64,000 bases of DNA from an uncultured bacterium. Lineage in GTDB: Bacteria; Vulcanimicrobiota; CADAWZ01. The notes beneath the pieces were generated by a model. The model saw only the letters and a program-made list of their open reading frames with translations, ran no database searches and was not told the origin of the DNA. Positions 1 to 64,000 of the stretch are shown piece by piece. The stretch is from NCBI GenBank assembly GCA_902790465.1, contig CADASF010000005.1, positions 70,039 through 134,038 of the forward strand. The letters are read 5' to 3'. A program made the translations under genes and the position numbers. Within the stretch, counting starts at the first letter, position 1; each line of letters begins with the position of its first letter.

Positions 1-320
1 ATAAAAAAAGCAACACTACAGGTGGATGTGCTGAATTTCAGGTGGTAAATGAGATATTATTACATAATGAAAAATTTTATAGTGATAGTAAAGAAAATAA
101 TATCGATAATATCAGATTAACTTTTGCAGTTAGATTAAAACCTCAAGAAAAACTTATGTTAAAATTAATGAGAACAGGATTATTAGAAAGTACAGGATTC
201 GATGTCGAAAAAAAATGGTTTGCAATGCTTAATTATACGGCAACTGAGCATTTACCTTACTGTGATAATTGTAAATTTATGTTTGAAGGAAAGCCTACAC
301 TAAAAGAAAGTTTTATTTAA
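1..320 (+). CDS. Deaminase-fold protein (toxin-like), 5' end truncated by window edge (frame open from nt 3)
   Basis: Translation contains GGCAEFQVVNEILL ... PYCDNCKFMF. This is the same CAE / PYCxxC zinc-ligand motif pair as the four 'Deam' genes at 26-36 kb. Stop codon at 318-320. Confidence 0.6.
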   Translation, partial: KKSNTTGGCAEFQVVNEILLHNEKFYSDSKENNIDNIRLTFAVRLKPQEKLMLKLMRTGLLESTGFDVEKKWFAMLNYTATEHLPYCDNCKFMFEGKPTLKESFI

Positions 321-342
321 AATAAAAGGAGAATTTTATAAG

Positions 343-846
343 ATGAGAATATCAGAACATGATATTTATTGTTGTGAAAATTGGTGGCATGCTGTTGACA
401 AAAATGGCTATATTTTTTGTTGTATAACTTCTGGAACCCCTAATATTCCAGAATTTGCATGTTTAGATGATGATAAAAATAATTTTCTAAATAAATTTTT
501 TATATTCGATTTTGATAAAGAAAAAAATTTGGAAAATTTTGATTCAATTCCTGATGAAGTATTTAAAAAAATAATACTTGATACTTTTATAGAAGATGAT
601 AATTTTATACTTGCTCTAAAAGGTATTACTTCTTTTGATACAATAGTTAAATATCTTAACCCAAAAAGAAGAGCTGAATTTGATAAATATCCATATTGGT
701 ATAAAAAAGTGACACAACCAATTGAATTATTGCATTTCGATCAACTTCCTGAAGATATTCAAAAAATAATGGATTCCCGTAGAATGAATGATGTTGATGT
801 AACTAAAACTGATTATTTCTTTGTTCCTGCTAATCCCAATTACTAA
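343..846 (+). CDS. Cognate partner (putative immunity) protein of the deaminase-fold family
   Basis: Carries the WHAVDKNGYIFCCITSG..PEF and YPYWYKK...LHFDQLPEDIQKIMDSRRM motifs shared with 25486-26187, 28040-28516, 30557-31261 and 34929-35414. RBS AAAGGAG lies 22 nt after the upstream stop. Confidence 0.6.
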   Translation: MRISEHDIYCCENWWHAVDKNGYIFCCITSGTPNIPEFACLDDDKNNFLNKFFIFDFDKEKNLENFDSIPDEVFKKIILDTFIEDDNFILALKGITSFDTIVKYLNPKRRAEFDKYPYWYKKVTQPIELLHFDQLPEDIQKIMDSRRMNDVDVTKTDYFFVPANPNY

Positions 847-867
847 TTGTGAAATCATAGCATAACA

Positions 868-922
868 AAAAACAAATAGCTTGTCTGAACGACTATTCAG
901 GCAAGCTATTTTGTTTTTTGTT
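868..922. terminator. Bidirectional rho-independent terminator (about 24-bp near-perfect stem) between the convergent partner gene and fusA
   Basis: acaaaaaacaaatagcttgtctgaa / ttcaggcaagctattttgttttttgt inverted repeat, flanked by T runs. Confidence 0.6.
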
Positions 923-936
923 ACCACGCTAACAGG

Positions 937-3006
937 CTATTTCTTTTCATTAGCCATCTTCACAACTTCTTCAGCCATTGATTCTGGAAGTCTTTCATAA
1001 TCCAAGAACTCCATTGAGAAATTGGCTCTTCCGCTACTCAAACTTCTTAATGTTGTTGCATATCCAAACATCTCTTTTAAAGGTACAGTTCCATTAATTT
1101 TTTGAGAACCTTTTCTGAATCTTCTCATATTTGAAACTTTTCCTCTTCTTCTTGTGAGATCTCCAATAATATCGCCTAAATATGAGTCAGGTGAGTTGAT
1201 TTCTATCTTCATTATTGGTTCAAGAAGAACAGGAGATGCATGCTTAAATGCGTCTTTAAATGCCATTGAACCACAAGTTCTGAATGCCATTTCTGAAGAA
1301 TCGACAGGGTGATAAGAACCATCGAGAAGTGTAACTTTGACATCAACTACAGGATATTTTGCTATTGTTCCTTCTTCGAGTGCGTCAATGATACCCTTTT
1401 CAACAGCAGGAATATATTCTCTTGGAATATCTCCACCTTTGACAACTTCGTTAAATTCAAATCCTTTGCCTGGATTTGGCTCAATTCTGATTATGCAGTG
1501 AGCATAATGACCTTTACCGCCAGTCTGTTTAGCATATTTTGTATTTGAATTTCCTTCTGTTGTGATTGTCTCTCTGTAAGAGATTGAAGGCTCGCCTGCT
1601 TGAACAGGTACTTTAAATTCGGTTCTGATTCTATCAATTATTATTTCAAGATGAAGTTCTCCCATTCCAGAGATAATGGCTTCCTCTGTCTCTTCGTCAA
1701 AATGATAAGAGAATGAAGGGTCTTCAAGATGAAGTTTATTTAGAGCATTTCCAAGTTTATCTCTTTCCTGTCTTGAATCAACTATTGCTTTTACACTTAT
1801 AACTGCAGGTGGTACTGTTATATTTTCAAGAATAATTGGAGCATTTTGATCGCATAGAGTGTCGCCTGTTGTTGTTGATTTCATACCTATGAGAGCAACA
1901 ATATCGCCAGCTTGTGCTTCCTCTATTTCTTCTCTGTCTTTTGCAAAAATTCTCAAAATTCTGCCAATTCTCTCTCTTTTTTTCTTTGTTGAATTCCAAA
2001 CCATGTCCCCTGTCTTAATTTTACCAGAGTAAATTCTTATAAATGTCTGTTGACCTACAAATGGATCATGAATGATTTTAAATGCAAGAGCTGAGAATGG
2101 AGCAGATGGAACAGGTTGTCTTGTAAGTGATTTTTCTTTGTCATCAGGACTGTATCCAAGAACTTTACCAGCTTCTGTAGGAGCAGGTAAGTAATCAACT
2201 ATTGCATCGAGAAGAGGTTGTATACCCATATTTTTGTAGGCAGCTCCACAAAATACAGGAGTGAACAGTGCTTTATGAACACAATCAGCAGTTACTTTTC
2301 TTATTAAATCTGAAGAAATTTCTGAGTCTTTTCCTTCGAGATATTGTTCCATTATCTCATCATTGAATTCTGATAACTTTTCGAGCATTATGTTTCTGTA
2401 TTTTTTTGCACTTTCGAGTAGTTCCTCAGGAATATCTTTTACTCCATTGTTTCCCTCTTCATAAGAGACTAAAAACATGTCGATTAAATCGACTATTCCC
2501 AAGAAATCTCCATCTTTATACCAAGGAATTTGATATCTTACAGGATTTGCTCCCAACATCTCATCCATCATATCAATAGTTTTATTAAAATCAGCTCCTT
2601 CACGGTCCATTTTGTTGATAAAGGCGATGTGAGGAGTTCCAAATTTTTGTGCTTGATTCCATACTGTCTCTGACTGTGGCTGAACACCGCCGACTGCACA
2701 GAAAACTGCAACAACTCCGTCTAGAACTCTTAGAGATCTTTCGACTTCGAGCATGAAATCGACATGGCCAGGAGTGTCGATTAAATTTAATCTGTGTTCT
2801 CGCCAATTACAGCATATAGAAGCAGAGGCAATAGTAATTCCTCTTTCTTGTTCCTGTTTCATGAAGTCCATTGTTGCTTCTCCATTGTGGACTTCTCCTA
2901 ATTTTCTCAAAAAACCAGTATAGAATAAAATTCTTTCTGATACTGTTGTTTTTCCAGCATCTATGTGGGCTATTATTCCAAAATTTCTTACTTTACTTAA
3001 TGACAT
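937..3006 (-). CDS. fusA: Translation elongation factor G
   Basis: [17 protein letters not shown] and NKMDR GTPase motifs. Full EF-G domains II-V (689 aa). Confidence 0.95.
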   Translation of the reverse strand: MSLSKVRNFGIIAHIDAGKTTVSERILFYTGFLRKLGEVHNGEATMDFMKQEQERGITIASASICCNWREHRLNLIDTPGHVDFMLEVERSLRVLDGVVAVFCAVGGVQPQSETVWNQAQKFGTPHIAFINKMDREGADFNKTIDMMDEMLGANPVRYQIPWYKDGDFLGIVDLIDMFLVSYEEGNNGVKDIPEELLESAKKYRNIMLEKLSEFNDEIMEQYLEGKDSEISSDLIRKVTADCVHKALFTPVFCGAAYKNMGIQPLLDAIVDYLPAPTEAGKVLGYSPDDKEKSLTRQPVPSAPFSALAFKIIHDPFVGQQTFIRIYSGKIKTGDMVWNSTKKKRERIGRILRIFAKDREEIEEAQAGDIVALIGMKSTTTGDTLCDQNAPIILENITVPPAVISVKAIVDSRQERDKLGNALNKLHLEDPSFSYHFDEETEEAIISGMGELHLEIIIDRIRTEFKVPVQAGEPSISYRETITTEGNSNTKYAKQTGGKGHYAHCIIRIEPNPGKGFEFNEVVKGGDIPREYIPAVEKGIIDALEEGTIAKYPVVDVKVTLLDGSYHPVDSSEMAFRTCGSMAFKDAFKHASPVLLEPIMKIEINSPDSYLGDIIGDLTRRRGKVSNMRRFRKGSQKINGTVPLKEMFGYATTLRSLSSGRANFSMEFLDYERLPESMAEEVVKMANEKK

Positions 3007-3396
3007 ATTTATTCCTTATATATATTATCTCTTCTCTTATATTTACTTTAATTTTGAATTATGCCATTTTTCACAAAATATGTCAATACTTTTTTCTTGT
3101 GAAAATATTTTTATTTTTGTAACATTTTGTTAATTGAATTATTTAAATAAGTGTGTTATATTATAAATGTCATATTGACATGTTTTTTTATATAATTACA
3201 GGTGATTTTGCTGGATTATTATAAAAAATTAGAGAAAGGAGAAGTTGCTCAAAAAATATATTTTAAGATTGTAGATATTATTTATCTACTATGTAGCTGT
3301 AGAGATATTTAAGAGTCTATAATTTGATAGTGAAGAGTATTTCTGATTATCAATGAATTATATTTGATTGTTTTTTGAGTGGCAGTTATATAGATT

Positions 3397-3756
3397 ATGT
3401 TAGGAATGAATATGGGATTTGTACCAGGCTTTATGCCTCCACCACCTCCACCAATGGGAATGCCTGTTGGATTTGGTGGAATGAGACCTCTTGGAATGCC
3501 AATGATTGGCAGACCATTTGTCATGGGTTGTGGTGGTCTTGCAGGCGGTCTTCTCGGTGCTAATTTAGGTGGAATGACAGGAACCATGGTTGGCGGAGGA
3601 ATCGGAAGCCAAATCGGTGGAATGCTCGGACATAGTATCGGTGGATTTAGTGGTGCTGCTCTCGGTTCAGCTTTAGGTGCATTTACAGGCGGAATGCTTG
3701 GCGGTGCAGTTGGAAGTAATGTCGGTTGGCATGTAGGCTCAGGAATGATTTTCTAA
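3397..3756 (+). CDS. Small Gly/Met/Pro-rich glycine-zipper protein
   Basis: Repeated GxxxG/GxxxGxxxG runs and an N-terminal PPPPPPMGMP stretch. Locally high GC in an AT-rich genome. No clear SD sequence, and an antisense Pro-rich ORF also exists. Confidence 0.4.
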   Translation: MLGMNMGFVPGFMPPPPPPMGMPVGFGGMRPLGMPMIGRPFVMGCGGLAGGLLGANLGGMTGTMVGGGIGSQIGGMLGHSIGGFSGAALGSALGAFTGGMLGGAVGSNVGWHVGSGMIF

Positions 3757-3900
3757 ATTAAGCCTTTTATAATGAGTTTTGAATGGCTGTCATAACTCTT
3801 AGCTATGACAGCTCATTTATTTTTATTATTTTCTTTGTTCTTGACATTCTTGTTATATTTTGATAATATTAAGAAGTTTTTTTTTGGGAGGATAAACTCA

Positions 3901-5169
3901 ATGACTCAAGATCCACTTTTTGAATTGACTCGTTCGCCTCAACTCAATGTTCTTATTAATAGAACAAAAGAATTTTATGAAAATACTATAACAGATGCCG
4001 AGTTTAAGGAAAGTATAAAAACTTTAAATTCATTTAGAAGAGAATTTAGATCATTTTTGAGAGAGCAGATAAAGTTTAATGCCATGACTTCTACAATGAA
4101 GCAACAGACAGAAATTATTGAACAGTCTCTTGAGAAAATAAGAGAAGGTCTTGAAGAGATGTATTCTTATTTCAATGATAGGAAGCAGGAACACATAGAT
4201 TCAGGACTTACAAAATGCAAATCTGCTTTTGAAAAATTACATGACTCTATTGAATCAATACAAAAAGAGGAAAAAGATACCCAAAAAACTTATTCTAAAG
4301 CTCCTCTTCAGAATGAATTGATGAGAATTGGGTATGCTTTAATTGATGGCAAAGTATCTCCTGATGCTTTTAAAATCAAACTCGATTCTTTGAAAAATTC
4401 ACTTAGAATGTATTATGGTTATTTTGATAAAATAGTTCCTCAGCCTTCAGAAACAGAATTTTTCAAAGAAAATGGTTCTATTATAAAAAGTTGTGTCAGA
4501 GATTATATAAAAGCCCTTGAAGAAGTCGGTATATTTTTTAAAGATTTGAATACCGAACATATAAAAGTTGGGCTACAAAAATCAAATGAAGCTGCTGAAA
4601 AATTGATGGATTTTCAAAATCGCTTAAATGAGCTAAAATCTGTCAAAAATTGTTTTAGATGTGGCACAAAAAATTTGGCTTCTGCTAAAATTTGTTCATC
4701 CTGTGGAGCAACTCTTCCTGTTATTGGTGAGGAAGAAGGCGGAGAAAACATAGATGTTAGAGTTGATGAAGATAATAACATAAATAATACAAATCATGTT
4801 CAGACAGAGCTTACAAAAAAAGTGTCTGATCTCGTTGCAGATTTTAAAAGTAGAAAAATATCTTCATCAGAAGCAAAGAAAAATTTAAATCAAATAATAG
4901 ATTCAGTTGTACAAACTAAAAAAGATAAAGATAAATTTAAACTTCCAAGTGATTTAAATGAAGATAATGAATATACATCAATATTTAACAAAATGGAAAA
5001 TTTGATGATTTCTGGATTAAATGAAATGGAAGATGGTTTGAGAAAAATTGAATCTTGTTTTGAAATTGAAGATGATTCTCAAATTGATTTTGCTCTTGAA
5101 CAATTCTTTTTTGGGGCAGATAATCTCTCAAAAGTTGTTGTCATGTCAGAGAGTTTAAAAGATAGTTAA
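3901..5169 (+). CDS. Hypothetical coiled-coil protein with internal zinc-ribbon (CxxC-x12-CxxC)
   Basis: CFRCGTKNLASAKICSSCG. The start was moved to ATG 3901 (RBS GGGAGG). The ORF-track N-terminus 3805-3900 reads through a TTGACA/-10 promoter. Confidence 0.5.
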   Translation: MTQDPLFELTRSPQLNVLINRTKEFYENTITDAEFKESIKTLNSFRREFRSFLREQIKFNAMTSTMKQQTEIIEQSLEKIREGLEEMYSYFNDRKQEHIDSGLTKCKSAFEKLHDSIESIQKEEKDTQKTYSKAPLQNELMRIGYALIDGKVSPDAFKIKLDSLKNSLRMYYGYFDKIVPQPSETEFFKENGSIIKSCVRDYIKALEEVGIFFKDLNTEHIKVGLQKSNEAAEKLMDFQNRLNELKSVKNCFRCGTKNLASAKICSSCGATLPVIGEEEGGENIDVRVDEDNNINNTNHVQTELTKKVSDLVADFKSRKISSSEAKKNLNQIIDSVVQTKKDKDKFKLPSDLNEDNEYTSIFNKMENLMISGLNEMEDGLRKIESCFEIEDDSQIDFALEQFFFGADNLSKVVVMSESLKDS

Positions 5170-5937
5170 ATGAAACCAGCTGAAATATTTGAGAAAATAT
5201 TCAAAGAAAAATTAATTTTTAATTCAGATAAATTACAATTTATATCCTCAGTTATGTCTTGTTTTAGAGATATTCCTTATGAAAATATTTCTAAAATAAA
5301 TCTATTAAAACCGACATTGAGAACTCCTGAAATTGTTATGCATGATTTTGAAAAGTTTGGGTTAGGGGGGACTTGTTTTTCCTTAACTTGGCTTTTAAAA
5401 ATCGTGCTAAATTATTTTGGGGAAGAATTTGCAGTATATTCTGCAGATAGAACTTATGGAGAAAATACACATTGTGCAGGAGTTTGGACTGATTCAAATG
5501 GTGCTAAATATCTCCTCGATGTTGGTTATCTTATTTTTACCCCTGTTTTAATTCCTCAAAATGAAAAAGAATCGGAATTTTCTTTTGGTTCTTTTGATTT
5601 TAAAATTGTCAATTCAAATTCAAGACTTCAAGTGTATTCCAAGACAAAAAATGCTGATTATAAATTTCGATATGTCATAAAAATGGATAAGATTTCAGAT
5701 TCAGATTTTATGGATATATGGATAAAAAGTTTTGAATTTGCTATGATGAATAATATCATTGTCAATAAATATTTAGGTTCTGATTTGGTATATATAAAAG
5801 ATTGTAGAATAAATTTTACAGGAAAAGCAAAAAAAGTTTCGCAAGATGAAGTAATCAATTTTATTTCAGAATTGGGAATTTCATCAACTGAAACACAAAA
5901 GGCTTTTGAAAAGATAAAAAAAGATGGAAAAAGTTAA
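5170..5937 (+). CDS. Arylamine N-acetyltransferase-like (Cys-His-Asp fold) protein
   Basis: GGTCFSLTWLL ... HCAGVWTDSNGAKYLLDVGY resembles the NAT GGYCFE...HLALLV..YLVDVGFG motifs. Confidence 0.5.
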   Translation: MKPAEIFEKIFKEKLIFNSDKLQFISSVMSCFRDIPYENISKINLLKPTLRTPEIVMHDFEKFGLGGTCFSLTWLLKIVLNYFGEEFAVYSADRTYGENTHCAGVWTDSNGAKYLLDVGYLIFTPVLIPQNEKESEFSFGSFDFKIVNSNSRLQVYSKTKNADYKFRYVIKMDKISDSDFMDIWIKSFEFAMMNNIIVNKYLGSDLVYIKDCRINFTGKAKKVSQDEVINFISELGISSTETQKAFEKIKKDGKS

Positions 5938-6436
5938 ATTATTTTACGCAATTTTATTTAATGATACAGATATATTGGAAAAGGCAAAAGAACTCCTCAT
6001 TAAAAAATGGGGAGCTATTGATTTTGTCAGTAAGCCATTTCCTTTTGATGGCACTTCCTATTATGAAGAAGAAATGGGAAAAGACCTTTCGAGAATTTTT
6101 GTCTCTTTTGATGAATTACAGGCTCCTTCTATTTTGCCTGAATCAAAAAATGTAGCTACTGAGATAGAAAATGTTTTTGCTATTGATGGAAAAAGAAAAA
6201 TAAATCTCGATCCAGGTTATCTCGATTATGCAAAACTTGTGCTTGTAAGTGGAAAATATGCCCCTCATAAACTTTGGATAGCAGATGGTATGTATGCAGA
6301 TTTTACACTTATCTATTCAAAGGGAAAATTTCAAAAGTTCAACTGGACTTTTCCTGATTTTGCTAAGGGTATATATGATTCGTCTCTTTTAAAAATAAGG
6401 GAATTGTATAAAAAGAAAGTCAATTCAAGTCGGTAA
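5924..6436 (+). CDS. Conserved hypothetical protein (DUF4416-like)
   Basis: Overlaps the upstream gene by 14 nt (operon). Identity assigned from the sequence pattern alone. Confidence 0.4.
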   Translation: MEKVKLFYAILFNDTDILEKAKELLIKKWGAIDFVSKPFPFDGTSYYEEEMGKDLSRIFVSFDELQAPSILPESKNVATEIENVFAIDGKRKINLDPGYLDYAKLVLVSGKYAPHKLWIADGMYADFTLIYSKGKFQKFNWTFPDFAKGIYDSSLLKIRELYKKKVNSSR

Positions 6437-6536
6437 ATAGAGCGTGTTGGTAAATTGTTTTCGCAACTTTTTGGGTGCAAAGAGGAGAAGCGGAAATCAA
6501 TTTCCGTAACCAAGATAGCCTCTATTTATAGGTGAT

Positions 6537-6567
6537 GTCATTGCGAGGGAGCTGTGCGACCGTGGCA
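6537..6567. repeat. MITE-like repeat, partial copy A (core + right part), forward
   Basis: gtcattgcgagggagctgtgcgaccgtggca is identical to 19482-19512. Its reverse complement lies at 8022-8055. Confidence 0.7.
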
Positions 6568-6642
6568 ATCTCAAAGGCTTAATTTAACAAAAATTATTTT
6601 TTATGAGAGAAGGACGGCTGAAGAGCCAGAAGAGGAGAGAAA

Positions 6643-8016
6643 ATGGCAAAGAAAAAAGTTGAAGAACTCACAATAGAAGAAAAATTACAAAATGCACTTA
6701 TACCAGAAAAAGACCAGCCTTATAAAATCCCTCAAAATTGGTGTTGGGTAAAAATTATGAATATAGGTGAAGTAGTTACAGGAAGCACACCAAATACAAA
6801 AGAAAAATCATATTTTGGAGGAAATGTTCCCTTTATAAAACCTGCAGACATTGATCAAGGAAGATATATTATATTTTCTAAAGATACATTAAGTGAAGAA
6901 GGAAAAAATGTATCTCGTCCTGTACCTAAAGGGTCAACTTGTATATGTTGTATAGGTACAATAGGAAAATGTGGATACTTAATGGTTGATGCTGTAACCA
7001 ATCAACAAATAAACACAATTATTCCTTATAAGATAGTAAATAGCTTATTTGTTTATTATTATTGTATTAGTGATTATTTTCAATGTACCATAATTAATAA
7101 CTCTTATGCAACAACTATATTTATAATAAAAAAATCTAAAATGTCAAGTTTACCCTTTCCTCTTCCTCCATTAGCAGAACAGGAGAGGATAGCAAATAAA
7201 CTTGATAATTATATTTCTAAACTCGATGAGGCAAAAGAAAAATTAGAAAAAGTTGTTGATACTTATGAATTTAGAAAATCTGTAATTTTACACAAAGCAT
7301 TTACTGGTCAACTGACTAAAAATTGGCGAAAAGAAAATAAATTTGAATTAGATGATGATATAAAAAAGAAAGCAATAACTAAAGATTCAATGCTACCTGA
7401 TGAATATCTATATGAAATTCCTGAAAATTGGCGTTGGGTTAGATTAGGTAATATAGGAGAAATAGTTACAGGAAGTACACCCAATACAAAAGATAAATCT
7501 TATTTTGGTGGAAATGTTCCTTTTATAAAACCAGCAGAACTTGATCAAGAAGAAAATATAATATCATCTACAGAAACATTGACAGAAAAAGGCAAGAATA
7601 TTTCTCGTCCTGTTAGAAAAGGTTCAACTTGCATTTGTTGTATTGGTACAATAGGAAAATGTGGATACTTAAGAGTAGAAGCAGTCACTAATCAGCAGAT
7701 TAATACAGTAATTCCTTATGATTTTCTTGATGATTTATTTGTATATTATTATTGTTGTAGTAAGTTTTTTAAGAAAGTTATAAGAACATCAAAATTACCT
7801 TTTCCTCTTCCACCCATTGAAGAACAGAAAGAGATTGTAAAAATTCTTGATTCTTTTTTGACAAAAGAAAAACAGGTTAAAGAAATAGCAGAAAAAGAGA
7901 TAGAGAGAGTTGAGGAGCTAAGGGAAAATCTTTTAACTCGTGCATTTGGTGGAATCCTTGGAACAAATAATCCAAATGAAGAAAATTCAATCGAATTATT
8001 AAAAACAGTGCTGTAA
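6643..8016 (+). CDS. hsdS: Type I restriction-modification specificity subunit HsdS (orphan)
   Basis: Two TRDs plus central and C-terminal conserved repeats (LPFPLPPLAEQERIA / LPFPLPPIEEQKEIV). No hsdM or hsdR in the window. Confidence 0.85.
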   Translation: MAKKKVEELTIEEKLQNALIPEKDQPYKIPQNWCWVKIMNIGEVVTGSTPNTKEKSYFGGNVPFIKPADIDQGRYIIFSKDTLSEEGKNVSRPVPKGSTCICCIGTIGKCGYLMVDAVTNQQINTIIPYKIVNSLFVYYYCISDYFQCTIINNSYATTIFIIKKSKMSSLPFPLPPLAEQERIANKLDNYISKLDEAKEKLEKVVDTYEFRKSVILHKAFTGQLTKNWRKENKFELDDDIKKKAITKDSMLPDEYLYEIPENWRWVRLGNIGEIVTGSTPNTKDKSYFGGNVPFIKPAELDQEENIISSTETLTEKGKNISRPVRKGSTCICCIGTIGKCGYLRVEAVTNQQINTVIPYDFLDDLFVYYYCCSKFFKKVIRTSKLPFPLPPIEEQKEIVKILDSFLTKEKQVKEIAEKEIERVEELRENLLTRAFGGILGTNNPNEENSIELLKTVL

Positions 8017-8021
8017 CTAGA

Positions 8022-8092
8022 AGCTCCCTCGCAATGACAAAGTGGCAGTGTACAGCTATATATTGGATAGTTTATAGCAAATTTTTATTTAC
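8022..8092. repeat. MITE-like repeat, partial copy B (left part + core), inverted relative to copy A. Abuts the hsdS stop codon.
   Basis: The reverse complement matches 19422-19498 at about 95%. Confidence 0.7.
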
Positions 8093-8268
8093 TTATTTTT
8101 TAAAATCAAATAGCAAAACGAGTTAAATTTAAATTTATAAATACAATTTCTAAGATTTGTACCGCACAAAAGTTGCTATTGGAAAGTTTAACATGCTCTA
8201 TTATTGTTCAATTTGACTTGACGACTTAATAATAAAATTTAAAGAATTTGGAGAAGAATAAAAAAAAA

Positions 8269-9660
8269 ATGAATAGACATAAAATGCCTGAACAGGACCC
8301 AAATATAAGAAAGAATAATTTTGAGGAAGTTGCTCTTGGATATGATGAAGAGACAGCTGTGGAAGAAGCAAAAAGATGTCTTCAGTGTAAAAATCCACAG
8401 TGTAGAAAAGGCTGTCCTGTCCATGTAAACATTCCTGAATTTATAAAGAATATAAAAGAAAGAAAATTTGATACAGCAATTTCTGTTATAAAAGAATCAA
8501 ATTCACTTCCTGCCGTATGTGGAAGAGTTTGTCCACAGGAAAATCAATGTGAAAAACATTGTGTATTGGGAATTAAAAATGAGCCTGTCGCAATAGGAAA
8601 TTTAGAGAGATTTGTGGCAGATAAAGACCTTGAAAAGGCAGAAGAACCACAAAAAATAGAATTTAAAGAAAATGCTCCAAAAATTGCAATAATTGGCTCT
8701 GGTCCAGCAGGTCTATCCGCAAGTGGAGACCTTGTAAAATTGGGTTATAAAGTTACAATATTCGAGGCATTACACAAAGCAGGTGGAGTTTTGTCTTATG
8801 GAATCCCTGAATTTAGACTTCCAAAAGATAAGATCGTTAAAAAAGAGATAGAAAATTTGGAAAAATTGGGTGTTGAAATAAAATTAAACTCAATAGCTGG
8901 AAAGTTATTTTCTATAGATGAACTTTTTGAAGAAGGTTATAGTGCTGTTTTTGTCGGAACTGGTGCTGGTCTTCCACATTTCATGAATATAAAAGGTGAA
9001 AATTTTAATGGTGTTTATTCTGCCAACGAATTTTTGACAAGATGTAATTTGATGAAAGCATATAAATTTCCTGAATATGCGACACCTATTTCTGTTGGAA
9101 AAAATGTTGCTGTAGTTGGTGGTGGAAATGTTGCTATGGATTCAGCAAGAAGTGCAAAAAGACTCGGAGCTGAAAAAGTTTTTATCATATACAGAAGAAG
9201 TGAAGAAGAACTTCCTGCAAGAAAAGAAGAAGTCAAACATGCCAAAGAAGAAGGCATAGAATTTTTGTTGTTGTCAAATCCTGTTGAAATAATAGGATAT
9301 GATAATGGTTGGGTAAAACAAATAAAATGTATAAAAATGGAATTGGGAGAACCTGATTCTTCAGGAAGAAGAAGACCTATAGAAATCAAAGATTCTGAAT
9401 TTACAGTTGATGTTGATTCAATTATAATGGCAATAGGACAAGGGCCAAATCCTGTTTTATCATCTTCATCTCCAAATTTACAATTAAATAAAAGAGGCAA
9501 TATTATTGTTAATGAGGAAACTCTTGAAACATCTATTGAAAATGTCTTTGCAGGTGGCGATATTGTAACAGGTGCCGCAACAGTTATACTTGCAATGGGG
9601 GCAGGTAAAAAAGCAGCAAAAGCAATAGATGAAAAATTGAAAAATCAAAGGGAAAAGTAA
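8269..9660 (+). CDS. gltD: NADPH-dependent glutamate synthase small-subunit-like FAD/NAD(P) oxidoreductase (GltD/SudA family)
   Basis: N-terminal 2x[4Fe-4S] Cys clusters CLQCKNPQC.../CGRVCPQENQCEKHC. GSGPAG and GGGNVAMD dinucleotide motifs. Confidence 0.8.
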   Translation: MNRHKMPEQDPNIRKNNFEEVALGYDEETAVEEAKRCLQCKNPQCRKGCPVHVNIPEFIKNIKERKFDTAISVIKESNSLPAVCGRVCPQENQCEKHCVLGIKNEPVAIGNLERFVADKDLEKAEEPQKIEFKENAPKIAIIGSGPAGLSASGDLVKLGYKVTIFEALHKAGGVLSYGIPEFRLPKDKIVKKEIENLEKLGVEIKLNSIAGKLFSIDELFEEGYSAVFVGTGAGLPHFMNIKGENFNGVYSANEFLTRCNLMKAYKFPEYATPISVGKNVAVVGGGNVAMDSARSAKRLGAEKVFIIYRRSEEELPARKEEVKHAKEEGIEFLLLSNPVEIIGYDNGWVKQIKCIKMELGEPDSSGRRRPIEIKDSEFTVDVDSIIMAIGQGPNPVLSSSSPNLQLNKRGNIIVNEETLETSIENVFAGGDIVTGAATVILAMGAGKKAAKAIDEKLKNQREK

Positions 9661-9714
9661 GAAGAAAAGTAAATATAAAAATATAATTGTATTTATTTTT
9701 GGAGAAAAAGTTAT

Positions 9715-10278
9715 ATGACAATTAATGAAGAACTTTTGCCTAAAGAACGAAAAAAAAATGGCTTTGATATTGTAACTGTTTTATTTTTATTTATGTTTGT
9801 ATTTACATTCATATGTTGTTATTTATATACAATGAGACTTGAAGTTGAAGTAGATCACCAAAAAAAAGAAATTGCTGAATTACAAGCGAAAATTGAGCAA
9901 GAAAAAAAAGGATTTGAAGATATAAAAAAATTAAGAAAGAATATTATTGAATTAAAAAATGATATAGTTTTTTATAATATTGGTGGTCAAGAGATTTTTG
10001 GTGAATTATCTTCTCTTATTCCAAATAATATGAAGTTAAATGATATTTCTATAACTTTTTCTAAGGATCACTCTAAGCCTTCGACATTAACACTTTCTGG
10101 AGTCGTTATTGAAAAACAAGGAACTAAACCTGACGAATCTGTTTCTAATTTTGTAAAAAACATAAAAAAATCAAAATATTTTAAAAATACCACAATTACG
10201 AATAATCCGACTAAATCTAAAACTACTAAAGATAAATATTATTGGAATATAGAAATTAAATACAATGATGAAGTTTAA
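9715..10278 (+). CDS. Hypothetical bitopic membrane protein (TM + coiled coil; PilN-like topology)
   Basis: Single N-terminal TM, heptad-repeat region and a C-terminal beta-rich domain. Confidence 0.35.
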   Translation: MTINEELLPKERKKNGFDIVTVLFLFMFVFTFICCYLYTMRLEVEVDHQKKEIAELQAKIEQEKKGFEDIKKLRKNIIELKNDIVFYNIGGQEIFGELSSLIPNNMKLNDISITFSKDHSKPSTLTLSGVVIEKQGTKPDESVSNFVKNIKKSKYFKNTTITNNPTKSKTTKDKYYWNIEIKYNDEV

Positions 10279-10293
10279 AGGAGTTGACAAAAT

Positions 10294-10617
10294 ATGGGAC
10301 TTATTCCAAATATAATGAAAATATTTATTGGATTAATTGTAATTGTTTTTATTGTTGCTATATTTTGGGCTACTTCTTGGCGAACACAAATGGAAGAAAT
10401 TAAATATTGCAAAAAGATGATTGTAGAAGAAAACTATAGGTTAGATCAAATTCGCAGAGATAAAGAAGAAATACCTAAATTGATTGCAATGATAAGGCAT
10501 TTGCAGGCAGAGTTTCAAACAGTTAAAGTACAGCTTATAGCAGATTTTAACGATGCAGAAAAGCCACTTGTTAAAAAACAGAAACAAATTATTGAACAAC
10601 AAAAGAAACAAAAATAA
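10294..10617 (+). CDS. Small membrane protein with coiled coil (PilO/FtsB-like topology)
   Basis: TM helix followed by a charged coiled coil. Confidence 0.35.
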   Translation: MGLIPNIMKIFIGLIVIVFIVAIFWATSWRTQMEEIKYCKKMIVEENYRLDQIRRDKEEIPKLIAMIRHLQAEFQTVKVQLIADFNDAEKPLVKKQKQIIEQQKKQK

Positions 10618-10635
10618 CAATAAAGGTTTAATAAT

Positions 10636-11454
10636 ATGGATGAAATTTTAAAAATATTCGGTGGAGGCGGTGGAGAGGAAGATAATTCCAACTCCAATTT
10701 TGGGCAATCCTCACAGCAACAGGGAGGAAGAAGTCGTGAACAATCTCTTCCAGGAGGTGGAGGAGTTTGGGAATTTGAAATGCCTGATGGTGGGATTCAA
10801 GAATGGCAACAGCAACAGAGACAGCAGGAACAGAGAAGAAGCAATGTATATAATCTTCCTGCTCCTGAAGCAGACCGTTCTGGAATGCCTATGCAACAAC
10901 CAATGCAAGACATGGATATGAACCAAAATAATTTTCCGCCTGAATATGAGCTTGAACCTGGAATTGAAAATGCCTCTTCTTTTGCTGTACCAGGTGGTGT
11001 ACCTTCTTCTGAAATACAAGTAACAGAAAGTACAATAGAAGGATACATGAAGACCATGGGCATTATGTCTGAAAAAGTGGATACATGCCTTTGGACGATG
11101 AAATATGAAGGTGGAGCTAAAGATTACGATGTTTATATCGAATTGACAGCTACTTCAGTTAGGATAGTCCTTCCAATATTGGAAAGAGTTAGAGATGTAT
11201 GCAGAGAGAAAGTTTGGTATCATCTTTTGAGATTGAATTATGTTACAGATGATATTGTTATTGGATTAAATAAAAGAGATGAAGTTTTTATGACTTCTGT
11301 TATACCTATAAAATATATATCTTATGATGATTTTAAAAAATCATTGACATATATTTTTACAATGGTTGATGAATTATATCCTGAATTATTATTCTTATCA
11401 CAAAAGACAACTGCCGTTTCAAGTTTTCTCCAAGAAGGAGGAGGAGCAAAATAA
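10636..11454 (+). CDS. Hypothetical protein; low-complexity Gly/Gln N-terminus and a YbjN-like C-terminal domain
   Basis: GGGGEED..QQQ region, then a globular C-terminus resembling the YbjN / T3SS-chaperone-like fold. Weak call. Confidence 0.3.
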   Translation: MDEILKIFGGGGGEEDNSNSNFGQSSQQQGGRSREQSLPGGGGVWEFEMPDGGIQEWQQQQRQQEQRRSNVYNLPAPEADRSGMPMQQPMQDMDMNQNNFPPEYELEPGIENASSFAVPGGVPSSEIQVTESTIEGYMKTMGIMSEKVDTCLWTMKYEGGAKDYDVYIELTATSVRIVLPILERVRDVCREKVWYHLLRLNYVTDDIVIGLNKRDEVFMTSVIPIKYISYDDFKKSLTYIFTMVDELYPELLFLSQKTTAVSSFLQEGGGAK

Positions 11455-11456
11455 GC

Positions 11457-12854
11457 GTGCAGGTTAAAAAAAATGTTATTTTGATTATGTTGGGCTGTTT
11501 TATTATAAGATTTATCTTTATTTTTGCAAAAGATATTTCTGTTGATGAATCAGCTCTTCTTTTTATTTCTAAATATCCACTTTTTGAAATAGTAAATGTA
11601 ATGAGATCTTGTGGTGAAGTTCACCCTCCATTATATTTCTTTTTTTGCCATTTTTGGCAGATGTTGGGAAATAGTGAATTTATTTTAAGGCTGTCGTCTG
11701 TTATATTTTCTTCACTTTCAGTTCCCATTATTTGGCTTTTGACTTTTGAAATATCTAAATCTGAAAAAATATCATATTTAGCAACAATATTATTTTGCAT
11801 TTCCTCTTTTGATATAGAATTTGCATGTGAATTTCGCATGTATTCCTGTTTAACTTTTTTATTTTTGTGTGCCATTTATACTTGTTTAAAATATTTAGAT
11901 ACAGAAGAAAATAAATATTTGATTGCAAACATAATAGTAGGATTAATTGGGGTATCTGTTCATTTTCTTTTTATATTTTGCATATTGGCAGAATTGATAA
12001 TATATTTATTAAACAAGAAAATAAAAGATTGTCTATATCAATTAATTCCAATAAGTCTATTTTGTTATTATTTTTTCACAACAAAAAGTCAGGATATGAC
12101 TATAAGAGAAACACCTGATATGTGGCATTTGGTGATGTTATTTTCAAAAATGTTAGCAGGTGAGGGGTTTTTGCCTACTTATGGAATTGCTGATCCTTGG
12201 GATGAACCTATTTTAATATTCGGGGGAATAGGATTATTGTTTTTTATTCCTTGTTTTTTGTTATATTTGGATAAATCAAAATATTTATTGATTACATTGT
12301 CCTCTTTTTTTATACCTGTATTTCTTTTGTCTTGTTTTACAAATATAAAGATATTTGAGTATAAATATTTTGTTGTTATGTTTCCTTTTTTCATAATAAC
12401 TATAAGTATTCTGATAACCAAGTTAACTCAGAGTATGAACTTTACTCTCCTTTTTTTGTTGATATTTATACCAGCAAATATTTTTTCTTCAATATCCCTA
12501 TTTTATGATTCTAATTTTAAAGGTCCAGATTGGAGAGCAACAGCTCAATTTATAGAAAATAATTGTAAAGAAGATGAATTGGCAGTTGTATTTCCTTCAA
12601 TGATGAGTTTGCCTGTAGATTATTATTTGAAGAGAAAAAAACAATTACTTCCTGCAAATAAAATAGACAAAAATTTTGTTGAAATTGCAAGTGGGTTTAA
12701 AAATATTTGGTTTTGTTCTCTAACAAATCATCCTTATGTATTAAAAGAAAAGCCAAATGAAATACTTCAATATATTTATGTGGAAAAGAAAAAAATAGAA
12801 ATTGAATCTCATCAAAGTAAAGATTCAATTTCTATAGTTAAGTATAGTATATAG
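11457..12854 (+). CDS. Polytopic membrane glycosyltransferase (GT39/GT83 ArnT/PMT-like)
   Basis: About 11 predicted TM helices. GTG start. Similar to dolichyl-phosphate-mannose / 4-amino-arabinose transferase family architecture. Confidence 0.45.
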   Translation: MQVKKNVILIMLGCFIIRFIFIFAKDISVDESALLFISKYPLFEIVNVMRSCGEVHPPLYFFFCHFWQMLGNSEFILRLSSVIFSSLSVPIIWLLTFEISKSEKISYLATILFCISSFDIEFACEFRMYSCLTFLFLCAIYTCLKYLDTEENKYLIANIIVGLIGVSVHFLFIFCILAELIIYLLNKKIKDCLYQLIPISLFCYYFFTTKSQDMTIRETPDMWHLVMLFSKMLAGEGFLPTYGIADPWDEPILIFGGIGLLFFIPCFLLYLDKSKYLLITLSSFFIPVFLLSCFTNIKIFEYKYFVVMFPFFIITISILITKLTQSMNFTLLFLLIFIPANIFSSISLFYDSNFKGPDWRATAQFIENNCKEDELAVVFPSMMSLPVDYYLKRKKQLLPANKIDKNFVEIASGFKNIWFCSLTNHPYVLKEKPNEILQYIYVEKKKIEIESHQSKDSISIVKYSI

Positions 12855-12857
12855 CTT

Positions 12858-13787
12858 TTATTGAAATAATATTGATGATAAGTATCTTTCACCTGTATCA
12901 GGTATGATAACGACGACATTTAAATTTTTATCTTCTTGTCGCTCTATTGCCTTTAAACCTGCACAAAAGGCAGCACCACCAGAAAAACCACAGAAAATAC
13001 CGTATTTTTGAGCTAAAATTCTTGCATGTGAAATTGATTCATCGTTTGTTATTTTTTCAACTCTGTCAATCATTGACAAATCGAGTGTTTTGGGGATAAA
13101 TCCAGCACCTATTCCTTGTATTTTGTGTGAACCTGATTTTATTTCTTCGTTTGCCAATTTTTGACTTATCACAGGAGAAGTTGCAGGCTCAACAGCTATT
13201 GAACAAATCTTTTTTTGTCTGTCAATTTTTATGTATTGTGATACTCCACTAAATGTGCCACCTGTACCGACACCTGCTACAAAAACATCAATATTTCCAT
13301 CGAGATCATCCCAAATCTCAGGACCTGTAGTCATTCTGTGTATTTTTGCATTTACAGGATTTTCAAATTGGTTAGGAATGAAATATTTATCGCTTTCGCT
13401 TGCAAGTTTTTTTGCTTCATTGACAGAACCTGTCATTCCTTTAGCTCCTTCTGTCAATATTACCTTAGCTCCAAATGCTTTTATTAAGTTTCTTCTCTCA
13501 ATGCTCATTGTTTCAGGCATTGTCAAAGCTACTTCAAATCCGAGTGAAGCACCTATCTGAGCAAGTGCTATACCAGTGTTTCCACTTGTAGGCTCTAAAA
13601 TGGTCATGCCTTCTTTTAATTTACCTGTTTTTAATGCCTCGTCAATCATTGCATTTGCGAGACGGCTTTTTACAGAACCTGAAACATTTCTGCCTTCAAG
13701 TTTTAAAAATAGATTTGAATTTTTGTGTTTTATTCTTACAAGAGGAGTATGTCCGATAGTGAATTTTTCTAAATCATAATATCTCAT
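12858..13787 (-). CDS. cysK: Cysteine synthase A (O-acetylserine sulfhydrylase)
   Basis: PLP-lysine motif SVKSRLA and the SGNTG Gly-rich loop. Confidence 0.9.
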   Translation of the reverse strand: MRYYDLEKFTIGHTPLVRIKHKNSNLFLKLEGRNVSGSVKSRLANAMIDEALKTGKLKEGMTILEPTSGNTGIALAQIGASLGFEVALTMPETMSIERRNLIKAFGAKVILTEGAKGMTGSVNEAKKLASESDKYFIPNQFENPVNAKIHRMTTGPEIWDDLDGNIDVFVAGVGTGGTFSGVSQYIKIDRQKKICSIAVEPATSPVISQKLANEEIKSGSHKIQGIGAGFIPKTLDLSMIDRVEKITNDESISHARILAQKYGIFCGFSGGAAFCAGLKAIERQEDKNLNVVVIIPDTGERYLSSILFQ

Positions 13788-14013
13788 GTTTTGTCTGTCC
13801 TTTTTTTGTTATTATGTTTTATTTATTTTCTTTGACAATTTCTATTTTTCCTTTTATAAATTTGATGAAATTTGAGCAAGAAATAATATTTAGATATAAG
13901 CTATTTTGGGGGTTTTGCAATGCAATAAAGGATTTTATTTTATTTCCTTCGAATTTTGTTTTTTATAAAAAATATACATATATTTTTTATAAAAAGATAA
14001 AATTGGAGGTTTT

Positions 14014-14859
14014 ATGATTAAGAAAAATATTGGATATTTGATAGCTTGTTTATTTTTTGTGGCTATCATTGTTTCAGCTTGTGGTGGTGATGGTAAAACT
14101 TTACCACCAGATAATTCATCTCTTTATTATTTGTTGGCTCAACAACAAAATGAACCAGTTCCTGAACCTATTCCGACTCCTTCTCCTACAGTATCTCCTG
14201 ATCCTGAGCCAGAACCAGAGCCTACGACTGAGCCTGAACCGACTCCAGTAAATCCATTTGCAGAAGCTCAGGAAGGTGATGAAGTTGAGTTTGGAAATTA
14301 TCCTCAGACTGCAGATGGTGAGGTACAGCCAATAAAATGGCGTGTCTTATCAAGAGATGATGATAAAAAGGAGTTATTGGCACTTTCCGTTAATGTTCTT
14401 GATTCAGTTCGTTTTGATGGTGATTCAACTGATTGGGGAAATAGTGAGATTCGTAGTTGGTTAAATGGTGATGATTTTTATAATAAAGTTTTAGATGATG
14501 GAACAGCTGTATTTACAGAGGCAGAGAAGAGTTTTATAAAGCCAGTAGTTCTTACAGATGTAGATATGACTGAGTCAGATAATGTGTTTTTATTGAGTGG
14601 TGATTGGAACCGTAATGGTGAGGCAAATGCTTATTTTGCAAATGATTCTGCAAGAATGTGTAGAGCAACAGAATATGCAGTAGCAAATGGTGTTTGGGTA
14701 GCAACTTCAGGATTTTATGCAGGTAATTGTTTATGGTGGTTGCGTACTGCTAATAATTCTAAGTATGTTTATTATGTTCTCAGTGCTGGGAACATCGGCT
14801 GCAACGATCCAAACTTTAAAAACCCTGGTGTTAGGCCCGCTTTGTGGATAAATCTTTAA
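14014..14859 (+). CDS. Lipoprotein with Pro/Glu/Thr-rich linker
   Basis: Signal peptide plus lipobox (VSAC). PEPEPT low-complexity spacer and a globular C-terminal domain. Confidence 0.5.
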   Translation: MIKKNIGYLIACLFFVAIIVSACGGDGKTLPPDNSSLYYLLAQQQNEPVPEPIPTPSPTVSPDPEPEPEPTTEPEPTPVNPFAEAQEGDEVEFGNYPQTADGEVQPIKWRVLSRDDDKKELLALSVNVLDSVRFDGDSTDWGNSEIRSWLNGDDFYNKVLDDGTAVFTEAEKSFIKPVVLTDVDMTESDNVFLLSGDWNRNGEANAYFANDSARMCRATEYAVANGVWVATSGFYAGNCLWWLRTANNSKYVYYVLSAGNIGCNDPNFKNPGVRPALWINL

Positions 14860-15292
14860 TCTTTTAATCTTTAATTTTATCTTAAATCGTATCCATAAAT
14901 CTTGCGCCTTTAGGCGCTAATCTAAAGAAATACGAAGTTATGTTGAAATAATTATTTGGGAATGAATTTAAAAAGAGTTTAAAAATGTTTTTGTCCTGGC
15001 CTAAGGCTGGGTCGCTTTTTTTTTATAATTGACATTTTTTGTACTTGGTTTTATATAAAATAAAGAAAGGATTCAGATGTTGCGAAAGCAGATAACAAAC
15101 TATTTAATTTTTTCACAGACCCTTTGGTTAGAGTTGTGCTAAATAAAAACTCTGTTCTTCAGGTGGAATATTTAACATTTGATTAAATAATTTGGTTTTA
15201 TCATTTGCTTTCAAGACTTCTGAAGGAAAAAGGATTATTTATGGATAAAAAATATTTTCAAATAATTTTTATTGAGGAATTTTGTTAAATAG

Positions 15293-17101
15293 ATGAACGA
15301 TAGAATGAGCAGAATAAGAAATTTCTGCATTATTGCACATATAGACCACGGAAAATCGACACTTGCTGATAGATTGCTTGAAGCAACAAATACTATTTCA
15401 AAAAGAGAAATGGAAGAGCAAGTTCTTGATAAAATGGATTTGGAGAGGGAGAGAGGCATAACTATTAAATCTCACCCTGTTACACTTACATATAAACACA
15501 CGGACGGAATTGAATATCAATTAAATTTGATTGATACACCAGGACATGTTGATTTTTCTTATGAAGTTTCGAGAAGTCTTGCTGCCTGTGAAGGGGCTTT
15601 GTTAATCGTTGATGCCTCACAAGGTGTCGAGGCACAGACAATGGCAAATTTTTTCCTTGCACTTGACAATGATCTTGAAATAGTTCCAGTTATAAATAAG
15701 ATTGATTTGCCTGCTGCCGATCCAGAAAAAGTTATTTCTGAAATTGAAGATATATTGGCACTTCCTGCAACTGACGCTATTTTAGCTTCGGCAAAAAAAG
15801 GAATAGGAACGGAAGATGTTTTATCTGCGTTGGTAGAACGATTACCACCTCCTAAAGGTGATGAGGATAAACCTTTGAGGGCATTGATTTTTGATTCACA
15901 ATATGATTCTTACAGAGGTGTTATTCTTTTTGTAAGAATTATGGATGGAAAAATAACAAAAGGCACACAGATAAAATTGATGTCGAATGGTAAAACCTAT
16001 GAGACAGAAGAAATAGGCATTTTTAAGCCTGACATGGTCAAAACAGATTGCCTAATGGCTGGAGATGTTGGTTATATCTGTGCTCAGATAAAAGACATAA
16101 GAGATACTCGTGTTGGAGATACTGTTACACTTGCACAAGACGGAGCAGAAGAACCTCTCCCAGGTTATAGGGATGTTCAGCCAATGGTGTATTGTGGTAT
16201 ATATACGACAGATAATATTTATTATGAATCTCTTAGAAATGCACTTGAAAAATTACAGTTAAATGACGCAGCACTCGTTTTTGAGCAGGAAAAATCACTT
16301 GCACTTGGTTTTGGTTTTAGATGTGGATTTTTGGGACTTTTACACATGGAAATTGTGGAGGAGAGAATTGAAAGAGAATATGGTCTTGACATAATAGGAA
16401 CAGCTCCTTCAGTTGTATATAAAGTTTATCTTACTGACGGAAGTCAGATTGACATACAAAATCCATCTGAATTGCCTGATCCTACAAAGATTAACAGAAT
16501 TGAAGAACCTATTGTGAAGGCTTCGATTATTTGTCCAAATGATTTTACTGGACCAGTTATGGAATTGTGTCAATCAAAAAGAGGCATTTTCAAAAATATG
16601 ACAAGTTATGTTGACGGTCGATTCATGTTGACTTATGAATTGCCGTTTGGTGAAATAATAACAGATTTCTTTGACAAATTGAAATCTGTTACTCGTGGAT
16701 ATGCTTCACTTGACTATGAATTGATTGGTTATAGAGAGTCAGATTTAATGAAAGTTGAAATTCTTGTCAATTCAGAAAAAGTTGATGCACTTTCTTTGAT
16801 TGTACATAAATCTAATTCTTATGAGCAGGCAAGGCGACTTTGTGAAAATCTGAAAGACACGATTCCTCGCCACATGTTCCAAATTCCAATTCAGGCTGCT
16901 GCAAATGGGAGAATAATAGCGAGAGAAACTATATCACCATTCCGCAAAAATGTTATTGCAAAGTGTTATGGTGGTGATATTTCGAGAAAGAGAAAACTTC
17001 TTGAAAAACAAAAAGAAGGTAAAAAGAGGATGAAAACAATTGGAAGTGTTGATATTCCTCAAGAGGCTTTCTTAGCTGTGCTTAAAACAAAAGAGGAGTG
17101 A
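15293..17101 (+). CDS. lepA: Translation elongation factor 4
   Basis: [17 protein letters not shown] and NKIDL motifs. LepA-specific C-terminal domain. Confidence 0.95.
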
Positions 17102-17262
17102 AAACCTGCCTATTTGATACACGCCCTAACATTCCAAATTGTTTTCATCATAAAAAGACGAAAGACTGAAAGACGAAAGACTAAAGGAAATTTTGCAATA
17201 AAAGAAAATATATAATTTATATATTTTTAAATTGTTTTGTAATTTTTAAGGAGAAAAAATAT

Positions 17263-17721
17263 ATGGCTACAACAGGATTTTTGCTTTTGTGTGATTTTGC
17301 TTCAAGAGCAATAGGCGGAAAATTGAATATCATGGGAATTTATGAGAGGATAATGGTAAATGAATTGCCAGTCAGAATTCCACATGCTTATATAGTTGTA
17401 AGAATCCTCATTGATCCAAGTGAAGCAGGACAGAAACATGAGTTTAAGCTCGATATGGTAAACGCTGAAGACAAAGAGATGATGAAACTTGAAGGTTTCT
17501 TCGATGTTCCACCACTACCACCAGATTTTGAAGCAGAAGAACTCAGACATGACGAAATTTTCCCACTTTATGGACCAGTATTTGAAGAAGAGGGAGAATA
17601 CTTGCTCAGAATGTGGCTTGATGGTGAACTCGACACAACAGAGCCTCTTTATATAAATATGATAAAGAAAAGTGAAGATCAAAAGAGATCTACAAACAAA
17701 AAAGATAAAAAAGATAAATAG
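17263..17721 (+). CDS. Hypothetical protein
   Basis: ORF with a good RBS (AAGGAGA). Lys-rich C-terminal tail. Confidence 0.4.
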   Translation: MATTGFLLLCDFASRAIGGKLNIMGIYERIMVNELPVRIPHAYIVVRILIDPSEAGQKHEFKLDMVNAEDKEMMKLEGFFDVPPLPPDFEAEELRHDEIFPLYGPVFEEEGEYLLRMWLDGELDTTEPLYINMIKKSEDQKRSTNKKDKKDK

Positions 17722-17776
17722 TAATATTTTTTTCAAAGACCTAAAAATCAAAAATACTGAAATTGGAGTGTAACAA

Positions 17777-19312
17777 ATGGCAATCGAAAAAAAAAATTTT
17801 GGACTTTGTGAAATTTGTTTAGGAATAAATTCAATAGATTCCTATAAGTGTGTTATGGAAAATATTGCAAAAAAAATTGTCGAAGAACTCGATTTCATAG
17901 ATGCCTCAATGATAAGAATGTCAGACAGGACATGTAAAAAACTTGAAATCGCTTCTTATTGTGGTTTGAGTGATAATTATATTCACAAAGGTGATATACT
18001 CCTAAGTGAAAGCGAAGTAGGAAGAAGAGTTTTTATCGAAGGAGAAACAGTTGTTTTAAATTTGAGCGATGAAAATGACAGAAAGAGCGTTCAGTATTTT
18101 GATTTTGTTGAAAAAGAGAAAATTACTTCCATCATCACAGCTCCAATGAAAACATCTACATACTGCATGGGAATTTTGAGAGGATATTCAAGAACATTAA
18201 CTTCTTTCACTCCTGAACAGATAGAGCTATTTTCTCGTTATGCTTCCCAAGCAGCAATAGCAGTTGAAACATTCAGATCTATGAAGCGTATGAAAACTCT
18301 TGTCGAGTTTTCACAAAAGGTAAACTCTTCATTAAATCTTGAAGAAATATTGGACACAGCTGTAGAATACGCTGCCGAAGGACTTAATTTAAAAGGTGCT
18401 TCTATCAGAATATATGAAAACAGAACTGGTCAAATGGAATTGATGGCTTCTTATGGACTTAGTGAAGTCTTTTTGAGTACAGGACTTCACAACCTCACAT
18501 ATATGCCTATAGACCAAGAAATTATGAAGGGCAACTCCCTCTATATTCCAGATGTAGGAAAAGATGAGAGATTTAAACGCCAAGATATGGCAGAAAAGGA
18601 AAAAGTCGTATCCCTTTTCGGTCTTCCATTAGCTTCTTCTGAAAGAGCATTCGGAGTTTTGAGAGTTTATTCAACTGCAGTATATAATTTCTCTGAAGAT
18701 GAAATAAACTACCTAAAGGTTTTGGCAAATCAGACATCTATAGCGATACAAAATGCACATCAAATAGAAAGACTTCACAGACTTTCACTCGTTACAAATG
18801 CAATGAATAAAAGTCTCAGTAAAGATGAAGTATTTAAACAGATTGTATCTGGTCTATATGAAGCAACAGCTTCTGTAGGAAGTGCATTGTTTATATGGCA
18901 ACCATCATTTTCTCGCTTTACTTTAAAAGCATTTTATGGAAATGTTTCAGAAGAATCATTGCAGGCTGTTCAGCAAAAATATGATGACGATTCTGAACAT
19001 GAATTATATGATAAAAATATAACAATAAATGACATTTCTGTAAGCGAATTAAAGCAGTTGGGAATTAAGTCAGCAATAAGGATTCCTATCATTTTGAAAG
19101 ACCGTGTAATTGGATTGATTCTCTGCTTTATATCTGAAAGACATGACAATCACATTTCAGAAAGTGAAAATGAATTTTTCAAGGCATTGTCAAATGCTGC
19201 AGCTACAGCAATAAGCAACATGAAACAATATGAAAAAGTCAACAAAAAATACATGGATATGGTTGATGATGTTTTCGTTTGGTATGATGGATATTCAAGA
19301 GGTCTTGAATAA
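17777..19312 (+). CDS. Multi-GAF-domain protein
   Basis: Three GAF-like repeats. No output domain. Confidence 0.6.
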   Translation: MAIEKKNFGLCEICLGINSIDSYKCVMENIAKKIVEELDFIDASMIRMSDRTCKKLEIASYCGLSDNYIHKGDILLSESEVGRRVFIEGETVVLNLSDENDRKSVQYFDFVEKEKITSIITAPMKTSTYCMGILRGYSRTLTSFTPEQIELFSRYASQAAIAVETFRSMKRMKTLVEFSQKVNSSLNLEEILDTAVEYAAEGLNLKGASIRIYENRTGQMELMASYGLSEVFLSTGLHNLTYMPIDQEIMKGNSLYIPDVGKDERFKRQDMAEKEKVVSLFGLPLASSERAFGVLRVYSTAVYNFSEDEINYLKVLANQTSIAIQNAHQIERLHRLSLVTNAMNKSLSKDEVFKQIVSGLYEATASVGSALFIWQPSFSRFTLKAFYGNVSEESLQAVQQKYDDDSEHELYDKNITINDISVSELKQLGIKSAIRIPIILKDRVIGLILCFISERHDNHISESENEFFKALSNAAATAISNMKQYEKVNKKYMDMVDDVFVWYDGYSRGLE

Positions 19313-19336
19313 TTTTATTCTCTAAACTATAACAAT

Positions 19337-19536
19337 AAAAAGGGGCTGTGAAAAAAATATTTTTTTCACAGCCTTTTTTTTATATAATCTTCGTAAATTA
19401 ACTCGTTGTGCTAAATGCAAAAAAACAAGTAAATAAAAGTTGCTATAAACTATCCAATATATGCCTGTATACTGCCACTTTGTCATTGCGAGGGAGCTGT
19501 GCGACCGTGGCATTTACTTTTTTCACAGCCCCTTTT
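19337..19536. repeat. MITE-like element, full-length copy C (about 200 bp). Its terminal inverted repeats (AAAGGGGCTGTGAAAAAA) double as the terminator hairpin of the GAF gene.
   Basis: Left hairpin at 19344-19373. Internal core is identical to copies A and B. The right end, ttttttcacagcccc, is the reverse complement of the left end. Confidence 0.65.
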
Positions 19537-19545
19537 ATATATTTA

Positions 19546-20220
19546 CTAATTTTTGATTAACTCAAGTTTTACGCTGACTCTTGTCTTTACAACTAAATCA
19601 TTTTGTGGAACTTCAACAGTTGTATTTGTTTCAACTTCTGATTTGATCAATCTGCCTCTTACATAGTCAAACAATGTTGAACCTGTTGCCGATATTTTCT
19701 GATTTACTCCTTCTTGAATTTCTGAAGATGTTTCTGGGCAACTTACTTTTATTTCTGCAGAATCCATTCCTTTATATTTTGATATATCCCAAAGTATATA
19801 TCTGTAATTAAGTTCTAATGGTTCTGATTTACCTTTTATATTTATTTTACTAATAGATGTCCATATATCTTTTTTCTTTTTTGCACCTTCAGGAAAAGAG
19901 GGTTGTGAAAAATCTACAGGAACGCTTGTATATATTATTTCACCATTTTTTTTCATTTTCATTGTTATTTTTTGTCCTGTATTTGGAAGTGGAACAGATT
20001 GTTCGCCACTTATAACAACTCCAGATTTTATGGTAACATCTACTGTAGAAATACCAGAAGAATCAACATCTGTTGTTTCTTGGGACATAACAAATTGTAT
20101 TTTGGTTATATTACTTTTTATTTGACCTTTTTCTATAATAGATTGCTTATTTTCTATCATGCTACCATAAGTAACTATATCGCCTTTTTTTGACTTGTAT
20201 TCAAGATAAATGGAATCCAT
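19546..20220 (-). CDS. Hypothetical protein
   Basis: ORF only. Beta-rich. Confidence 0.4.
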   Translation of the reverse strand: MDSIYLEYKSKKGDIVTYGSMIENKQSIIEKGQIKSNITKIQFVMSQETTDVDSSGISTVDVTIKSGVVISGEQSVPLPNTGQKITMKMKKNGEIIYTSVPVDFSQPSFPEGAKKKKDIWTSISKINIKGKSEPLELNYRYILWDISKYKGMDSAEIKVSCPETSSEIQEGVNQKISATGSTLFDYVRGRLIKSEVETNTTVEVPQNDLVVKTRVSVKLELIKN

Positions 20221-20433
20221 TTGAACACCTCTGTAAAAAATCTTTTATAATTTTATATATTCAAGAATTAAAAATATATTTCCTGTACAAATATTTTTTT
20301 GAATTACAGCAATTTTGAAATAATATTATAAAATTTTTCTTAAAAAATGTTTAAAAAAAAAGGCTGTTAAATCACATAATTAGAATATGTATATATATAA
20401 TATCAAATATAAAAAGGTTCGTAGGTTAAATTT

Positions 20434-23166
20434 ATGAGTCCTTCACGTGCTAAATCAATTGCGTTTGTAACAACTATTTTTTTATTAATAAATCTCGCAG
20501 GGGCTTTTTATGTAGTTTCTTGTATATCATCTTCAATGTCAATGCCGTTTTTTTTGGGAGGAATTTTTCTTGCCATAATATTGGAGATGTTTACTTGTGA
20601 AGTACCTTATTATGGATATATAAGCATTGCTTTTCCTCTATATATTTTCTCTGCAATGATTCCAGAAACTGGTGGTTGGGCAGGAGCTTGTATTATTGCA
20701 ACTATTGGAATTACAGCAAGAACATTTGGAAGAAACAGTCAACCTGGTTTATATAAAGCTGCTGATTTTGTTTCATCTCTTTTAAATACAGTGTTCGCTA
20801 TTTACACTTTTTCATTTATAATATTTGGTGTTGATTTGGTAAATCCATCATTTATTACTAATGTAGGACCAAAAGAACCAAATTTTATGGCAAAACTAAT
20901 GGAATATTCATCTAATATGAAACAAACAGGTATAATGGATATCCGTTTTGCGTTGGGTATTGTTTTTTCTGCCATCGTATATTTTTTGATGGATGCAGTT
21001 TTTACAACTTCAACAGCTTGCTTTTTGCCAGACGAACATATGAAAGCTTGGAATGTTATTAGAAAGAAAATCAGAGTATTTTATTTTGCTTCTTTTGCTA
21101 TCTCTCTTTTGGGATATTTTTCTTTAGCTTTTTCTGTATGGGGATTTATATGGGTTATAATATTGTTGATATCATTTTATATAACAATATCTTACATATT
21201 GGAAGAAGTTTCAACCCTTGACAGTGAAAGTATTGCACAAGAATTGACAACTGTTCAAGCTGAAAGAGATAATTTTGAAAAAATTAATCAAAAATTGAGT
21301 GGAGATTTGAGGAAAAAGATAGACGAAATCTCTGTAATACATGAAATGGGAAAATCATTGGAATCTTCAACTACTGTTGAAGGAGCTATAAATACAACTA
21401 TTTCAATGATAAGAAAATTTATTAAATATCAGACTTGTGCTGTTTTTCTTTTGGGAAAAGATGGCGGTCTTAAATGTTATAAAGCAGATTCTCCATATAA
21501 AAATACATTGGAAAGTATGCAACCAAAAGAATTTAATTCGACTGTTGTCTCCCAAGCATTACAAGTTAAAAGAGGTATTGTAATAAATGAAGAATTGCCA
21601 GAAGGTGTAACACCTGTAGTAGAAAATGAGCGTTCTATTATATGTATCCCACTTATAATGAGAGATAAAGTAATAGGTATGCTTTATATTGGTGATCCAA
21701 GAAATGCTTGTTATGATGATAGTCATTTGGGCATGTTGGAAACACTTTCACTTTCAGTCTCTGTCTCTATAGAATCAGCTCTATTATATGAACAAAAAGA
21801 AGAATCTTTTGAATCTAAAAATGATTTAACTATTGAACTTCAAAAATCTGTAAAACAACTTTCTGATTTGAATGAACTTGGTAAATTTTTGGGCAGTAGT
21901 CTAAAAATAGATGATGTACTCAATTTTGTCTGTTCAAAGATAAACAATATACTTGAGTTCCAAACTTTTATAATATTCTCTATTGTAAAAAATGAAAAAG
22001 CAAATAAAGAAAATGGTGAAGATGAAAAAATTGTTGAGACAAGAAGAGTAATTTCACCTTATGCAGATTATCTTGCAGATTTGACATATAAATATGATGA
22101 CGGAATTTTGGGATCAGTTATCAAAAATATGCAACCTGTTATTTTGGGAGATAATTTTAAATCAGAATATCCAAATCTTTTGGAAAATGAGCCATCTTCT
22201 ATAATTATTCCAATGGTATTGGAAAATGAAGTTTATGGAATTTTCTATGCAGGTAGTGGTAAAAGTAGTTTTTATGATGAAAATAATTTAAATTTATTGT
22301 CAACAGTTGCATATCAAACTGCAATGGCAATAAAAAATTGTGAATTATATGAACAGATGGTATCACTTGCTATAACAGATGGATTGACAGGTTTATATAC
22401 TCATAGATATTTCCAAGAGCGTCTTGCTGAAGCATGTAAAGAATATGATAGAACACATAAATCATTCTCTTTGATAATGATAGATGCGGACCACTTTAAA
22501 ACATATAACGATACACTTGGACATCCAGAAGGTGATAAGTTACTTAAAGAAATTGCAGAACTTTTAAAAACTTATTGTAGAGATACTGATATTGTAGCTC
22601 GATATGGTGGAGATGAATTTGCAGTTATACTTAAAGAATCAGATAAAGTAAATGCCATAAGAGTTGCAGAAAGAATAAGAGACGCATTTAATAGAAGATT
22701 TGCAACATATAGAGTTCCTATTACTGCAAGTTTAGGTATTGCAAACTTCCCACAAGATGCTTCACAGAAAGATGAATTCATAGTAGCAGCAGATAAAGCA
22801 CTTTATGAATCTAAGAAACATGGAAGAGATAGAGTAACAGCTGCACCTTCTATGACTGATGCAGGTAGTTTATTGGCTGGAGCAGATGATAGGAAGACTT
22901 CTAAAATGAGTGCAAAGAATAAGACTAAGGCTTTGACACCTCAACAATTAGAAGAGATGAAAAAGAGTTATTTCAGTTCTTTAAATGCAAAATCAACAAA
23001 TTTATCACCTTTGATAAATAAAGAAAATTCTTTCAGAGGACAGAGAAATACTGACATGAGATTTCATGTGCCAGATGCTCCTTCTGAAATGAATATCAAT
23101 AGAAAATCTATTAAAACTCAGATTTTTAACCCAGAGGCTTCTCCTCTTACACAACAAAATAATTAA
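20434..23166 (+). CDS. Membrane sensor diguanylate cyclase (multi-TM + 2xGAF + GGDEF)
   Basis: GGDEF active site RYGGDEFAVIL. Preceded by DADHFKxYND. About 7 TM helices at the N-terminus. Ser/Thr-rich C-terminal tail. Confidence 0.85.
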   Translation: MSPSRAKSIAFVTTIFLLINLAGAFYVVSCISSSMSMPFFLGGIFLAIILEMFTCEVPYYGYISIAFPLYIFSAMIPETGGWAGACIIATIGITARTFGRNSQPGLYKAADFVSSLLNTVFAIYTFSFIIFGVDLVNPSFITNVGPKEPNFMAKLMEYSSNMKQTGIMDIRFALGIVFSAIVYFLMDAVFTTSTACFLPDEHMKAWNVIRKKIRVFYFASFAISLLGYFSLAFSVWGFIWVIILLISFYITISYILEEVSTLDSESIAQELTTVQAERDNFEKINQKLSGDLRKKIDEISVIHEMGKSLESSTTVEGAINTTISMIRKFIKYQTCAVFLLGKDGGLKCYKADSPYKNTLESMQPKEFNSTVVSQALQVKRGIVINEELPEGVTPVVENERSIICIPLIMRDKVIGMLYIGDPRNACYDDSHLGMLETLSLSVSVSIESALLYEQKEESFESKNDLTIELQKSVKQLSDLNELGKFLGSSLKIDDVLNFVCSKINNILEFQTFIIFSIVKNEKANKENGEDEKIVETRRVISPYADYLADLTYKYDDGILGSVIKNMQPVILGDNFKSEYPNLLENEPSSIIIPMVLENEVYGIFYAGSGKSSFYDENNLNLLSTVAYQTAMAIKNCELYEQMVSLAITDGLTGLYTHRYFQERLAEACKEYDRTHKSFSLIMIDADHFKTYNDTLGHPEGDKLLKEIAELLKTYCRDTDIVARYGGDEFAVILKESDKVNAIRVAERIRDAFNRRFATYRVPITASLGIANFPQDASQKDEFIVAADKALYESKKHGRDRVTAAPSMTDAGSLLAGADDRKTSKMSAKNKTKALTPQQLEEMKKSYFSSLNAKSTNLSPLINKENSFRGQRNTDMRFHVPDAPSEMNINRKSIKTQIFNPEASPLTQQNN

Positions 23167-23181
23167 GCATGAGGTTTTTTT

Positions 23182-23889
23182 ATGAATAAACCAAAAATTT
23201 TAGTCGTTGATGATGAAAGCTCTATTGTAGAGTTCATAGAGATAAATTTAAAGCGTTCAAATTTTGATGTATTGAAGGCTTATACTGGAACAGAAGGTCT
23301 TTTGGTACTTGAAGCTGAAAAACCAGATTTGATGGTACTTGATTTGATGATGCCAGATATGAGTGGATTTGATGTCTGCAAAAAAGCAAGGCTGTTTTCT
23401 GAGGTTCCAATAATAATACTTACAGCAAAAGGCGATGACTATGATAAAATAGTTGGTCTTGAATCAGGGGCAGATGACTACATGGTAAAGCCTTTCAATC
23501 CTTGGGAATTGATTGCAAGAATTCAAGCCATACTCAGAAGGGTTTCTAAAAAAGTAAAAACTGATGAGAAAGAAGAATCTCTTGTTTTTGGAAATATGAA
23601 AATAGATTCTCTTGGAAGAAAAGTTTGGAAAGATGATAAATTGATTGAATTGACACCGAGAGAATATGATCTTTTGATGTTGTTTTCAAGCAATCCAGGA
23701 AAGAGTTTTTCAAGAGAAGAAGTTAGAAAGGCCATTTGGGGTCATGAATTCATTGAAGAGAGAAGTATTGATGTCCATGTAAGGCGTCTCAGAGATAAAA
23801 TAGAAGATAAACCAGAAGCCCCTTCAATGATTCTTACTATTTGGGGAGTAGGTTATAAATCAAACCCTGAAATATTTGGAAAAAAATAG
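23182..23889 (+). CDS. OmpR-family DNA-binding response regulator
   Basis: Receiver D-D-K residues (LVVDDE ... DLMMPD ... K). Winged-helix C-terminus. Confidence 0.9.
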   Translation: MNKPKILVVDDESSIVEFIEINLKRSNFDVLKAYTGTEGLLVLEAEKPDLMVLDLMMPDMSGFDVCKKARLFSEVPIIILTAKGDDYDKIVGLESGADDYMVKPFNPWELIARIQAILRRVSKKVKTDEKEESLVFGNMKIDSLGRKVWKDDKLIELTPREYDLLMLFSSNPGKSFSREEVRKAIWGHEFIEERSIDVHVRRLRDKIEDKPEAPSMILTIWGVGYKSNPEIFGKK

Positions 23890-25341
23890 ATGAATAAAAT
23901 ATTTAATTTTTTTCGAAATATGAGATGGAAACTCTTTTTGAGTTATTTTATTCTTGTCCTTTTTAATATATCTCTTTTGGGTTTCCTCTTTTATTTATTT
24001 ACAATGGGACATTTTATGTCAACAAGAGAATCATATCTTGAAACAGCTTCTGATTATTTTGTCAAATTTGTAACAGCAAATATGGAAAATGATGGACAGC
24101 TTATCGGAACATCAAAATTTTTTCTCAGACAAAATTGGGAAAAAATGGATTATGAACTCATTGTTTATGATAGGTCTAATCTAATTATAGCGGATTCTCG
24201 TTCACTTGATGAACAGATGGGAATTTTTTCAATGAATTCCAAGGGAGATGAAAAAATATTATCTGTTTTAAAGACTGGACGTCCTTTGTGTTGGAAGATA
24301 AAAAAAGACAGTTCTAATTTTATTTATTATGCTTGTCCTATTTTTTTTGAAACCAAAATTATTGGTGCAGTAAAAATAGGGATGACAACAGATGATTTTA
24401 ATGCTTTATTTGACATATTTAAAGATTACTTTCTTATAACTTTTATTCTGTCATTGATAGCTGCTTTGGGGCTTGCATTTATATTTGTAAGAAATATAAT
24501 GAAACCTGTCATGAAAATAAGAGATATTGCCTCAGAAATTTCACAGGGTAAATTTGAAAGCAGAGTAAATTATGATGCTATGGATGAATTGGGAGACCTA
24601 AGCAGAACGATAAATAAAATGGCAGAAGATTTAAATAAATTGGAAGAGACAAGAAATTTATTTCTTGCAAATATCTCCCATGAATTGAAAACTCCTCTTA
24701 CTATTATAAAAGGATTTGCACTGACAATGGAAGGCGATCCAGAAATAAGAGAAGATCAAAAGCATTTTCTTGAAACAATAAATAAAGAAGCAGATAGACT
24801 TACAAGGCTTGTAAATGAACTCCTTGAGTTAAGCAGATTGAAAACCAAGAAAACAGTTATGAAAATTGCTCCTTTTGATGTAAAAGAAATAATTGAAGAT
24901 GTTGTTTTCAATATGCAGACTAAGGCAGATAAATTTAACTGCACTATTTCTTGTTCATGTCCTGATAAACTTCCGCTTGTTCCTATCGATCCTGATAAAA
25001 TACATGAAGTTTTTATAAACTTGATTGACAATGCAATAAAATATTCACAAGGACATAAAGAAAAGCCTGAAGTAAAAGTTTTTGTTGAGACAACAGAAAA
25101 AGAACTCGTTGTAAAAGTCAGTGATAATGGTCCTGGAATACCACAAGCAGATTTGGATTTGATTTTTGAGAAATTCTTTAGGAGTGGAAGTAGATCGCAA
25201 AAAATCGAAGGTGTCGGTCTTGGGCTTTCAATCGTAAAAGAAATTGTAAATGCACATAATGGAAAAATATATGCCGAAAGCACAGAAGGTCAAGGCTGTA
25301 CTTTCGTAGTCAAATTGCCGTTACAACAACCCAAAAAGTAA
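23890..25341 (+). CDS. Sensor histidine kinase (2 TM, HAMP, HisKA, HATPase_c)
   Basis: H-box ISHELKTPLT. N, G1 and G2 boxes (DNAIKYS, DNGPGIP, GVGLGLSIV). Confidence 0.9.
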   Translation: MNKIFNFFRNMRWKLFLSYFILVLFNISLLGFLFYLFTMGHFMSTRESYLETASDYFVKFVTANMENDGQLIGTSKFFLRQNWEKMDYELIVYDRSNLIIADSRSLDEQMGIFSMNSKGDEKILSVLKTGRPLCWKIKKDSSNFIYYACPIFFETKIIGAVKIGMTTDDFNALFDIFKDYFLITFILSLIAALGLAFIFVRNIMKPVMKIRDIASEISQGKFESRVNYDAMDELGDLSRTINKMAEDLNKLEETRNLFLANISHELKTPLTIIKGFALTMEGDPEIREDQKHFLETINKEADRLTRLVNELLELSRLKTKKTVMKIAPFDVKEIIEDVVFNMQTKADKFNCTISCSCPDKLPLVPIDPDKIHEVFINLIDNAIKYSQGHKEKPEVKVFVETTEKELVVKVSDNGPGIPQADLDLIFEKFFRSGSRSQKIEGVGLGLSIVKEIVNAHNGKIYAESTEGQGCTFVVKLPLQQPKK

Positions 25342-25352
25342 CATCAAAAAAT

Positions 25353-25410
25353 GGGCTGTGAAAAAAGTAAATAGAATAGATGTCATTGTATCTAGCAACT
25401 TTTTATTTAC
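25353..25410. repeat. MITE-like element, internally deleted copy D (inverted), directly after the HK stop at the boundary of the module array
   Basis: gggctgtgaaaaaagtaaat is the reverse complement of 19511-19530. agcaactttttatttac is the reverse complement of 19431-19447. Confidence 0.55.
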
Positions 25411-25444
25411 ATACTTTTTTGCACATACACTATTATTATAAACG

Positions 25445-25483
25445 AACCTCGGTGCTTGAAATGATTTTCAACACCGAGGTTTT
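25445..25483. terminator. Conserved-loop hairpin H1 (CCTCGGTG-cttgaaatgattttcaa-CACCGAGG)
   Basis: Perfect inverted repeat with a flanking T run. One of 5 related copies. Confidence 0.7.
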
Positions 25484-25485
25484 AG

Positions 25486-26187
25486 TTATTTTTCACGCAT
25501 TGGCTTACAGACCAATTTATTATTTCTTGCCTCTTTATTTATAGTTCCAGAGGCATCTTTATAAATTTCTGGAATAAAAAAATATTTTGTGTTGTGAGCA
25601 TCTATTGTCATTCTGTGAGAATCCATTATTTTACGGATATTCTCAGGTAATTGATCAAAATGTATGGGATTTGTTGGATTATTTATCTTTTTATAATGAT
25701 AAGGATGATTTTTAAAATCACTTCTATCTATATTTTCTTCTTTTACTTTTAAGGTGCGGACTTGTAAACCTTGTTTTTTATTGTGTCGTTTAGTTTTTTT
25801 CTTAAATTCGATTCTATCAATATCCAAAGGTTTTATTTCTTCATAATATTCATCAATAAAAAAATAACAAAAAATATTATTTTCTTCAATCTCTACCGCA
25901 GAAAACTCACCTTGAAGAACAAATTTTGAAAAATAATCATATAAAATTTCTGACTCTGTATAGCTTTTTATGACAAATTCTGGAACATGCCAACTGTTAG
26001 TTGTACAACAAAAAATATACCCAAATTTATCTATTGCAAACCACCTAGAACCAATAACAGAGAGTTCTCCAGGTGTGATCCTATCTGTATGTGCTTCTAA
26101 TTTTGAAGCTCTATAAGTTTCATCTGGTAAATTCTCTGATGTATCTATTTCACTAAATCCATTACTCTTATTTTTCTTTTTAGTCAT
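25486..26187 (-). CDS. Partner/putative immunity protein ImmA
   Basis: 233 aa. WFAIDKFGYIFCCTT and HPYHYKK..IHFDQLPENIRKIMDSHRM motifs. RBS GAGAGG. Confidence 0.6.
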   Translation of the reverse strand: MTKKKNKSNGFSEIDTSENLPDETYRASKLEAHTDRITPGELSVIGSRWFAIDKFGYIFCCTTNSWHVPEFVIKSYTESEILYDYFSKFVLQGEFSAVEIEENNIFCYFFIDEYYEEIKPLDIDRIEFKKKTKRHNKKQGLQVRTLKVKEENIDRSDFKNHPYHYKKINNPTNPIHFDQLPENIRKIMDSHRMTIDAHNTKYFFIPEIYKDASGTINKEARNNKLVCKPMREK

Positions 26188-26311
26188 TTAAACCTCTCAA
26201 AAAAATATTAAAATATATTTTTCAAGAAAATATATATAATACCTTTGCATAAAAAAATAACTTGCTTTTATACAAAACAAGCTATTTTTTATGGTAAAAA
26301 TCAATAAATTT

Positions 26312-27001
26312 TTAAATATTTATAGGAATTTTAGTAGTACATTCACTTTCTCTTTTTAGAAGATGGGGAATATTTTGAAACATTCTTCGGCAAGTAGAAC
26401 AATATGGAGTATATCCCAATTTACCTTCCTCTTTATAACGAAATGCTATTGTCAATCTGATATCTCTAATATCACTACCCATATTTAAAAGAGCATTTAC
26501 TGCTCTAAATTCTGCACAACACCCTACTCTACTATTTGTACCGTCAATATATTCATTTATCTTACCTACATTTTTAGCAAGGTCTTTTACGATTTTATTA
26601 GTTCTTGGATATAAAGTTTTATGAATAAGTCTTGGAGGATAAGAATCTGAGACATCTACTTTTATATATCCTTTTTTTATATCATAGGCACCTACAAAAA
26701 CTTTTTTCTTTACTTTGTCTCCAATAAGACTTTTTACCTCATAGTAAAGTTTTCTTATTTGCTTAAAAATAATCTGCTCGTAAAACTTATTTTCGTTCCG
26801 TTCAAGTAAACATTCATACTCTGAATAAGTATATGCAGATATTTTACCTTCCACATATGCCTTAGATAAATAATCTAATATCCTATATTCATATTTTTTT
26901 ACGATATTTTCAATATCCATATTTACTTCAGGTAAATAATCAAAATCATCATACCCTGAATTGTCAAAATTTTCAAAATCATAAAAATCAAAATCGTTCA
27001 T
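26312..27001 (-). CDS. Deaminase-fold (CDA-like zinc motif) protein DeamA, putative toxin/effector
   Basis: GCCAEFRAVNALL ... TPYCSTCRRMF resembles CAER(x)A(I/V)...PCxxC of tetrameric cytidine deaminases. Confidence 0.6.
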   Translation of the reverse strand: MNDFDFYDFENFDNSGYDDFDYLPEVNMDIENIVKKYEYRILDYLSKAYVEGKISAYTYSEYECLLERNENKFYEQIIFKQIRKLYYEVKSLIGDKVKKKVFVGAYDIKKGYIKVDVSDSYPPRLIHKTLYPRTNKIVKDLAKNVGKINEYIDGTNSRVGCCAEFRAVNALLNMGSDIRDIRLTIAFRYKEEGKLGYTPYCSTCRRMFQNIPHLLKRESECTTKIPINI

Positions 27002-27090
27002 TTTAACTTTACCTGACTTTCAAAATATTCAAAAAGCGCTTTTCGTTAATGTGATTATATCAAAATAAAATAATAATGTCGTTGTCTAAA

Positions 27091-27109
27091 AGTTGCAAAA
27101 AAGTTGCAT
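27091..27109. promoter_or_regulatory. Direct-repeat operator-like motif AGTTGCAAAAAAGTTGCAT in a divergent promoter region
   Basis: The same AGTTGYA-N4/5-AGTTGCA motif is found at 29120-29149, 32100-32119, 33472-33502 and 36096-36114. Confidence 0.5.
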
Positions 27110-27168
27110 AAGGTAGTATTTTGTTTGTGTGAATTAATGATTTTACAAAATTTACAAACTGTGATATA

Positions 27169-27807
27169 ATGCAAATTGCGTATAAATCACAAAAATATTT
27201 TATTAAAGAGGTTGTAATAATGTCTGTTAGTAGAGTGAAAACTTATATTGCTGCGGATTGGGATCATGATAAGGATTTTATAAAAATATTAAAAAAAATA
27301 TTAAAAGAAATTATGTTAGAAGAAAATTCTAAAGGTAAAGATTTAAAAAAATATTTTACCGATATACATGAAAAAATACAGATAAGTGATAACAATCCTT
27401 ATTGTATCATAAAAAAATCTTTAGATAAAAGACTTAAGATGTCAAAAGTATTCATTTTAATTGTTGGAAAACATACAAATAAGCTAAAAAAGGGAATATG
27501 TAGCTTTTGCAAACATTATAATAAAAAAAGAAAGACATGCTCTATTGGCAATGATGTTGATAAGCGGAGTTATATAAAATATGAATGTTATGAAGCTATT
27601 GACAAGGAGTTAAAAATAATCGTAATTTATAAAAATTATGATGTAGATAGAAAGAAATGTCCTAAAATTTTGAGAGAGGAAGGAACTCATATTCCTGCTT
27701 ATACTTTAACAAAAAAATCCACTCAATCAATTAAAATAGATAAGAACAAATTTTTAAATTTTCCTGAAATTGTAACTGAAATAGTGGGAGCATTGTACAC
27801 AGATTAA
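27169..27807 (+). CDS. Conserved Cys-rich hypothetical protein, copy 1 (TIR-like/flavodoxin-like fold suspected)
   Basis: VKTYIAADWDHDKD N-terminal strand plus acidic loop. Cys cluster PYC..GICSFC..KTC..YEC..KKC. About 85% identical to copies at 32221 and 36175. Start possibly at 27220. Confidence 0.5.
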   Translation: MQIAYKSQKYFIKEVVIMSVSRVKTYIAADWDHDKDFIKILKKILKEIMLEENSKGKDLKKYFTDIHEKIQISDNNPYCIIKKSLDKRLKMSKVFILIVGKHTNKLKKGICSFCKHYNKKRKTCSIGNDVDKRSYIKYECYEAIDKELKIIVIYKNYDVDRKKCPKILREEGTHIPAYTLTKKSTQSIKIDKNKFLNFPEIVTEIVGALYTD

Positions 27808-27809
27808 TA

Positions 27810-27968
27810 TACAGAGGTCAAGTCATTCCAAAAGATGACTTGGTAACAGTCAGAGTTTGGGTAACCTCAAAATCAAATGATGACAAAACGATAATTTGTG
27901 ACGGTTGGTTGTCAGTAGATGGTCGAAATATCTACAAATTCTCCAACTTCGCACTAAAGATGATGTAA
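27810..27968 (+). pseudogene. FabA/FabZ-like (hotdog) C-terminal gene fragment
   Basis: ...TIICDGWLSVDGRNIYKFSNFALKMM* resembles the FabA C-terminus ...[23 protein letters not shown]. A degraded second copy is at 36790-36967. Confidence 0.35.
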
Positions 27969-28039
27969 CAGCTTATTAGTAAATAAAAAAGGCTCAGTAC
28001 TGAATTAATATCACTGAGCCTTTTTGGGGATTGGTTACT

Positions 28040-28516
28040 TTAATCTATTTTAATATTTCCTGACCAACTCTCACAAAACTCTTTATAAGCCTGATCAACA
28101 TTCATATAAACATCATGAAAAACATCTATGTCTACTCTGTGTGAGTTCATAATTTCTTGAATATTTTTTGGAAGTTGATTAAAATTCAAAGGATTTTTTG
28201 GAGAAAATTTTACAGATTTCTTATACCAATATGGATATTTAATAAAATCCTCACTTTTTGGGATTGTTTCAACTATGGCATCAAAATAGAATAAGCCTTT
28301 GCTTGCAAGAACTTCGTCGTTATCAAAATCGTCTTCATCTATTCCCAAAGTTGTGAAAAAATATTTTTCTAAAAATTCTGTTTCTTCCTTGCTTTTACAT
28401 ACAAATTCTGGAACTTTATGACTTCCTGCAGTTGTACAAGCAAAAAGAAAACCATTTTTATCAGTGCCGAACCAAAGTATGTCTTCTGTCAGAACTTCAC
28501 CTTTAGTAATTCTCAT
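28040..28516 (-). CDS. Partner/putative immunity protein ImmB
   Basis: 158 aa with family motifs WFGTDKNGFLFACTTAGSHKVPEF and YPYWYKK..LNFNQLPKNIQEIMNSHR. 4-nt gap to DeamB. RBS AAGGAGG. Confidence 0.6.
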   Translation of the reverse strand: MRITKGEVLTEDILWFGTDKNGFLFACTTAGSHKVPEFVCKSKEETEFLEKYFFTTLGIDEDDFDNDEVLASKGLFYFDAIVETIPKSEDFIKYPYWYKKSVKFSPKNPLNFNQLPKNIQEIMNSHRVDIDVFHDVYMNVDQAYKEFCESWSGNIKID

Positions 28517-28520
28517 GTTT

Positions 28521-29036
28521 TTAATCCTCCTTATCTAATATATCCTTAAACATATATTTACAATTAGGACAATAAGGTACTAATAATAATCCTTCTTTTC
28601 GAAATCTATATGCTTTAGTTAACATAAACTCTCCCATAGAATAACCTTTTTTCAACATTTTATTAACTAAACGAAATTCAGCACATTTTCCAACAATATT
28701 TTCATGTTTAGCAGGATCATTAGTAGGATTAGAAGTAAGACCAGTAGAACCTATTCCACCAATATCTTTTGCTAAGTTCACTAAATATTCGTCAATATCT
28801 TCTGGAAAATCTCCTGAATAATCAACATCAAAATTTCCAATTTTATCATAGCAACCAACATATGCTCCCTTTTTTTTATGTATTTTCATTATTCTTTTTA
28901 TTTCTTCTAAAGCATTGTTTTTAGCTACTTTACAGTTAAAATCAATATCTTCATTTTCATAGTCTTCAATTATATAGCCAGTATTCCTAAGTTCAAACCA
29001 TCTTGCTTCTATGATATGTCTAATACCTTCTAACAT
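28521..29036 (-). CDS. Deaminase-fold protein DeamB
   Basis: GKCAEFRLVNKMLKKG ... VPYCPNCKYMF. RBS AAAGGAG. Confidence 0.6.
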   Translation of the reverse strand: MLEGIRHIIEARWFELRNTGYIIEDYENEDIDFNCKVAKNNALEEIKRIMKIHKKKGAYVGCYDKIGNFDVDYSGDFPEDIDEYLVNLAKDIGGIGSTGLTSNPTNDPAKHENIVGKCAEFRLVNKMLKKGYSMGEFMLTKAYRFRKEGLLLVPYCPNCKYMFKDILDKED

Positions 29037-29069
29037 AATAAACTCCTTTAAATATGGTTTAATTATTTA

Positions 29070-29083
29070 AAAGAGCGCTCTTT
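29070..29083. promoter_or_regulatory. Leader palindrome AAAGAGCGCTCTTT just downstream of the TGATATAAT -10 box of DeamB (minus strand)
   Basis: Perfect 14-bp palindrome. Analogous palindromes at 27030-27045, 32038-32053 and 36034-36049. Confidence 0.5.
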
Positions 29084-29480
29084 ATTGAGATTAATTATAT
29101 CATAGCAAAATAAATTTGTAGTTGTTGTAATAGTTGCAAAAAGTTGCATTTAAAATTTTAGAATCTTGACAAATTATGTTATAATATTAATTGTGTAATA
29201 TTTCACAAATATTTTTTAAAGAAGAAAACAATGTTTATGTTTTTAATTTTTACTCTTGCATGTTTTATTAAAAAATTGAAAGAAAACTGTAATGTAAAAA
29301 AAAGTAATGAAGATTTCATTCGGGATTTTTTTACACAAATTTTTAAAGATATATCTTTAGATGATATAAAAGTTAGAAAAAAAGAAGAAAGATTTTAATA
29401 ATAAAAACGATGTTTTTATTTTAGGATTATATTTAGATAAATCTACAATTAGCAAATTACGAAATAATAAAATAAATATT

Positions 29481-30509
29481 TTGAAAGACCTAAAAAATAA
29501 AATATTTGATAAAAATAATAAGGATAAGATAAGTTTAAATATGGATGAATTTATTAAAGATAACATGGAATTAGCATCAATAGATAATTTAATTGAGAAA
29601 TTAAAATCTGCAATTTTAGAAGTAAAATTAACTGAAACAGAAAAAGAAAGTATTAAAAATTTTAAAATAGAAAAATATGAAGAGAAAATAAATTTTATAT
29701 ATGAAGCATTTAGAATTGCTTTAAACAAAGATAATAAACTAAAAGAAAATTCTAATTCTTTAATTTGGAAAAGAGGAAACGCTTTAGTAAATGCAATAAC
29801 TGGAGATATATTTAGCTATGGATTTAATAAAAGAAGTGAAGAGAAAAATATTGTTGTAATTCCAGTAGATACATCTTTTGAAACTCATATTACAACAAAA
29901 TTAGAAAAAGAAAAATATCCACTTGTTTCTGAAAATACAATTCACGGACAATTTCTTTCAAGAATGTACAAAACTACAGTCAAAAAAAATCCACCCCCAA
30001 AAAATGATATAGAAAGTAAGCGTAAAAGACATTATACTGAAGAAGATATTAAAAATTCAATAGAAGAATCCTTAACACTCCAAGGAATTAAGCCTTTAGG
30101 AAATAATTCTAAAAATAATCCTCTTTATCCAATTGGAACAATTGCTGTTATTGGTCATGATCTTGATACTATTGACACTATTTTTTATCTTTTAGCAATA
30201 TCACAATTTGATGAAAATAATAACGCTCAAAGCAATGAAAACAATATAAAAATAGCTATAGAAAATCTTTTAGATTTTTATAATAACAAGGGGCAAGAAT
30301 ATTCTCTATACTTGCCATTAATAGGTACAGGATTATCACGAGTTAATTTCACTAATAAGGAATCACTCGAATTTATTTTATCCACTATGATGGAAAATAA
30401 AGATAAAATACATGGAAAAATAAATATTGTTATTTCAAAAACAATACAACAACAGGAATTAGAAGAATTATATAAAGTTATTTCTGAATGGAAGAATAAA
30501 TATAAATAA
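29481..30509 (+). CDS. Macro-domain-like protein, copy 1 (apparently N-terminally disrupted relative to copy 2)
   Basis: NIVVIPVDTSFETH and LYLPLIGTGLSRV resemble macro motifs (IVNAANssL / AFPAISTGiyG). TTG start. The N-terminal homology is carried by a separate 55-aa ORF at 29232-29399. Confidence 0.4.
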   Translation: MKDLKNKIFDKNNKDKISLNMDEFIKDNMELASIDNLIEKLKSAILEVKLTETEKESIKNFKIEKYEEKINFIYEAFRIALNKDNKLKENSNSLIWKRGNALVNAITGDIFSYGFNKRSEEKNIVVIPVDTSFETHITTKLEKEKYPLVSENTIHGQFLSRMYKTTVKKNPPPKNDIESKRKRHYTEEDIKNSIEESLTLQGIKPLGNNSKNNPLYPIGTIAVIGHDLDTIDTIFYLLAISQFDENNNAQSNENNIKIAIENLLDFYNNKGQEYSLYLPLIGTGLSRVNFTNKESLEFILSTMMENKDKIHGKINIVISKTIQQQELEELYKVISEWKNKYK

Positions 30510-30514
30510 AGTAA

Positions 30515-30553
30515 AAACCTCGGTGCTGAAATGATTTTCAACACCGAGGTTTT
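30515..30553. terminator. Conserved-loop hairpin H2
   Basis: aaaacctcggtg ctgaaatgattttcaa caccgaggtttt. Confidence 0.7.
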
Positions 30554-30556
30554 TAC

Positions 30557-31261
30557 TTATCTTTCACGCATTGGCTTACAGACCAATTTATTATTTCGTG
30601 CCTCTTTATTTATAGTTCCAGATACATCTTTATAAATTTCTGGTATAAAAAAATATTTTGTATTGTGAGCATCTATTGTCATTCTGTGAGAATCCATTAT
30701 TTTGCGGATATTCTCAGGAAGTTGATCAAAATGTATGGGATTTGTCGGATTATTTATTTTTTTATAATGATAAGGATGATTTTTAAAATCACTTCTATCA
30801 ATATTTTCTTCTTTTAATTTTGAGACACGGACTTGTAAACCTTGTTTTTTATTATGTCGTTTCGTTTTTTTCTTAAATTCACTTCTATCAGTATCTAATG
30901 ATTTTATAAATTCAAAATAATATTCATCAATCAATTCATAACAAAAAATATTATTTTCTTCAATCTCTACCTCAGAGAACTCACCTTGAAGAACAAATTT
31001 TGAAAAATAATCATATAAAATTTCTGACTCTGTATAGCTTTTTATAAAAAAAACAGGAACATGCCAAGTTTTAGTATAACAACAAACAATATAACCAAAT
31101 TTATCTATAGCAAACCACATAGAGCCAAAAATAGTGAGTTCTCTTGGTGTTATTCTATCTGTATTTGCTTCTAATTTTGAAACTCTATAAGCTTCATCTT
31201 GTAAATTCTCTGATGTATCTATTTCACTAAATACATTGTTCTTATTTTTTTTCTTACTCAT
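30557..31261 (-). CDS. Partner/putative immunity protein ImmA' (about 88% identical to ImmA)
   Basis: 234 aa; same motifs as ImmA. Confidence 0.6.
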   Translation of the reverse strand: MSKKKNKNNVFSEIDTSENLQDEAYRVSKLEANTDRITPRELTIFGSMWFAIDKFGYIVCCYTKTWHVPVFFIKSYTESEILYDYFSKFVLQGEFSEVEIEENNIFCYELIDEYYFEFIKSLDTDRSEFKKKTKRHNKKQGLQVRVSKLKEENIDRSDFKNHPYHYKKINNPTNPIHFDQLPENIRKIMDSHRMTIDAHNTKYFFIPEIYKDVSGTINKEARNNKLVCKPMRER

Positions 31262-31341
31262 TTAACTCTCCTCTAAATAAGGAATAGCATATAATTTTCC
31301 ACACAATATATGCTATTCCCTGTTTTTATTCTATTTAGTTA

Positions 31342-32007
31342 TTAAAGTTCTATTTCTGTATCAGTACATTCACTTTCTCTTTTTAGGAGATGTGGATATT
31401 CTTGAAACATTTTCTGACAATTTTTACAATATGAAATAGCCACTAACTTACCGCTATCATACTGAAATGGTCTTGTGAATCTGATATCTTTAATATTACT
31501 ACCCATATTTAAAAGACCATTTATTGCTCTAAATTCTGCACAACAAGCAACAACATTGCTTCCTTGAATATGCTCATTTATCTTACCAACTTTTTTAGAA
31601 AGATCTTTTAAAATCTTATTAATTCTTGGACGAGCTTGTTCAATTTTATTAATTCTTGGAGGATAAGAATCTGAGCAATCTACTTTTATATATCCCTTTT
31701 TTTTATCATAAGCCCCTATATAAGCTTTTTTATTAGCTTCCTTACTTCCTTCAATATCCTTTACTTCCTTGTAAAGTTTTCTTATTTTTCCAAAAATAAT
31801 CTGCTCGTAAAACCTATTTTCGTCTCGTTCAAGTAAACATTCATACTTTGAATAAGTATATGCAGATATTTTACCTTCCATATATGCCTTAGATAAATCA
31901 TCTAATATCCTATATTCAAATTTTTTTACAATATTTTCAATATCCATACAGGCAGGTAAAGGTTCTAAATCCCAATACCCTGAATTGTCAAAATTAAAGT
32001 TTTCCAC
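31342..32007 (-). CDS. Deaminase-fold protein DeamA' (about 65-70% identical to DeamA)
   Basis: ACCAEFRAINGLLNMG ... SYCKNCQKMF. Start reassigned to the GTG at 32007, preceded by the GGAGGTGAAATTAAA leader identical to DeamC. The ORF-track TTG at 32040 lies inside the leader palindrome. Confidence 0.55.
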   Translation of the reverse strand: MENFNFDNSGYWDLEPLPACMDIENIVKKFEYRILDDLSKAYMEGKISAYTYSKYECLLERDENRFYEQIIFGKIRKLYKEVKDIEGSKEANKKAYIGAYDKKKGYIKVDCSDSYPPRINKIEQARPRINKILKDLSKKVGKINEHIQGSNVVACCAEFRAINGLLNMGSNIKDIRFTRPFQYDSGKLVAISYCKNCQKMFQEYPHLLKRESECTDTEIEL

Positions 32008-32220
32008 TTTAATTTCACCTCCATTTTTTAAAATATTCAAAGAGCACTCTTTGTTGAAATTATTATATCAAAGTAAAATAAATCCGTCGTTGTCTAAGAA
32101 GTTGTAAAATAGTTGCATAAGGTTGTATTTTTTGCGTTAGTTAATGATTTTACAAAATAATTGTGATATAATGCAAATTGCGTATAAATTACAAAAATAT
32201 AATTAAAGGGGGGGGGAATA

Positions 32221-32808
32221 ATGTCTGCTCGTAGAGTGAAAACTTATATTGCTGGTGATTGGGATCATGATAAGGATTTGATAGATATATTAAAAAATAT
32301 ATTAAAAGAAATTATGTTAGAAGAAAATTCTAATGGTAAAGATTTAAAATCATATTTTACCGATATACATGAGAAAATACAAATAAGTGATAACAACCCT
32401 TATTGTATTATAAAAAAATCTTTAGATGAAAGATTTGAATTGTCAAAACTATTTATTTTAATTGTTGGCGAACATACAAATAAACTAACAAAGGGAATAT
32501 GTAGTTTTTGCAAAGATTATAATAAACATAATAAGACTTGTTCTCTTAATAATAAAATTGACAAAAAAAGTTATATAAAATATGAATGTGATAAAGCTTT
32601 TGAAAATGACTTAAAAATCATTGTAATTTATAAAGATTATAATGTTGAGGAAAAAAAATGTCCTGAAATTTTGAGAGAGGAAGGAACTCATATTCCTGCT
32701 TATACTTTAACAAAAAAATCCCCTCAATCAATTAAAATAGATAAGGACAAATTTTTAAATTTTCCTGAAATTGTAACTGAAATAGTGGGAGCATTGTACA
32801 CAGATTGA
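32221..32808 (+). CDS. Conserved Cys-rich hypothetical protein, copy 2 (TIR-like?)
   Basis: MSARRVKTYIAGDWDHDKD. Promoter ttgtgatataatgc (extended -10) 45 nt upstream. Confidence 0.5.
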   Translation: MSARRVKTYIAGDWDHDKDLIDILKNILKEIMLEENSNGKDLKSYFTDIHEKIQISDNNPYCIIKKSLDERFELSKLFILIVGEHTNKLTKGICSFCKDYNKHNKTCSLNNKIDKKSYIKYECDKAFENDLKIIVIYKDYNVEEKKCPEILREEGTHIPAYTLTKKSPQSIKIDKDKFLNFPEIVTEIVGALYTD

Positions 32809-32848
32809 TAAAAATGGTGCTGTGATCAATAAATTCCCCCCATTTTTG

Positions 32849-33245
32849 AAAACAGTCATGAAGATAAGAGATATTGCCTCTGAAATTTCTCTTGGTAAAT
32901 TTGAAAGTAGATTTAATTATGAGGTCATGGACGAATTAGAATGCCATAAAATATTCACAAGGACATAAAGAAAAGCCAGAAGTCAAAGTAAATGTTGAAT
33001 TAGCAGAGAAAGAACTTATTGTAAAAGTAAGTGATAATGGACCAGGTATTCCACAAGCTGATTTGGATTTGATTTTTGAAAAGTTCTTTAGAAGTGGAAG
33101 TAGATCGCAAAAAATTGAAGGTGTAGGTCTTGGTCTTTCAATAGTTAAGGAAATTGTAAATGCTCATGACGGCAAAATATATGCAGAAAGTCCAGAGGGG
33201 CAAGGTTGCACTTTCGTAGTCAAACTGCCACTAAAGGCAAAATAA
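32849..33245 (+). pseudogene. Truncated duplicate of the 3' end of the histidine-kinase gene (internal deletion)
   Basis: ...KTVMKIRDIASEISLGKFESRFNYEVMDEL joined to ...KYSQGHKEKPEVKVNVELAEKELIVKVSDNGPGIPQADLDLIFEKFFRSGSRSQKIEGVGLGLSIVKEIVNAHDGKIYAESPEGQGCTFVVKLPL. Corresponds to HK residues about 205-235 and 375-483. Confidence 0.85.
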
Positions 33246-33260
33246 ATCTTTTGGAAAACT

Positions 33261-33300
33261 AAAAACCTCGGTGAAAAGTAATTTCCACCGAGGTTTTTTT
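33261..33300. terminator. Conserved-stem hairpin H3 (variant loop)
   Basis: aaaaacctcggtg aaaagtaatttc caccgaggttttttt. Confidence 0.7.
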
Positions 33301-33599
33301 GTGAGTAAATCTTTCTTAAAAGCTAAATTCTATGATGTTGCTTTAAATTTTTTAAAATTTTCTATAGGGTGTTTTGGTAAAGTGTTTTTGCATATTTAAA
33401 ATTTGCTATAAACTATCTGTATATTACCATTTTATCTTGGCTAGGCTAATTAGTAGTTTAAAACACACTTTAGTTGTAGAAAAAGTTGCAAAAAACTTGC
33501 ATTTTGTTTTTTATGATTCTACAATATTTACAAAATTTCCAAATTGTGCAATAATTCAAATAGTGTACTATTACACAATTATTTTTTAGGAGGAAAAAA

Positions 33600-34844
33600 A
33601 TGTTCATTTTTTATACTTTTGCATGTTTCATTAGAAGTTTAATGGATAATTGGAATGTACAACCATACCAAGAAAAAATTATAAATAGCTTATTTAAAGC
33701 ATATATAGGGGATAAGAATTATAATGATTCATATTATTTACAGCCAGAAACAGTTAGTAAAGTTATGAAGAATAGTATAAACCTTCCAAATTTTGTAAAA
33801 GGAATAACTTCTGATGAAGACTATGATACAAAAATTTATTCTGCTATGTATAATTTTATTTTAGAAAATATTAATTCAATAGATAATTTAATTGATGAAT
33901 TAAAATCTGCTATTTTAGAAGCAGAAAATTTAAGTGAAACAGAAAAAGAAACTATTAAAAATTTAAAAACAGAAAAAAAAGAAGATAAAATAAATTTCAT
34001 ATGTGAAGCATTTAGAATTGCTTTAAAAAATGATAATAAACTAAAGATAGACCATAATTTAATTTGGAGAGGAAAAAATTCAGTAAATGCAATAATTGGA
34101 GATTTATTTAGCTATGGATTTAATAAAAGAAGAGAATGCAAAAATATTGTTGTAATTCCAGTTGATACATCTTTTGAAACCCATATTACAACAAAATTAG
34201 AAAAAGAAAAATATCCACTTGTTTCTGAAAAAACAATTCACGGAAAATTTCTTTCAAGGATGTATAAAATTACTGTAAAAAAAGAACCTCTACTAAAAAA
34301 TGATACGGAAAGTAAGCGTAAGAGATGTTATACTGAAGAAGGTATTAAAAATTTAATAGAAAACAACTTAAAAGAACAAGGAATCGAGCCTTCAGGAAAT
34401 AATTCTAAAAATAAGCCTCTATATCCAATTGGAACAATTGCTGTTATTTATCATCTTAATACCATTTTTTATCTTTTAGCTATATCAGAATTTGATGAAA
34501 ATAATAATGCTCAAAGTAATGAAAAAAATATAAAAATAGCAATAGAAAATCTTTTGGAATTTTATGATAAAAAAGGGCAAGGGTATTCTTTGTATCTGCC
34601 ATTAATAGGAACAGGATTATCACGAGTTCGTTCATCATCTGAAAAAATATCCAAAATGTCCCCCTCAATAGTTTGTTTATCTCCTAAAGAATCCTTTGAA
34701 TGTATTTTATCTACAATTATGGAAAAAACAGATAAGATATTAGGAGAAATAAATATTGTTATTTGGAAAGAAATACACCCAGAGCATTTGGAAGAGATAA
34801 ATTTATTTTTGAATACACTCAGAAAATCTGAAAAATTAAAATAA
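33600..34844 (+). CDS. Macro-domain-like protein, copy 2 (full length, 414 aa)
   Basis: NIVVIPVDTSFETHITT and LYLPLIGTGLSRV. About 75% identical to copy 1 with two indels. Confidence 0.45.
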   Translation: MFIFYTFACFIRSLMDNWNVQPYQEKIINSLFKAYIGDKNYNDSYYLQPETVSKVMKNSINLPNFVKGITSDEDYDTKIYSAMYNFILENINSIDNLIDELKSAILEAENLSETEKETIKNLKTEKKEDKINFICEAFRIALKNDNKLKIDHNLIWRGKNSVNAIIGDLFSYGFNKRRECKNIVVIPVDTSFETHITTKLEKEKYPLVSEKTIHGKFLSRMYKITVKKEPLLKNDTESKRKRCYTEEGIKNLIENNLKEQGIEPSGNNSKNKPLYPIGTIAVIYHLNTIFYLLAISEFDENNNAQSNEKNIKIAIENLLEFYDKKGQGYSLYLPLIGTGLSRVRSSSEKISKMSPSIVCLSPKESFECILSTIMEKTDKILGEINIVIWKEIHPEHLEEINLFLNTLRKSEKLK

Positions 34845-34865
34845 TCAATCAATAATTTATTATAA

Positions 34866-34908
34866 ACAAACCTCGGTGCTGAAATGATTTTCAACAACGA
34901 GGTTTTTA
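34866..34908. terminator. Conserved-loop hairpin H4 (one stem mismatch)
   Basis: aaacctcggtg ctgaaatgattttcaa caacgaggttttt. Confidence 0.65.
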
Positions 34909-34928
34909 GTTAAAATAATATTATGATT

Positions 34929-35414
34929 TTACTCTTTATAAATAGGTGGAACAAAAAAATATTTTATTTGGCGAGAATCAATTTGAATTTTATGATAATT
35001 CATTATATTTTGAATATTTTTAGGAAGTTGATTAAAATGTAAAGGTTTTTTGGGGAATGTAAGTTTTTTATACCAATAGGGATGAATCTCAAAATCTTTT
35101 TCATTATCTATTGTCTCATATTTAATGATAGAATCAAAAGAACTAATGCCTCTATCTAAAAGAATGACATCTTCCTCACCTATTAAATCATAGTCTAATT
35201 CATAAGAAAATTTTTCTATTTTTATATCTAAATTTGAAAATTCAGAACTAAATAAAAAAAAATTTTCTAAAACGCAAGTATTTTCTTGGCTTTTACATAC
35301 AAATTCTGGAACATTAAATGTTCCTGCGGATGTACAAGAAAAAACATAGCCATTTTTATCAATAGCAAACCATCTAATATCATTACAGAAAAGGTCTTCT
35401 TCGCTAAATCTCAT
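34929..35414 (-). CDS. Partner/putative immunity protein ImmC
   Basis: 161 aa. WFAIDKNGYVFSCTSAGTFNVPEF and HPYWYKK..LHFNQLPKNIQNIMNYHK. 5-nt gap to DeamC. RBS AAGGAGG. Confidence 0.6.
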   Translation of the reverse strand: MRFSEEDLFCNDIRWFAIDKNGYVFSCTSAGTFNVPEFVCKSQENTCVLENFFLFSSEFSNLDIKIEKFSYELDYDLIGEEDVILLDRGISSFDSIIKYETIDNEKDFEIHPYWYKKLTFPKKPLHFNQLPKNIQNIMNYHKIQIDSRQIKYFFVPPIYKE

Positions 35415-35419
35415 CTTTA

Positions 35420-36001
35420 TTAATCCTCCTTTAGTATTTCCATTCCTTCAAACATTTTTAAGCAATTGGGACAATATGGCACTATATCCCAACCCCAATT
35501 TTTTATTCTAACTGCTTTAATTAATCTAATTGCTTCTATATTACTACCTTGCCATAGCAATTTATTGACTACATGGAATTCAGCACATCTACCAACTTTA
35601 TTAAAAGTATTTTTTTCTCCTGTAATTTTTAATTCTTTTTCAATTTTATTAGAAGTATCTGTTTCTTCTTTCCTTGTAATTTTTAATCCTTTATCTTTCA
35701 TAATTTTTTTTAATTCGTCATGAATATCTTTGTCTGCGGGTGGACTTCTTGAATAATCTGCACAAGCATTTCCAGTATCTATATCATATCCTCCAATATA
35801 AACAGCAGGATTTTCATATTTCATTTTTATTCCATTTTTTCTATTATTTTCTCTTATTTTTTTAAAATCATCTATTTTCTTGTTTATTTCTTCTTCAGCT
35901 TTTTTTTCGTATGTTGCATTTTCTGTTCGTTCTTGTATATATATATTGTCATAATTTTTATATAAAAGTATTGGGTATTTAAAATGTTTGAAATATTTCA
36001 T
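35420..36001 (-). CDS. Deaminase-fold protein DeamC
   Basis: GRCAEFHVVNKLLWQG ... VPYCPNCLKMF. RBS GGAGGTG 8 nt upstream. Confidence 0.6.
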   Translation of the reverse strand: MKYFKHFKYPILLYKNYDNIYIQERTENATYEKKAEEEINKKIDDFKKIRENNRKNGIKMKYENPAVYIGGYDIDTGNACADYSRSPPADKDIHDELKKIMKDKGLKITRKEETDTSNKIEKELKITGEKNTFNKVGRCAEFHVVNKLLWQGSNIEAIRLIKAVRIKNWGWDIVPYCPNCLKMFEGMEILKED

Positions 36002-36174
36002 TTTAATTTCACCTCCAATTTTTTTTTAATATTCAAAAAGCACTTTTCGTTGATGTTATTATATCAAAGTAAAATAAATCCGTCGTTGTCTAAGAAGTTG
36101 TAAAATAGTTGCATAAGGTTGTATTTTTTGCGTTAGTTAATGATTTTACAAAATAAATTGTGATATAATGCAAA

Positions 36175-36786
36175 TTGCGTATAAATTACAAAAATATAAT
36201 TAAAGGGGTTGTAAAAATGATTGTTGATAGAATAAAAACTTATATAGCTGGAGATTGGGATAACGATAAGGATTTTATAAAAATATTAAAAAAAATATTA
36301 AAAGGAATTATTTTAGAAGAAAATTATAAAGGTAAAGATTTTAAAAAAAAATTTACCGATATACATGAAAAAATACAGATAAGTGATGACAACCCTTATT
36401 GTATTATAAAAAAATCTTTAGATGAAAGATTTGAACGATCAAAACTATTTATTTTAATTGTTGGAAAACATACAAATAAGCTAAAAAAGGGAATATGTAG
36501 TTTTTGCAAACATTATAATAAAAAAAGAAAGACATGCTCTATTGATAATGATGTTGATAAGCGGAGCTATATAAAATATGAATGTGATAAAGCTTTTGAA
36601 AATGACTTAAAAATAATCGTAATTTATAAAGATTATAAGGTAGAAAGAAAAAAATGTCCTAAAATTTTGAGAGAGGAAGGAACTCATATTCCTGCTTATA
36701 CTTTAACAAAAAAATCCCCTCAATCAATTAAAATAGATAAGAACAAATTTTTAAATTTTCCTGAAATTGTAGCTGAAATAGCGTGA
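36175..36786 (+). CDS. Conserved Cys-rich hypothetical protein, copy 3 (TIR-like?). Premature stop relative to copies 1 and 2.
   Basis: MIVDRIKTYIAGDWDNDKD. Ends ...EIVAEIA*, 5 codons earlier than the other copies. Start probably at 36217. Confidence 0.45.
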   Translation: MRINYKNIIKGVVKMIVDRIKTYIAGDWDNDKDFIKILKKILKGIILEENYKGKDFKKKFTDIHEKIQISDDNPYCIIKKSLDERFERSKLFILIVGKHTNKLKKGICSFCKHYNKKRKTCSIDNDVDKRSYIKYECDKAFENDLKIIVIYKDYKVERKKCPKILREEGTHIPAYTLTKKSPQSIKIDKNKFLNFPEIVAEIA

Positions 36787-36789
36787 GCA

Positions 36790-36967
36790 TTGTACACAGA
36801 TTGATATACAGAGGTCAAGTCATTCCAAAAGATGACTTGGTAACAGTCAGAGTTTGGGTAACCTCAAAATCAAATGATGACAAAGTAATTATCTGTGACG
36901 GCTAGCTTTCTGTTGATAGCAGAAACATCTACAAATTCTCCAACTTTGCACTAAAAATGATGTAAAT
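36790..36967 (+). pseudogene. Degraded second copy of the FabA/FabZ-like fragment
   Basis: About 90% nucleotide identity to 27808-27968, with frame-disrupting indels. Confidence 0.3.
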
Positions 36968-36987
36968 GCGTGAAAGATAAACAACAA

Positions 36988-37024
36988 AAAAACTCGGTGC
37001 TGATACCAAACACCGAGTTTTTTT
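36988..37024. terminator. Hairpin H5 (CTCGGTG stem variant) between the module array and the phosphoesterase gene
   Basis: aaaaactcggtg ctgataccaaa caccgagttttttt. Confidence 0.65.
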
Positions 37025-37035
37025 GTTTTTGATTC

Positions 37036-37929
37036 TTATATTTCAATTGTATATGGATTGACACCTTCAGGACTAAAGCTCATATTTACGCATTTTATTC
37101 TGCCTTTTACGAGTTCTTGTCTTTCATGGATATGTCCCCAAAGTGCAAGACAGACTTTTGGATGTCTATATAAAACTTCACCTAAATATTTACTTCCTGC
37201 CCAAGCATTTCTTACACAAGCCACAGCTGTTGCATTTTTTCTTATAAGACCTTCTTTAAATGGAACACAATGGAAAACTGCTACTATTTTTCTTGCATTT
37301 CCTTCTATAGAAGCTATGTCATCTTCGAGTTTTTCCTTCATTTGATCACAGAATATTACATCATCTGGAAAACCTTTTATATAATCAATGTCATTAGTTC
37401 CTGTCTGCTCAATACTAAAGAGGGTTTTTATTTTGACATATCCTCTTTTCCAATCTGCCTGTGTCATTTGAGCCCAACTTACTACTTGTTTTGTCTCTTG
37501 CAAATTATCATCAAGCCTTATGAATTTAGTTCCAAAAGGTGGTGAATAAGTTCTGACAAAAGTATAGTCAAACCAACCTATATTTCCTGCAAAACCAACA
37601 TCTTTATATAATAAAGGTTGTTTTTCAAGGGAATAAAAGCCATATTTTTCATATATTGCTGGAAGTACATTTTGTAATCTATTTAGAGATGTTTCTGTGC
37701 TGTTTTTATCTGCAATCCATAGATCATGGTTACCAGAAACATACATTTTTAGACCACGAAAATTTGATATAGATGCTAAAAAATCTTCTAAGGCAGCATC
37801 ATTGGCAGGAGCAATATCTCCTCCTAAAATAAGAACTTCTGCATCACTTTTATTTATTGCGTCAACCATTTGAGGCAATCTTGCATTGTTCTTTGGGATA
37901 TGAATATCTGAAACAGCTATTATTTTCAT
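37036..37929 (-). CDS. Calcineurin-like metallophosphoesterase
   Basis: Metal-binding motifs DIH...GDI...GNHD...GHIH. Confidence 0.8.
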   Translation of the reverse strand: MKIIAVSDIHIPKNNARLPQMVDAINKSDAEVLILGGDIAPANDAALEDFLASISNFRGLKMYVSGNHDLWIADKNSTETSLNRLQNVLPAIYEKYGFYSLEKQPLLYKDVGFAGNIGWFDYTFVRTYSPPFGTKFIRLDDNLQETKQVVSWAQMTQADWKRGYVKIKTLFSIEQTGTNDIDYIKGFPDDVIFCDQMKEKLEDDIASIEGNARKIVAVFHCVPFKEGLIRKNATAVACVRNAWAGSKYLGEVLYRHPKVCLALWGHIHERQELVKGRIKCVNMSFSPEGVNPYTIEI

Positions 37930-37946
37930 AGTTTTTTCTTTCCTAA

Positions 37947-39989
37947 TTAATGAATTCTATCTCCAGGTTTTGCTCCTGCGTCTGGTCTTAAAACAAATAT
38001 ATCACTACCACCAGGACCTGCAGCAATAACCATGCCTTCACTCATACCAAATTTCATTTTTCTTGGCTGTAGATTTGCAACTATTACAACTTGTGTTCCC
38101 TCAAGTTTTTCAGGTTCATAAGCTGATTTAATACCTGCAAATATGTTTTTTTCAATTCCTCCACCTATATCAACTATCAAGTGGAGTAATTTTTTTGCTC
38201 CTTCTACATGCTCTGCTTTTTTCACATATCCAACTCTTAAATCTATTTTAGCAAAATCATCTATTGTGCATTCAGGAGCGAGTGGTTCTATCTCAGAAAT
38301 TTCAACTTTTTCTTCAGTTTTTTCTTTTACTTCAACTTCATTTTCTTTTTTAGTTTCTTCTGTCATTTTGTCTATACTCTCTTTCTCAGTTCTTGTTGCA
38401 AGATGTGGAAGTTTTTCAATTTGTCTATTTTCAAGGGTTGAATTGATATGCGACCAATCCATATTTCCTGTTTTTAGGCTTTCTTCTGTTTTTGAAGCAA
38501 ATTTTGGCATTACTGGTTTCAAATATAATACCAAAAGCCTAAATGCTTCGAGAGATGCTGTCAATTTTGATCTTGTTTTTTCTGGATCTGTTTTGACAAG
38601 GCTCCAAGGCTCACTGTCTTCAACAAATTTATTTGCTACATCAGAGAGTCTGCATATTTCACGCATTGCTCTTGCATAGTCAAGTTTTTCATAAAGTTGT
38701 TTTATTGTTTCAGCACTATTTTTTATTTCATCAATAAAAGGCAAATCCTCTTCTAAGATTTTTCCTGTTTTGCCTTCAAGAGATCTTGAAAGAATAGAAG
38801 AAGTTCTAACTCCTAAATTTGCTATTTTTCCAACTATATCTGAATTTACTTTTAAAACAAAATCATCAAAATTTAAATCTATGTCTATTATACCGCCTGA
38901 TAATTTACATGCATAGTAATATCTCAAAAATTCAGGATTTATATATTTTGCAAATGTAGAGGCTTTTATAAATGTTCCTCTTGATTTTGACATTTTTTCT
39001 CCATTTATAGTCAAAAAACCATGGACAAAAACTTTGTCAGGAGTTCTAAATCCTGAACTCATCAGCATAGCTGGCCAAAATAGACAGTGGAAATAGATAA
39101 TATCTTTTCCGATAAAATGACATATTTCAGTATCAGGTGATTTCCACCATGATTCAAAATCTGATGAATTTTTATCACACCAATTTTTAGTTGAAGCTAT
39201 ATAACCTACTGGAGCATCGAGCCAAACATAGAAATATTTGTCATCTGTTCCAGGAATTTTAAATCCAAAATATGGTTCATCTCTCGATATATCCCAATTT
39301 TTGAGACCTTCTTTAAACCATTCATTTAATTTTTTATGTATTTCTTCTTGAACATGACCACCGCCAAGCCATTCTTGAAGCTCTTTTGAGAAATTCCCCA
39401 ATTTGAAAAAGTAATGTTTTGAATTTTTCATTATTGGTTTGCTGTGGCAAACTGTACAATAAGAATCAGAAAGTTCTGCAGGATCGTAAGTTGCTCCACA
39501 TTTTTCACAAGAATCACCATATTGGTCTTCAGCCCCGCATTTTGGGCATGTCCCTTTTATAAAGCGATCAGGAAGAAACATTTTGTCTTTTTCACAATAC
39601 ATTTGTGAAATCTCTTTTTCTTCTATATGACCACCCTGTACCATAGAATTGAATATGTGTTCACATATATTTCTATTTTCTTCAGAATGAGTTGTATAAT
39701 AATTATCAAATTCTACAAGAAATTTTCCGAAATCTTCAATTCTTTCTTCGTGTATTTTTGATATATACTCCTCATTTGTCATTTTGGCTTTTCTTGCACC
39801 AATCATGACTGGAGTTCCATGGGTGTCATCTGCACACATATATCTGCAGTCAACACCATTCATTTTATGATTTCTAACCCAAATGTCCGTCTGTATATAT
39901 TCTACTAAATGTCCAAGATGAAGTGGACCATTTGCATATGGAAGTGCGGAAGTAACTAATATTTTTTTCTTGTTCATGAATTTCCCCAT
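37947..39989 (-). CDS. metG: Methionyl-tRNA synthetase with C-terminal tRNA-binding (EMAP/Trbp111-like) domain
   Basis: HLGH and KMSKS motifs. CPKCG...CEKCG zinc knuckle. Confidence 0.95.
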
Positions 39990-40181
39990 TGAGATTTATA
40001 TATATAAAATAACATAATTCTAATTAATTCCATTCTTAAATTTAATTTCCCTACTATATATAATATATATTACAATATTTTCATAATTTCAGATTTTTTA
40101 AAAAAAAAGTTGTCTGAGGTATTGACAAATTTTTTAGTTTGAGGTATTATATGACCACGTTAAGACACTAACTAAATGTTT

Positions 40182-40254
40182 GCGGGGATAACTCAATTGG
40201 CAGAGTGCTAGCCTTCCAAGCTGGATGTTGCGGGTTCGAGCCCCGTTCCCCGCT
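40182..40254 (+). tRNA. tRNA-Gly (anticodon TCC)
   Basis: Manual cloverleaf: acceptor gcgggga/tccccgc, anticodon arm ctagc-cuUCCaa-gctgg, T-arm gcggg-ttcgagc-cccgt. Confidence 0.75.
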
Positions 40255-40373
40255 TTTTAAATTTCTAAAAAAATTAGAAATGACTATATCCGCCTTTGAG
40301 TTTAACAGAAAAGACGGAGACAGATTCACCATATCTGGAGAATTAAGGGATATAATTGCGGTCTGTGTCTGAT

Positions 40374-40446
40374 GCTGGGGTAGCTCAGTAGGTAGAGCAC
40401 ATCCTTGGTAAGGATGAGGTCGACGGTTCAATCCCGTTCCCCAGCT
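40374..40446 (+). tRNA. tRNA-Thr (anticodon GGT)
   Basis: Acceptor gctgggg/ccccagc, anticodon arm catcc-ttGGTaa-ggatg, T-arm gacgg-ttcaatc-ccgtt. Confidence 0.8.
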
Positions 40447-40503
40447 TTTTTTATATAATTTTAAAAATTGTAGTTCACATTTTCTATTTGCTTAATTTTT
40501 TAA

Positions 40504-40576
40504 GCACTCGTAGCTCAATGGATAGAGCGGTGGACTCCTAAGCCAAGGGTTGGAGGTTCGAGTCCTCTCGGGTGCG
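40504..40576 (+). tRNA. tRNA-Arg(CCT)-like with a non-canonical anticodon stem (possible pseudo-tRNA)
   Basis: Canonical acceptor (gcactcg/cgggtgc), D-arm (gctc-aatggata-gagc) and T-arm (ggagg-ttcgagt-cctct). The anticodon arm gtgga-cuCCUaa-gccaa has only 3 central base pairs. Confidence 0.45.
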
Positions 40577-40729
40577 TTTTTTTGTGTTTGAATATTTTTA
40601 AGTTTTTTTTTGATTCGGTATCGTTTCCTGTATTTTTTTTCTGATAGTCAAAAAATGCCATACTAAATTTGTTGGGATTCAGAACCGTGTCAATTATTTT
40701 TGACTGTTTATTTATTTTAGGAGGATAAT

Positions 40730-41923
40730 ATGGCAAAACAGAAATTTGAAAGAACAAAGCCACACGTCAACATAGGTACAATTGGTCACGTTGATCATGG
40801 TAAAACAACTCTTACCTCTGCCATAACAAAAGTTCTTGCTAAAAAAGGACTTGCTCAGGCACTCGATGTCGATAAAATCGATAACGCTCCTGAAGAGAAA
40901 GAAAGAGGAATCACAATCGCTATCTGTCACGCAGAATATCAGACAGAAAAGAGACACTATGCACACGTAGATTGCCCAGGACACGCTGATTATATCAAAA
41001 ATATGATCACTGGTGCAGCTCAAATGGATGGAGCAATCCTTGTAGTATCAGCTTCAGATGGTCCTATGCCACAAACTCGTGAGCATATCCTTCTTGCTCG
41101 TCAGGTCAATGTTCCATATATCGTTGTATTCCTCAACAAATGTGATATGGTTGACGATCCAGAGCTCATCGACTTGGTAGAAATGGAAGTAAGAGAACTT
41201 CTTTCATCTTATGACTTCCCAGGTGATGACCTCCCAGTAATCAGAGGATCAGCTCTTAAAGTAGTAGAAGACGACCCAGATCCAAAGTGGGAAAAAGCTA
41301 TAATGGATCTCTGTGATGCCGTTGATGAATATATTCCACTTCCAGAACGTCCAGTTGACAAACCATTCCTTATGCCAGTTGAAGATATCTTCACAATCAC
41401 TGGTAGAGGTACTGTTGCAACAGGAAGAGTTGAAAGAGGTATCATAAAGACTGGTGAAGAAGTCGAACTCGTAGGACTTGTTGAAAAACCAAGAAAACTC
41501 GTCGTAACAGGCGTAGAAATGTTCAGAAAGATCCTTGATGAAGGTCGTGCAGGAGATAACATTGGTCTTCTTCTCCGTGGTATTGACAGAAAAGACATCA
41601 AGAGAGGTCAAGTTCTTGCAAAACCAGGTTCAGTAAAGGCTCATACAAAATTCAAAGCTCAGGTCTATGTCCTTTCAAAAGAAGAAGGTGGACGTCATAC
41701 TCCATTCTTCAATGGTTACAGACCACAGTTCTATTTCAGAACAACTGATATCACTGGTTCAATCAAACTTCCAGAAGGCGTAGAAATGATTATGCCTGGC
41801 GACAATGTCGAAATCGAAGTCGAACTTATCACACCTATGGCTCTTGAACTCAACCTCAGATTTGCTATCCGTGAAGGTGGCAGAACTGTTGGTGCAGGAG
41901 TTGTCTCCGAGATTCATGAGTAA
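40730..41923 (+). CDS. tuf: Translation elongation factor Tu
   Basis: [18 protein letters not shown] and NKCD motifs. 397 aa. Confidence 0.97.
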
Positions 41924-41959
41924 TTTTTAGGAAATTTTTCCGAATAGTGAGGGATTATC

Positions 41960-42124
41960 ATGGCCAAAAAGGAAGCTCGTATTACCATTTCATTGGCCTG
42001 CGGAGATTGCAAAAGAAAAAATTATGCAACAAGAAAGAACAAACAGAATACAACTGACCGTATAGTCATTAAAAAGTATTGTCCTTTCTGTAAAAAACAT
42101 ACTCCGCATAAAGAGTCAAAATAG
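41960..42124 (+). CDS. rpmG: 50S ribosomal protein L33 (54 aa; below the ORF-track size cutoff)
   Basis: Hand translation [54 protein letters not shown] with a C4 zinc ribbon. RBS GAGGGA. Confidence 0.85.
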
Positions 42125-42142
42125 AGAAATTACCTTAGAAAC

Positions 42143-42168
42143 AGGACGGAAATTTTCCGTCCTGTTTT
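42143..42168. terminator. Rho-independent terminator after rpmG
   Basis: acaggacggaaattttccgtcctgt followed by TTTTGGGG. Confidence 0.6.
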
Positions 42169-42312
42169 GGGGTTTATAAATCTTTTCGTAATACGATAAA
42201 TAAAAAAACGGTAGTAGCGTATGCCGTTAAAAGTCAAATTTCATATAATGTGAAAAACGCTAAAGCCTGTTAGATGTTTTAATTACATCTTTAGTGAAAG
42301 GTTGTTGCGACT

Positions 42313-42714
42313 TTGGAAAAAAAGAAAAATAAAAAGAATAAAATTGATAAAGAAGTTTCTGAACTCAAAGAAAAGTCCGAGACCAAACAGAAAAAAGAAG
42401 TAGTTTTATCCAAAAAAGAAGAAAAGAAAGAAAAATCTAAAGAAATTTCAAAGGCTTCTGCTTCTAAGAAAAATAATAACAATAATGAAGAAAAGAAAGT
42501 CTCTTGGAATCCATTTACTAAAGAAGGACAATATTCAATAAAAGTTTGGTTTCAAGGATTAAAATCAGAACTATGTAAAATTATATGGCCTACAAAGCCT
42601 CAGCTTATTGTTTATACTATCGTTGTATTAGTAACACTTGTAAGCGTTTCTGTTTATCTCTTTTTCCTCGGCAAAATTTTTGAATGGTTATTCAAAGGTG
42701 CGGGAATTGTATAA
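42313..42714 (+). CDS. secE: Preprotein translocase subunit SecE with a Lys/Glu-rich N-terminal extension
   Basis: C-terminal KIIWPTKPQLIVYTIVVLVTLV matches the SecE TM / WPT motif. TTG start. Confidence 0.75.
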   Translation: MEKKKNKKNKIDKEVSELKEKSETKQKKEVVLSKKEEKKEKSKEISKASASKKNNNNNEEKKVSWNPFTKEGQYSIKVWFQGLKSELCKIIWPTKPQLIVYTIVVLVTLVSVSVYLFFLGKIFEWLFKGAGIV

Positions 42715-42758
42715 AAACCAATGATATAACTAAAAAAAAATTGAGAAGGATATTTCTT

Positions 42759-43463
42759 ATGAGTGAAAATGATAATGTAAATTTCGAAAATGAAAATTTG
42801 GAAGAGTCTAAAGAACAATTAGAACAATCTTCTGAAAATTCTTCTGAGGAAAATATATCTTCTGTTCAGCCTAAAAAAGATCCAAGAATAAAATGGTATG
42901 TCATACATACTTATTCTGGATATGAGAAAAAAGTTAAAAGCAATTTAGAAAAGAAGATAAAGAAGTCAAAAGAGAGTATTGGAAAAAATTCCGAAGACTC
43001 AAAAGATGTAAATGTAAGAAATTTAGAAGATTACATTTTTAGAGTTCTTGTTCCAACAGAAGATGAAATCGAATTTAAAGATGGAAAGAAAAAAACAGTT
43101 CAGAAGAAAATATATCCAGGATATGTCTTAGTTGAGATGATCATGGATGACTACACTTGGTTTGTAGTTAGAAATACTTCTGGTGTTACTGGTTTTGTGG
43201 GGCCTGTGGGAAGTGGAGTAAGACCTGTTCCTCTACCAGATGACGAAGTCGATAAAATTTTGAGACAGATGGGACTTGTCGAACCTGCAAAAGTTAACCT
43301 TGATATTTCTTCTGGTCAACTTGTAAAAATTACAAAGGGACCTTTTGAAGGATTTAGAGGTGTTGTAGTCAATATAGAAAGAGACAAAATAAAAGTTCTT
43401 CTCACCATGTTTGGCAGGGAAACCCCTGTTGAAGTTGAATTTAACCAAGTCGAGAAGATTTAA
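42759..43463 (+). CDS. nusG: Transcription termination/antitermination factor NusG
   Basis: NGN domain (WYVIHTYSGYEKKV) and KOW motif (GQLVKITKGPFEGFRGVV). Start placed at the ATG with an upstream GAAGGA RBS. The longer ORF-track start 42684 overlaps secE. Confidence 0.85.
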   Translation: MSENDNVNFENENLEESKEQLEQSSENSSEENISSVQPKKDPRIKWYVIHTYSGYEKKVKSNLEKKIKKSKESIGKNSEDSKDVNVRNLEDYIFRVLVPTEDEIEFKDGKKKTVQKKIYPGYVLVEMIMDDYTWFVVRNTSGVTGFVGPVGSGVRPVPLPDDEVDKILRQMGLVEPAKVNLDISSGQLVKITKGPFEGFRGVVVNIERDKIKVLLTMFGRETPVEVEFNQVEKI

Positions 43464-43475
43464 GAGGTGTAAATT

Positions 43476-43898
43476 ATGGCAAAGAAAGTAAAAGCAATTG
43501 TCAAATTGCAGTGCCCAGCAGGAAAAGCTAATCCAGCTCCTCCAGTAGGTCCTGCTCTTGGTCAGCATGGCGTTAATATTATGGAGTTTGTAAAACAATA
43601 TAACGCCAGAACAGCAAATCAGATCGGTATGACAATTCCGGCTGAAATCACAATTTATGAAGACAGAACATTTACATTTGTTACAAAAACTCCTCCAGCT
43701 TCAGCTCTTCTTTTAAAAGCTGCTGGTGTTGACAAAGGTTCTGGAAAACCAAACACAACTAAGGTTGCAAAGGTTACAAGAGCACAAGTAGAAGAGATTG
43801 CTAAGGTAAAGATGCCTGACCTCAATGCTAATGACATTGAAGCTGCAATCAAAGTAGTTGCTGGTACAGCAAGAAGTATGGGTATTGTTGTAGAGTAA
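43476..43898 (+). CDS. rplK: 50S ribosomal protein L11
   Basis: [25 protein letters not shown] motif. Confidence 0.95.
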
Positions 43899-43964
43899 TA
43901 AAATTTTAAAAAAAAATTGAGTTGGGAGGGATTTTAGAATCCCGATATAACCACAGGAGGAATC

Positions 43965-44678
43965 ATGGCTAAAACAGCTAAGAGAATGGCTGCCATTCTC
44001 AAAACATATGATAAATTGAACTATTTCTCAGTAGCAGAAGCTGTAGAACAAGTTTTGAAAAATGCTTCAGCAAAATTCAACGAAACAGTTGAAATCCATG
44101 TAAAACTTGGAATTGATCCTACAAAGAGCGATCAAACAGTAAGAGGAACTGTAGTTCTTCCAAACGGAACTGGTAAAACTCCAAAGATTATCGCTTTCGT
44201 AAAAGCAGATAAAGAAAAAGAAGCACTTGATGCTGGTGCAGAAGCAGCAGGAGCAGATGAGCTCATTGCAAAAGTCAAAGCAGGATATTCAGATTTTGAA
44301 ATCTGCGTTGCAACACCTGATATGATGGGACCTATTGGTAAAGGTCTTGGAAGACTTCTCGCTGCAAAGATGCCTAACCCAAAAGCTGGTACAGTTACAA
44401 AAGATATTGGAAAGACAATTAAAGAACTTAGACTTGGTAAAATCCAATACAGAGCTGACAAGCAAGGTATCGTTCACTCTTCAGTTGGAAAAAGAGATTT
44501 CGGCAAAGACAAAATTTTGCAGAATATCGCAACACTTCTCGATGCAGTTATCAGAGCAAAACCAGCAGCTGCAAAGGGTACATATATAAAGAGTGTTGTT
44601 CTCACTTCAACAATGGGTCCAAGCGTAAGAGTTGACCCACTTAAAGTTCCAGCATTCTTACAGGGCAGAGAAAACTAA
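43965..44678 (+). CDS. rplA: 50S ribosomal protein L1
   Basis: Whole-length L1 similarity (237 aa), including the VVLPNGTGKT motif. Confidence 0.95.
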   Translation: MAKTAKRMAAILKTYDKLNYFSVAEAVEQVLKNASAKFNETVEIHVKLGIDPTKSDQTVRGTVVLPNGTGKTPKIIAFVKADKEKEALDAGAEAAGADELIAKVKAGYSDFEICVATPDMMGPIGKGLGRLLAAKMPNPKAGTVTKDIGKTIKELRLGKIQYRADKQGIVHSSVGKRDFGKDKILQNIATLLDAVIRAKPAAAKGTYIKSVVLTSTMGPSVRVDPLKVPAFLQGREN

Positions 44679-44727
44679 TTTAGAATATAATGAGCTGTAT
44701 ATTACAGCTTTATAGAAATATTTAGAG

Positions 44728-44775
44728 ATTTTGTCAATATTTTTTGTAAAGTATTGACAAAATCTCATTTATGAT
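44728..44775. promoter_or_regulatory. Perfect 15-bp inverted repeat (gagattttgtcaata / tattgacaaaatctc) overlapping TTGACA and TATATAAT elements upstream of tRNA-Ala. Likely the rplA terminator plus the tRNA promoter.
   Basis: Read directly from the sequence. Confidence 0.45.
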
Positions 44776-44795
44776 ATATAATTTTTAACAGTCTT

Positions 44796-44868
<73 letters not shown>

Positions 44869-45018
44869 TAAAATTTTACAGCTCGTGTGTTTTAAAACAT
44901 ACGAGCTTTTTTATATTTTATTTGTAATTTATACAATAATGTTCTTCTAAACTATTACAAAACAGGAAATATATATTTTTTTTTGAAATAAACAAAAAGA
45001 AATTTTTAGGATAATTAT

Positions 45019-45738
45019 ATGATAAATAAAGTTAAAACAGCTGTTTTATTGTCAGCAGGTTTGGGAACACGAATGAGACCTATTACAAATTCTATCCCCA
45101 AGCCACTTGTAAAAGTAAATAATAAATCACTTATAGAAACAGTTATTGATTCTCTTATATTCTATGGTGTTGAAAATATCTATATTGTTACAGGATATTT
45201 GGCAGATAAATTTTCATTTCTTGAAAAAAAATACAATGGCAAATGTGAGATACATTTTGTTCATAACAAGGATTATGAGACAAAAAACAATATATCTTCA
45301 CTTTATGTAGTTAAAGATTTAATAAAAGATAATTGTTTTATATGTGAAGCCGACCTTTTTATACCTGATGAAAAATTATTTTCAACTTTAAATATAAATC
45401 GTTCTTGTTATTTTGGAAATTTTGTAGAAGGTCATTCTGATGATTGGGCTTTTGTCTGCGATTCTGATAAAAAAATAACTAAGATCGCAATAGGTGGAGA
45501 TAATCTTTTTAATATGGTTGGAATTTCTGTTTGGTCAAAAGAAGATTTTCTACAAATAGGAAATAGGGTAGGGGAGATGATGAATGAACCAAATGGAGAT
45601 AGTAGATTTTGGGATGAAGCTGTTGACGATATATTAAATAAAATATCTGTACATGTTCTTCCTATTGAAAATGGTCAAATAATAGAAATTGACACTGTAG
45701 AAGAATTGGAAAGGGTCAGAAAAAATTATGAAAAATAA
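45019..45738 (+). CDS. LicC/PntC-like sugar-phosphate (or phosphonate) nucleotidyltransferase
   Basis: N-terminal LLSAGLGTRMRPIT..PKPLV nucleotidyltransferase signature. Confidence 0.7.
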   Translation: MINKVKTAVLLSAGLGTRMRPITNSIPKPLVKVNNKSLIETVIDSLIFYGVENIYIVTGYLADKFSFLEKKYNGKCEIHFVHNKDYETKNNISSLYVVKDLIKDNCFICEADLFIPDEKLFSTLNINRSCYFGNFVEGHSDDWAFVCDSDKKITKIAIGGDNLFNMVGISVWSKEDFLQIGNRVGEMMNEPNGDSRFWDEAVDDILNKISVHVLPIENGQIIEIDTVEELERVRKNYEK

Positions 45739-47035
45739 AAAAACTGTTTATATGAGTTTTGCGACAGATATTATAAACAGTGGACATTTAAATATAATTG
45801 AAAAAGCCTCTGAACTTGGTGATATAATAGCTGGAATTCAGACAGATGAAGTCATAGCACAGAATAATCGTTTTCCATTAGTTGATATTGAAGAGAGAAT
45901 AAGGATATTTTCTTCTATCAAAAATATATCAAAAGTAGTTGTTCAAGATACTCTTTCATATAAAAAAATATTGAATGAGTTAAAACCTGATTATGTTGTA
46001 CATGGTGATGATTGGGTTAATAATGAGCTTTCATTTATAAGAGAAGAAGTAATAAAAATATTGTCTGAATATGGCGGAAAACTTGTAGAATTTCCATATA
46101 CATATAACAACACATTGACACAGTTAAATCACAAACTAAAAATTCAATCAGGACTTCCTGAAGTTAGAAGACCTAAATTGAAAAGGTTATTGAAATCAAA
46201 AGATATTGTTTCAATAATAGAAGCACACAGTGGATTAAGTGGGTTAATTGCAGAAAACACGGTTGTAAGGGTTGATGAAAAATTGAAATCATTTGACGGC
46301 ATGTGGGTTTCAAGTCTTTGTGATTCAACCATGAAGGGAAAGCCTGACATCGAACTTGTCGATTTTACAAGTCGTATTTCAACAATAGATGAAATAATGG
46401 ATGTTACAACAAAGCCAATAATTCTCGATGGAGATACTGGCGGACTTATTGAGCATTTTGTGTATAATATAAAAACGATTGAAAGAATAGGCGTTTCTGC
46501 CGTAATTATTGAAGATAAAAAGGGATTAAAGAAAAATTCACTGTTTGGAACAGATGTTTCACAACAACAGGATTCAATAGAAAATTTTAGTGCTAAAATA
46601 AGTGCAGGAAAAAGGGTTTTGATAAGTGATGATTTTATGCTTATTGCTCGAATAGAAAGTCTTATTTTAGAAATTGGTCTTGAAGATGCTTTAAAAAGAG
46701 CTAATGCCTATGTAAATGCAGGGGCTGATGGCATAATGATCCATTCGAGAAAAAAAGAACCTGATCAAGTATTTGAATTTGCAAAAGAATTTAAAAAAGA
46801 ATTTCCAGACATTCCTCTTGCAGTTGTACCTACTACATATTGCCAAGTAACTGAAAAAGAATTGGCAGACCATGGAATAAATATTGTTATATATGCAAAT
46901 CATCTGATAAGAAGTGCATATCCTGCAATGTTGAATTCTGCTAAATCTATACTTTCGAATGGTTCTGCTGTAGAAGCCTCTAAAAAATATTGTGTATCTA
47001 TAAAAGATATTCTTGGAATACTTCCAAATCGTTAA
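45728..47035 (+). CDS. Cytidylyltransferase-domain (HxGH) :: phosphoenolpyruvate mutase fusion
   Basis: N-terminal FATDIINSGHLNII (TagD-like HxGH). C-terminal EAHSGLSG ... IIEDKKGLKKNSLFG (PEP mutase EDKxxxKxNSL signature). Confidence 0.75.
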   Translation: MKNKKTVYMSFATDIINSGHLNIIEKASELGDIIAGIQTDEVIAQNNRFPLVDIEERIRIFSSIKNISKVVVQDTLSYKKILNELKPDYVVHGDDWVNNELSFIREEVIKILSEYGGKLVEFPYTYNNTLTQLNHKLKIQSGLPEVRRPKLKRLLKSKDIVSIIEAHSGLSGLIAENTVVRVDEKLKSFDGMWVSSLCDSTMKGKPDIELVDFTSRISTIDEIMDVTTKPIILDGDTGGLIEHFVYNIKTIERIGVSAVIIEDKKGLKKNSLFGTDVSQQQDSIENFSAKISAGKRVLISDDFMLIARIESLILEIGLEDALKRANAYVNAGADGIMIHSRKKEPDQVFEFAKEFKKEFPDIPLAVVPTTYCQVTEKELADHGINIVIYANHLIRSAYPAMLNSAKSILSNGSAVEASKKYCVSIKDILGILPNR

Positions 47036-47047
47036 AGGTTATTAAAA

Positions 47048-48265
47048 ATGATTTTATACATAGACCCAGGTACAGGGAGCATGCTTTTTTCAATATTTAT
47101 TGGATTGGCAGCAGCTCTCTACTATTTTTTTAAAATGGCAATAATAAAATTTAAATTTCTCTTTACTGGAAAAAATACAGCTATTGAAGATTTAAAAGAG
47201 CCAATTGTAATATATTGTGAAGCAAATCATTATTGGTATGTTTTTAAGCCAATTTTGGATGAACTTGAAAAAAGAAAACAAACGGCAATATATTATACAT
47301 CTGTAGAAAAAGATAGATTTTTTGAACAAAATTATTCTTTCATAAAAGGAAAATACATAGGTGAAGGAAATAAGGCGTTTGCTTTTTTAAATTTTATACA
47401 TGCCGATGTATGCCTTATGACAACACCTGGGCTTGATGTTTATCAACTGAGGCGTTCTAAACTTGTAAAACACTATTCACATATTTTACATTCTGTTGAT
47501 GATGCTACAAGCTATGAAATATTTGGAATAGATTATTATGATTCTGTACTCCTTTCAGGAGATTATCAAAAGGACGGAATAAAAGAACTTGAATCAAAAA
47601 GAGGAGACACTCCAAAAGAACTTATTACAGTAGGAAGCACTTATCTTGATTGTTTTAATGAAAAATTAAAATCAATGAAAATAGATAAAAGCGAAAAGAC
47701 TACAGTTCTTGTGGCACCTTCATGGGGAAAAAATAGTATTCTTGTGAAATTCGGAAAAAAACTGCTCGATGTATTGGCTTCTTCTGATTACAATATAATA
47801 ATCCGTCCACATCCACAATCTTTAAAATCAGAACCAGATGTTATAAATGATTTAAAAGACCATTATAAAGAAAGATTTTCTTGGGATTTTGCCCCTGAAA
47901 ATTTGGATTCTCTCTCAAAAGCAGATATCATGATAAGTGATTTTTCAAGTGTTATATTTGACTATTGTTTCTTATTTGATCGTCCTTTCTTCTATTGCAT
48001 GCAAGATTTCAACATGGAAATTTATGATGCAGGTGATTTAGATGAAGAGCCTTGGAAATTTAGGATACTTGAAAAAATTGGAATTGAATTGAAAGAAGAA
48101 GAATTTCCAAAATTTACTGAAATTGTGGAAAAAGCACTAAAAGATGACAATTTGAGTAAAGCGAGAAAATTGGCAAAATCAGTCGCTTGGCAAAATATAG
48201 GGGAAAGTGGAAAAAGAACAGTTGATTTTTTGTTGAGTAAAGTAGAGCGGAAAGAAGAAAAATAG
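47048..48265 (+). CDS. CDP-glycerol glycerophosphotransferase-like (TagB/TagF family) enzyme
   Basis: C-terminal APSWGK ... IRPHP ... ADIMISDFSS motifs typical of the TagF family. N-terminal TM. Confidence 0.65.
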   Translation: MILYIDPGTGSMLFSIFIGLAAALYYFFKMAIIKFKFLFTGKNTAIEDLKEPIVIYCEANHYWYVFKPILDELEKRKQTAIYYTSVEKDRFFEQNYSFIKGKYIGEGNKAFAFLNFIHADVCLMTTPGLDVYQLRRSKLVKHYSHILHSVDDATSYEIFGIDYYDSVLLSGDYQKDGIKELESKRGDTPKELITVGSTYLDCFNEKLKSMKIDKSEKTTVLVAPSWGKNSILVKFGKKLLDVLASSDYNIIIRPHPQSLKSEPDVINDLKDHYKERFSWDFAPENLDSLSKADIMISDFSSVIFDYCFLFDRPFFYCMQDFNMEIYDAGDLDEEPWKFRILEKIGIELKEEEFPKFTEIVEKALKDDNLSKARKLAKSVAWQNIGESGKRTVDFLLSKVERKEEK

Positions 48266-48270
48266 ATAAA

Positions 48271-50892
48271 ATGGATTTTTTGTATCAAATAGTAATTTAT
48301 CCAATTCAACTTTTTATTGAAATTATATATATAACTCTTTATCATGCTCTTGAACATGTAGCAGGACGAAGTGGATATGCAATAATAGGAGTAAGTCTTG
48401 CTGTTTCATTTTTGACACTTCCAATGTATGTAAAGGCTGAAAAACTTCAAGATATTCAAAGAGATATTTTGAAGAAAATGGAAAAAAAGTTGGAGTCAAT
48501 AAAACGCAATTTTAAAGGTGATAAGAAATATATGTTAATTTCAGCATATTACAAAAAAAATTCTTATCATCCTTTGATGGTTTTGCGTAGTTCTCTGAGT
48601 CTTTTTATTATGATTCCATTTTTCATGGCAGCATATATATTTCTTTCAGAGCCTCGTCTTTTATCTGGTGAATCATTTTTCTTTTTAACAGACTTATCTA
48701 AACAAGATCAATTAATAAATTTATTTGGCTTAAGACTAAATTTACTGCCAATTTTGATGACTGTTATAAATATTTTTTCTGGTTATATTTATTCTGAAAA
48801 ACTTTCAAAATCAGAAAGACTTCAGATTTATATAACATCTATTATTTTCTTATTCATTTTATATACTTCCCCATCAGGGCTTGTTTTTTATTGGACTTGT
48901 AATAATATATTTTCATTTTTTAAAAATATTTGGATTAAGTATAATTTTAAGATAGGTTTTAATATTAGCTTTATTTTAAATAGATTTGACAAACTTGAAA
49001 ATTTTAATACAGATAGTTGTTTTATTCTTTCTATGTTTTTATTTTGGCTTTTAATAGGACTTGTTATTCCAACAGATTTTATGTCATCTTCTTCACTTGA
49101 AATTTGTAAAATGTGCAGGGATATGTCTATTTGGAAGGTTTTATCATATCCTGTCTTGCAGTCTTTTGGAATATTTGTATTTTGGGGCATTTTAATTTTT
49201 TACCTTGCAGATAAAAAAATAAAGAATTTATTTACATTATTTTCTATTTCCACATTTATTTATAGTTTGATACAAATGTACCTATATCCTTATGGTTTAG
49301 CTGATTTTACTTTTAGATTTAGCCCATATATGTCAAAAACAACACCTGTAGTTTCTTGTTTATTGATAATAATTTACATATTTACATTATTTATTTTATA
49401 TAAAATATTTGTAAATAATAAAGAAAAAATTATATCATCTATTATGTCAATATTAATAATTGCCTGTCTAATGACTATTTTTGTAAATGTAAATAAGATA
49501 AATAATGGATATGTAAGATATAATGAAATTGTGTCAATTGACTTAAAAGATCAAATTAGTAACAATAAAATATTTAAATTCACAAAAACAGGAAAAAATG
49601 TTCTTATAATTTTTCTTGATAGAGCTATAAGTTCATTTTTTCCTCTTATAATGGAAAAAAATGAAAATTTAAAGAAATCTTATGAAGGTTTTATTTATTA
49701 TCCCAATACAGCCACTTTTTATTGTCATACCATTTTAGGTGCTCCACCAATATTTGGTGGTTATGAGTATACACCAATAGAGATGAATAAACGAAAGGGT
49801 CTTATGAAAGATAAACATAATGAAGCTCTTTTAGTATTACCTTCTATTTTTAAAAATAAAGGTGCTTATGTATGTGTTACAGATGCACCTTTAAAAAATT
49901 ATGAATGGATTTCAGATAATAAACTTTATAAAGAGAAAGGAATAAACGCTTATAATTTATTGGGATGTTATACAGAAAAGTTTTTAAAAGATAAATTAGA
50001 TATAACATTTTCGGATTCTTCACCTTCGGTTTTATTAAAACATGATTTTTTATTTTTTTCTTTTATGAAAATTTCAGACAGTGTAATAAGGCATATTTTA
50101 TATAATGATAAAAAATATTTAAATCCAATATATCTAAAAAAAAATAATATAATTTGTAATCCTGATAGGTTAATGATGCTGGATTCTTATTCAACTCTTT
50201 TAGAACTTAACAATTTATCTGATTTTACTTGTAAAGAAAATTTAACATTAAATATTATGATTAATAACTTGACACATGACATTGATTTTTTCCAATTACC
50301 AAAATATACTATTGAGAAAAAAGTGAACAATATTGGAATAAATTTTATAGGTAATAGAAAGTCTTTTCGTTTTTATCATGGAAATACTTCTTCATTGTAT
50401 AGACTTTCAGAATGGTTTGAAGAACTTAAAGCCAATGGAGTTTATGATAATACACGAATAATAATAGTTTCGGATCATGGATTTTCACTTGTAAATAATT
50501 ATTGTAAAAATGAAAGGGCAACATTTTTTAATGCATTATTAGTTGTAAAAGATTTTAATTCTAAAGGATATTATAAAATAGATGATACATTAATGACCAA
50601 TGCTGATGTTCCTTATATTGCAACTAAAGATGTTATAAATAATCCAATTAACCCATTTACAGGCAAATCTATTAATGAGTTTGATAAATCAAAAGGTATT
50701 AATGTATTGAATCAACATTTATATAATCCACAAGATTTTGATGGCGATAAATGTATTTTTCAAGATTATTATTTTCATATAAAAAATAGTGTGTTAAACA
50801 GCGATGACTGGAAAGTGGAATTGTTTTCATTAAATACGAATAGTAAAGAAAGTATATCAAATAATAGTTTATCCAATTCAACTTTTTATTGA
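48271..50892 (+). CDS. Membrane protein: N-terminal YidC/Oxa1-like insertase domain fused to multi-TM segment and C-terminal LtaS/sulfatase-like (alkaline-phosphatase superfamily) domain, paralog 1
   Basis: GYAIIGVSLAVSFLTLPMYVKAEK...KYMLISAYYKKNSYHPLMVLRSSLSLFIMIPFFMAAY resembles the YidC core. C-terminal VLIIFLDRA...IIVSDHG metal-site motifs. Confidence 0.6.
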   Translation: MDFLYQIVIYPIQLFIEIIYITLYHALEHVAGRSGYAIIGVSLAVSFLTLPMYVKAEKLQDIQRDILKKMEKKLESIKRNFKGDKKYMLISAYYKKNSYHPLMVLRSSLSLFIMIPFFMAAYIFLSEPRLLSGESFFFLTDLSKQDQLINLFGLRLNLLPILMTVINIFSGYIYSEKLSKSERLQIYITSIIFLFILYTSPSGLVFYWTCNNIFSFFKNIWIKYNFKIGFNISFILNRFDKLENFNTDSCFILSMFLFWLLIGLVIPTDFMSSSSLEICKMCRDMSIWKVLSYPVLQSFGIFVFWGILIFYLADKKIKNLFTLFSISTFIYSLIQMYLYPYGLADFTFRFSPYMSKTTPVVSCLLIIIYIFTLFILYKIFVNNKEKIISSIMSILIIACLMTIFVNVNKINNGYVRYNEIVSIDLKDQISNNKIFKFTKTGKNVLIIFLDRAISSFFPLIMEKNENLKKSYEGFIYYPNTATFYCHTILGAPPIFGGYEYTPIEMNKRKGLMKDKHNEALLVLPSIFKNKGAYVCVTDAPLKNYEWISDNKLYKEKGINAYNLLGCYTEKFLKDKLDITFSDSSPSVLLKHDFLFFSFMKISDSVIRHILYNDKKYLNPIYLKKNNIICNPDRLMMLDSYSTLLELNNLSDFTCKENLTLNIMINNLTHDIDFFQLPKYTIEKKVNNIGINFIGNRKSFRFYHGNTSSLYRLSEWFEELKANGVYDNTRIIIVSDHGFSLVNNYCKNERATFFNALLVVKDFNSKGYYKIDDTLMTNADVPYIATKDVINNPINPFTGKSINEFDKSKGINVLNQHLYNPQDFDGDKCIFQDYYFHIKNSVLNSDDWKVELFSLNTNSKESISNNSLSNSTFY

Positions 50893-51061
50893 AAGTATAA
50901 AGTATATATTTGATTCTTTACCGAATTTGACAAATCAAAGGGAATAAGAGTCTTAGATTATTTTAGAGACAAACCAAAATATTTTAAAGAAAGTTAATGT
51001 TCTAAAACATCAAATAATATTTTAGATATTTTAAATTGGAATAAAGAAAATAATTAATAAT

Positions 51062-53638
51062 ATGGATTTTTTATATCAAATAGTAATTTACCCAATTCAG
51101 CTTTTTATTGAAATTATATATATAACTCTTTATCATTCACTTGAACATGTTGCAGGAAGAAGTGGATATGCAATAATAGGAGTAAGTATTGCTGTTTCGT
51201 TTTTGACCCTTCCAATGTATGTAAAGGCTGAAAAACTTCAAGATATACAAAGAGATATTTTGAAGAAAATGGAAAAAAAGTTGGAGTCAATAAAACGCAA
51301 TTTTAAAGGTGATAAAAAGTATATGCTGATTTCAGCATATTACAGAAAAAATTCTTATCACCCTTTGATGGTTTTGCGAAGTTCTCTGAGCCTTTTTATA
51401 ATGATTCCATTTTTTATGGCTGCATATATATTTCTTTCAGAACCTCGCCTTTTAGCAGGTGAATCATTTTTCTTTTTGACAGACCTTTCAAAACAAGATC
51501 AATTAATAAATTTATTCGGTCTCAAATTTAATTTACTTCCAATTTTGATGACAGTTATAAATATTTGGGCAAGTTATGTCTATACAGAAAAACTTTCAAA
51601 ATCTGAAAAATTCCAATTATATATAACAGCCATTGTTTTTCTATTTCTTTTATATACTTCTCCATCAGGTCTTGTTTTTTATTGGACATGTAATAACATT
51701 TTTTCACTTTTTAAAAATATTTGGATGAAATACAATTTTAAAATAGATTTTAATGTTGATTTTATTTCAAAAATATTTGACAAACTTGAAAATTTAAAAT
51801 TTAATGCAGATATTTGTTTTATCTTTTCAATGGTTTTGCTTTGGCTTATGTCTGGAATTTTGCTTCCATTTAATATGGCTTCTGCTTCACCTATTGAATT
51901 TTGTGGAATATGTGGTGATGTGTCTGTTTGGCAAGTATTATTATATCCTGCATTACAGTCTTTTGGGATATTTGTATTTTGGGGAATTTTAATTTTTTAT
52001 CTTGCTGATAGAAAATTTAAAAATTTACTTACATTAATTTCTGTTTCTACAATTTGTTTAAGCATTATAAATATATATAGACATTCGTCATCTCTAATAT
52101 CACAATCTTTTAGACTTAGACCTGCTGAATTGGTAATACCTATATTTGTTTCTTATTTATTGATAATTGTCTTTTATATAATTTTTTGTTTTGTTTTTTA
52201 TAAAATATTTGAAAAAGGAAAAGGAAAAGTTATAACATCTTTATTTTCAATTTTATTAATTGCTTGTTTTATACATATTTTTTTAAGTAGCTATAAAATA
52301 AATAGTGGTTTTAATAGATATAAAAAAATTGTTTCAGACGAGAAAAAGACTTTTGTTGATGATAAGATTTTTAAATTTACGAAAACAGGAAAAAATGTTC
52401 TTGTAATATTTTTGGATAAAGCTATGAACTCATTTTTCCCTCTTATATTGGAAAAAGATAAAGAATTGAAAAAATCTTATGAAGGTTTTGTTTATTATCC
52501 AAATACAGTTACTTTTTATTGCCATACTATTTTAGGAGCTCCTCCTATTTTTGGAGGTTATGAATACACACCACAAGAGATGAATAAACGAAAAGGGATT
52601 AAAATGAAGGATAAACATAATGAATCCCTTTTGGTATTGCCTTCTATTTTCAAAAATAAAGGTGCTTATGTTTCTTTTACAGATGCACCACTTAAAAATT
52701 ATGAGTGGATTTCAGATAATAAACTTTTTACTGAAAAAGGAATAAATGCTCGTAATTTAATAGGAATGTTTACTCAAGATTTTCTTGAAAATAAAATGGG
52801 CATGAATGTATCTGAATTTAGTCCAGCTGGATTATTAAAACATGATTTTTTATTATATTCTTTTATGCAAATTTCCCCAGATTCAATAAATAGAAGATTT
52901 TATAACAGTGGAAAATATTTAAATTCGATATATATTTTGATAAAACAAATGATTCCAGGTGAGAATATCGCATTATTTGATTCTTATTCTGAATTGTTAA
53001 ATCTAAAAAATATTTCTGATTTTGATTTAAAAGATAATTTATCTCTTAATATAATAACTAACGATATTACACATGAACCAGCTTTACTTCAGTTGCCAAA
53101 ATATACCATAGAAAAAAATATAGATAATGTTGGAGAAAATTTTGTTGGAAGTCAAGATACTTTTGAGCATTATCATGTCAATGCTTCGGCATTGTATAGA
53201 CTTTCAGAATTTTTTGATGAACTTAAAAAGAATGGCGTATATGATAACACAAAAATAATAGTTATATCAGATCATGGTGCACCTGTTAAAAATTATGCTT
53301 CTGAAAGTGAAACATTAAATTATTTTAATCCTCTATTATTAGTAAAAGATTTTAATTCAAAAGGCAATTATAAAATTGATAATTCAATGATGACCACTGC
53401 AGATGTTCCTTATATTGCTACTAAAGACATCATAGAAAAGCCAACTAATCCATTTACAGGTAAAGATATTACTGAATTTGATAAATCAAATGGTATAGAT
53501 GTTATTAATGGAAATAAACATAATCCTCAAGATTTTAGAGGAGATGAATGTATATTTGAAAAATATCACTATCATATAAAAAGTAGAGTTTTAAATGGTG
53601 AAGATTGGAAAGCCATTGAATTAAAGGAGGAAAAATGA
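51062..53638 (+). CDS. YidC-like :: LtaS/sulfatase-like fusion protein, paralog 2 (about 65% identical to paralog 1; N-terminal about 190 aa more than 90% identical)
   Basis: Same motifs as paralog 1. VLVIFLDKA ... IVISDHG. Confidence 0.6.
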   Translation: MDFLYQIVIYPIQLFIEIIYITLYHSLEHVAGRSGYAIIGVSIAVSFLTLPMYVKAEKLQDIQRDILKKMEKKLESIKRNFKGDKKYMLISAYYRKNSYHPLMVLRSSLSLFIMIPFFMAAYIFLSEPRLLAGESFFFLTDLSKQDQLINLFGLKFNLLPILMTVINIWASYVYTEKLSKSEKFQLYITAIVFLFLLYTSPSGLVFYWTCNNIFSLFKNIWMKYNFKIDFNVDFISKIFDKLENLKFNADICFIFSMVLLWLMSGILLPFNMASASPIEFCGICGDVSVWQVLLYPALQSFGIFVFWGILIFYLADRKFKNLLTLISVSTICLSIINIYRHSSSLISQSFRLRPAELVIPIFVSYLLIIVFYIIFCFVFYKIFEKGKGKVITSLFSILLIACFIHIFLSSYKINSGFNRYKKIVSDEKKTFVDDKIFKFTKTGKNVLVIFLDKAMNSFFPLILEKDKELKKSYEGFVYYPNTVTFYCHTILGAPPIFGGYEYTPQEMNKRKGIKMKDKHNESLLVLPSIFKNKGAYVSFTDAPLKNYEWISDNKLFTEKGINARNLIGMFTQDFLENKMGMNVSEFSPAGLLKHDFLLYSFMQISPDSINRRFYNSGKYLNSIYILIKQMIPGENIALFDSYSELLNLKNISDFDLKDNLSLNIITNDITHEPALLQLPKYTIEKNIDNVGENFVGSQDTFEHYHVNASALYRLSEFFDELKKNGVYDNTKIIVISDHGAPVKNYASESETLNYFNPLLLVKDFNSKGNYKIDNSMMTTADVPYIATKDIIEKPTNPFTGKDITEFDKSNGIDVINGNKHNPQDFRGDECIFEKYHYHIKSRVLNGEDWKAIELKEEK

Positions 53639-54117
53639 AGAAGAATTTTGTTTTTATTTTTTGTTTTTTGTTGATTATGCTTTCTCCTGTGTATGCAAAA
53701 GAATCACTTGTTGAAAAAGCACATAAAGAAGCACCAGCAAATGCTATTTTTGCAGTTATGGATAATGTTGGGGAAACTGATGTCATGGAGGCAAATGCTC
53801 TTATAACAAGATCAAATGCTTATTCAAACGATATGATGTTCAACTATGGCGTTCATATTTTAATAATTCCATTAAAAGAAGATGTTACAATAAAAATAGA
53901 CTATGTAAAATATGATTTTAAAACTGAAAAAATGAATGTAATTAAAACTTTTCATGAGTCAAAAGATAGATGTGTAGATTTCTTCACAGTGAGAGCTGAA
54001 ACAATACCAATTTATAGGGTAAGAGGAATATATAAAGGACAAGAGGCTATTCATTATATAACTGTTGATGGAAAAGACGGCGATGATGTAATGAAATTTA
54101 TTGAACCTAAAAATTGA
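53635..54117 (+). CDS. Secreted hypothetical protein (signal peptide)
   Basis: N-terminal hydrophobic h-region plus VYA|KE cleavage-like site. Overlaps the upstream stop by 4 nt. Confidence 0.5.
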   Translation: MKKNFVFIFCFLLIMLSPVYAKESLVEKAHKEAPANAIFAVMDNVGETDVMEANALITRSNAYSNDMMFNYGVHILIIPLKEDVTIKIDYVKYDFKTEKMNVIKTFHESKDRCVDFFTVRAETIPIYRVRGIYKGQEAIHYITVDGKDGDDVMKFIEPKN

Positions 54118-54166
54118 GAAAAATAATGAAGAATAAAAAAAATGTCAGAAATTTCTGACATTTTTT

Positions 54167-54577
54167 TTATTCTTTATCTTCTACATTTTGTTTTGTATTT
54201 GCTATAATCTGTTTGTATTTTTTTATTTCTTCCAAAAGATTATTTATTTCTTCACTCTTCTTGGACATCTCTTTTCGCATTTCTGCCTTGATTTTTTCCA
54301 TTTTCTCAATCATATTTACTATTATCTCGACACCTGCTAAATTAACTCCAAGATTTGTGAAGCTACATATTTGTTCCAATCTGCCTATATCACTATGTGA
54401 ATAGAGCCTCATGTTTCCATCTGTTCTATGTGGATTTAAGAGACCAAGACGCTCATAATGTCTGATTGTCTGCGGATGAACATTAAGCATTTTTGAAACT
54501 ACACTTATTACAAAATAAGGTTCTTGTTTATCATTACTCATTTGTCTTCTCCTTCTCCGCTTTCTTAACTCAGACAA
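54167..54577 (-). CDS. hspR: MerR-family heat-shock repressor HspR
   Basis: HTH YFVISVVSKMLNVHPQTIRHYERLGLL. Last gene of the dnaK operon. Confidence 0.8.
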   Translation of the reverse strand: MSELRKRRRRRQMSNDKQEPYFVISVVSKMLNVHPQTIRHYERLGLLNPHRTDGNMRLYSHSDIGRLEQICSFTNLGVNLAGVEIIVNMIEKMEKIKAEMRKEMSKKSEEINNLLEEIKKYKQIIANTKQNVEDKE

Positions 54578-54583
54578 AACGGA

Positions 54584-55615
54584 TTATTTTTTATACATGT
54601 CTTTTCGAGGATTATCTTTCATTATTTTTGAAAGTTCTTCAAAAAGAGCTTTTTCTTTGTTACTGATTTTTTCAGGAGCTACTACTTTAATTTCGATATA
54701 AAGGTCTCCTGCATTTCCTTTTATGGAAGGTATTCCATATCCAGCAAGTCTAAGTCTTTTACCAGTTTGAGTCATAGGAGGTATTTTTACAGAAAGTTTG
54801 CCTTTTAATGTAGGAACATCTATTTCTGCACCGAGTACGGCTTCAGTTATAGAAATAGGTATTTTTTCTGTCAAATCTGCTCCATTGACTTCAAAATATT
54901 TGTGTGGAAGAATTTTTATAACAAGAATAAAATCTTCTACTCTTATTTTTGAACCATTTTTTACTCCAGCTGGGATTTTTACATCTATTGAAGCAGTTTT
55001 ATCAACATGACCTGTTCCACGACATGTGTTACATACTGTATGACCAATCCAACCGCTTCCAGAGCATATTTCACATGTTTTTGAGCTTGGAACTTGAAGT
55101 GTTCTTGATGTTCCTGAGACAGCCTCTTCAAGTGTTAATTCAAGTGTGTATTCCTCTTGAGCTTTTTCTTGTTGAGCATTTCTCATGCCTGCACCAAATA
55201 GATCACCTATATTTCCAAAGTTCATTTTACTGCTTCTTTGACCTCTGCCTCTTTGAGAATTTCCAAAGAAAGTTGAGAAAATATCTCCAAAATCAGCACC
55301 TTGACCACCATTAAATGTATATGAAAAACCACCATTCATATTTGAAAATGGATTGCCACGCCCTGAAAAATCAAAATCAGATGGGTTTGCTCCATTGAAT
55401 AGATTTCCAAACTCATCATATTTTTTTCTCTTATCAGGATCGCCTAAAACTTCATAAGCTTCATTTATTTCTTTAAATTTTTCTTCAGCTGATTTATCAT
55501 CTGGATTTACATCAGGATGATACTGACGAGCCAGTTTTCTGTATGCTTGTTTTATTTCCTTATCTGTAGCTGTTTTATCTACTCCGAGAATTTTGTAGTA
55601 ATCTTTGTTAGTCAT
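54584..55615 (-). CDS. dnaJ: Chaperone DnaJ (short type: J domain + G/F + C-terminal, single CxxCxGxG pair)
   Basis: J-domain HPD (YHPDVNP). CEICSGSG / CNTCRGTG zinc-finger motifs. Confidence 0.9.
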
Positions 55616-55696
55616 AAAGCCAGTACCGTCCTTTCTATAGTTTTATCTGCCTATTCCCCTTGTTAACTAACAAAGGGAATAGGCAGATTATATATA

Positions 55697-56134
55697 TTAT
55701 TCTTCTACATTAATCTTAACTTGTTTTGGCTTGACTTCTGAACTCTTTGGAAGAGTTATTACAAGAACGCCATTTTTATAAGAAGCACTTATATTTTCTC
55801 TCTCTACTTGTGCGGGAATTTCAAATGCTCTGTAAAAACGTCCATAAACTTTTTCTTTTCTCTGATATTTGTTGTTTTCATCTGAAACAAATTTTCTTTC
55901 GCCTCTTATTATGAGGTTGTCGCCTTCAGCTTGAACATCTATTTCACTTGGGACTATACCAGGAACATCAAGAGAAATATTTACAGTCTTTTCTGTTTCC
56001 CATACTTCTGCAGGTGGAATCCATGCTTCTGGGTCTGAAGGAACTTTATACGCATTTAGTTTTCTGTCATATTTGTTTTCAAGTTGTGTCAACATATTTT
56101 CCAATGCTGTCAATGGGTCTGTGTATCTATACAT
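55697..56134 (-). CDS. Small heat-shock protein (Hsp20/alpha-crystallin)
   Basis: Alpha-crystallin domain (AFEIPAQVERENISASYKNGVLVITLPK). Start set at the ATG after the GGAGGTG RBS. The ORF-track TTG start lies inside the RBS. Confidence 0.8.
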   Translation of the reverse strand: MYRYTDPLTALENMLTQLENKYDRKLNAYKVPSDPEAWIPPAEVWETEKTVNISLDVPGIVPSEIDVQAEGDNLIIRGERKFVSDENNKYQRKEKVYGRFYRAFEIPAQVERENISASYKNGVLVITLPKSSEVKPKQVKINVEE

Positions 56135-56149
56135 AATAAGCACCTCCAA

Positions 56150-56346
56150 TTTTTATATATTATATATTTTTTCAAATATTAACTTTTAATTTATTCCCTC
56201 CTTTAAAAGGAGGGATAGGGTGGATGAGCCGTTTTATAGGTGTCGGCAGACACCGATCCCCTCCCCCTCATATTTTTTTTCTCCTTGCTTGCAAGGAGCT
56301 TAATTGATACTGAGGGGGTAAGGGGGAGTTGAATCTTTTAGAATTG
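56150..56346. promoter_or_regulatory. Highly structured dnaK-hsp20 intergenic region with several nested GC-rich hairpins plus an AT-rich promoter-like stretch
   Basis: ccctcctttaaaaggaggg. ggtgtcggcagacacc. ctccttgcttgcaaggag. Outer cccctccccctca / tgagggggtaagggggag pairing. Confidence 0.45.
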
Positions 56347-58212
56347 TTACTCTTTTACTTTGTATTCAGCGTCGATTACATCATCATCGCCTTTTGGCTC
56401 TTCCTTCTTTTCTGAACCTGCTCCAGTTTGTGCATTTTCAGCACCAGGCTGTTGTTGTGCCTGCTGAGCTCCTACTTTTGAATATACATCTTTTGAAAGG
56501 TCAGAAAGTGCATTTGTAAGAGTTTCAATGCCTTTTGTTATATCTGCATCGTTGTCTGATTCCATAGCTTTTTTGAGGTTTGCAGTTTCTTCTTCTACTT
56601 TCATTTTCAATTTAGAATCTGCTTTGTCGCCCAAATCTTTTACTACTTTTTCTGCTTGATATGTAAGAGTTTCTGCTTTGTGCTTCAACTCAATTTTTTC
56701 AAGTCTCTTTTTATCTTCTTCACTGTGCTGTTCAGCTTCTTTAACCATTCTATTGACATCGTCTTTAGAAAGTGTTGTTGTTGCTGTGATCTTTATCTGT
56801 TGGCTCTTTCCAGTTGCTTTATCTTTTGCAGTTACTGAAAGAATGCCGTTTCTATCTATATCAAAGCTGACTTCGATCTGTGGAATTCCTCTTGGTGCTG
56901 GTGGAATATCTGCAAGAACAAATTTTCCAAGTGTCTTGTTTTCAGCTGCAAATCCTCTTTCACCTTGAAGTACATGGATTTCAACTGCTGGCTGATTATC
57001 TGCTGCTGTTGAGAAGATTTCAGATTTAGAGCAAGGAATTGCTGTATTTCTTTGAATCAACTTTGTCATAACTCCACCGAGAGTTTCAATTCCGAGTGTC
57101 AATGGTGTAACATCGACGAGAACGATTCCCTTTACATCTGAATCACCTGAAAGAACAGCACCTTGAACTGCAGCACCTAATGCAACACATTCATCTGGGT
57201 TGATGTCTTTGTTTGGTTCTTTGCCAAATTCTTTTCTTACATAGTCAACAACCATTGGCATACGGGTTGATCCACCGACCATGAGGATTCTGTCTATATC
57301 TTTTTCTGTCAATTTTGCATCACTCATTGCTTGTTTGACAGGTTTTTTGCAACGTTCGAGTAAGTGATATGTCATCTCTTCAAATTTTGCTCTTGAAAGT
57401 GTCAAATCAAGGTGTTTTGGACCGCTTGCATCTGCTGTGATGAAAGGAAGGTTGATGTTTGTTTGAAGAACTGTTGACAATTCAATTTTTGCTTTTTCTG
57501 CAGCTTCTTTTAGACGCTGTTTTGCCATTGGATCGTTTCTCAAATCGATTCCATTCATTCTCTTGAACTCGTCAGCCATCCAGTCAACAATTTCATTATC
57601 CCAATCATCTCCACCAAGTCTTGTGTCACCAGCTGTGGATTTTACTTCAAATACACCTTCACCGATTTCAAGAACAGATACATCAAATGTACCACCACCT
57701 AAATCAAATACGAGAACTTTGAGCATTTGATCGAGTTTGTCAAGACCATATGCAAGAGCTGATGCTGTTGGTTCGTTTATTATTCTTTTTACTTCTAATC
57801 CTGCGATTGTACCTGCGTTCTTTGTTGCCTGTCTCTGTGAATCATTGAAATATGCAGGAACTGTGATTACTGCCTCTGTTACAGGTTCACCTAAATATTT
57901 TTCTGCATCATCTTTTAGTTTTTTGAGAATCATTGAAGAAATCTCTTCTGGGCTGTATTTCTTGTCATCTATATTTACTCTGTAATCTGTTCCCATGTGT
58001 CTCTTTATAGAGATAACTGTTTTTTCTGGGTTACTTACAGCCTGACGCTTTGCCAATTCACCAACAAGTCTTTCACCTGTTTTTGAAAAACCTACTACTG
58101 AAGGTGTTGTTCTGTTGCCTTCTGCATTTGCTATAACAGCTGGCTTTCCGCCTTCCATAACTGCTACTACTGAGTTAGTAGTTCCAAGATCGATACCGAC
58201 TATCTTTGCCAT
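56347..58212 (-). CDS. dnaK: Chaperone DnaK (Hsp70)
   Basis: IDLGTTNS and DLGGGTFD motifs. 621 aa. Confidence 0.97.
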
Positions 58213-58256
58213 AATTTTATTCCTCCCAAATACTTGATATTTATATTTACATTTTA

Positions 58257-58922
58257 TTATTTTTTATTTACTATAACCATTGAAGGCCTGATGACTTTGT
58301 CATGTAACTTATAACCTTTTAGAAGTTCTGCTATAACTACATCTTCGTCTAAATCGTCTTTCTTTTCACAAAAAACGGCTTGATGTAGAGCTGGATCGAA
58401 AACATTTCCTATTGAATCAATAGCAGAAAGACCAACTTTTCCCAAAATCTCCCAAATTTGGCGATTTATCATTACGACTCCGTCTTTTAGAGAATCGTAA
58501 TTTTTTGTCTTTTCCGAAGCATCAACTGCTCTTTCAAAATTGTCAACAATCGGAAGGAGTTCTGAGACTATCTTTTCTGCTGCATATTTTTTTGCTGAAT
58601 CAGCTTCTGCTTCTTTTCTTTTTCTGAAATTGTCATAATCGGCATAGAGTTTTTGAAGTCTTTCTTCAAGTTCATCTATTCTTTTATCTTTTTCAGCTAT
58701 TTCAGATTTCATCTTGTCTATATCAATGAATTCATCTTTGACTTCTTCAGATTCTTTGTTTGCTTCAATTTTTTCAGTTTCTTGAACTTCAGAATTTTGA
58801 AGGTTTTCAGAGTCTTTAGAATTTTCGTTTTCTGGAGTTGTCTCTGAATTGCTATCTACTTTGGATTCATCTTTAACAACTATTTTTATTTTATCTTGAT
58901 TTTTATCTGTGTTCAACTTCAT
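58257..58922 (-). CDS. grpE: Nucleotide exchange factor GrpE
   Basis: C-terminal GrpE domain similarity (...[24 protein letters not shown]...). Located upstream of dnaK. Confidence 0.9.
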
Positions 58923-59123
58923 ATTCTCCTTTCCCTTAACTTCGTTATTATTATAAACCTTTAGTCAGTTATTGTCAAGGTTTTTTTAAAAATTTTTTTA
59001 ATTTTTTTTAAAATAATAAGCTAAAACTAAATAAATTGCTATAAATGTGAAACATAATGGGTATTTTAGATAGGTTCCTAAAAAAAATAAAGGCAAAATA
59101 ATAAATAAATTGAAATAGAAATA

Positions 59124-60104
59124 ATGAATAAATATAAAAAGAGGATAAAAGATATGGATACTTTTGTTATTGGTGTTGATTTAGGTGGCAGTCATGCAGC
59201 TTGTGGTTGTGTTGATTTAGATGGAAATATAAGTTGTATGTGTGAAACAGAAATAGATAGAGAAAACAGTGCAGATAAAGTAATAAATGAAAATCTTATT
59301 CCACTTATAGAAGAATGTAAAAATAAAGCTAAAGATAAAAATATTGTTGGAATTGGAATAGGTATTCCAGGTAGAACAGATTCAAAAAATGGAATATGTG
59401 TATTTGCCCCAAATTTAAATTGGCATGATGTTGATGTCAAAACTCCTATTGAAAAAGCATGTAAATTACCTGTTTTTATATTGAATGATGCGAGAGCCAT
59501 GGCTACTGGAGAAAAATATTTTGGCAATGGAAAAGGCATTGACAATTTTGTTTGTATTGCCATAGGAACTGGAATTGGCGGTGGAATTGTAGCAGGTGGC
59601 AAATTGATATTAGGAGCCGATGAAGCAGCAGGAGAAATAGGTCATATAACTGTTGAACCAAATGGTCCCGTCTGTGGTTGTGGAAACAGAGGTTGTGTTG
59701 AAGCATTGGCTTCAAGACTTGGAATTGTAAAAAGAGCAGAAGAAGCTATTGATAGTGGTGTTGAAACTGTTTTGAAGAAAGAAAATTTGACATCAAAAGA
59801 TATTTTTGATGCTGCTAAACAGGGGGATAAACTTTCTTTAAAAATATGGGAAGATACAGGAATATATTTGGGTAGATTTATTGCAAATCTTGCAACAACA
59901 GTAAATCCACAGAGAATTCTATTTTCTGGTAGAGTATCAGGGGCATCTGAATTATTCCTTCCTTCATTGAAGAAAGAATTAAAAGAAAGAGCAAGAATGG
60001 TTCCTGTTGAAAAAATAGAATTTATGAAAGCAAAATTTGAAGATGATGCTGGAATTGTTGGAAATGCAGGAAGAGCTTTTGAGTGTTTGGGATATTTAAA
60101 GTGA
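59124..60104 (+). CDS. ROK-family sugar kinase (glucokinase-like)
   Basis: GIGIGIPG ... CGCGNRGCVEALAS ROK zinc motif. Confidence 0.8.
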   Translation: MNKYKKRIKDMDTFVIGVDLGGSHAACGCVDLDGNISCMCETEIDRENSADKVINENLIPLIEECKNKAKDKNIVGIGIGIPGRTDSKNGICVFAPNLNWHDVDVKTPIEKACKLPVFILNDARAMATGEKYFGNGKGIDNFVCIAIGTGIGGGIVAGGKLILGADEAAGEIGHITVEPNGPVCGCGNRGCVEALASRLGIVKRAEEAIDSGVETVLKKENLTSKDIFDAAKQGDKLSLKIWEDTGIYLGRFIANLATTVNPQRILFSGRVSGASELFLPSLKKELKERARMVPVEKIEFMKAKFEDDAGIVGNAGRAFECLGYLK

Positions 60105-60123
60105 TAAGAGGTGGGCGGTTTTT

Positions 60124-61125
60124 ATGGAAAACGGCAAACTTGAAAAAATAAGAGGTTATTATATCAAAGATTTTATAAATTATCTCGTTGTAGAGAGAAA
60201 TCTTTCAAAAAGAACAGTAAAAGAATATGAAAGAGATATAAAGTTATTTCTTGGCTTTTTTGAAAAATATCTTGAAGCTGAAATGACTTTAAGTGATTTT
60301 GATGAGAGAACTATAAGAGAATATCTTACACATTTAAAACTTGATTTGGAATATTCTCCACGAGCTATAAATAGAAAGTTGGCTGCAATAAAATCATATT
60401 TTAAATTTATTGAGCAGGAAAGATTTATAGAACATTCTCCAGCTACAAATATAAAAAATACAAAATTGGATAAGAGATTGCCTAAAATTTTAGATGAAGA
60501 TGATGTAGATAGACTTATTGACACGACAGAAGAAGTTTGTTTGGAAAAAACACCTGATGAATATGATCCAGAAAATTACAAGAGTTTTGTCTATTTGAGA
60601 GACTGTGCTATTATGGAGATATTATATGCTACTGGAATGAGAATCAGTGAACTTGTAGGTCTCGATATAAAAGATATAGATTTCAAAAACAAAACAGCGA
60701 GAGTAACTGGAAAAGGTTCTAAACAAAGAATAGTTCTTTTAAATGAGCCAGCGATAAAAGCACTTGATGAATATCTTGCAGTAAGACCAGATGTCAGCAT
60801 AACTGCTCTGTTTTTAAACAGATATAAAAACAAATTATCTGCAAGGTCTGTTGAAAAGATGTTTAAAAAGAATATGAACAGGTCTGGTGTTGGAAAACCT
60901 GCTTCTCCACATACAATGAGGCATTCATTTGCAACACATTTACTCCAAGGTGGCTCAGATGTTGTTACAATAAAAGAGCTTTTAGGTCATGAAAGTCTTG
61001 CGACAACTCAGATATATACAAATATATCTATGAATAGGATAAAATCTACTTATGAGAGTGCTCACCCAAGAGCCAAGTTGAAAGATGATAAAAAAAATAA
61101 AGAAGATAATGGAAAGGAAGAGTAA
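60124..61125 (+). CDS. xerD: Tyrosine site-specific recombinase XerC/XerD-like
   Basis: R...HxxRH...Y catalytic residues (ARVTGKGSKQR, HTMRHSFATHLL, LATTQIYTNIS). Lys-rich C-terminal tail. Confidence 0.8.
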   Translation: MENGKLEKIRGYYIKDFINYLVVERNLSKRTVKEYERDIKLFLGFFEKYLEAEMTLSDFDERTIREYLTHLKLDLEYSPRAINRKLAAIKSYFKFIEQERFIEHSPATNIKNTKLDKRLPKILDEDDVDRLIDTTEEVCLEKTPDEYDPENYKSFVYLRDCAIMEILYATGMRISELVGLDIKDIDFKNKTARVTGKGSKQRIVLLNEPAIKALDEYLAVRPDVSITALFLNRYKNKLSARSVEKMFKKNMNRSGVGKPASPHTMRHSFATHLLQGGSDVVTIKELLGHESLATTQIYTNISMNRIKSTYESAHPRAKLKDDKKNKEDNGKEE

Positions 61126-61126
61126 C

Positions 61127-61351
61127 ATGAATTTTGGACACAGTGGCATGATGAGTGCTGAAGAATCTGAAAAACTTAGACAGGCTGTAAATGAAGCGAT
61201 GAAAAAGAAAGATTTCAAAGAAGAAATGTCAAAGCCTGATTTGAAGCCCAAAGATAAAAAAATGGCTGACAATGCTGGATATATGGACATCATAGATAGA
61301 ATAATACCAGTTACTCCAGAAGATATCAAAAAAGCTAAAGAACAAGAATAA
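61127..61351 (+). CDS. Small charged hypothetical protein (74 aa)
   Basis: ATG immediately after the xerD stop. The ORF-track alternative start 61085 overlaps xerD. Confidence 0.35.
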   Translation: MNFGHSGMMSAEESEKLRQAVNEAMKKKDFKEEMSKPDLKPKDKKMADNAGYMDIIDRIIPVTPEDIKKAKEQE

Positions 61352-61405
61352 TCAAGGGATTTTTTGTTAAAAATAGAATAAATATTTTCAAATATTATAA
61401 AAAAA

Positions 61406-62071
61406 TTGGAGAACATTATGAAAAAAATAATATGTGCAGTGGGAATAGCATTATGTCTCTTTGCAACAGGTTGTGATAATAGTAAAGTTACTGTTCTTGA
61501 GTCAACAAATAAAAGTCTTCAAGTTCAAGTAGAAGTCAAAGATAAAGAAATTGCAACTCTAAAGAAGCAAAATGAAGAGATGGCAAAGAAACTAAAAGAT
61601 ATGACTGAAGAAAAAAGCAGACTTGCAAGAATGTTGACAGATGCTGGTCTTTCAACAAATCCTGAAGAGATTTCTTTCAATGAATGTAGAGAAAATCTCA
61701 AAAAAATATCTGTTGGTTTAAAATTATATTCTGCCGATCATAAAGGTACATATCCAAAAAAACTTTCAGAAATATCACCTGATCCAAGATATTTAGATTT
61801 TGTTCCAACATGTCCAGCAGCCTCAAAAGATACATATACAAGTGGATATCAGCCAGCAAGAGATTTAAAATCATATAAAGTATGTTGTTTTGGTCATAAT
61901 CATAAGTCAATGATGATAAAAGAAAATAATCCAAGTTTTGACTCTGTAAGAGGTCTCGAAGTAGAAAGAGATACAAATATACAACAAGATGATACAAATT
62001 ATCAAGAAGAAGCAAAAACAGAAGCAAAGACAGAGGCAAAGTCTGAAGCCAAAACTGAAGAGAAAAAATAA
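61406..62071 (+). CDS. Lipoprotein with coiled coil and a C-terminal EAKTEAK repeat
   Basis: Lipobox LFATGC. EAKTEAKTEAKSEAKTEEK tandem repeat. Confidence 0.5.
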   Translation: MENIMKKIICAVGIALCLFATGCDNSKVTVLESTNKSLQVQVEVKDKEIATLKKQNEEMAKKLKDMTEEKSRLARMLTDAGLSTNPEEISFNECRENLKKISVGLKLYSADHKGTYPKKLSEISPDPRYLDFVPTCPAASKDTYTSGYQPARDLKSYKVCCFGHNHKSMMIKENNPSFDSVRGLEVERDTNIQQDDTNYQEEAKTEAKTEAKSEAKTEEKK

Positions 62072-62127
62072 ATAGATAAAAAAACTGACCTCTAAAATTT
62101 TAGAGGTCAGTTTTTTTATCTAACTAA

Positions 62128-62631
62128 TTATTCAATCATGTTATCTAAACTCATGTAATATTCTTCTATTTTTCTCCTATTTTCTCTGTTTATTCTCATT
62201 GCATCATTTATTCTTTCATTGCCTTCATAGATAAGTTGCATTCCATGGGAAACATTTACAGGATTGCCATCTTGTGTATATTTCATCAAATATGAAATAC
62301 CTTCATTATATAAGTCTATTCCATGGTATCCAACATTCAATTCATCTGCAAAATCTTCAAGAGATTCTTCTGGAATTTCTACTTCTCTTATTTCACGCTC
62401 TTTTTGTGATAGAACTTCTCTTAAATTATGGAGATATTCTGCATATTCATTCATTGTCCAATGACCAGCTAATACTTTATCTGAAGCATCTTTTATTTGA
62501 AGATATCTATCATTTACTTTTGCAGGAGGGGCAGAACTTACCATGTGGCTCATTCGAGGAATAGGTGTTTTGCAATTTATACAAACAGAAGCTGTTTCAG
62601 GATTATCATGACCGCACATAAGACAAAGCAT
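62128..62631 (-). CDS. Hypothetical protein with N-terminal zinc ribbon
   Basis: CLMCGHDNPETASVCINC. Confidence 0.45.
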   Translation of the reverse strand: MLCLMCGHDNPETASVCINCKTPIPRMSHMVSSAPPAKVNDRYLQIKDASDKVLAGHWTMNEYAEYLHNLREVLSQKEREIREVEIPEESLEDFADELNVGYHGIDLYNEGISYLMKYTQDGNPVNVSHGMQLIYEGNERINDAMRINRENRRKIEEYYMSLDNMIE

Positions 62632-62724
62632 AAGTAAAAATCCCCTTTCAAATAAAAAACAATTATTCTAAAAAAAACATTCTATATAAAATTAAATAAA
62701 TCCTTTGAAATTATTTTGCAAGAA

Positions 62725-63285
62725 TTACTTTTCTGAAAAAAGTTGAACCGAAAAAATAAATATTTCTGCTGATCCATCTTTCCAAGAATCTTTTGCAATA
62801 CCTGCTTTATCAATACACAATCTGTTCATAAAAGTGTCTCTTGACCAACCAGTTTCTGTTGCAACTTGTGGAAGAAATACTCCTTGACGATGTCCTTTTT
62901 TTACAATAACCCCATGCTCACCCATTTTAATTAAATTTGGATCAGATATTTTTTCTGGTTTTGTCAATACAGAAATTTCGATATCAATATCTTGATATTC
63001 TGAAATAGAAACGGGTGGAAAACGAGGATCGTTGAAAGCTGAAGCCAATGTCAAATCAGAAACAGCCTCATATAGAGGCATTACCCCTTCAATATAACCA
63101 ATACAACCTCTCAAATTTCCTTTTTTGTGAAGTGTTACAAACATTCCACAATTTTCTTTTAAAGAATCTGAAACATCTGATTCTGAAAAAATAGTTTTTG
63201 TCCTATTTTTTAAAAAGTCTCCTAAAACAGTCCTTGACATCGAAAGCAATTTTTTTCCGTCTTCTAATGAAATTTTACTGCTCAT
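62725..63285 (-). CDS. AMMECR1-domain protein
   Basis: GCIGYIEG ... conserved AMMECR1 core. Start probably the MSSKISL Met. The ORF-track start 63324 overlaps the upstream gene. Confidence 0.75.
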   Translation of the reverse strand: MSSKISLEDGKKLLSMSRTVLGDFLKNRTKTIFSESDVSDSLKENCGMFVTLHKKGNLRGCIGYIEGVMPLYEAVSDLTLASAFNDPRFPPVSISEYQDIDIEISVLTKPEKISDPNLIKMGEHGVIVKKGHRQGVFLPQVATETGWSRDTFMNRLCIDKAGIAKDSWKDGSAEIFIFSVQLFSEK

Positions 63286-64000
63286 TATTTTCTTCCGCCT
63301 TATCATCTGATTTTTTTTCTTCAACTGGCTTTGGTTCAGAAAGTGTAAATTTTATCACCATTATGCTTGGGGATGATATTGATTTATTGAAGAAATATTC
63401 TGATCTGCCTTCCATATTTTCTTCTTCAATCAAAGAATAAGAACCATCTGATTTTACTAAAAATCTCTCCATTTTGACACTTTTATTTGACCAATTACAA
63501 TCAGTCAAACTCATTCTAAATCTTGTATATTTAGGTGAAAAGAAACCATCTGTGAATTTGTGAACCAAAATTCTGTATTCTTCTTCAAATTTTTTGACAA
63601 AATCTTCAGATGAATCAGAATTGTCATATAACCACTGAGAAGGATTTGAAACAGCAAATAATATCACTAGACCTGATTCAGTAATAGCTGATTGAGCAAC
63701 AAAAGATAGTCTATCAAGCCCCTTTGTATCATTCAATTCAGAATATTTTGCCTCATTTTCAAAAAATTTTCCAAATGTATTTTTTGCTATTTCACCATTT
63801 ACAGAATCTGGTAATTCGATAAAATCTGCATTTGATTTTAATGCACACATTGCATTTTGGAATGCAAGTACAATACCCATATCTTTATCAGAAGATTTTG
63901 AGATAAAATCAGATATGGAAACATATATTTTTAATTTTAAGTCAGGATATTCTGGAAATATTTTGCTTTTTAAAAATGCAGGTTCTAAAAAATAATTATA
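63275..64000 (-). CDS. Hypothetical acidic protein (5' end may lie beyond the window edge)
   Basis: Open minus-strand frame up to the window end. No recognisable motifs. Confidence 0.35.
   Translation of the reverse strand, partial: YNYFLEPAFLKSKIFPEYPDLKLKIYVSISDFISKSSDKDMGIVLAFQNAMCALKSNADFIELPDSVNGEIAKNTFGKFFENEAKYSELNDTKGLDRLSFVAQSAITESGLVILFAVSNPSQWLYDNSDSSEDFVKKFEEEYRILVHKFTDGFFSPKYTRFRMSLTDCNWSNKSVKMERFLVKSDGSYSLIEEENMEGRSEYFFNKSISSPSIMVIKFTLSEPKPVEEKKSDDKAEENNEQ

Follow-up and report, generated by a model that had tools for sequence, protein, structure and literature searches.

A gene for a type I restriction specificity subunit (HsdS) that stands alone, with two closely similar target-recognition domains (TRDs) and an inverted repeat on either side, raises the question of whether it is a mobile or invertible specificity cassette or owes its appearance to something else. 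We examined such a gene within a 64 kb stretch of DNA, referred to here as the window. The host is an uncultured bacterium from the rumen that belongs to the class Xenobia of the phylum Eremiobacterota; its DnaK is 77% identical to that of Ca. Eremiobacteraeota, and a related hsdS is present in a ‘Candidatus Xenobia’ rumen genome.

The open reading frame (ORF) at positions 6643–8016 (+ strand) encodes 457 amino acids and is an ordinary, stand-alone HsdS. It comprises an N-terminal region, TRD1, a central conserved region, TRD2 and a C-terminal conserved region. Pfam identified two Methylase_S (PF01420) stretches (E 1.7e-43), with conserved helical regions between and after them, PADLOC returned a Specificity_I match (E 1.5e-85), and the best solved relative is the Methanocaldococcus jannaschii S subunit 1YF2 (E 1.4e-41). 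The AlphaFold model (mean pLDDT 90.4) shows two globular TRDs and long helices at residues 177–220 and 392–435. All four lines of evidence agree with the normal HsdS architecture described in the initial annotation of this DNA. An exact look-up found no identical protein on record. The gene is preceded by a conserved leader (6591–6642, + strand) that carries the ribosome-binding site gaggagagaaaATG and is common to paralogous hsdS loci: positions 3375–3563 of contig L025 match 6568–6757 of the window at 83%, and the leader of L001 reads ttttatgagagaaggacg...agaggag, as in the window. Scans for promoters and terminators around hsdS performed no better than on shuffled sequence.

Both TRDs belong to one type, which we designate T. 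TRD1 (6721–7170, + strand; residues 27–176) is intact and identical at 150 of 150 residues to that of the intact allele P0121, and its closest relative anywhere is the TRD2 of its own family. TRD2 (7411–7815, + strand; residues 257–391) has lost 45 nt, in frame, after codon R381. Within the window the two TRDs are identical at 98 of 135 aligned residues (73%), and within P0121 at 107 of 150 without gaps (71%), in keeping with the 70–75% first estimated. The entire HsdS halves are 55% identical to each other. Such twinning is uncommon, with strongly similar halves in only two others among the 120 best homologues (48% and 42%). The resemblance had been attributed to a very recent internal duplication, with assembly duplication as a further possible source. 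The DNA of the two TRDs is only 80% identical (6721–7020 versus 7411–7710), and three independent assemblies (the window, L008 and L012) share this twin-TRD allele; we therefore rejected a recent tandem duplication, and an assembly duplication is likewise not supported.

The deletion leaves one of the two TRDs incomplete. The 15 residues missing from TRD2 in the window, ERSCATTIYIINKTK, are present in TRD1 and in all 11 aligned relatives; their loss had been overlooked in the initial annotation. They correspond to residues 382–396 of P0121, which in the intact model form the end of helix 374–383, two beta bridges and most of helix 394–398. The shortened TRD2 is still modeled by AlphaFold with a pLDDT of ~80–88. 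As the deleted and intact proteins are both modeled confidently, the models cannot decide whether the deletion inactivates TRD2.

No hsdM or hsdR accompanies the gene. Pfam searches of 30 ORFs, among them all those of 397 aa or longer, found neither in the 64 kb window, and tblastn with canonical HsdM and HsdR gave no match there at E<=1 while recovering the genes in four control loci, which bears out the earlier statement that no partner is linked. The possibility that partners lie just outside the window had also been raised; none is encoded within 16 kb upstream in the strain contigs. Neither gene lies beside the paralogous hsdS loci, nor is either protein encoded in ~311 kb of retrieved loci, which belong mostly to the window species; the DNA examined of that species amounts to at most ~0.3 Mb. 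The window hsdS thus lies outside any operon or cluster with hsdM (and hsdR) and has the form of a complete hsdS unlinked from other type I genes. We infer that each S subunit would act in trans with an HsdM, and possibly an HsdR, encoded elsewhere.

Solitary hsdS genes occupy at least five chromosomal sites in this species: after a DUF4416 gene (locus 1), between nfnA and nfnB (locus 2), beside radical-SAM/RtcB genes, among LRR_5/DUF6273 genes and beside a ParE/YafQ toxin gene. The N-terminal, central and C-terminal conserved regions are near-identical in all copies, and TRD2 is the same in most, while TRD1 and sometimes TRD2 vary among strains and loci. At locus 1, where the flanks are 98.8–100% identical, at least four TRD combinations are found (T/T, B/T, C/T and C/D). 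Type B is found as TRD1 both at locus 1 (L009) and at locus 5 (L026), and type T occupies both TRD positions. Each TRD is enclosed by an x repeat, Y(K/E)IP(Q/E)NW.WV, and a y repeat, LPFPLPP(L/I).EQ, in the order x-TRD1-y-x-TRD2-y. This pattern is the signature of domain movement, in which TRDs are swapped by homologous recombination at the conserved repeats flanking each of them. The central conserved region (7171–7410, + strand), nearly invariant over all alleles and paralogues in the alignment and its identity profile, is a probable substrate for such exchange. Beyond this family, a scan of genome contigs with the family alignment yielded two related rumen genomes and otherwise distant relatives only, and a scan of metagenome contigs with short patterns returned mostly unrelated HsdS genes. 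One contig, L031, carries a canonical hsdR-hsdM-hsdS operon with the same TRD type.

Other rumen metagenome contigs show that the window gene is itself a composite of two of these loci. Positions 1–7785 are 100.000% identical to L012, which carries hsdS locus 1, and positions 7781–15660 align with L028, which carries locus 2, with 0 mismatches. The 5' part of the gene and the repeat upstream of it (copy A) belong to locus 1, and the 3' end, the downstream repeat (copy B) and nfnB to locus 2. The parental junction, placed at 7785–7786 (+ strand) by comparing L012 with L028, is exactly where the 45 nt are deleted; the deletion is unique to the window among the copies compared, and both L012 and L028 retain the 45 nt. 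In four contigs from four samples (L008, L009, L010 and L011), what follows locus 1 is an AAA-ATPase_like/PDDEXK_9 gene and in no case nfnB. The ends of L012 and L013 coincide at a single base, the last before the sequences of the two loci diverge, which fits an unresolved repeat. The initial annotation had missed the join of the two loci. Taken as a whole, we consider it probable, with fair assurance, that the window gene belongs to a multi-copy, TRD-shuffling family of solitary hsdS genes and is a composite copy.

Locus 2 is an insertion site in its own right. In L029 the site is empty, with nfnA directly upstream of nfnB, and in L025 and L028 it is filled, the order being nfnA-hsdS-repeat B in L025 and hsdS-repeat B-nfnB in L028; NfnB is identical between strains. 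In the window, the rest of the insert that accompanies hsdS at this site spans 8131–8229 (+ strand), and the empty-site contig aligns with the window from 8230 on, which places the right boundary at 8229/8230. The downstream neighbor of locus 2, an nfnB/gltD-like oxidoreductase gene with Pfam Fer4_20 and Pyr_redox_2 domains, follows at 8269–9660 (+ strand). In the window it lacks its usual upstream partner nfnA.

The composite origin of the gene also changes the meaning of the repeats around it, which had been read as inverted copies of one MITE-like element bracketing the gene. An 18-nt perfect inverted repeat, TGTCATTGCGAGGGAGCT, is present at 6536–6553 and 8022–8039, outside the ORF, and the 17-mer core occurs three times in the window against 0.02 expected. 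Copy A (6519–6590, + strand) contains cctctatttatagg, the core TGTCATTGCGAGGGAGCT at 6536–6553, gtgcgaccgtggcaatctc and aggcttaattta. It had been described as part of the 19.4-kb element but represents, at full length, the unit of a shorter sub-family (cctctatttagagg, core, gtgcgaccgtggcaatctc and aggcttaattta) with two further occurrences in L002, and it is found in identical form upstream of locus 1 in 10 of 10 strain contigs (L008–L017, DUF4416 locus). Copy B (8022–8130, – strand) is a truncated version of a longer element and belongs to locus 2; it consists of the core at 8022–8039 and ~90 nt shared with the 19.4-kb copy. It begins 5 nt past the stop codon instead of abutting it, and reaches ~8130 instead of ending at 8095. 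Copy B is identical in L028 and complete, with a 110-nt variable insert, in L025; at locus 1, none of the four contigs that extend past hsdS (L008–L011) has it. Copy C (19393–19512, + strand; core 19482–19498) is a shortened copy of the long element of copy B. The segment 19337–19536 had been taken for the full-length version, but other strains carry 74 additional nt at this site, and a 44-nt tandem duplication is seen in one strain and a 31-nt deletion in another. The 18-nt inverted repeat is real, but copies A and B come from different loci, so that it is the join that creates the bracket. Whether that join is a chimera or a recombinant, the inverted repeats do not bound a mobile cassette.

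Each copy of a MITE would have terminal inverted repeats and a target-site duplication; an alignment of six repeat copies contained neither shared termini nor target-site duplications. Three copies lie in the window and more in L002 and L025, and what sets strains apart is internal indels and a tandem duplication rather than sites cleanly filled in one and empty in another. Copy A has no significant fold (z = 0.04), and the near-zero folding z-scores of the repeat copies give no evidence for a structured RNA. Rfam has no family for the repeats; it identified four tRNAs in the window. Literature searches with the repeat core returned only unrelated primer matches.

We next weigh how locus 1 and locus 2 came to be joined. 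The join is, on balance, rather likely to be an assembly chimera, in which the assembler would have crossed the ~450-nt stretch common to both loci. Against this stands the deletion: graph-based assemblers cannot invent a deletion junction, so reads carrying it probably exist, and the molecule behind them would be real, whether a variant of locus 2 or a true recombinant. Had long reads gone into the source assembly, a chimera over 450 nt would also be unlikely.

A real chromosomal recombinant, produced by homologous or illegitimate recombination that fused the locus 1 and locus 2 hsdS halves, is a possibility to which we give a minor but appreciable weight. Depending on whether the two copies were inverted or direct, the DNA between them would have been inverted or deleted, and the product would be a hybrid hsdS whose TRD2 is 15 residues short. 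TRD exchange between loci clearly occurs in this family, the long identical stretches in both loci are good substrates, the deletion is in frame, and, if a de Bruijn graph assembler was used, the junction with its deletion should exist in the reads. Yet the join is present in one contig only, whereas four assemblies with 98.8–100% identical left flanks run into the AAA-ATPase gene, and L012, identical to the window across 7785 nt, has the 45 nt. A 45-nt deletion at the crossover is, moreover, not expected from homologous recombination. Deletion between direct copies would have cost nfnA and the SecG gene, both upstream of the locus 2 hsdS in L025, and everything else between the loci, for which contig extents suggest tens of kb. 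The join, besides, leaves nfnB without nfnA. We are doubtful that the join is real and that the at least five dispersed solitary hsdS genes amount to genome-wide specificity shuffling without a dedicated recombinase.

It is improbable, in our view, that the solitary hsdS genes are partnerless remnants of a lineage that lost hsdM and hsdR, with the S genes now decaying or recruited elsewhere. The lack of hsdM and hsdR in any fetched DNA of the same species would fit such a history, as would the 15 conserved residues missing from the window copy and a half-size hsdS in the related genome RUG13696 (L021), next to a methyltransferase that is not of type I and has N6_N4_Mtase and D12 domains. However, the DNA examined from the species totals at most ~0.3 Mb, and intact full-length ORFs are kept at five loci in many samples. 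Their conserved regions are near-invariant and their TRDs diversified, a pattern of selection for variable specificity and not of decay.

The cassette mobilised by, or invertible between, flanking MITE-like copies, as first proposed, is largely refuted, and we consider it very improbable. It drew on the 18-nt perfect inverted repeat on either side of the gene, on a repeat family that is real and indel-prone, and on the presence or absence of hsdS between nfnA and nfnB. Copy A, however, is fixed upstream of locus 1 whatever follows, and copy B is never found at locus 1 elsewhere; no such repeat lies adjacent to the hsdS loci in L001, L002 and L026. The locus 2 insert has at its left end only a 13-nt trace of the right end of the repeat, without the core, and neither target-site duplications nor terminal inverted repeats bound the insertion between nfnA and nfnB. 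The gene has the same orientation relative to its flanks in all contigs, so that comparison of strains revealed presence or absence of the cassette at nfnA/nfnB but no inversion. No recombinase or transposase is nearby, the only integrase-family gene in the window being at 60124–61125, 52 kb from hsdS. What survives of the proposal is that the gene is recombination-prone, as the TRD combinations at locus 1 attest; mobilisation driven by the repeats does not. Phase-variable hsdS loci that invert, among them pneumococcal ivr/SpnD39III and tvr as well as hsd of Mycoplasma pulmonis, contain several hsdS genes or fragments per locus, inverted repeats within the coding sequence and usually a dedicated recombinase. 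The family described here resembles them in that specificity is altered by recombination among hsdS copies with common conserved regions. Unlike them, the window has a single hsdS (tblastn with eight family members matched only 6643–8013), with no inverted repeats inside its coding sequence and no dedicated recombinase nearby. An invertible on/off switch was rejected on the grounds of constant orientation and the lack of a nearby recombinase, and a phage-borne or plasmid-borne cassette because the neighbors are of chromosomal type (EF-G, DUF4416, nfnB, LepA, MetRS and DnaK) and a scan of viral contigs found no relative.

Orphan hsdS genes and TRD domain movement are together an already known pattern. 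Orphan type I S subunit genes active in trans have been described in dairy lactococci (PMC12418389), and orphan hsdS is also known in staphylococci, Moraxella and Helicobacter. As in the lactococci, the genes are complete two-TRD hsdS unlinked to hsdM and hsdR, with several per genome and different specificities; the lactococcal orphans are mostly plasmid-borne with activity established by methylome, whereas the present family is chromosomal and lies among housekeeping genes. Domain movement (DoMo) within and between loci was described for hsdS of Helicobacter pylori (Furuta et al. 2011, PMC3077401). There, too, the arrangement is x-TRD1-y-x-TRD2-y, TRD types occur at either position and across loci, and exchange is inferred at the flanking repeats. 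H. pylori differs in phylum and in that its S genes belong to type I restriction-modification systems, while no hsdM or hsdR was found here; one allele here also has the same TRD type at both positions at once.

Two similar TRDs in one S subunit also have a structural counterpart. Both TRDs of S.MjaXIP (1YF2) align to type T, so the two TRDs of this S subunit resemble each other as well, although it is archaeal and only ~35% identical. Given two TRDs of one type in an M2S1 complex, a symmetric target is expected, and the twin-TRD allele would accordingly be predicted to direct methylation to a symmetric or nearly symmetric, palindromic bipartite site, as the initial annotation had suggested. 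The engineered EcoR124I-NT reportedly reads a palindromic bipartite site. It exemplifies symmetrical S subunits made from half-genes (PMC3320862) and likewise brings a single TRD type into the M2S1 complex twice; it is a homodimer of identical half-subunits, whereas here the two TRDs lie in one chain and are only 71% identical. A symmetric target is plausible but should not be assumed at this level, as 71% identity need not mean that both TRDs recognize the same half-site.

The hsdS annotation needs support from reads before it is relied on, as does the continuity of the contig at ~7.8 kb, and the repeated hsdS conserved regions are likely misjoin sites in metagenome-assembled genomes more generally. 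An uncultured rumen Eremiobacterota lineage joins those organisms in which several unlinked hsdS genes with shuffled TRDs are maintained, and in some strains an hsdS cassette sits inside the nfnAB operon; neither the Eremiobacterota family nor the nfnAB insertion changes what is known of type I systems. If the join is true, recombination between distant copies would reassort TRDs, and in the window strain it would also have parted nfnB from nfnA and made a hybrid twin-TRD S subunit.

The hsdS gene (6643-8016, plus strand) lies in a window with a G+C content of 30.4% and encodes a protein of 457 residues. Methylase_S (PF01420) is found by Pfam in two stretches of this protein (E = 1.7e-43), the PADLOC type I specificity models cover it end to end (E = 1.5e-85), and among solved structures it comes closest to 1YF2, the S subunit of M. 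jannaschii (E = 1.4e-41). The AlphaFold model contains two globular target-recognition domains (TRDs) and two long helical conserved regions, with a mean pLDDT of 90.4. The two halves share 55% overall identity. Their TRD cores are identical at 98 of 135 residues (73%) with a 15-residue gap, and at 107 of 150 (71%), ungapped, in the intact twin-TRD allele P0121; the corresponding DNA stretches (6721-7020 and 7411-7710) are 80% identical. The two TRDs of roughly 70–75% identity described in the initial annotation are thus correct. Clearly similar halves occur in just two others among the 120 best HsdS homologues. This is a bona fide solitary hsdS gene of known kind, and its twin-TRD allele, which may recognize a near-palindromic target, is uncommon but precedented.

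Homologous hsdS copies occupy different chromosomal sites, each time solitary: after DUF4416 (locus 1; contigs L008-L017 and L110-L112), between nfnA and nfnB (locus 2; L025 and L028), beside radical-SAM, RtcB and GmrSD genes (locus 3; L001), among LRR_5/DUF6273 genes (locus 4; L002-L007) and beside a ParE/YafQ toxin gene (locus 5; L026). One sample, ERZ28613018, contains loci 1, 2 and 3. In other strains, the locus 1 hsdS is followed by a gene for a 540-aa AAA-ATPase_like and PDDEXK_9 protein (L008 8164-9786), which is absent from the window, and then by one for a DUF6273 protein; DUF6273 and LRR_5 genes likewise surround the hsdS copy in L002.

Comparison with these contigs shows that the window hsdS joins locus 1 to locus 2. 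The locus 1 contig L012, which comes from a different assembly, is 100.000% identical to window 1-7785, then carries 45 nt absent from the window and stops 11 nt further on. The locus 2 contig L028 starts within hsdS and has the 45 nt as well; it is identical to window 7781-15660 with 0 mismatches. As the two contigs match the window on either side of the switch and both carry the 45 nt, the in-frame deletion in the window gene (ERSCATTIYIINKTK missing, after R381) sits exactly at the parental switch; it is seen in no other hsdS copy. In the model of the intact protein, the residues lost here make up a helix end, two beta bridges and the greater part of a short helix immediately before the last TRD2 strand. 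The shortened domain is still modelled at a pLDDT of ~80-88, so the deletion may or may not impair TRD2.

Empty and filled sites at locus 2 were compared to delimit the hsdS insert. The window holds an nfnB/gltD-like gene (8269-9660) and no nfnA. In L029, nfnA (2-691) lies 36 nt upstream of an nfnB identical to that of the window; in L025 and L028 the two genes are separated by an inserted hsdS cassette, which nfnA (2547-3389) precedes in L025. Filling the site changes the NfnA C-terminus from ...NLSKITP to ...NLSISEA. The right boundary of the insert falls at window 8229|8230 (L029 versus L025 and L028), its left end bears a short trace of the repeat only, and the same comparison reveals no target-site duplication at the boundaries.

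We consider the join to be probably an assembly chimera. It is seen in this contig alone and is contradicted by four assemblies with flanks that match those of the window exactly or almost exactly. Locus 1 leads into the AAA-ATPase_like/PDDEXK_9 gene in four contigs from four samples, never into nfnB, which in the window is stranded without its partner nfnA. Moreover, locus 1 and locus 2 have ~450 nt of identical sequence in common, and the contigs of other assemblies break at exactly the join: L012 and L013, different alleles from different samples, terminate at the same base, the last before the two loci diverge, which has the look of an unresolved repeat in the assembly graph. The uniqueness of the join and the four discordant assemblies also make a real inter-locus recombinant less likely, although a graph assembler could not invent the deletion junction, and molecules carrying the 45-nt deletion therefore probably exist. 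These could simply be locus 2 of the window strain.

The initial annotation, largely correct in its observation, had inverted MITE-like repeats bracketing hsdS. The analysis confirms the perfect 18-nt inverted repeat, and the repeat core is over-represented in the window (3 copies against 0.02 expected), but the bracket exists only because the upstream side of locus 1 and the downstream side of locus 2 are joined in this contig. Copy A (6519-6590) is a complete unit of a short repeat sub-family with two further copies in L002, and all ten strain contigs carry it unchanged upstream of locus 1. Copy B (8022-8130, minus strand) is missing from locus 1 elsewhere, identical in L028, and complete in L025 with a 110-nt variable insert; it and the copy at 19.4 kb are both copies of a longer element. 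Mobilization of the cassette by these repeats, also proposed, is not supported: copy A is fixed at locus 1, no copy lies next to the other hsdS loci, and the nfnA/nfnB site lacks a target-site duplication. The repeat copies gave no Rfam match and no significant fold. The intergenic region around the third copy (19313-19545; ~2176-2530 in L114-L119), flanked by a GAF-domain gene and a 224-aa gene, varies among strains (233, 275, 306 and 350 nt) through a 74-nt segment that the window lacks, a tandem duplication of the core unit spanning 44 nt (L116) and a 31-nt deletion (L114), and two contigs break off within it.

A Pfam scan of 30 window ORFs, among them all those of 397 aa or more, identified housekeeping and signalling genes (EF-G, DUF4416, the nfnB/gltD-like oxidoreductase, LepA, MetRS, DnaK, EF-Tu and GGDEF/GAF proteins) and no HsdM or HsdR. 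Searching the window by tblastn with HsdM and HsdR of the canonical operon in L031 gave no match at E ≤ 1; the same queries did pick up both genes in four control loci. The earlier claim of no linked hsdM or hsdR holds, and in strain contigs, too, neither occurs within 16 kb upstream of hsdS. The window contains no second hsdS fragment. An XerC/D-like tyrosine recombinase (Phage_integrase plus SAM-like N-terminal domain; 60124-61125) lies 52 kb from hsdS, with no sign of a connection. Elsewhere in the window, two Thoeris ThsA Macro-domain proteins are encoded 3 kb apart, at 29481-30509 and 33600-34844 (Pfam E = 3e-32 and 2e-28; PADLOC ThsA E = 1.7e-52 and 1.6e-48). A PEP-mutase/cytidylyltransferase and glycerophosphotransferase cluster (45728-48265) precedes two adjacent paralogues of ~860-870 aa (48271-50892 and 51062-53638), in which an N-terminal YidC/60KD_IMP insertase domain is fused to a C-terminal phosphodiesterase/sulfatase-like region.

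The source contig of the window is 242,971 nt long, and all close relatives are metagenomic. Many proteins from rumen metagenomes match the DnaK of the window at 98-100% identity, whereas its closest relatives with a name are Candidatus Eremiobacteraeota (77%) and Candidatus Xenobia (69%). A ‘Candidatus Xenobia’ rumen genome carries a related hsdS. In the related rumen genome RUG13696, a half-size hsdS (261 aa, one TRD; L021 3988-4773) lies 400 nt downstream of a gene for a 726-aa protein (L021 1397-3577) with D12-class and N6_N4 DNA methyltransferase domains, which is not HsdM. Matching ORF sizes suggest that the hsdS, metallo-beta-lactamase-fold and LRR_5 order of L021 is repeated in the Candidatus Xenobia genome L023.

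Among the closest HsdS homologues (62-76% identity), the N-terminal, central and C-terminal conserved regions are near-invariant and the TRDs differ. Locus 1 carries four TRD combinations in strains whose flanks are 98.8-100% identical: T/T (L008, L012 and the window), B/T (L009 and L013), C/T (L011) and C/D (L010, L017 and L112). This bears out the recombination-prone character initially proposed. TRD type B is present at locus 5 too. The closest match to the TRD1 of the twin allele is the TRD2 of the family itself (71%), and its identity to any other sequence does not exceed 60%. This makes it an old copy of the resident TRD that has come to occupy position 1, rather than the recent internal duplication that had been suggested. 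The swapping follows the pattern known from H. pylori as domain movement (PMC3077401). The lineage thus holds several unlinked, recombining hsdS genes. Unlinked S genes acting in trans are well documented (PMC12418389), and the canonical hsdR-hsdM-hsdS operon in L031 carries the same TRD type as the window HsdS, which may itself act in trans with an unseen HsdM.

Follow-up and report, generated by a model that had tools for sequence, protein, structure and literature searches.

In the window analysed here (64,000 nucleotides from an uncultured rumen bacterium), a two-gene module made up of a deaminase-like gene (Deam) and its partner is present five times, scattered among Thoeris anti-phage genes. 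We conclude that each pair is probably a self-contained toxin-immunity module from polymorphic toxin systems, in which Deam would act as a nucleic-acid cytosine deaminase, the cognate partner would neutralise it, and Thoeris would be independent.

Layout and duplication of the island

Four Deam/partner pairs are complete (25486-36001) and one is cut (1-846). When each protein was compared with the whole window by tblastn, exactly five loci were recovered per family, with paralogue E-values of 1e-4 to 1e-128. This agrees with the five pairs described in the body of an earlier sequence-only reading, although its title counts one too many (five and a further one); the ORF coordinates it gave are all present in the window. 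The pairs do not form a purely tandem array: three ThsB genes, two ThsA genes and a histidine-kinase fragment are interleaved. The Thoeris genes between the pairs, ThsB (TIR) and ThsA (Macro), had been overlooked. The features are as follows.

3-320 (+): DeamX, fifth predicted deaminase toxin gene, truncated by the window edge to its C-terminal 105 codons; linked to the other Deams by tblastn
343-846 (+): PartX, 167 aa, cognate partner (immunity) of DeamX; AAGGAG Shine-Dalgarno
25448-25478: hairpin CTCGGTG...CACCGAG separating the histidine-kinase gene from PartA; terminator-like module boundary
25486-26187 (-): PartA, 233 aa, partner/immunity; N-terminal extension of 35 aa; identical to protein P0006
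26312-27001 (-): DeamA, 229 aa, predicted deaminase toxin; CCAEF and YCSTC intact; weak Shine-Dalgarno
27220-27807 (+): ThsB copy 1 (TIR), Thoeris sensor; start at 27220 supported by a Shine-Dalgarno, in an ORF open from 27169
28040-28516 (-): PartB, 158 aa, partner/immunity
28521-29036 (-): DeamB, 171 aa, predicted deaminase toxin, essentially the toxin domain alone
29481-30509 (+): ThsA copy 1 (Macro), N-terminally truncated, lacking a Shine-Dalgarno; probably defective
30510-30557: bidirectional terminator hairpin with a 20-bp stem, between ThsA copy 1 and PartA'
30557-31261 (-): PartA', 234 aa, partner/immunity
31342-32007 (-): DeamA' (P0001), predicted deaminase toxin, 221 aa counted from GTG
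32221-32808 (+): ThsB copy 2 (TIR); amino-acid identity with ThsB copies 1 and 3 is 82-83%
32847-33245 (+): histidine-kinase 3' fragment duplicated from 24500-25319; segmental duplication scar
33600-34844 (+): ThsA copy 2 (Macro), 414 aa, full length; hydropathy shows no transmembrane segment
34929-35414 (-): PartC, 161 aa, partner/immunity
35420-36001 (-): DeamC, 193 aa, predicted deaminase toxin; Shine-Dalgarno GGAGG
36217-36786 (+): ThsB copy 3 (TIR); the ORF opens at TTG 36175
36983-37027: terminator hairpin of the CTCGGTG...CACCGAG type, right end of the island

The CTCGGTG...CACCGAG hairpin occurs four times, every copy within the island (chance expectation 0). Deam and partner are separated by 4 nt in pair B and 5 nt in pair C, confirming the two 4-5 nt gaps noted previously, and by 22 nt in X, 80 nt in A' and 124 nt in A. 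Strong Shine-Dalgarno sequences precede every Deam and partner gene except DeamA (three of four complete Deam copies). For DeamA', the longest ORF runs from a TTG at 32040, and GGAGG lies before the GTG at 32007.

The island at 25.4-37.0 kb is built by segmental duplications. The histidine-kinase fragment is 85-86% identical to its source in self-blastn, and a 60-aa ORF within it (33063-33245) matches the kinase C-terminus. Two instances of the order ThsA> <Part <Deam ThsB> are present, and the Part, Deam and ThsB genes were duplicated as a unit. Segmental duplication and recombination would have generated the copies together with the adjacent type II-like Thoeris genes (ThsB TIR and ThsA Macro), leaving a variable conflict island with a histidine-kinase gene on one side and a metallophosphoesterase gene on the other.

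As the sequence-only reading had proposed, Deam diverges faster than the partner, with lower identity and higher dN/dS in both comparisons. DeamA and DeamA' share 68% amino-acid identity (dN/dS 0.66), and PartA and PartA' share 87% (dN/dS 0.26). For B and C, the values are 37% for Deam (dN/dS 0.76) and 51% for the partner (dN/dS 0.44). As no Deam or partner dN/dS value reaches 1, the data do not demonstrate positive selection, and the quicker divergence of Deam could reflect relaxed constraint. Deam and partner have probably diversified together into several specificities (A/A', B, C and X).

Deam and the YwqJ-like deaminases

The C-A-E and C-x-x-C motifs are invariant among the Deam copies covering those columns, and the motif pair recognised earlier is kept in all five. 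The DeamX translation retains GGCAEF and PYCDNC; in L012 and L018, the EF-G locus at which it lies holds full-length orthologues of 245-304 aa. An AF2 model of DeamB has a pLDDT of 87.7, and the order of secondary-structure elements in Deam agrees with that described for the YwqJ clade (Iyer et al., 2011; PMC3239186); in a recent YwqJ model the N-terminal helix is extended and there are extra helices in the centre (PMC13648612). These results support the deaminase fold suggested at the outset.

A full HMMER scan with a Deam profile found 237 relatives. Among the 147 that were scanned against Pfam, nine matched YwqJ-deaminase, and others matched RHS_repeat (7), PT-VENN (5), PT-HINT (3) and Fil_haemagg (2). 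YwqJ-deaminase was the sole toxin-domain or enzyme family matched, save for one Thioredoxin_4 match. The relatives are C-terminal tips of RHS, CdiA and HINT toxins; in one RHS-Deam toxin of 2,261 aa, Deam makes up the final ~135 aa. The window Deams themselves score below the Pfam YwqJ (PF14431) threshold (best 11.7 bits vs. 25.9), so the link to YwqJ is transitive; among them, DeamC alone has the conserved His of the YwqJ insert. On this transitive HMM evidence, Deam is probably a small zinc deaminase of a YwqJ-like clade.

YwqJ of Bacillus subtilis is an LXG toxin delivered by the T7SSb, shown experimentally to be an ssDNA cytidine deaminase and neutralised by YwqK (PMC13648612). Deam shares with YwqJ the G-x-[C/H]-A-E and C-x-x-C motifs, an extended N-terminal helix, an insert ahead of helix 2 and a short C-terminus, and in both systems the immunity gene lies directly downstream. 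The window partner, however, is unrelated to YwqK, and also to the SUKH3 and Imm6 proteins listed for the clade (Iyer et al., 2011). RHS/YD-repeat toxins with C-terminal deaminase tips (such as DddA/DddI and SsdA/SsdAI) also differ: DddA and SsdA are only 12-14% identical to the window Deams, which come without an RHS shell, a DPxGx cleavage site or a glycine-rich region for translocation.

Zinc would be bound by the Cys of C-A-E and both Cys of C-x-x-C, with Glu as the predicted catalytic residue. By analogy with YwqJ, the most likely activity of Deam is cytosine deamination in nucleic acid, with single-stranded DNA as the probable substrate, and this would be toxic and mutagenic.

The partner family

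The partner motifs W(F/H)..DK.G, PY.YKK and QLP..I..IM, all noted previously, are conserved across the copies. The partner matched nothing in Pfam, NCBIfam, PADLOC, PDB or BFVD, and a confident AF2 model of PartB (pLDDT 90.4) returned no fold match. At every Deam-bearing locus, the partner lies directly downstream of Deam (L010-L014, L018, L022, L027, L028, L034, L056, L057 and L059), and the linkage persists at ~25% partner identity in unrelated taxa (L022). The partner ORF adjoining the 2,261-aa RHS-Deam toxin starts ahead of the toxin stop codon. Tandem partner arrays also occur without a toxin, as four genes after groEL in L005-L008 and three in L030. Finally, on pTS2 of Treponema saccharophilum, a partner homologue stands in a row of annotated Imm19, SUKH-4 and SMI1/KNR4 immunity genes. 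Because it combines no database match with a position behind an RHS-Deam toxin, toxin-less arrays and this immunity-gene row, the partner probably represents a new, previously undescribed immunity family. It would be translated right behind Deam, then bind and neutralise its cognate Deam. The toxin/immunity pairing suggested earlier is thereby borne out by the toxin-tip relatives, the linkage in unrelated taxa and the orphan arrays.

The toxin-less arrays and the Treponema row resemble orphan immunity arrays and acquired interbacterial defence islands, with the difference that every partner in the window remains paired with its toxin. The partner arrays examined had no recombinase or integrase next to them.

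Role of the pairs and their relation to Thoeris

The evidence leans towards a role in inter-bacterial antagonism and protection. The window Deams have neither a signal peptide nor a transmembrane segment, and they contain no RHS, LXG, PT-VENN or HINT module; unlike their RHS relatives, they also lack a glycine-zipper translocation region. The statement that no trafficking domain is recognisable thus holds for the window copies but not for the family as a whole, which includes RHS, PT-VENN and HINT relatives. An RHS-type toxin tip might instead have been domesticated as a stand-alone cytoplasmic deaminase restrained by the partner; phage infection or island loss would free the deaminase, to edit phage or host nucleic acid or to stabilise the island by addiction. 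The missing translocation elements fit this idea, as do the cytoplasmic-looking, stand-alone Deams translated independently from their own Shine-Dalgarno sequences, and the interleaving and co-amplification of the pairs with Thoeris in a defence island. Deaminases are also described as anti-phage effectors, such as AvcD (PMC10511110). AvcD/AvcI, whose toxin is inactive until phage infection, would be a functional analogue, but AvcD acts as a dCMP/dCTP deaminase and its antitoxin is an RNA, and neither sequence nor architecture relates it to the pairs. Against an intracellular role, the gene order is toxin then immunity, no DNA-binding domain was found in the partner, the pairs have no PADLOC match, and the identifiable multidomain Deam relatives are all exported polymorphic toxins. 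The toxin-less partner arrays in the same genome lineage, and the Treponema homologue among SUKH/Imm genes, suit protection from incoming toxins better than an antitoxin role. We therefore consider the intracellular role unlikely, though a real contender; it had been ranked at least equal, and the secreted-toxin relatives and orphan immunity arrays tilt the balance towards a polymorphic-toxin origin and probably function.

It is improbable that the pairs are silent cassettes, orphan toxin tips and immunity genes held in reserve to recombine into a full-length toxin gene at another place in the genome, with immunity genes alone functionally expressed. Stand-alone cassettes are described as typical of polymorphic toxin loci (PMC3482391), orphan cassettes in L027 and L059 keep a pre-toxin glycine-rich region, DeamB hardly exceeds the toxin domain, and the DeamA Shine-Dalgarno is weak. 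Yet the window Deams are complete ORFs with start codons, mostly behind strong Shine-Dalgarno sequences, and their catalytic motifs are intact in all copies. They lie opposite in strand to their neighbours rather than 3' of a large toxin gene, and none of the long toxins found has a region of pre-toxin homology in common with them.

The neighbouring genes match type II Thoeris models strongly (ThsB copy 1: Pfam ThsB_TIR 5e-07, PADLOC ThsB 3.5e-46; ThsA copy 2: Pfam ThsA_Macro 2e-28, PADLOC ThsA 1.6e-48). They differ in having three ThsB and two ThsA copies, one ThsA being about 80 aa shorter at the N-terminus than the 421-aa P0229 (84% identity), and in a ThsA that is not the TM-Macro protein described for Thoeris (PMC11204291). 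Thoeris and the pairs look independent because each is found without the other: L019/L020 hold a canonical thsA-thsB operon with no pair, and pairs occur without Thoeris at window positions 1-846 and in L010, L012 and L018. Thoeris is thus a neighbour of the pairs, not part of the module, and the two would act independently. A four-gene system, in which soluble Macro ThsA binds a TIR-made signal and displaces the partner, freeing the deaminase as the killing effector, would suit the repeated arrangement, the block duplication, the missing transmembrane segment and a ThsA adjoining a pair in L023, but is very improbable: non-TM ThsA homologues are common (the one in L019/L020 sits in an ordinary operon), pairs stand without Thoeris both at the EF-G locus and in further taxa, L021 keeps ThsB and ThsA intact with its pair deleted or decayed, and the Thoeris-linked cases all come from a single lineage and locus.

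Five putative toxin/partner pairs, four of them in an island shared with Thoeris genes

The gene pairs described here belong, as a divergent member, to the deaminase toxin/immunity modules, a known class, and their immunity family is undescribed; the window copies are unusual in that they stand alone and are co-amplified with the anti-phage Thoeris genes ThsB (TIR) and ThsA (Macro). Each pair consists of a small putative zinc deaminase toxin gene (Deam) and the partner (Part) directly after it. When each copy was compared with the whole window by tblastn, exactly five loci were found per family (paralogue E-values 1e-4 to 1e-128), which makes five pairs in total. Every ORF listed in the sequence-only reading was recovered at its coordinates; its count of five copies plus one was too high by one, with four pairs inside the island (25345-37030) and the fifth, X, apart from it at the EF-G locus.

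Deam/partner pairs, Thoeris genes and associated features
3-320, + strand: DeamX, C-terminal fragment of 105 codons, seen in translation
343-846, + strand: PartX, 167 aa
25448-25478: CTCGGTG/CACCGAG hairpin
25486-26187, - strand: PartA, 233 aa
26312-27001, - strand: DeamA, 229 aa
27220-27807 (ORF opens at 27169): ThsB copy 1 (TIR), PADLOC ThsB 3.5e-46
28040-28516, - strand: PartB, 158 aa
28521-29036, - strand: DeamB, 171 aa
29481-30509: ThsA copy 1 (Macro), 342 aa, TTG start without a Shine-Dalgarno sequence
30519-30548: CTCGGTG/CACCGAG hairpin
30557-31261, - strand: PartA', 234 aa
31342-32007, - strand: DeamA', 221 aa, GTG start preceded by GGAGG
32221-32808: ThsB copy 2 (TIR), PADLOC ThsB
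32847-33245: duplicated 3' fragment of the histidine-kinase (HK) gene, between ThsB copy 2 and ThsA copy 2; copy of parts of 24500-25319
33267-33292: CTCGGTG/CACCGAG hairpin
33600-34844: ThsA copy 2 (Macro), Pfam ThsA_Macro 2e-28, PADLOC 1.6e-48
34929-35414, - strand: PartC, 161 aa
35420-36001, - strand: DeamC, 193 aa
36217-36786 (ORF opens at 36175): ThsB copy 3 (TIR), PADLOC ThsB
36993-37017: CTCGGTG/CACCGAG hairpin

The pairs are real, but they do not form the plain tandem array that had been described, because Thoeris genes (three ThsB and two ThsA, overlooked in the sequence-only reading) and an HK fragment intervene. Starting from the HK gene, which reads forward, the order is PartA and DeamA (reverse), ThsB (forward), PartB and DeamB (reverse), ThsA (forward), PartA' and DeamA' (reverse), ThsB (forward), the HK fragment, ThsA (forward), PartC and DeamC (reverse), ThsB (forward), and finally a metallophosphoesterase gene (reverse).

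Self-comparison matched 25445-27809, a block of Part, Deam and ThsB, to 30516-32810 (83%), 26991-27968 to 35991-36965 (89%), and 29577-30790 to 33876-35096 (75%); these are old segmental duplications. The 3' end of the HK gene likewise matches 32847-33229 at about 85%, over parts of its last ~800 bp, and the fragment at 32847-33245 is a scar of an island that grew by duplicating its chromosomal junction. The hairpin CTCGGTG...CACCGAG, expected zero times by chance, has four copies, all confined to the boundaries of the island's modules; it resembles a terminator for both directions and may also mark recombination junctions. Outside the island, the window (30% GC) is ordinary chromosome, with EF-G, LepA, EF-Tu, MetRS, DnaK and tRNAs.

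In all five pairs the partner lies directly downstream of its Deam gene on the same strand, at a distance of 4, 5, 22, 80 or 124 nt, and co-varies with it. Deam diverges faster than its partner, as had been proposed, both by identity and by dN/dS: between A and A', identity is 68% for Deam vs. 87% for the partner and dN/dS is 0.66 vs. 0.26, and between B and C dN/dS is 0.76 vs. 0.44, none of these values exceeding 1. The diverged pairs would be separate toxin/inhibitor specificities, several of them within one genome. Four or five such natural, mutually diverged specificities in one genome offer a ready panel for tests of substrate and specificity.

A predicted deaminase fold and its YwqJ-like relatives

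The deaminase fold suspected from the motifs is present in the predicted structure of DeamB, which runs from a long N-terminal helix through strands 1 and 2, then a ~45-residue insert (also evident in the alignment), helix 2 with CAE and strand 3 to helix 3 with CxxC, where it ends. C-A-E, at the N-terminus of the modeled helix 119-129, is invariant in a 23-sequence family alignment and kept in 5/5 window copies, all of which also have YC(S/K/P/D)(T/N)C, at the start of helix 157-162. Thus both Deam motifs are intact in every copy, as are the conserved motifs of the partner family. The glycine two residues before C-A-E is nearly invariant, with alanine in DeamA' (VACCAEF), and the conserved positions of the family can be summarized as GAYD...G, VG.CAEF...N.L and C.NC..F. 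A conserved histidine in the insert (I-H-x-x-L) is found in DeamC and many relatives; DeamA, A' and B have other residues at this position. The Cys of CAE and both Cys of CxxC would bind zinc, the CAE Glu would act as proton shuttle, and Deam would deaminate cytosine in nucleic acid, which we infer to be the substrate of the window proteins.

In Iyer et al., 2011, the YwqJ-like clade (Pfam PF14431) is described as having G-x-[C/H]-x-E at the start of helix 2, C-x-x-C at helix 3, and a chain truncated after helix 3 or strand 4. The order of elements in the DeamB model fits this clade, and the modeled chain is truncated in this way, stopping about 10 residues past helix 3. In the clade, cytidine deaminase activity on ssDNA is known from Bacillus subtilis YwqJ alone, which is delivered by T7SSb and neutralized by YwqK (preprint PMC13648612), and the Deam model matches the YwqJ model of that preprint in its extended helix at the N-terminus and its additional helices in the center.

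Direct searches placed the window Deams in no family: they fall below the PF14431 gathering threshold (best 11.7 bits vs. a cut-off of 25.9), Pfam, NCBIfam and PADLOC yielded no significant match, only this YwqJ-deaminase hit (E = 0.31), and a PDB sequence search with the family profile gave no match. A word-indexed protein search gave five relatives, and a full HMMER search with the Deam profile against 1.84 billion representative proteins gave 237, many of them long proteins matched at their very C-terminal end. When 147 relatives were scanned with Pfam, nine matched YwqJ-deaminase (E ≤ 0.001; e.g. P0058, 31.2 bits), seven RHS_repeat, five PT-VENN, three PT-HINT and two Fil_haemagg. The last four are trafficking or pre-toxin modules of polymorphic toxins. 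Because the window Deams lie under the PF14431 cut-off while 9/147 of their profile relatives match it, we assign them by transitive homology only, as a putative divergent subfamily of the YwqJ-like clade. The YwqJ-like toxins would thereby gain a divergent and very compact branch (about 170 aa). A metabolic nucleoside deaminase was rejected, since the multidomain relatives are all toxins and a downstream partner with orphan arrays is a non-metabolic pattern.

Some window Deams carry a lineage-specific N-terminal motif, DYPPE..FDD.IL.E..ECLLER, sometimes repeated. In longer paralogues of this lineage (L028, L012 3245-4159, P0055, P0058 and P0063) it reads DYPPE(S/L)(M/L)FDD.IL.E..ECLLER and occurs in one or two copies, in some cases with a low-complexity KKYQQEI repeat, and this region could be adaptor-binding or regulatory. 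Downstream of P0073, an RHS-Deam relative, lies a 154-aa gene at a distance of 22 nt.

Window proteins were found only in metagenome assemblies and one NCBI bacterial record. A scan of a genome collection with a narrow peptide pattern returned two species-representative genomes only, a ruminal 'Candidatus Xenobia' MAG and an uncultured rumen genome. Among phage and plasmid records, none encodes a Deam relative, and one plasmid record has a partner relative.

The partner family and its genomic contexts

In every fetched locus with a Deam gene, a partner follows it on the same strand. Among these loci are two human-gut contigs (L056 and L057) encoding RHS-repeat proteins of 2,242 and 2,261 aa, the last ~135 residues of which are Deam (for L057, Pfam RHS_repeat 1e-55 and DUF6531). 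In L057 the core has the typical '...DPSGH' end and a glycine-rich region precedes the toxin tip. The partner ORF starts ahead of the toxin stop codon, which is the canonical RHS toxin/immunity arrangement. The linkage persists at ~25% partner identity (L022) and in orphan-type tandem cassettes (L027, L059). Partners also occur without a toxin: four in tandem after groEL (L005-L008, one of them P0040), a tandem row of three in L030, and lone copies in many gut contigs. On plasmid pTS2 of Treponema saccharophilum, a cultured rumen spirochaete, a 40% identical homologue annotated 'hypothetical' (WP_002705074.1) shares one row with genes annotated as immunity genes of the Imm19, SUKH-4 and SMI1/KNR4 types.

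HMM and fold searches recognized no known Imm or SUKH family in the partner, a family that the sequence-only reading had not recognized either. None of 37 family members had an immunity-family Pfam match at E ≤ 0.1 (Imm6, SUKH/SMI1-KNR4 and YwqK-type were sought), NCBIfam, PADLOC and a PDB sequence search gave no match, and the confident partner model had no fold match among solved structures (PDB) or in BFVD. We read the partner, from its gene contexts, as a new immunity family whose members would bind and block their cognate Deams. Cognate inhibitors thereby gain a family that has no database description and whose confident model is unmatched among solved structures; base editors draw on small deaminase and inhibitor pairs, with DddA/DddI as precedent.

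Several further proteins were seen in these contexts. In other taxa (L026, L027, L059 and P0023), the partner domain is fused to a C-terminal domain of ~100-130 aa without a Pfam match, and the product (251-283 aa) looks like a two-domain immunity protein. Near the groEL-linked array, the same lineage has a 605-aa Ntox50-domain protein (L005 10631-12448, also L006-L008), with no recognizable trafficking module found and with DNA methylase and HTH genes adjoining; a pre-toxin region common to it and the Deam N-termini was sought and not found. In related strains, a 303-312-aa helical protein precedes the pairs at the EF-G locus (L012 47-985; L013 2806-3717); it is internally duplicated, with '...TGLYKE..FI....DE..YG...QREF' occurring twice, and gave no informative match in Pfam or other databases.

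Delivery, possible intracellular roles and the Thoeris neighbors

Pfam and sequence analysis upheld the earlier remark that the window Deams have no trafficking domain or signal peptide: RHS, LXG, VENN and HINT modules, a glycine-rich translocation region and a transmembrane segment are absent as well, and 0/10 large flanking ORFs in the 64-kb window are secretion-system genes by Pfam. By the criteria of Zhang et al., 2012, a toxin at the C-terminus of a protein bearing trafficking or repeat modules is found in the RHS, PT-VENN/Fil_haemagg and PT-HINT homologues and not in the window Deams. Cassette polymorphism is evident in the several specificities per genome, and orphan immunity genes in the L005-L008 and L030 arrays, with a homologue in the Treponema row as well. 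We lean towards inter-bacterial use of the pairs, or protection, because orphan immunity arrays occur in the same lineage and the multidomain relatives are all exported toxins. This raises the question of whether and how stand-alone toxin tips without a trafficking module get delivered.

The core toxin/immunity reading was right from the start, but the intracellular toxin-antitoxin or abortive-infection role, once held at least equally likely, now appears unlikely. In type II toxin-antitoxin systems, the antitoxin has a DNA-binding domain and is usually encoded first; here the partner is encoded second, and Pfam gave no HTH, RHH or AbrB match in the partner family. In the most novel version of such a role, the tip of an RHS-type weapon used between bacteria would have been domesticated in this rumen lineage as a stand-alone cytoplasmic nucleic-acid deaminase with a new-fold inhibitor, an APOBEC-like anti-phage or addiction module acting inside its producer and co-amplified with Thoeris in a defence island; we regard this as a rather improbable scenario, which in its strongest form has Deam supply the effector that the non-membrane Macro-ThsA lacks. 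Strong Shine-Dalgarno sequences precede all Deam and partner genes except DeamA, so these are independently translated genes; that the pairs are silent recombination cassettes is very doubtful.

The window Thoeris is type II-like. Described type II effectors are TM-Macro proteins (PMC11204291), whereas the window ThsA is soluble, with no transmembrane segment and its maximum 19-residue hydropathy inside the Macro core. This soluble architecture, an N-terminal region followed by a Macro domain, is common among homologues (e.g. a Lachnospira multipara protein). ThsA copy 1 is ~80 N-terminal residues short of the 84% identical P0229 (421 aa) and is probably truncated or defective.

Thoeris coupling, in which Deam and partner would be a Thoeris effector, was rejected as the main explanation on the contexts of ThsA homologues, and we give it almost no credence. 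The two co-occur only at the locus of this lineage (window, L001, L021 and L023), and L001, at 99.96% identity the same strain, was not counted as independent evidence. A 46% identical ThsA homologue sits in an ordinary overlapping thsA-thsB operon without Deam or partner (L019/L020). Conversely, the EF-G locus has pairs but no Thoeris (window 1-846, L012, L018), and pairs are likewise alone in L010, L022, L027, L056 and other loci, other taxa included. Moreover, L021, a close relative of the island, keeps ThsB and ThsA intact while its PartB is truncated and DeamB reduced to a 3' end. Because of these Thoeris-only loci, pair-only loci and pair decay in L021, Thoeris and the pairs look like independent modules, shuffled and amplified jointly in a little-known rumen lineage.

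Elsewhere in the window, tandem paralogues of 873 and 858 aa (48271-50892 and 51062-53638; 78% nucleotide identity) each combine a YidC/60KD_IMP insertase domain at the N-terminus with an uncharacterized C-terminal part of ~640 aa. A type I restriction-modification specificity gene (HsdS, 6643-8016) contains an internal direct repeat (6721-7080 vs. 7411-7770, 79.5%), and an inverted repeat of 108 nt (8022-8129 and 19395-19498, 86% identity) has its arms ~11 kb apart.

Follow-up and report, generated by a model that had tools for sequence, protein, structure and literature searches.

Copies of one bidirectional promoter cassette with head-to-tail GTTG(C/T)A units in a strain-variable Thoeris and deaminase island

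The island and its five promoter cassettes

The window, i.e. the whole 64-kb stretch of DNA analysed here, comes from an uncultured rumen bacterium and carries a strain-variable anti-phage island made of type II Thoeris genes and of deaminase-plus-partner pairs (Table 1), with a GC content of about 26% in the array region. The array holds three deaminase types very different from one another. Cytidine deaminases are the top fold matches of the deaminase structure model, though weak ones, and the YwqJ-like deaminase profile falls under threshold (E=0.31). For the partner proteins, profile searches gave no family match and no detectable DNA-binding domain; nor did they find a regulator gene inside the array, in agreement with a first, sequence-only reading of this DNA.

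A single bidirectional promoter cassette of some 200 bp is present in five copies, one in each of five intergenic regions. It spans the whole interval between the start codons of the minus-strand and plus-strand genes and comprises two outward sigma-70-type extended -10 promoters with 3-4 head-to-tail GTTG(C/T)A units between them. The cassette precedes non-homologous genes: thsA (Macro), thsB (TIR) and the three deaminase types. All the elements named in the sequence-only reading are present, with small corrections. Four of the five regions are indeed divergent; the 33-kb one (copy 4) has on its left a histidine-kinase remnant with a terminator, and no deaminase gene. Likewise, outward extended -10 boxes flanking the repeats are the common design, except that in copy 4 the minus-strand -10 has decayed and the plus one is TGTGCAATAAT. 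The repeat, described as two units in most copies, has in fact three or four in all of them. Its proposed N4/5 spacing applies to most copies, the 29-kb copy having two perfect units 3 nt apart, and the AGTTG(C/T)A block is found in copy 4 with ACTTGCAT as last unit. Besides, an additional cGTTGTC unit lies upstream in copies 1, 3 and 5, and an additional gGTTGTA unit downstream in copies 3 and 5.

Table 1. Genes and cassette elements (positions in the window)
Feature	Position	Strand	Remark
OmpR/PhoB-family response regulator	23182-23889	+	
Histidine kinase	23890-25341	+	adjoins array
Partner gene, module 1	25486-26187	-	after deaminase in same operon (25486-27001); matches no family
Deaminase-like gene, module 1	26312-27001	-	CAE...PYCxxC motif
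Cassette copy 1	27002-27219		deaminase (-) / thsB (+)
Palindrome	27030-27045		
Minus extended -10	27054-27062	-	
Units	27080-27086, 27091-27097, 27102-27108		
Plus -35 TTTACA	27142-27147	+	
Plus TGTGATATAAT	27160-27170	+	
thsB (TIR)	27220-27807	+	ThsB profile, strong match
Equivalent deaminase + partner pairs	28040-29036, 30557-32007, 34929-36001		
Deaminase gene	28521-29036	-	copy 2 side
Cassette copy 2	29037-29230		deaminase (-) / thsA
Palindrome	29070-29083		
Minus -10	29094-29102	-	
Units	29120-29126, 29132-29138, 29142-29148		
Plus -35 TTTAGA	29157-29162	+	
Plus -10 TATAAT	29180-29185	+	
thsA-leader palindrome	29191-29208		TTGTGTAATATTTCACAA
thsA (Macro)	29231-30509	+	split/interrupted in this strain; ThsA_Macro profile, strong
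Deaminase gene	31342-32007	-	copy 3 side; GTG start
Cassette copy 3	32008-32220		deaminase (-) / thsB
Palindrome	32038-32053		
Minus -10	32062-32070	-	
Units	32088-32094, 32100-32106, 32111-32117, 32121-32127		
Plus TTTACA	32149-32154	+	
Plus TGATATAAT	32164-32172	+	spacer only 12 nt
Poly-G run	32208-32216		at ribosome-binding site
thsB paralogue (thsB-2)	32221-32808	+	ThsB profile, strong
Internally deleted copy of kinase gene 3' part	32847-33245	+	with terminator; between thsB-2 and copy 4
Cassette copy 4, right half only	33440-33599	+	upstream of thsA
Units	33472-33478, 33484-33490, 33495-33501		last = ACTTGCA
-35 TTTACA	33527-33532		
-10 AATAAT	33550-33555		
Leader palindrome	33561-33578		
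thsA (Macro)	33600-34844	+	ThsA_Macro profile, strong
Deaminase gene	35420-36001	-	copy 5 side
Cassette copy 5	36002-36213		deaminase (-) / thsB
Palindrome	36034-36049		
Minus -10	36058-36066	-	
Units	36084-36090, 36096-36102, 36107-36113, 36117-36123		
Plus TTTACA	36145-36150	+	
Plus TGATATAAT	36161-36169	+	spacer 13 nt
thsB paralogue	36214-36786	+	ThsB profile, strong

Inheritance and constraint in the repeat units

The sequence-only reading had overlooked that the regions are homologous copies exchanged through recombination. Over 137 nt, copies 3 and 5 have 95% identity, and this similarity extends to the start codons of deaminases whose proteins are only about 35% identical. Even though thsA is not related to thsB, an alignment of all five regions holds from the repeats through to the ribosome-binding site. 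In another strain a thsB gene is preceded by a cassette of the 29-kb type, which makes the cassettes mosaic. Being paralogous and shuffled by recombination, the copies are not five independent observations, and the same holds for any excess of motifs over chance; since they are relatives, part of their resemblance is inheritance and not a proof of function. Beyond one narrow lineage we found no relatives for independent footprinting, and motif scans across the sequence collection, where related contigs are short, gave chance matches only.

Natural variation, also missed at first, includes strains with the repeats deleted or the array absent: in one strain, deletions of 43 and 59 nt have removed the units from two cassettes while every gene is intact, which indicates that the island can be carried without units, and in some strains the island is missing altogether. 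The repeats and palindromes might be passengers of a cassette homogenised by recent duplication or gene conversion, with constitutive promoters and no dedicated factor. This explanation, which we regard as rather unlikely, agrees with the near identity of copies 3 and 5, with the mosaics and with the losses just described; moreover the unit number (3 or 4) and the length of the A-runs vary like a small tandem repeat, and the -10 boxes are a perfect consensus that needs no help.

Within the window, AGTTGYA-N4-AGTTGCA with at most one mismatch has 4 matches, all in the array (0.04 expected), and a weight-matrix scan for unit pairs 10-12 nt apart finds 12 pairs within the five regions and, in the rest of the window, a single weak one, shuffled sequence giving 1.5 on average. 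Against inheritance only, gene conversion homogenises continuous tracts, whereas here the 6-nt cores are kept while the spacers vary: 13 of 18 unit-core columns are invariant, compared with 8 of 36 other columns between the promoters (Fisher p=5.5e-4 over five distinct classes, the units being defined from the very sequences tested and the effective sample amounting to 3-5 cassette classes related through descent and gene conversion). The first unit also stands 26 nt from the minus (deaminase) -10 in every variant, across classes with different intervening sequence, the distance to the plus -10 varying from 38 to 63 nt; and the units of copy 4 outlast the decayed -10 beside them. Compared in this way, the distinct cassette classes point to a constraint that acts on the GTTG cores and on their placement.

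A structural role of the DNA itself would be another way to explain the repeats: phased A-tracts would bend DNA and form an UP-like enhancer of both promoters, no specific protein being involved. The A-rich spacers (AAAA, AAAAA, AAAT), their period of 10-12 nt and their location directly upstream of both promoters go in this direction. However, the conserved positions are the G/C-containing cores and not the A-tracts, in spite of the AT-rich context, and the spacers GAAGT, GTAAT and TAAGG are not A-tracts, which makes this explanation highly improbable.

Promoters and a possible common regulator

TGATATAAT has 11 matches where 2.6 are expected: 7 in the array, all intergenic, and 4 within genes. 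In a promoter scan of the array region, copy 1 has the top-scoring promoter, its plus one, with 11/12 plus TG; its minus promoter is ACGACA-17-TATAAT plus TG. The plus promoters of copies 2 and 4 reach 10/12 plus TG. The TTTACA-TATAAT spacer of the plus promoter is 12-13 nt in copies 3 and 5 here, versus 17 nt in copy 1 and in other strains. The deaminase promoters have no usable -35, the first unit occupying positions -33 to -39 or so relative to transcription start sites that are predicted.

It is quite possible, though we say so tentatively, that the units together serve as the binding sites of one trans-acting, sequence-specific protein, most likely a winged-helix protein of OmpR/PhoB type, that acts on both promoters. 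From the earlier proposal of one dedicated factor for the array, the shared design and the constraint on cores and position are retained, but not the word "dedicated". The cassette has been placed before non-homologous or very divergent genes through duplication and recombination inside the strain-variable island. The regulator, encoded outside the array, would bind one face of the DNA in dimers arranged head to tail; the unit spacing is 10-12 nt throughout, about one helical turn. The fixed 26 nt to the deaminase -10 and the lack of a usable -35 suggest a stereospecific action of the bound protein at the deaminase promoter: it would most likely be a class-II-type activator that takes the place of the -35, or else act by occlusion. 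From about -45 to -75 the same protein would in addition influence the ths promoter, and the Thoeris and deaminase modules would then be switched together; if so, one DNA-binding protein would control the whole island. On the other hand, the argument for an activator loses force because a perfect extended -10 should not require a -35.

Neither a regulator gene of the array nor a regulon was found in the window and the short related contigs. An OmpR-type regulator gene, absent from the sequence-only reading, lies 1.6 kb upstream of the array, and one may ask if this regulator and its kinase bind and control the GTTGYA units via an environmental signal. No other gene for a DNA-binding protein lies within about 17 kb, and the family of this regulator is one that suits head-to-tail repeats (best profiles MtrA, RpaB, VanR and YycF, all below curated cut-offs); the kinase gene adjoins the array, and the kinase remnant lies inside it beside copy 4. 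A precedent exists: the OmpR-type RpaB controls a CRISPR-Cas system via HLR1 repeats (10.1101/2023.12.07.570523). Nevertheless the GGDEF-regulator-kinase operon is retained around orthologues with 91, 81 and 76% identity, where the downstream genes are unrelated and a span of +/-10 kb contains no unit pairs; the kinase also occurs in a strain of the same species that lacks the array, and no units occur upstream of the operon itself. As relatives keep the operon without array or motif, the adjacency looks as if the island had inserted at a variable site; the comparison of loci does not support this regulator as that of the array, and we consider such a role very unlikely.

Short palindromes open the predicted transcripts of both strands, at about +2, and would be second operators or weak 5' stem-loops. 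Those of the deaminase leaders were found at 27030, 29070, 32038 and 36034, as first read, with none in the 33-kb region (6 strand matches, 0.8 expected). They had been called toxin-specific, which is not supported: their two variants follow neither deaminase type nor partner type. The ths leaders contain another palindrome, overlooked in the first reading and Rex-operator-like in thsA. Both might be protein operators over the transcription starts, for a Rex-type redox (NADH/NAD+) repressor in ths and for another dimeric repressor in the deaminase leaders. We hold this to be unlikely, but +2 is a classical operator position, hairpins from the palindromes are weak, and 2 of the 4 deaminase leaders have a predicted best fold that does not include theirs. 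Moreover the 29-kb thsA leader (29191-29208), overlapping the predicted transcription start, reads TTGTGTA-ATAT-TTCACAA, i.e. 13/14 to the Rex consensus TTGTGAA-N4-TTCACAA (PMC5355995), and is the sole site with at most one mismatch in 64 kb; a relaxed pattern matches the two thsA leaders only (0.16 expected). Against Rex, this is the one good copy: the thsB leaders have degenerate versions, the left half is degraded to CTATGTA in another strain, a canonical Thoeris II operon has no Rex-like site ahead, and no rex gene lies in the window or is known for this organism. In the deaminase leaders, a DNA A-C mismatch that becomes a G-U pair in the transcript, a pair changed on both sides, and variable positions within the loop suit an RNA helix equally or slightly better. 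The deaminase-leader palindrome may be either an operator or a weak 5' hairpin.

Comparison with known systems

Pho boxes and WalR sites are further OmpR/PhoB-family sites of a comparable kind. The array shares with this family head-to-tail units of 6-8 nt, AT-rich spacers, a period of 10-11 bp and a location at or just upstream of the -35 position in a promoter without a good -35; it differs by its 3-4 putative units, instead of 2, and by a spacing varying from 10 to 12 nt. The unit of the RpaB motif HLR1, a (G/T)TTACA(T/A)(T/A)-N2 repeat (PMC6525291), differs from GTTGCAAA at one position.

Type II toxin-antitoxin and toxin-immunity operons also have a small toxin-like gene followed by a partner gene, and a palindrome of 14-16 bp just downstream of the -10; in those operons the palindrome overlies the promoter and serves autoregulation. 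Unlike in type II toxin-antitoxin systems, the partner here has no detectable DNA-binding domain and the palindrome variant is independent of the protein type. Several thsB copies are usual in Thoeris, and the island resembles type II Thoeris by these multiple copies and by its strong ThsA_Macro and ThsB matches; however, canonical loci (e.g. L008-L011) have thsA-thsB as one operon, whereas in this island every ths gene is served by a promoter of its own and 4 of 5 are head-to-head with a deaminase-plus-partner operon. As in the control of defence islands by the WYL repressors BrxR/CapW (PMC9122601), CapH-CapP or CapK-CapS (PMC13373217), defence and toxin genes stand under a shared cis element, which suggests that the expression of abortive-infection genes would be switched. 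In those systems the regulator is encoded next to the operon and the operators are palindromic; here no regulator gene lies within the array or next to it, and the bidirectional promoter, which recurs five times, has a block of direct repeats as its main element.

Layout of the island and identity of its genes

The repeated gene units of this uncultured rumen bacterium form an island, whose borders and features are collected in the table. Both components of type II Thoeris, ThsA Macro and ThsB TIR, are present: the profile search gave matches to PF20016 at E 3e-32 and 2e-28, and PADLOC recognised ThsA at E 1.7e-52 and ThsB at E 2.7e-46 and 7.5e-48. The single thsA-thsB operon of canonical systems was not found in the island, each gene standing in a cassette of its own; four of the five ths genes point away from a deaminase operon, with terminators setting them apart. 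We also observed an interruption of the first thsA in this strain (a first ORF, 29231-29398, stops and reading resumes at 29481), the gene being intact in strain L001, where it encodes 421 aa; the third thsB stops at a TGA (36784-36786) six codons short of the other two, in AEIA instead of EIVGALYTD.

Coordinates of the island, its flanks and the features discussed (window positions)
Feature	Position	Strand	Remark
GGDEF / OmpR-type regulator / histidine-kinase operon	20434-25341		left flank of the island
Island of repeated gene units	25.4-36.8 kb		
Terminator hairpins	25445-25483, 30510-30557, 33268-33300, 36983-37027		at unit borders
First deaminase-like gene	26312-27001	-	
First thsB (TIR)	27220-27807	+	type II Thoeris component
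Copy-2 deaminase leader	29031-29088	-	palindrome and Shine-Dalgarno region
Rex-like palindrome, first thsA leader	29191-29208	+	
First thsA (Macro)	29231-30509	+	type II Thoeris component; interrupted in this strain
Plus promoter, copy 3	32149-32172	+	
Ribosome-binding site of second thsB	32208-32216	+	poly-G run
Second thsB (TIR)	32221-32808	+	type II Thoeris component
Kinase-gene remnant	32847-33245		between second thsB and cassette copy 4
Weaker Rex-like palindrome, second thsA leader	33561-33578	+	
Second thsA (Macro)	33600-34844	+	type II Thoeris component
Poly-T run, deaminase leader	36021-36029		
Plus promoter, copy 5	36145-36169	+	
Third thsB (TIR)	36214-36786	+	type II Thoeris component
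Phosphoesterase gene and metG	37036-39989		right flank of the island

The terminator hairpins, AAAACCTCGGTG...CACCGAGGTTTT, are near-identical and appear to belong to the repeated module set as well. The kinase-gene remnant is an internally deleted copy of the 3' part of the kinase gene, about 85% identical to 24500-24590 and 25023-25341, and carries its own terminator. In the related contig L006 a deleted thsB, the kinase remnant and the first partner gene are joined, an arrangement suggesting that the remnant has recombined with the real kinase gene.

The minus-strand operons, four in number, each encode a small protein with a CAE...PYCxxC deaminase signature, then a partner protein matching no family. 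Both zinc motifs expected of a deaminase (C/H-A-E and P-C-x-x-C) were recognised, CAEF and (P/S)YCxxC being invariant across all paralogues. Beyond them the deaminase label is weakly suggested: the structure model (pLDDT 72.5) gave as top Foldseek matches the cytidine deaminases 3b8f and 1jtk, at weak scores (E 0.17-0.6, TM 0.35-0.47), and the Pfam YwqJ-deaminase family matched at E=0.31, far under the cut-off. Proteins of this family are very scarce: a profile search across 5.8 billion proteins gave only five clusters, all from one lineage, and among these there are no distant relatives for footprinting. The thsB relatives outside the lineage are too distant for the same purpose, identity passing from 81-89% among the paralogues to 50% at most, and a match at 62% comes from the lineage itself, being only an internally deleted copy. 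Even at E<=10 the partner matches nothing in Pfam or PADLOC, its sequence has no match in the PDB, and its model (pLDDT 41) is too poor for a fold search. Neither deaminase nor partner has relatives in the viral collection searched.

The shared cassette and its predicted promoters

All five regions align through the repeat block, -35, -10 and leader as far as the ribosome-binding site, even though the genes they precede, thsA or thsB, are unrelated. Between copies 3 and 5 identity is 95% over 137 nt, a stretch which reaches the start codons of deaminases about 35% identical in protein. In strain L001, which is collinear and has about 96% identity overall, a cassette of the 29-kb type (copy 2) stands before the first thsB, and the left halves of the first two cassettes are identical. 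This homology and these mosaics show a single promoter cassette, bounded by two start codons, duplicated and swapped among positions; given this shared descent, the five occurrences should not be counted as five confirmations. Homologous exchange explains the mosaics and no recombinase is present, so that site-specific recombination sites were rejected. Besides, contig L012 (1-1564) holds a deaminase-partner pair with a copy-1-type cassette elsewhere in the genome, beside a fused SHMT/GCV_T gene; its plus-side sequence diverges straight after TGTGATATAATGCAAATT, which indicates that the module moves as a unit.

Every element listed by the sequence-only reading is present, and in excess of chance, while several details of its description had to be corrected. 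It had counted five divergent regions; the 33-kb region (copy 4) is not divergent, with the kinase-gene remnant and its terminator on the left and a decayed minus -10. It had proposed two repeats, 4 or 5 nt apart, with three in copies 2 and 4; all copies hold three or four units, and in the 29-kb copy the gap is 3 nt. Its outward-facing TGnTATAAT boxes are present, with seven exact instances of TGATATAAT, all intergenic; the plus strand of copy 2 reads TGTTATAAT, and the plus box of copy 4 is TGCAATAAT, with one mismatch in the hexamer.

On the plus strand, copies 1, 2 and 4 have a -35-like TTTACA or TTTAGA with a 17-nt spacer. In copies 3 and 5 the spacers between TTTACA and TATAAT are 12 and 13 nt, 5 and 4 nt having been lost, and the corresponding promoters in other strains keep 17 nt, as does copy 1; the two short-spacer thsB promoters may be weakened or switched off. 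For the minus promoters the best -35-like hexamer is ACGACA, the others being worse. A promoter scanner ranks the copy 1 plus promoter first in the region (11/12, with TG) and also calls the plus promoters of copies 2 and 4 and the minus promoter of copy 1. Downstream, the ribosome-binding site of the second thsB has a run of nine G, against eight in other strains, a difference that may stem from strand slippage; length also varies in the poly-T run of a deaminase leader.

Repeat units and leader palindromes

In every cassette variant the GTTGYA units, three or four in number, lie head-to-tail at spacings of 10, 11 or 12 nt, the last unit of the 33-kb copy being ACTTGCAT; the arrangement thus has the two or more direct units, with a period of about 10-11 bp, expected for OmpR/PhoB-type regulators. 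The layout of that family, a hexamer or octamer with an AT-rich spacer repeated head-to-tail once per helical turn, at or beside a missing -35, is the same as that of the cassette units.

If the resemblance of the copies is inherited similarity only, the finding is an ordinary one. We compared constraint within the cassettes using one representative per distinct class (copies 1, 2, 3 and 4 and the L001 variant). In the stretch from the minus -10 to the plus -35, 13 of 18 unit-core positions are invariant, versus 8 of 36 other columns (Fisher p=5.5e-4, the cores having been defined on the very sequences tested). The distance from the minus -10 to the start of the first unit is exactly 26 nt in all variants, with an intervening sequence that differs between classes, and the last unit is 38-63 nt from the plus -10. 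Copy 4, where the deaminase side is gone and the minus -10 has decayed, keeps the units with one core change. Conserved cores alternating with variable spacers, at a fixed position, are not the product of gene conversion alone and argue for a protein-binding array; with moderate confidence, we regard the units as a putative array of this kind.

Other readings of the units were discarded. The sigma-54 consensus has a GG in its -24 element, which is absent from TTGCA-N6-TTGCA; an ECF-type reading of the minus-strand TGCAAC would leave spacers of 10 or 21 nt to CGAC; and the units taken as -35 elements would require a spacer of 23 nt. Among described binding sites, the HLR1 motif of RpaB is (G/T)TTACA(T/A)(T/A)-N2-repeat (PMC6525291); GTTGCAAA matches the HLR1 unit at seven of eight positions and differs at one, which is a resemblance only.

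Natural variation also reaches the units. In strain L002 deletions of 43 and 59 nt (1420-1440 and about 5380-5400) strip the units from two cassettes while all genes are intact; both stop at one right-hand boundary, immediately ahead of TAAGGTTGTA, and the second also takes the minus -10. A related contig, in which a deaminase-partner pair with the same cassette lies elsewhere in the genome, has one more base in the A-run between units. By these comparisons the island and its control region are evolving fast, and the units are dispensable for carriage of the island. A metagenome scan for the -10 plus palindrome returned 19 unrelated matches, none with units. A scan of the viral collection with the three-unit DNA pattern listed at least 80 matches, a number that fits chance, with lengths mostly implying periods of 9-10 nt. 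No Rfam family matched in the array.

The palindrome of the deaminase leaders starts about 9 nt after the -10, around +2 of the predicted transcript, and had been proposed to be toxin-specific, as an operator or an RNA hairpin. That specificity is not supported. The AAAAAG variant occurs with deaminase types A and C and the AAAGAG variant with types A' and B, so that the variants follow neither deaminase nor partner type, as the operator of a toxin-antitoxin pair would follow its cognate protein; this independence argues against a cognate antitoxin-style operator. Read as RNA, the palindrome would form a 6-bp helix closing a 4-nt loop; pairing reaches 94% across six variants and includes a single GC<->AU double change, one A-C mismatch in the DNA becomes G-U in the transcript, and the variable positions fall in the loop. 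On the other hand, the helix score was reached by 30 of 500 shuffles, the helices amount to about -2 to -5 kcal/mol only, and two of the four leaders lack the helix in their best fold. A shared operator and a weak 5' stem-loop would account for the palindrome about equally well. A cre/CcpA site was discarded, since the palindrome lacks the TG and CA ends. For the copy-2 deaminase leader, another fold is possible in which the Shine-Dalgarno region pairs with the palindrome's 3' half (13 bp, -11 kcal/mol, z -2.9) and the ribosome-binding site would be masked; being confined to copy 2, it was rejected as a conserved leader fold.

The ths leaders have, at the same relative position, a second palindrome overlooked earlier. 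In the first thsA leader it reads TTGTGTA-ATAT-TTCACAA, 13/14 to the Rex consensus TTGTGAA-N4-TTCACAA, and is the sole site in the window with one mismatch or less. A weaker copy in the 33-kb thsA leader scores 11/14, and the palindrome is degenerate in the thsB leaders and degraded in strain L001. A Rex site as a general Thoeris feature was rejected, the site being absent upstream of a canonical Thoeris II operon, and no rex gene lies within the 64-kb window. An NADH/NAD+ sensor linked to an NAD-using defence system would be attractive, but this likeness of sequence is only a lead.

Proposed control of the island

That no regulator gene is visible inside the array was rightly noted: profile searches detect no DNA-binding domain in any array protein. 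The nearest candidate is the OmpR-family regulator gene 1.6 kb upstream of the array, whose kinase gene abuts it. Its orthologues, at 91, 81 and 76% identity, keep the GGDEF-regulator-kinase operon with unrelated genes downstream; within +/-10 kb of them there are no GTTGYA unit pairs, and the array is absent there too, so that the motif does not travel with this regulator as it should with a cognate one. In the window itself, no units are found upstream of the GGDEF-regulator-kinase operon. In a strain of the same species with an identical kinase and without the Thoeris/deaminase array (L121, 2243-3150), only a frameshifted, decayed partner pseudogene lies between the kinase and phosphoesterase genes, which makes the island a presence/absence polymorphism. 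From these comparisons, the adjacency of regulator and array looks like that of a mobile island inserted at a variable spot. A scan of the genome collection with the adjacent regulator gave a best match 53% identical, which indicates that the species is not among the collection's representatives.

The sequence-only reading had proposed one dedicated factor for the whole array. Common control of the island is likely; the evidence given does not support a factor dedicated to it. Should the GTTGYA units truly bind a protein, several Thoeris genes and toxin-like deaminases would come under a single unlinked factor by way of a promoter module that is repeated and exchangeable, and the unusual head-to-head pairing would hint that the deaminase pairs work with Thoeris. 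The fullest version of this idea seems to us rather improbable: a portable cis-regulatory plug would wire each Thoeris sensor or effector gene head-to-head to a deaminase toxin-immunity pair, under one putative trans-acting factor on the phased GTTGYA array, with leader operators that are perhaps Rex-like readers of redox or NAD state, i.e. an island-wide regulon without a regulator gene in the island, co-inducing an NAD-consuming signalling system and nucleic-acid deaminases. The natural variants are ready-made tests: the repeat deletions, the shortened -35/-10 spacers, the changed poly-G and the absent island.

In the known cases, the silencing and later induction of abortive-infection systems depend on a regulator gene beside the operon. 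Known defence regulators are encoded beside the operons they control, whereas this island is without a regulator gene. In canonical type II Thoeris (loci L008-L011) thsA and thsB form one operon, whereas here they occupy separate cassettes. In a further difference from known systems, one exchangeable bidirectional cassette recurs five times in this island, and pairs four of its five Thoeris genes with a deaminase operon.

What the first reader, a model, noticed from the sequence alone, without database searches (positions are those of the whole stretch)
27169..36786. Two accessory gene families occupy the divergent slot of each module: a Cys-rich 195-212 aa family (3 copies, TIR-like?) and a macro-domain-like family (2 copies)
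Opposite each deaminase/partner pair sits either a highly conserved (about 85% identity) Cys-rich protein with an N-terminal strand + acidic loop (KTYIAGDWDHDKD), reminiscent of TIR-like/flavodoxin-like folds, or a 340-414 aa protein with NIVVIPVDTSFE and LPLIGTGLSRV motifs resembling the macro-domain ADP-ribose-binding loops. A TIR-like + macro combination would suggest NAD+/ADP-ribose-derived signalling as in Thoeris-type defence. Here it is physically interleaved with a deaminase module, a combination I have not seen described. The fold assignments are weak and rest on short motifs only.
Basis: inference. Interest (0 to 1): 0.75.

Follow-up and report, generated by a model that had tools for sequence, protein, structure and literature searches.

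The report
Thoeris variant wired to deaminase toxins
The two "accessory" gene families are the sensor (ThsB, TIR-like) and signal receptor (ThsA, macro domain) of a Thoeris anti-phage system, but of an undescribed membrane-less subtype that, here and in dozens of gut and rumen metagenome contigs, always sits back-to-back with a toxin-immunity gene pair (here a deaminase and its partner).

Summary
The Cys-rich family (27220-27807, 32221-32808, 36217-36786; 82-83% identical) is ThsB (PADLOC ThsB E 1e-46 to 1e-48; Pfam PF08937). The macro-like family (29231-30509, frameshifted; 33600-34844) is ThsA_Macro (PF20016, 3e-32 and 2e-28).

It is not canonical type II Thoeris. ThsA has no transmembrane helices. 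It has instead a confidently modelled (pLDDT 92) all-helical N-domain with no match in the PDB.

In 69 metagenomic loci, this long ThsA type is always next to a DUF4417 gene (34/34), nearly always divergent and adjacent, heading a small-toxin and immunity operon. The TM type never is (0/18). The toxin is a YwqJ-like deaminase in 11 of 29 loci, followed by the same partner family in 8. The partner also occurs in polymorphic-toxin immunity arrays. The shared intergenic region carries 10-11-nt tandem repeats that abut the toxin promoter.

The window probably comes from a rumen bacterium related to Candidatus Xenobia. It holds a derivative that lacks DUF4417, is amplified, and is partly decayed.

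Best reading: TIR/macro signalling coupled to a toxin-immunity executioner. The coupling is inferred from linkage, and the mechanism is unproven.

The parts
3..317 (+). Fifth deaminase-like gene, 5' end cut by the window start (CAEF ... PYCDNC)
   Evidence: My deaminase HMMs give E 1.7e-12 and 4.3e-19. Translation.
343..846 (+). Fifth partner (immunity-like) gene, 167 aa, not next to any ThsA/ThsB
   Evidence: Partner HMM E 2.9e-48. ORF list.
25486..26187 (-). Partner A1 (immunity-like), 233 aa
   Evidence: ORF. 87% identical to A3 and 44-48% to A2/A4. No Pfam, NCBIfam or PADLOC hit.
26312..27001 (-). Deaminase D1, 229 aa, with CAE and PYCxxC zinc/catalytic motifs
   Evidence: Alignment A3 shows invariant C-A-E and C..C. 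The exhaustive profile search links the family to YwqJ-like polymorphic-toxin deaminases.
27002..27219 (.). Divergent regulatory region 1. It holds a minus-strand promoter-like site (TATAAT, 17 nt, ACGACA), direct repeats AGTTGCAAAAAAGTTGCA at 27091-27108, and a plus-strand promoter TTTACA-17-TGTGATATAAT at 27142-27170.
   Evidence: (families D14-D16).
27220..27807 (+). ThsB-1 (TIR-like, Cys-rich insert), 195 aa. The ORF is open from 27169.
   Evidence: PF08937 30.4 bits. PADLOC ThsB 3.5e-46.
28040..28516 (-). Partner A2, 158 aa, starting 4 nt after D2
28521..29036 (-). Deaminase D2, 171 aa
   Evidence: Weak PF14431 YwqJ-deaminase hit, E 0.31.
29037..29230 (.). Divergent regulatory region 2 (repeat variant TAGTTGCAAAAAGTTGCAT at 29131-29149; promoter at 29157-29185)
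29231..30509 (+). ThsA-1 (helical N-domain plus macro domain), disrupted by a frameshift in the A7 run at 29377-29383. The largest ORF is 29481-30509 (342 aa).
   Evidence: PF20016 3e-32. Three-frame translation. DNA alignment with the intact 421-aa gene of L002.
30510..30557 (.). 20-bp-stem hairpin between convergent ThsA-1 and A3 (terminator-like)
30557..31261 (-). Partner A3, 234 aa
31342..32040 (-). Deaminase D3, 232 aa from TTG (221 aa in the gene calls of sister contigs)
32041..32220 (.). Divergent regulatory region 3 (repeats at 32100-32117)
32221..32808 (+). ThsB-2, 195 aa
   Evidence: PADLOC ThsB 2.2e-47. PF08937 20.8 bits, just below the cut-off.
32933..33229 (+). 86%-identical copy of the 3' end of the histidine-kinase gene (25023-25319); a scar of rearrangement
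   Evidence: family D8.
33440..33599 (.). Regulatory region upstream of ThsA-2 (repeats at 33484-33501; promoter at 33527-33555). There is no deaminase pair on its other side.
33600..34844 (+). ThsA-2, 414 aa, intact. Helical N-domain (residues 1-153) plus macro domain, with a 15-aa insertion after the GTGLSRV loop.
   Evidence: PF20016 2e-28. AF2 model of the N-domain has pLDDT 92. Alignment.
34929..35414 (-). Partner A4, 161 aa
35420..36001 (-). Deaminase D4, 193 aa
36002..36216 (.). Divergent regulatory region 5 (repeats at 36096-36113)
36217..36786 (+). ThsB-3, 189 aa. The ORF is open from 36175.
   Evidence: PADLOC ThsB 9.4e-48. PF08937 26.1 bits.

Best explanation
The locus is an amplified, rearranged Thoeris-type anti-phage system. 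It belongs to a subtype in which the macro-domain receptor ThsA has lost the two pore-forming transmembrane helices of type II Thoeris. In their place it carries a soluble helical N-domain. The system is genetically coupled to a toxin-immunity cassette.

Proposed working:
1. ThsB (TIR-like) senses infection and makes an ADP-ribose-derived signal. This is inferred from the family.
2. The ThsA macro domain binds the signal and oligomerises. This is inferred from type II ThsA.
3. The output is the neighbouring YwqJ-like deaminase toxin, normally held in check by its partner, an immunity-type protein.
4. The most likely route is control of the toxin promoter. That promoter has a weak -35 abutted by 10-11-nt tandem repeats, shared with the thsA/thsB promoter region. 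Alternatively, ThsA acts on the toxin/immunity complex. This step is hypothesis.

Shown here: the family identities, the absence of TM helices, the recurrent linkage, and the conserved repeats.
Inferred: that linkage means functional coupling.
Hypothesised: how the signal reaches the toxin.
For: Family identity:
- ThsB_TIR and ThsA_Macro by Pfam and by PADLOC.
- Matches to solved ThsA macro domains.

No TM helices:
- Kyte-Doolittle scan of the window proteins.
- 0 of 38 long-type homologues have two TM-like windows, against 18 of 22 short-type (examples).
- The N-domain folds as an 8-helix soluble domain, pLDDT 92.

Linkage:
- Among 69 metagenomic ThsA loci, 34 of 34 long-type loci with enough flank carry a DUF4417 gene within 3 kb. 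It is divergent and adjacent in 31. In L045 and L049 it failed my adjacency test only because the stop-to-stop ORFs overlap thsA; in L061 it lies downstream.
- 0 of 18 TM-type loci carry one. Fisher p is about 4e-13, uncorrected for phylogeny.
- DUF4417 is followed by a deaminase in 11 of 29 loci and by the partner family in 8 of 29.
- Four contigs of one Clostridia-type locus have ThsB<-ThsA | DUF4417->deaminase->partner.

Toxin/immunity nature:
- The deaminase profile retrieves 222 proteins, including RHS, PT-HINT, PT-VENN and haemagglutinin-repeat toxins and YwqJ-deaminase hits.
- The CAE and CxxC motifs are intact in all four copies.
- The partner occurs in tandem arrays without a toxin. 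It also occurs in an immunity-gene array downstream of a CdiA_C toxin, beside Imm11 genes and next to an orphan deaminase fragment.

Regulatory element:
- AGTTGYAAAAWAGTTGCA occurs 4 times in the window against 0.02 expected, plus a variant in the fifth module.
- Tandem repeats sharing a GTT-type core, in 3-6 copies, lie just upstream of thsA in most long-type loci and not in TM-type loci. Their sequence differs between loci.
Against: - No experiment, and no direct evidence, shows that ThsA touches DNA, the toxin or the immunity protein.
- Deaminase/partner pairs also occur without adjacent Thoeris genes. Examples are window 3-846 and L013, which lies after the prs and L25 genes. They can therefore exist as autonomous modules.
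- In the common form of the system a DUF4417 gene heads the toxin operon. DUF4417 matches a phage family annotated as nuclease (PHROG 940) and may be the real effector. It is absent here.
- One ThsA copy is frameshifted and the locus carries a kinase-gene fragment, so part of it may be decaying.
- The immunity gene is co-transcribed with the toxin, so simple induction would not obviously kill.
- Linkage counts are not phylogenetically independent.
Confidence: 0.55

Rival explanations
1. Two independent systems share a defence island or mobile unit. One is a self-sufficient Thoeris variant whose helical ThsA N-domain is itself the effector. The other is a set of autonomous toxin-immunity (TA-like) modules that merely hitch-hike beside it.
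For: - Solo deaminase/partner pairs exist.
- Partner-only arrays and polymorphic-toxin contexts exist.
- thsA-thsB form a compact two-gene operon in relatives.
- No biochemical link is known.
Against: - Linkage is exclusive and maintained: 34/34 against 0/18, across ThsA proteins only 34-46% identical to the query.
- The toxin cassette appears exactly where the TM effector module was lost.
- A conserved repeat element is shared by the two divergent transcription units.
Confidence: 0.3
2. The deaminase/partner pairs are orphan cassettes of an interbacterial polymorphic-toxin system. They serve as a reservoir of toxin tips and immunities for competition between bacteria and have no role in phage defence.
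For: - The deaminase clade includes RHS, PT-HINT, VENN and haemagglutinin toxins.
- The partner lies in immunity arrays downstream of CdiA_C toxins.
- The pairs are highly diversified, at 35-68% identity, while ThsB is 82-83% identical.
Against: - The window deaminases are complete small genes with their own promoters and start codons. They carry no secretion or trafficking domain, and no full-length toxin gene lies nearby.
- Each is divergently paired with a Thoeris gene through a conserved promoter block.
Confidence: 0.08
3. The locus is a decaying, non-functional remnant produced by segmental duplication. The arrangement has no present function.
For: - Frameshift in ThsA-1.
- Kinase-gene fragment.
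- Insertion in the macro domain of ThsA-2.
- Partner pseudogene remnants between ThsB and ThsA in a sister contig (L006).
Against: - Twelve of the thirteen genes in 25.4-36.8 kb are intact ORFs with conserved catalytic motifs.
- The same organisation is kept in several independent assemblies.
- The promoter blocks are conserved.
Confidence: 0.07

Closest known systems
Type II Thoeris (ThsB TIR plus TM-macro ThsA, also called ThsC; His-ADPR signal). Sources: Sabonis et al. preprint 10.1101/2024.01.03.573942; Shi et al. 2024 PMC11204291.
   Same: - The ThsB family is the same one that accompanies TM-macro ThsA: my ThsB HMM gives E 1e-33 to 1e-41 in TM-type loci, and the proteins are 35-41% identical.
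- The macro domain is homologous, with a conserved GTG(L/R)SR loop.
- Several ThsB copies per locus is a known Thoeris trait (PMC11204291).
   Different: - The two N-terminal TM helices that define the type II effector are absent. A roughly 150-180-aa soluble helical domain replaces them.
- thsA and thsB are not in one operon in the window.
- A toxin-immunity cassette (with DUF4417 in relatives) is always attached.
YwqJ-like deaminase toxins of polymorphic toxin systems, with downstream immunity genes (Pfam PF14431). The Iyer/Zhang/Aravind classification is cited from my own knowledge.
   Same: - CAE ... PCxxC deaminase core.
- Profile relatives sit at the C-termini of RHS, PT-HINT, VENN and haemagglutinin-repeat proteins.
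- An immunity-like gene lies immediately downstream, and that family also occurs in immunity arrays.
   Different: - The window proteins are stand-alone (171-232 aa) with no trafficking domain.
- They score below the Pfam threshold (E 0.31).
- They are promoter-linked to Thoeris genes.
Signal-binding sensors fused to transcription regulators in other nucleotide-signalling defences (for example CARF-HTH Csa3 of type III CRISPR). This is an analogy from my own knowledge.
   Same: The idea is the same: a second-messenger-binding domain plus a non-enzymatic N- or C-terminal domain, next to a promoter with repeated operator-like sites.
   Different: No DNA-binding fold could be demonstrated for the ThsA N-domain. 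This is only a mechanistic analogy.
Toxin-antitoxin abortive-infection modules (for example DarTG, ToxIN). From my own knowledge.
   Same: A two-gene toxin/neutraliser pair sits in a defence context. The toxin probably attacks nucleic acids.
   Different: The neutraliser belongs to a polymorphic-toxin immunity family. The putative trigger would be a TIR-made signal rather than antitoxin decay.

Membership tests
Thoeris (general) | A TIR-domain ThsB protein | tested here: met
   - PF08937 at 30.4, 20.8 and 26.1 bits against a cut-off of 21.2.
- PADLOC ThsB PDLC00427 at E 3.5e-46 to 9.4e-48 over nearly the full model.
- A conserved Y-E pair in the S.(Y/F)(I/V).YE motif. I read the Glu as the TIR catalytic residue by analogy with other TIR domains; this was not tested.
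Thoeris (general) | An effector/receptor protein with a signal-binding domain (SLOG or macro) | tested here: met
   PF20016 ThsA_Macro at 3e-32 and 2e-28. PADLOC ThsA at 1.7e-52 and 1.6e-48. PDB ThsA macro hits.
Thoeris (general) | thsA and thsB adjacent as one system | tested here: inconclusive
   In the window they are separate transcription units 1.7-3.5 kb apart, interleaved with deaminase pairs. In relatives thsB directly follows thsA.
Thoeris (general) | Protects against phage through a TIR-made ADPR-derived signal | not testable with these tools
   Needs phage challenge and metabolite analysis.
Type II Thoeris | Macro domain at the ThsA C-terminus | tested here: met
Type II Thoeris | Two N-terminal transmembrane helices in ThsA, the membrane-disrupting effector part (10.1101/2024.01.03.573942; PMC11204291) | tested here: not met
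   - N-terminal 19-residue hydropathy is at most 1.38. The only windows above 1.6 lie inside the macro domain.
- 0 of 38 long-type homologues have two TM-like windows, against 18 of 22 TM-type.
- The N-domain is modelled as a soluble 8-helix bundle.
Type II Thoeris | His-ADPR as the signal | not testable with these tools
   The same ThsB family as in TM-macro loci makes it plausible, nothing more.
YwqJ-like deaminase (PF14431) | Zinc-deaminase motifs (C/H)AE ... PCxxC | tested here: met
   Invariant C-A-E and C..C in D1-D4 and in 67 relatives.
YwqJ-like deaminase (PF14431) | Score above the Pfam gathering threshold | tested here: not met
   - The best window protein gives E 0.31, 11.7 bits against 25.9.
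- 6 of 67 profile relatives match at E no more than 0.001.
- The DUF4417-linked homologue of L020 scores 25.9 bits, exactly the cut-off.
- So this is a sister clade rather than a Pfam member.
Polymorphic toxin systems | N-terminal secretion/trafficking region fused to a variable C-terminal toxin | tested here: not met
   - The window deaminases have only a 55-100-aa helical leader and no Pfam domain.
- Relatives next to DUF4417 share a short N-terminal motif MSKxxSGxFxGTxG ahead of variable toxin domains: deaminase, PBECR1-type RNase and others.
Polymorphic toxin systems | Cognate immunity gene immediately downstream; the immunity family is also found in orphan arrays | tested here: met
   The partner lies 4-124 nt downstream of each deaminase. 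Tandem partner arrays. Partner beside Imm11 genes downstream of CdiA_C. Neutralisation itself was not tested.

The most novel reading that the evidence does not exclude
This is a new Thoeris type with two features.
1. The effector is not part of ThsA. It is an interchangeable polymorphic toxin-immunity cassette: deaminase here, RNase or other toxins elsewhere.
2. The TM-less macro receptor oligomerises on the TIR-made signal and binds the 10-11-nt tandem repeats beside the toxin promoter.

That would give TIR signalling a transcriptional (or adaptor-mediated) output, and would be the first link between TIR signalling and polymorphic-toxin effectors.
Probability: 0.25. Interest if true: 0.85.

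Novelty: new variant of a known kind. Interest (0 to 1): 0.72.

Why it matters
Existing annotation tools would file these genes under type II Thoeris, because the ThsA and ThsB models match. They would miss two things: the membrane effector module is gone, and a toxin-immunity operon is invariably attached.

If the coupling is real, three consequences follow.
- It adds a Thoeris architecture whose killing module is swappable like a polymorphic toxin.
- It gives a function to a large family of stand-alone deaminase/immunity pairs and to DUF4417.
- It offers new small nucleic-acid deaminases, with their natural inhibitors, from uncultured rumen and gut bacteria.

It also raises a testable question: how does a macro-domain receptor without a membrane or enzymatic domain transmit its signal?

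Tried and rejected
- **First genome-contig scan with the 4-sequence ThsA alignment.** It picked low-complexity patterns and found nothing.
- **K-mer-seeded homology search with the deaminases.** It returned only 5 near relatives. The exhaustive HMMER search was needed.
- **AlphaFold2 of partner A1 with a 4-sequence alignment.** It failed (pLDDT 35), so the partner has no fold assignment.
- **PDB sequence searches.** Nothing significant for the deaminase, partner, ThsB or DUF4417 profiles.
- **Family libraries.** Pfam, NCBIfam, PHROGs and PADLOC gave no family for the deaminase or partner of the window.
- **afdb50 fold library.** It was unavailable.
- **Solo deaminase pair in L001.** I first counted it as solo. 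Its 228-nt upstream stub is the same divergent promoter block, cut by the contig end, so it is not evidence for autonomy.
- **Mobile-element location.** There is no ThsA-long homologue in the phage collection and only one remote macro hit on plasmids, so a phage or plasmid location is not supported.
- **DUF4417 in the window.** None in any frame.

Full report
**1. What is in the window**

Between a two-component system (histidine kinase ending at 25341) and a metallophosphoesterase-like gene and metG (from 37036) lies an 11.3-kb block of lower G+C, 25-27% against about 30-32% in the immediate flanks.

Its map is as follows:
- A1<D1< | >ThsB-1
- A2<D2< | >ThsA-1
- A3<D3< | >ThsB-2
- [kinase-gene fragment] >ThsA-2
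- A4<D4< | >ThsB-3

D denotes small proteins with CAE...PYCxxC deaminase motifs. A denotes their downstream partners.

- The three Cys-rich proteins are 82-83% identical.
- The two macro-like proteins are 71% identical.
- The deaminases are only 35-68% identical and the partners 43-87%.
- The divergent intergenic regions are conserved in all five modules.

- ThsA-1 is frameshifted. It has an A7 run at 29377-29383 where the intact 421-aa gene of a sister contig has A6.
- ThsA-2 has no deaminase pair opposite it. Instead there is an 86% copy of the kinase gene's 3' end.
- The likely ThsB starts give 195, 195 and 189 aa.
- A fifth deaminase/partner pair sits at the window start.

**2. Identity of the two accessory families**

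- The Cys-rich family matches Pfam ThsB_TIR. It matches the PADLOC ThsB model PDLC00427 at E 1e-46 to 1e-48.
- The macro-like family matches Pfam ThsA_Macro at 3e-32 and 2e-28 and PADLOC ThsA at about 1e-50.
- It also matches solved ThsA macro domains across the GTG-loop.

ThsB keeps a conserved Y-E pair and a CxxC...C...C set that looks like a zinc site. I read the Glu as the TIR catalytic residue by analogy with other TIR domains; the zinc site is inference.

**3. It is not canonical type II Thoeris**

Published type II ThsA has two N-terminal transmembrane helices followed by a macro domain. Ligand-induced oligomerisation clusters the helices and damages the membrane (10.1101/2024.01.03.573942; PMC11204291).

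- The window proteins have no TM segment.
- Homologues fall into two classes.
  - Proteins of about 290 aa carry TM helices: 18 of 22 have two TM-like windows.
  - Proteins of about 360-420 aa carry a soluble N-domain: 0 of 38 have two TM-like windows.
- An AlphaFold2 model of the N-domain of ThsA-2, built from 25 sequences, is confident (pLDDT 92, pTM 0.88) and all-helical.
- Its first 75 residues are basic (median pI 9.0). The rest is acidic (median pI 4.6).

**4. The deaminase and its partner**

No library names either protein. An exhaustive profile search with the deaminase core found 222 relatives. A Pfam scan of 67 of them gave these counts:

| Pfam family | Relatives matching |
|---|---|
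| RHS repeat | 6 |
| YwqJ-deaminase | 6 |
| PT-HINT | 3 |
| PT-VENN | 1 |
| Haemagglutinin repeat | 1 |

The domain therefore belongs to the YwqJ-like clade of polymorphic-toxin deaminases. Here it stands alone.

The partner family has 30 homologues and behaves like an immunity family:
- It forms tandem arrays without a toxin.
- In human-gut contigs it lies in a long array of small genes downstream of a CdiA_C toxin. There it sits beside Imm11 genes and directly after an orphan deaminase C-terminal fragment.

Structure prediction of the partner failed.

**5. The association is recurrent**

A partner homologue from a Clostridia-type MAG lies in the arrangement ThsB<-ThsA(372 aa) | DUF4417->deaminase->partner.

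I then scanned metagenome contigs with a 36-sequence ThsA alignment and obtained 69 loci. I annotated them with my own HMMs.

- All 34 long-type ThsA loci with at least 900 nt upstream carry a DUF4417 gene within 3 kb.
  - It is divergent and adjacent in 31.
  - In L045 and L049 it failed my adjacency test only because the stop-to-stop ORFs overlap thsA. In L061 it lies downstream.
- None of the 18 TM-type loci carries one. Fisher p is about 4e-13, without phylogenetic correction.
- DUF4417 is followed, often with overlapping stop and start codons, by a small protein with a shared N-terminal motif MSKxxSGxFxGTxG and a variable toxin domain.
  - The toxin is a YwqJ-like deaminase in 11 of 29 loci.
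  - It is a PBECR1-type RNase in Lachnospira multipara.
  - Other domains occur elsewhere.
- A small immunity-like gene comes next. It belongs to the partner family in 8 of 29 loci.

DUF4417 is uncharacterised. It is common in phages (10.1101/2025.10.10.680097) and matches a PHROG annotated as nuclease. The window has no DUF4417 in any frame. Its deaminases also lack the MSK... leader and carry a helical leader instead. DUF4417 and the leader therefore appear to have been lost together in this lineage.

**6. A conserved regulatory element**

In all five window modules the intergenic block contains three elements:
- a minus-strand promoter-like site with a good extended -10 and a weak -35 (ACGACA);
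- immediately upstream of that -35, GTTG-core direct repeats spaced 11 nt apart (AGTTGYAAAAWAGTTGCA; 4 hits against 0.02 expected, plus one variant);
- a strong plus-strand promoter for thsA or thsB.

The same layout recurs in the DUF4417|thsA loci. A GTCGTT box is followed by 3-6 tandem repeats of period 10-11 nt. Their sequence differs between loci, for example GTTGTGAT, GTTTTGA, GTTCCGAT, GTTACG and CTTGCAAAA. Repeats of at least three copies are the rule in long-type loci and at chance level in TM-type loci.

One-turn spacing next to a poor -35 is the classic position of an activator site. Which protein binds there is unknown.

**7. Mechanism**

Shown:
- the family identities;
- the loss of the TM helices;
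- the exclusive linkage to a toxin cassette;
- the conserved repeats.

Inferred: the toxin cassette supplies the killing function that the TM helices supply in type II.

Hypothesis: signal-bound, oligomerised ThsA acts through its N-domain on the repeats to activate transcription, or on the toxin/immunity complex.

Two points favour a DNA-level link.
- The repeats and the ThsA N-domain are retained in the window lineage even though DUF4417 and the toxin leader are gone.
- The first half of the N-domain is basic.

Two points count against it.
- No DNA-binding fold could be detected.
- Co-transcription of the immunity gene makes simple induction an incomplete explanation.

**8. Rivals**

- Independent co-located systems remain possible, because solo pairs exist. 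This reading does not explain the 34/34 against 0/18 pattern.
- An interbacterial toxin reservoir is unlikely without delivery domains.
- Partial decay is real (the frameshift and the kinase fragment). It does not account for the conserved architecture seen across several assemblies.

**9. Origin**

Near-identical contigs come from rumen metagenomes. The closest named genome bins are a ruminal Candidatus Xenobia MAG (phylum Vulcanimicrobiota) and an unclassified rumen MAG, RUG13696. The long ThsA type was not found in the phage collection, and only one remote macro hit turned up on plasmids.

**10. Novelty**

The ThsA and ThsB identities are known kinds. The TM-less ThsA subtype with its obligatory toxin cassette is not mentioned in the Thoeris papers I could read. 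That includes the 2025 survey of 29 effector types, whose main text does not contain 'deaminase' and whose supplements contain neither 'deaminase' nor 'DUF4417'. It also does not appear in any paper containing 'DUF4417' or 'Thoeris' together with 'polymorphic toxin'.

I rate it a new variant of a known kind.

Noticed in passing
window 29377-29383: ThsA-1 is split by one extra A in a homopolymer (A7 against A6 in sister contig L002). The same 53-aa plus 342-aa split appears in another assembly (L012). It could be a fixed pseudogene, phase variation or a recurrent assembly error.
   Followed up: partly
window 32933-33229 versus 25023-25319: An 86%-identical copy of the 3' end of the histidine-kinase gene lies between ThsB-2 and ThsA-2. 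It suggests that ThsA-2 once abutted the kinase gene and that the modules were inserted or duplicated later.
   Followed up: partly
window 3-317 and 343-846 (+): A fifth deaminase (truncated by the window edge, with an insertion between the CAE and PYCxxC motifs) and a partner gene lie 25 kb from the Thoeris cluster.
   Followed up: partly
window 34620-34670 (ThsA-2 residues about 342-356): A 15-aa insertion (SSSEKISKMSPSIVC) follows the ligand-loop motif GTGLSRV. Relatives have length variants here (KISKMSKMSPS in L002; PKESFLPKESF in P0009), as if a short repeat expands at this site.
   Followed up: no
L010, L019-L022, L031-L071 (genes downstream of DUF4417): Small toxins with quite different C-terminal domains share the N-terminal motif MSKxxSGxFxGTxG. 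This leader is absent from the window deaminases, which also lack DUF4417. The pattern suggests that the leader and DUF4417 work together.
   Followed up: partly
L027-L030 (5374-7239) and L017 (31-1469): Two or three tandem paralogues of the partner family occur with no detectable deaminase. In L027 they lie downstream of an unannotated 582-aa protein.
   Followed up: no
L006 893-1384 (-): In a sister organism the slot between ThsB and ThsA holds only two fragments of a partner gene and no deaminase. This shows a toxin pair being lost from a module.
   Followed up: partly
L013 7290-7330: A solo deaminase/partner pair after the prs and L25 genes has its own pair of 11-nt-spaced repeats (TGGCAAG...TGGCAAT) upstream of a GACAAC -35-like box. 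The repeat element therefore travels with the toxin promoter even without adjacent Thoeris genes.
   Followed up: partly
window 27220-27807, 32221-32808, 36217-36786: Relative to ThsB of other loci, the window ThsB proteins carry a 9-aa insertion (EIMLEENSN/K) and a longer C-terminal tail. All family members keep CxxC...C...C and a Y-E pair.
   Followed up: partly
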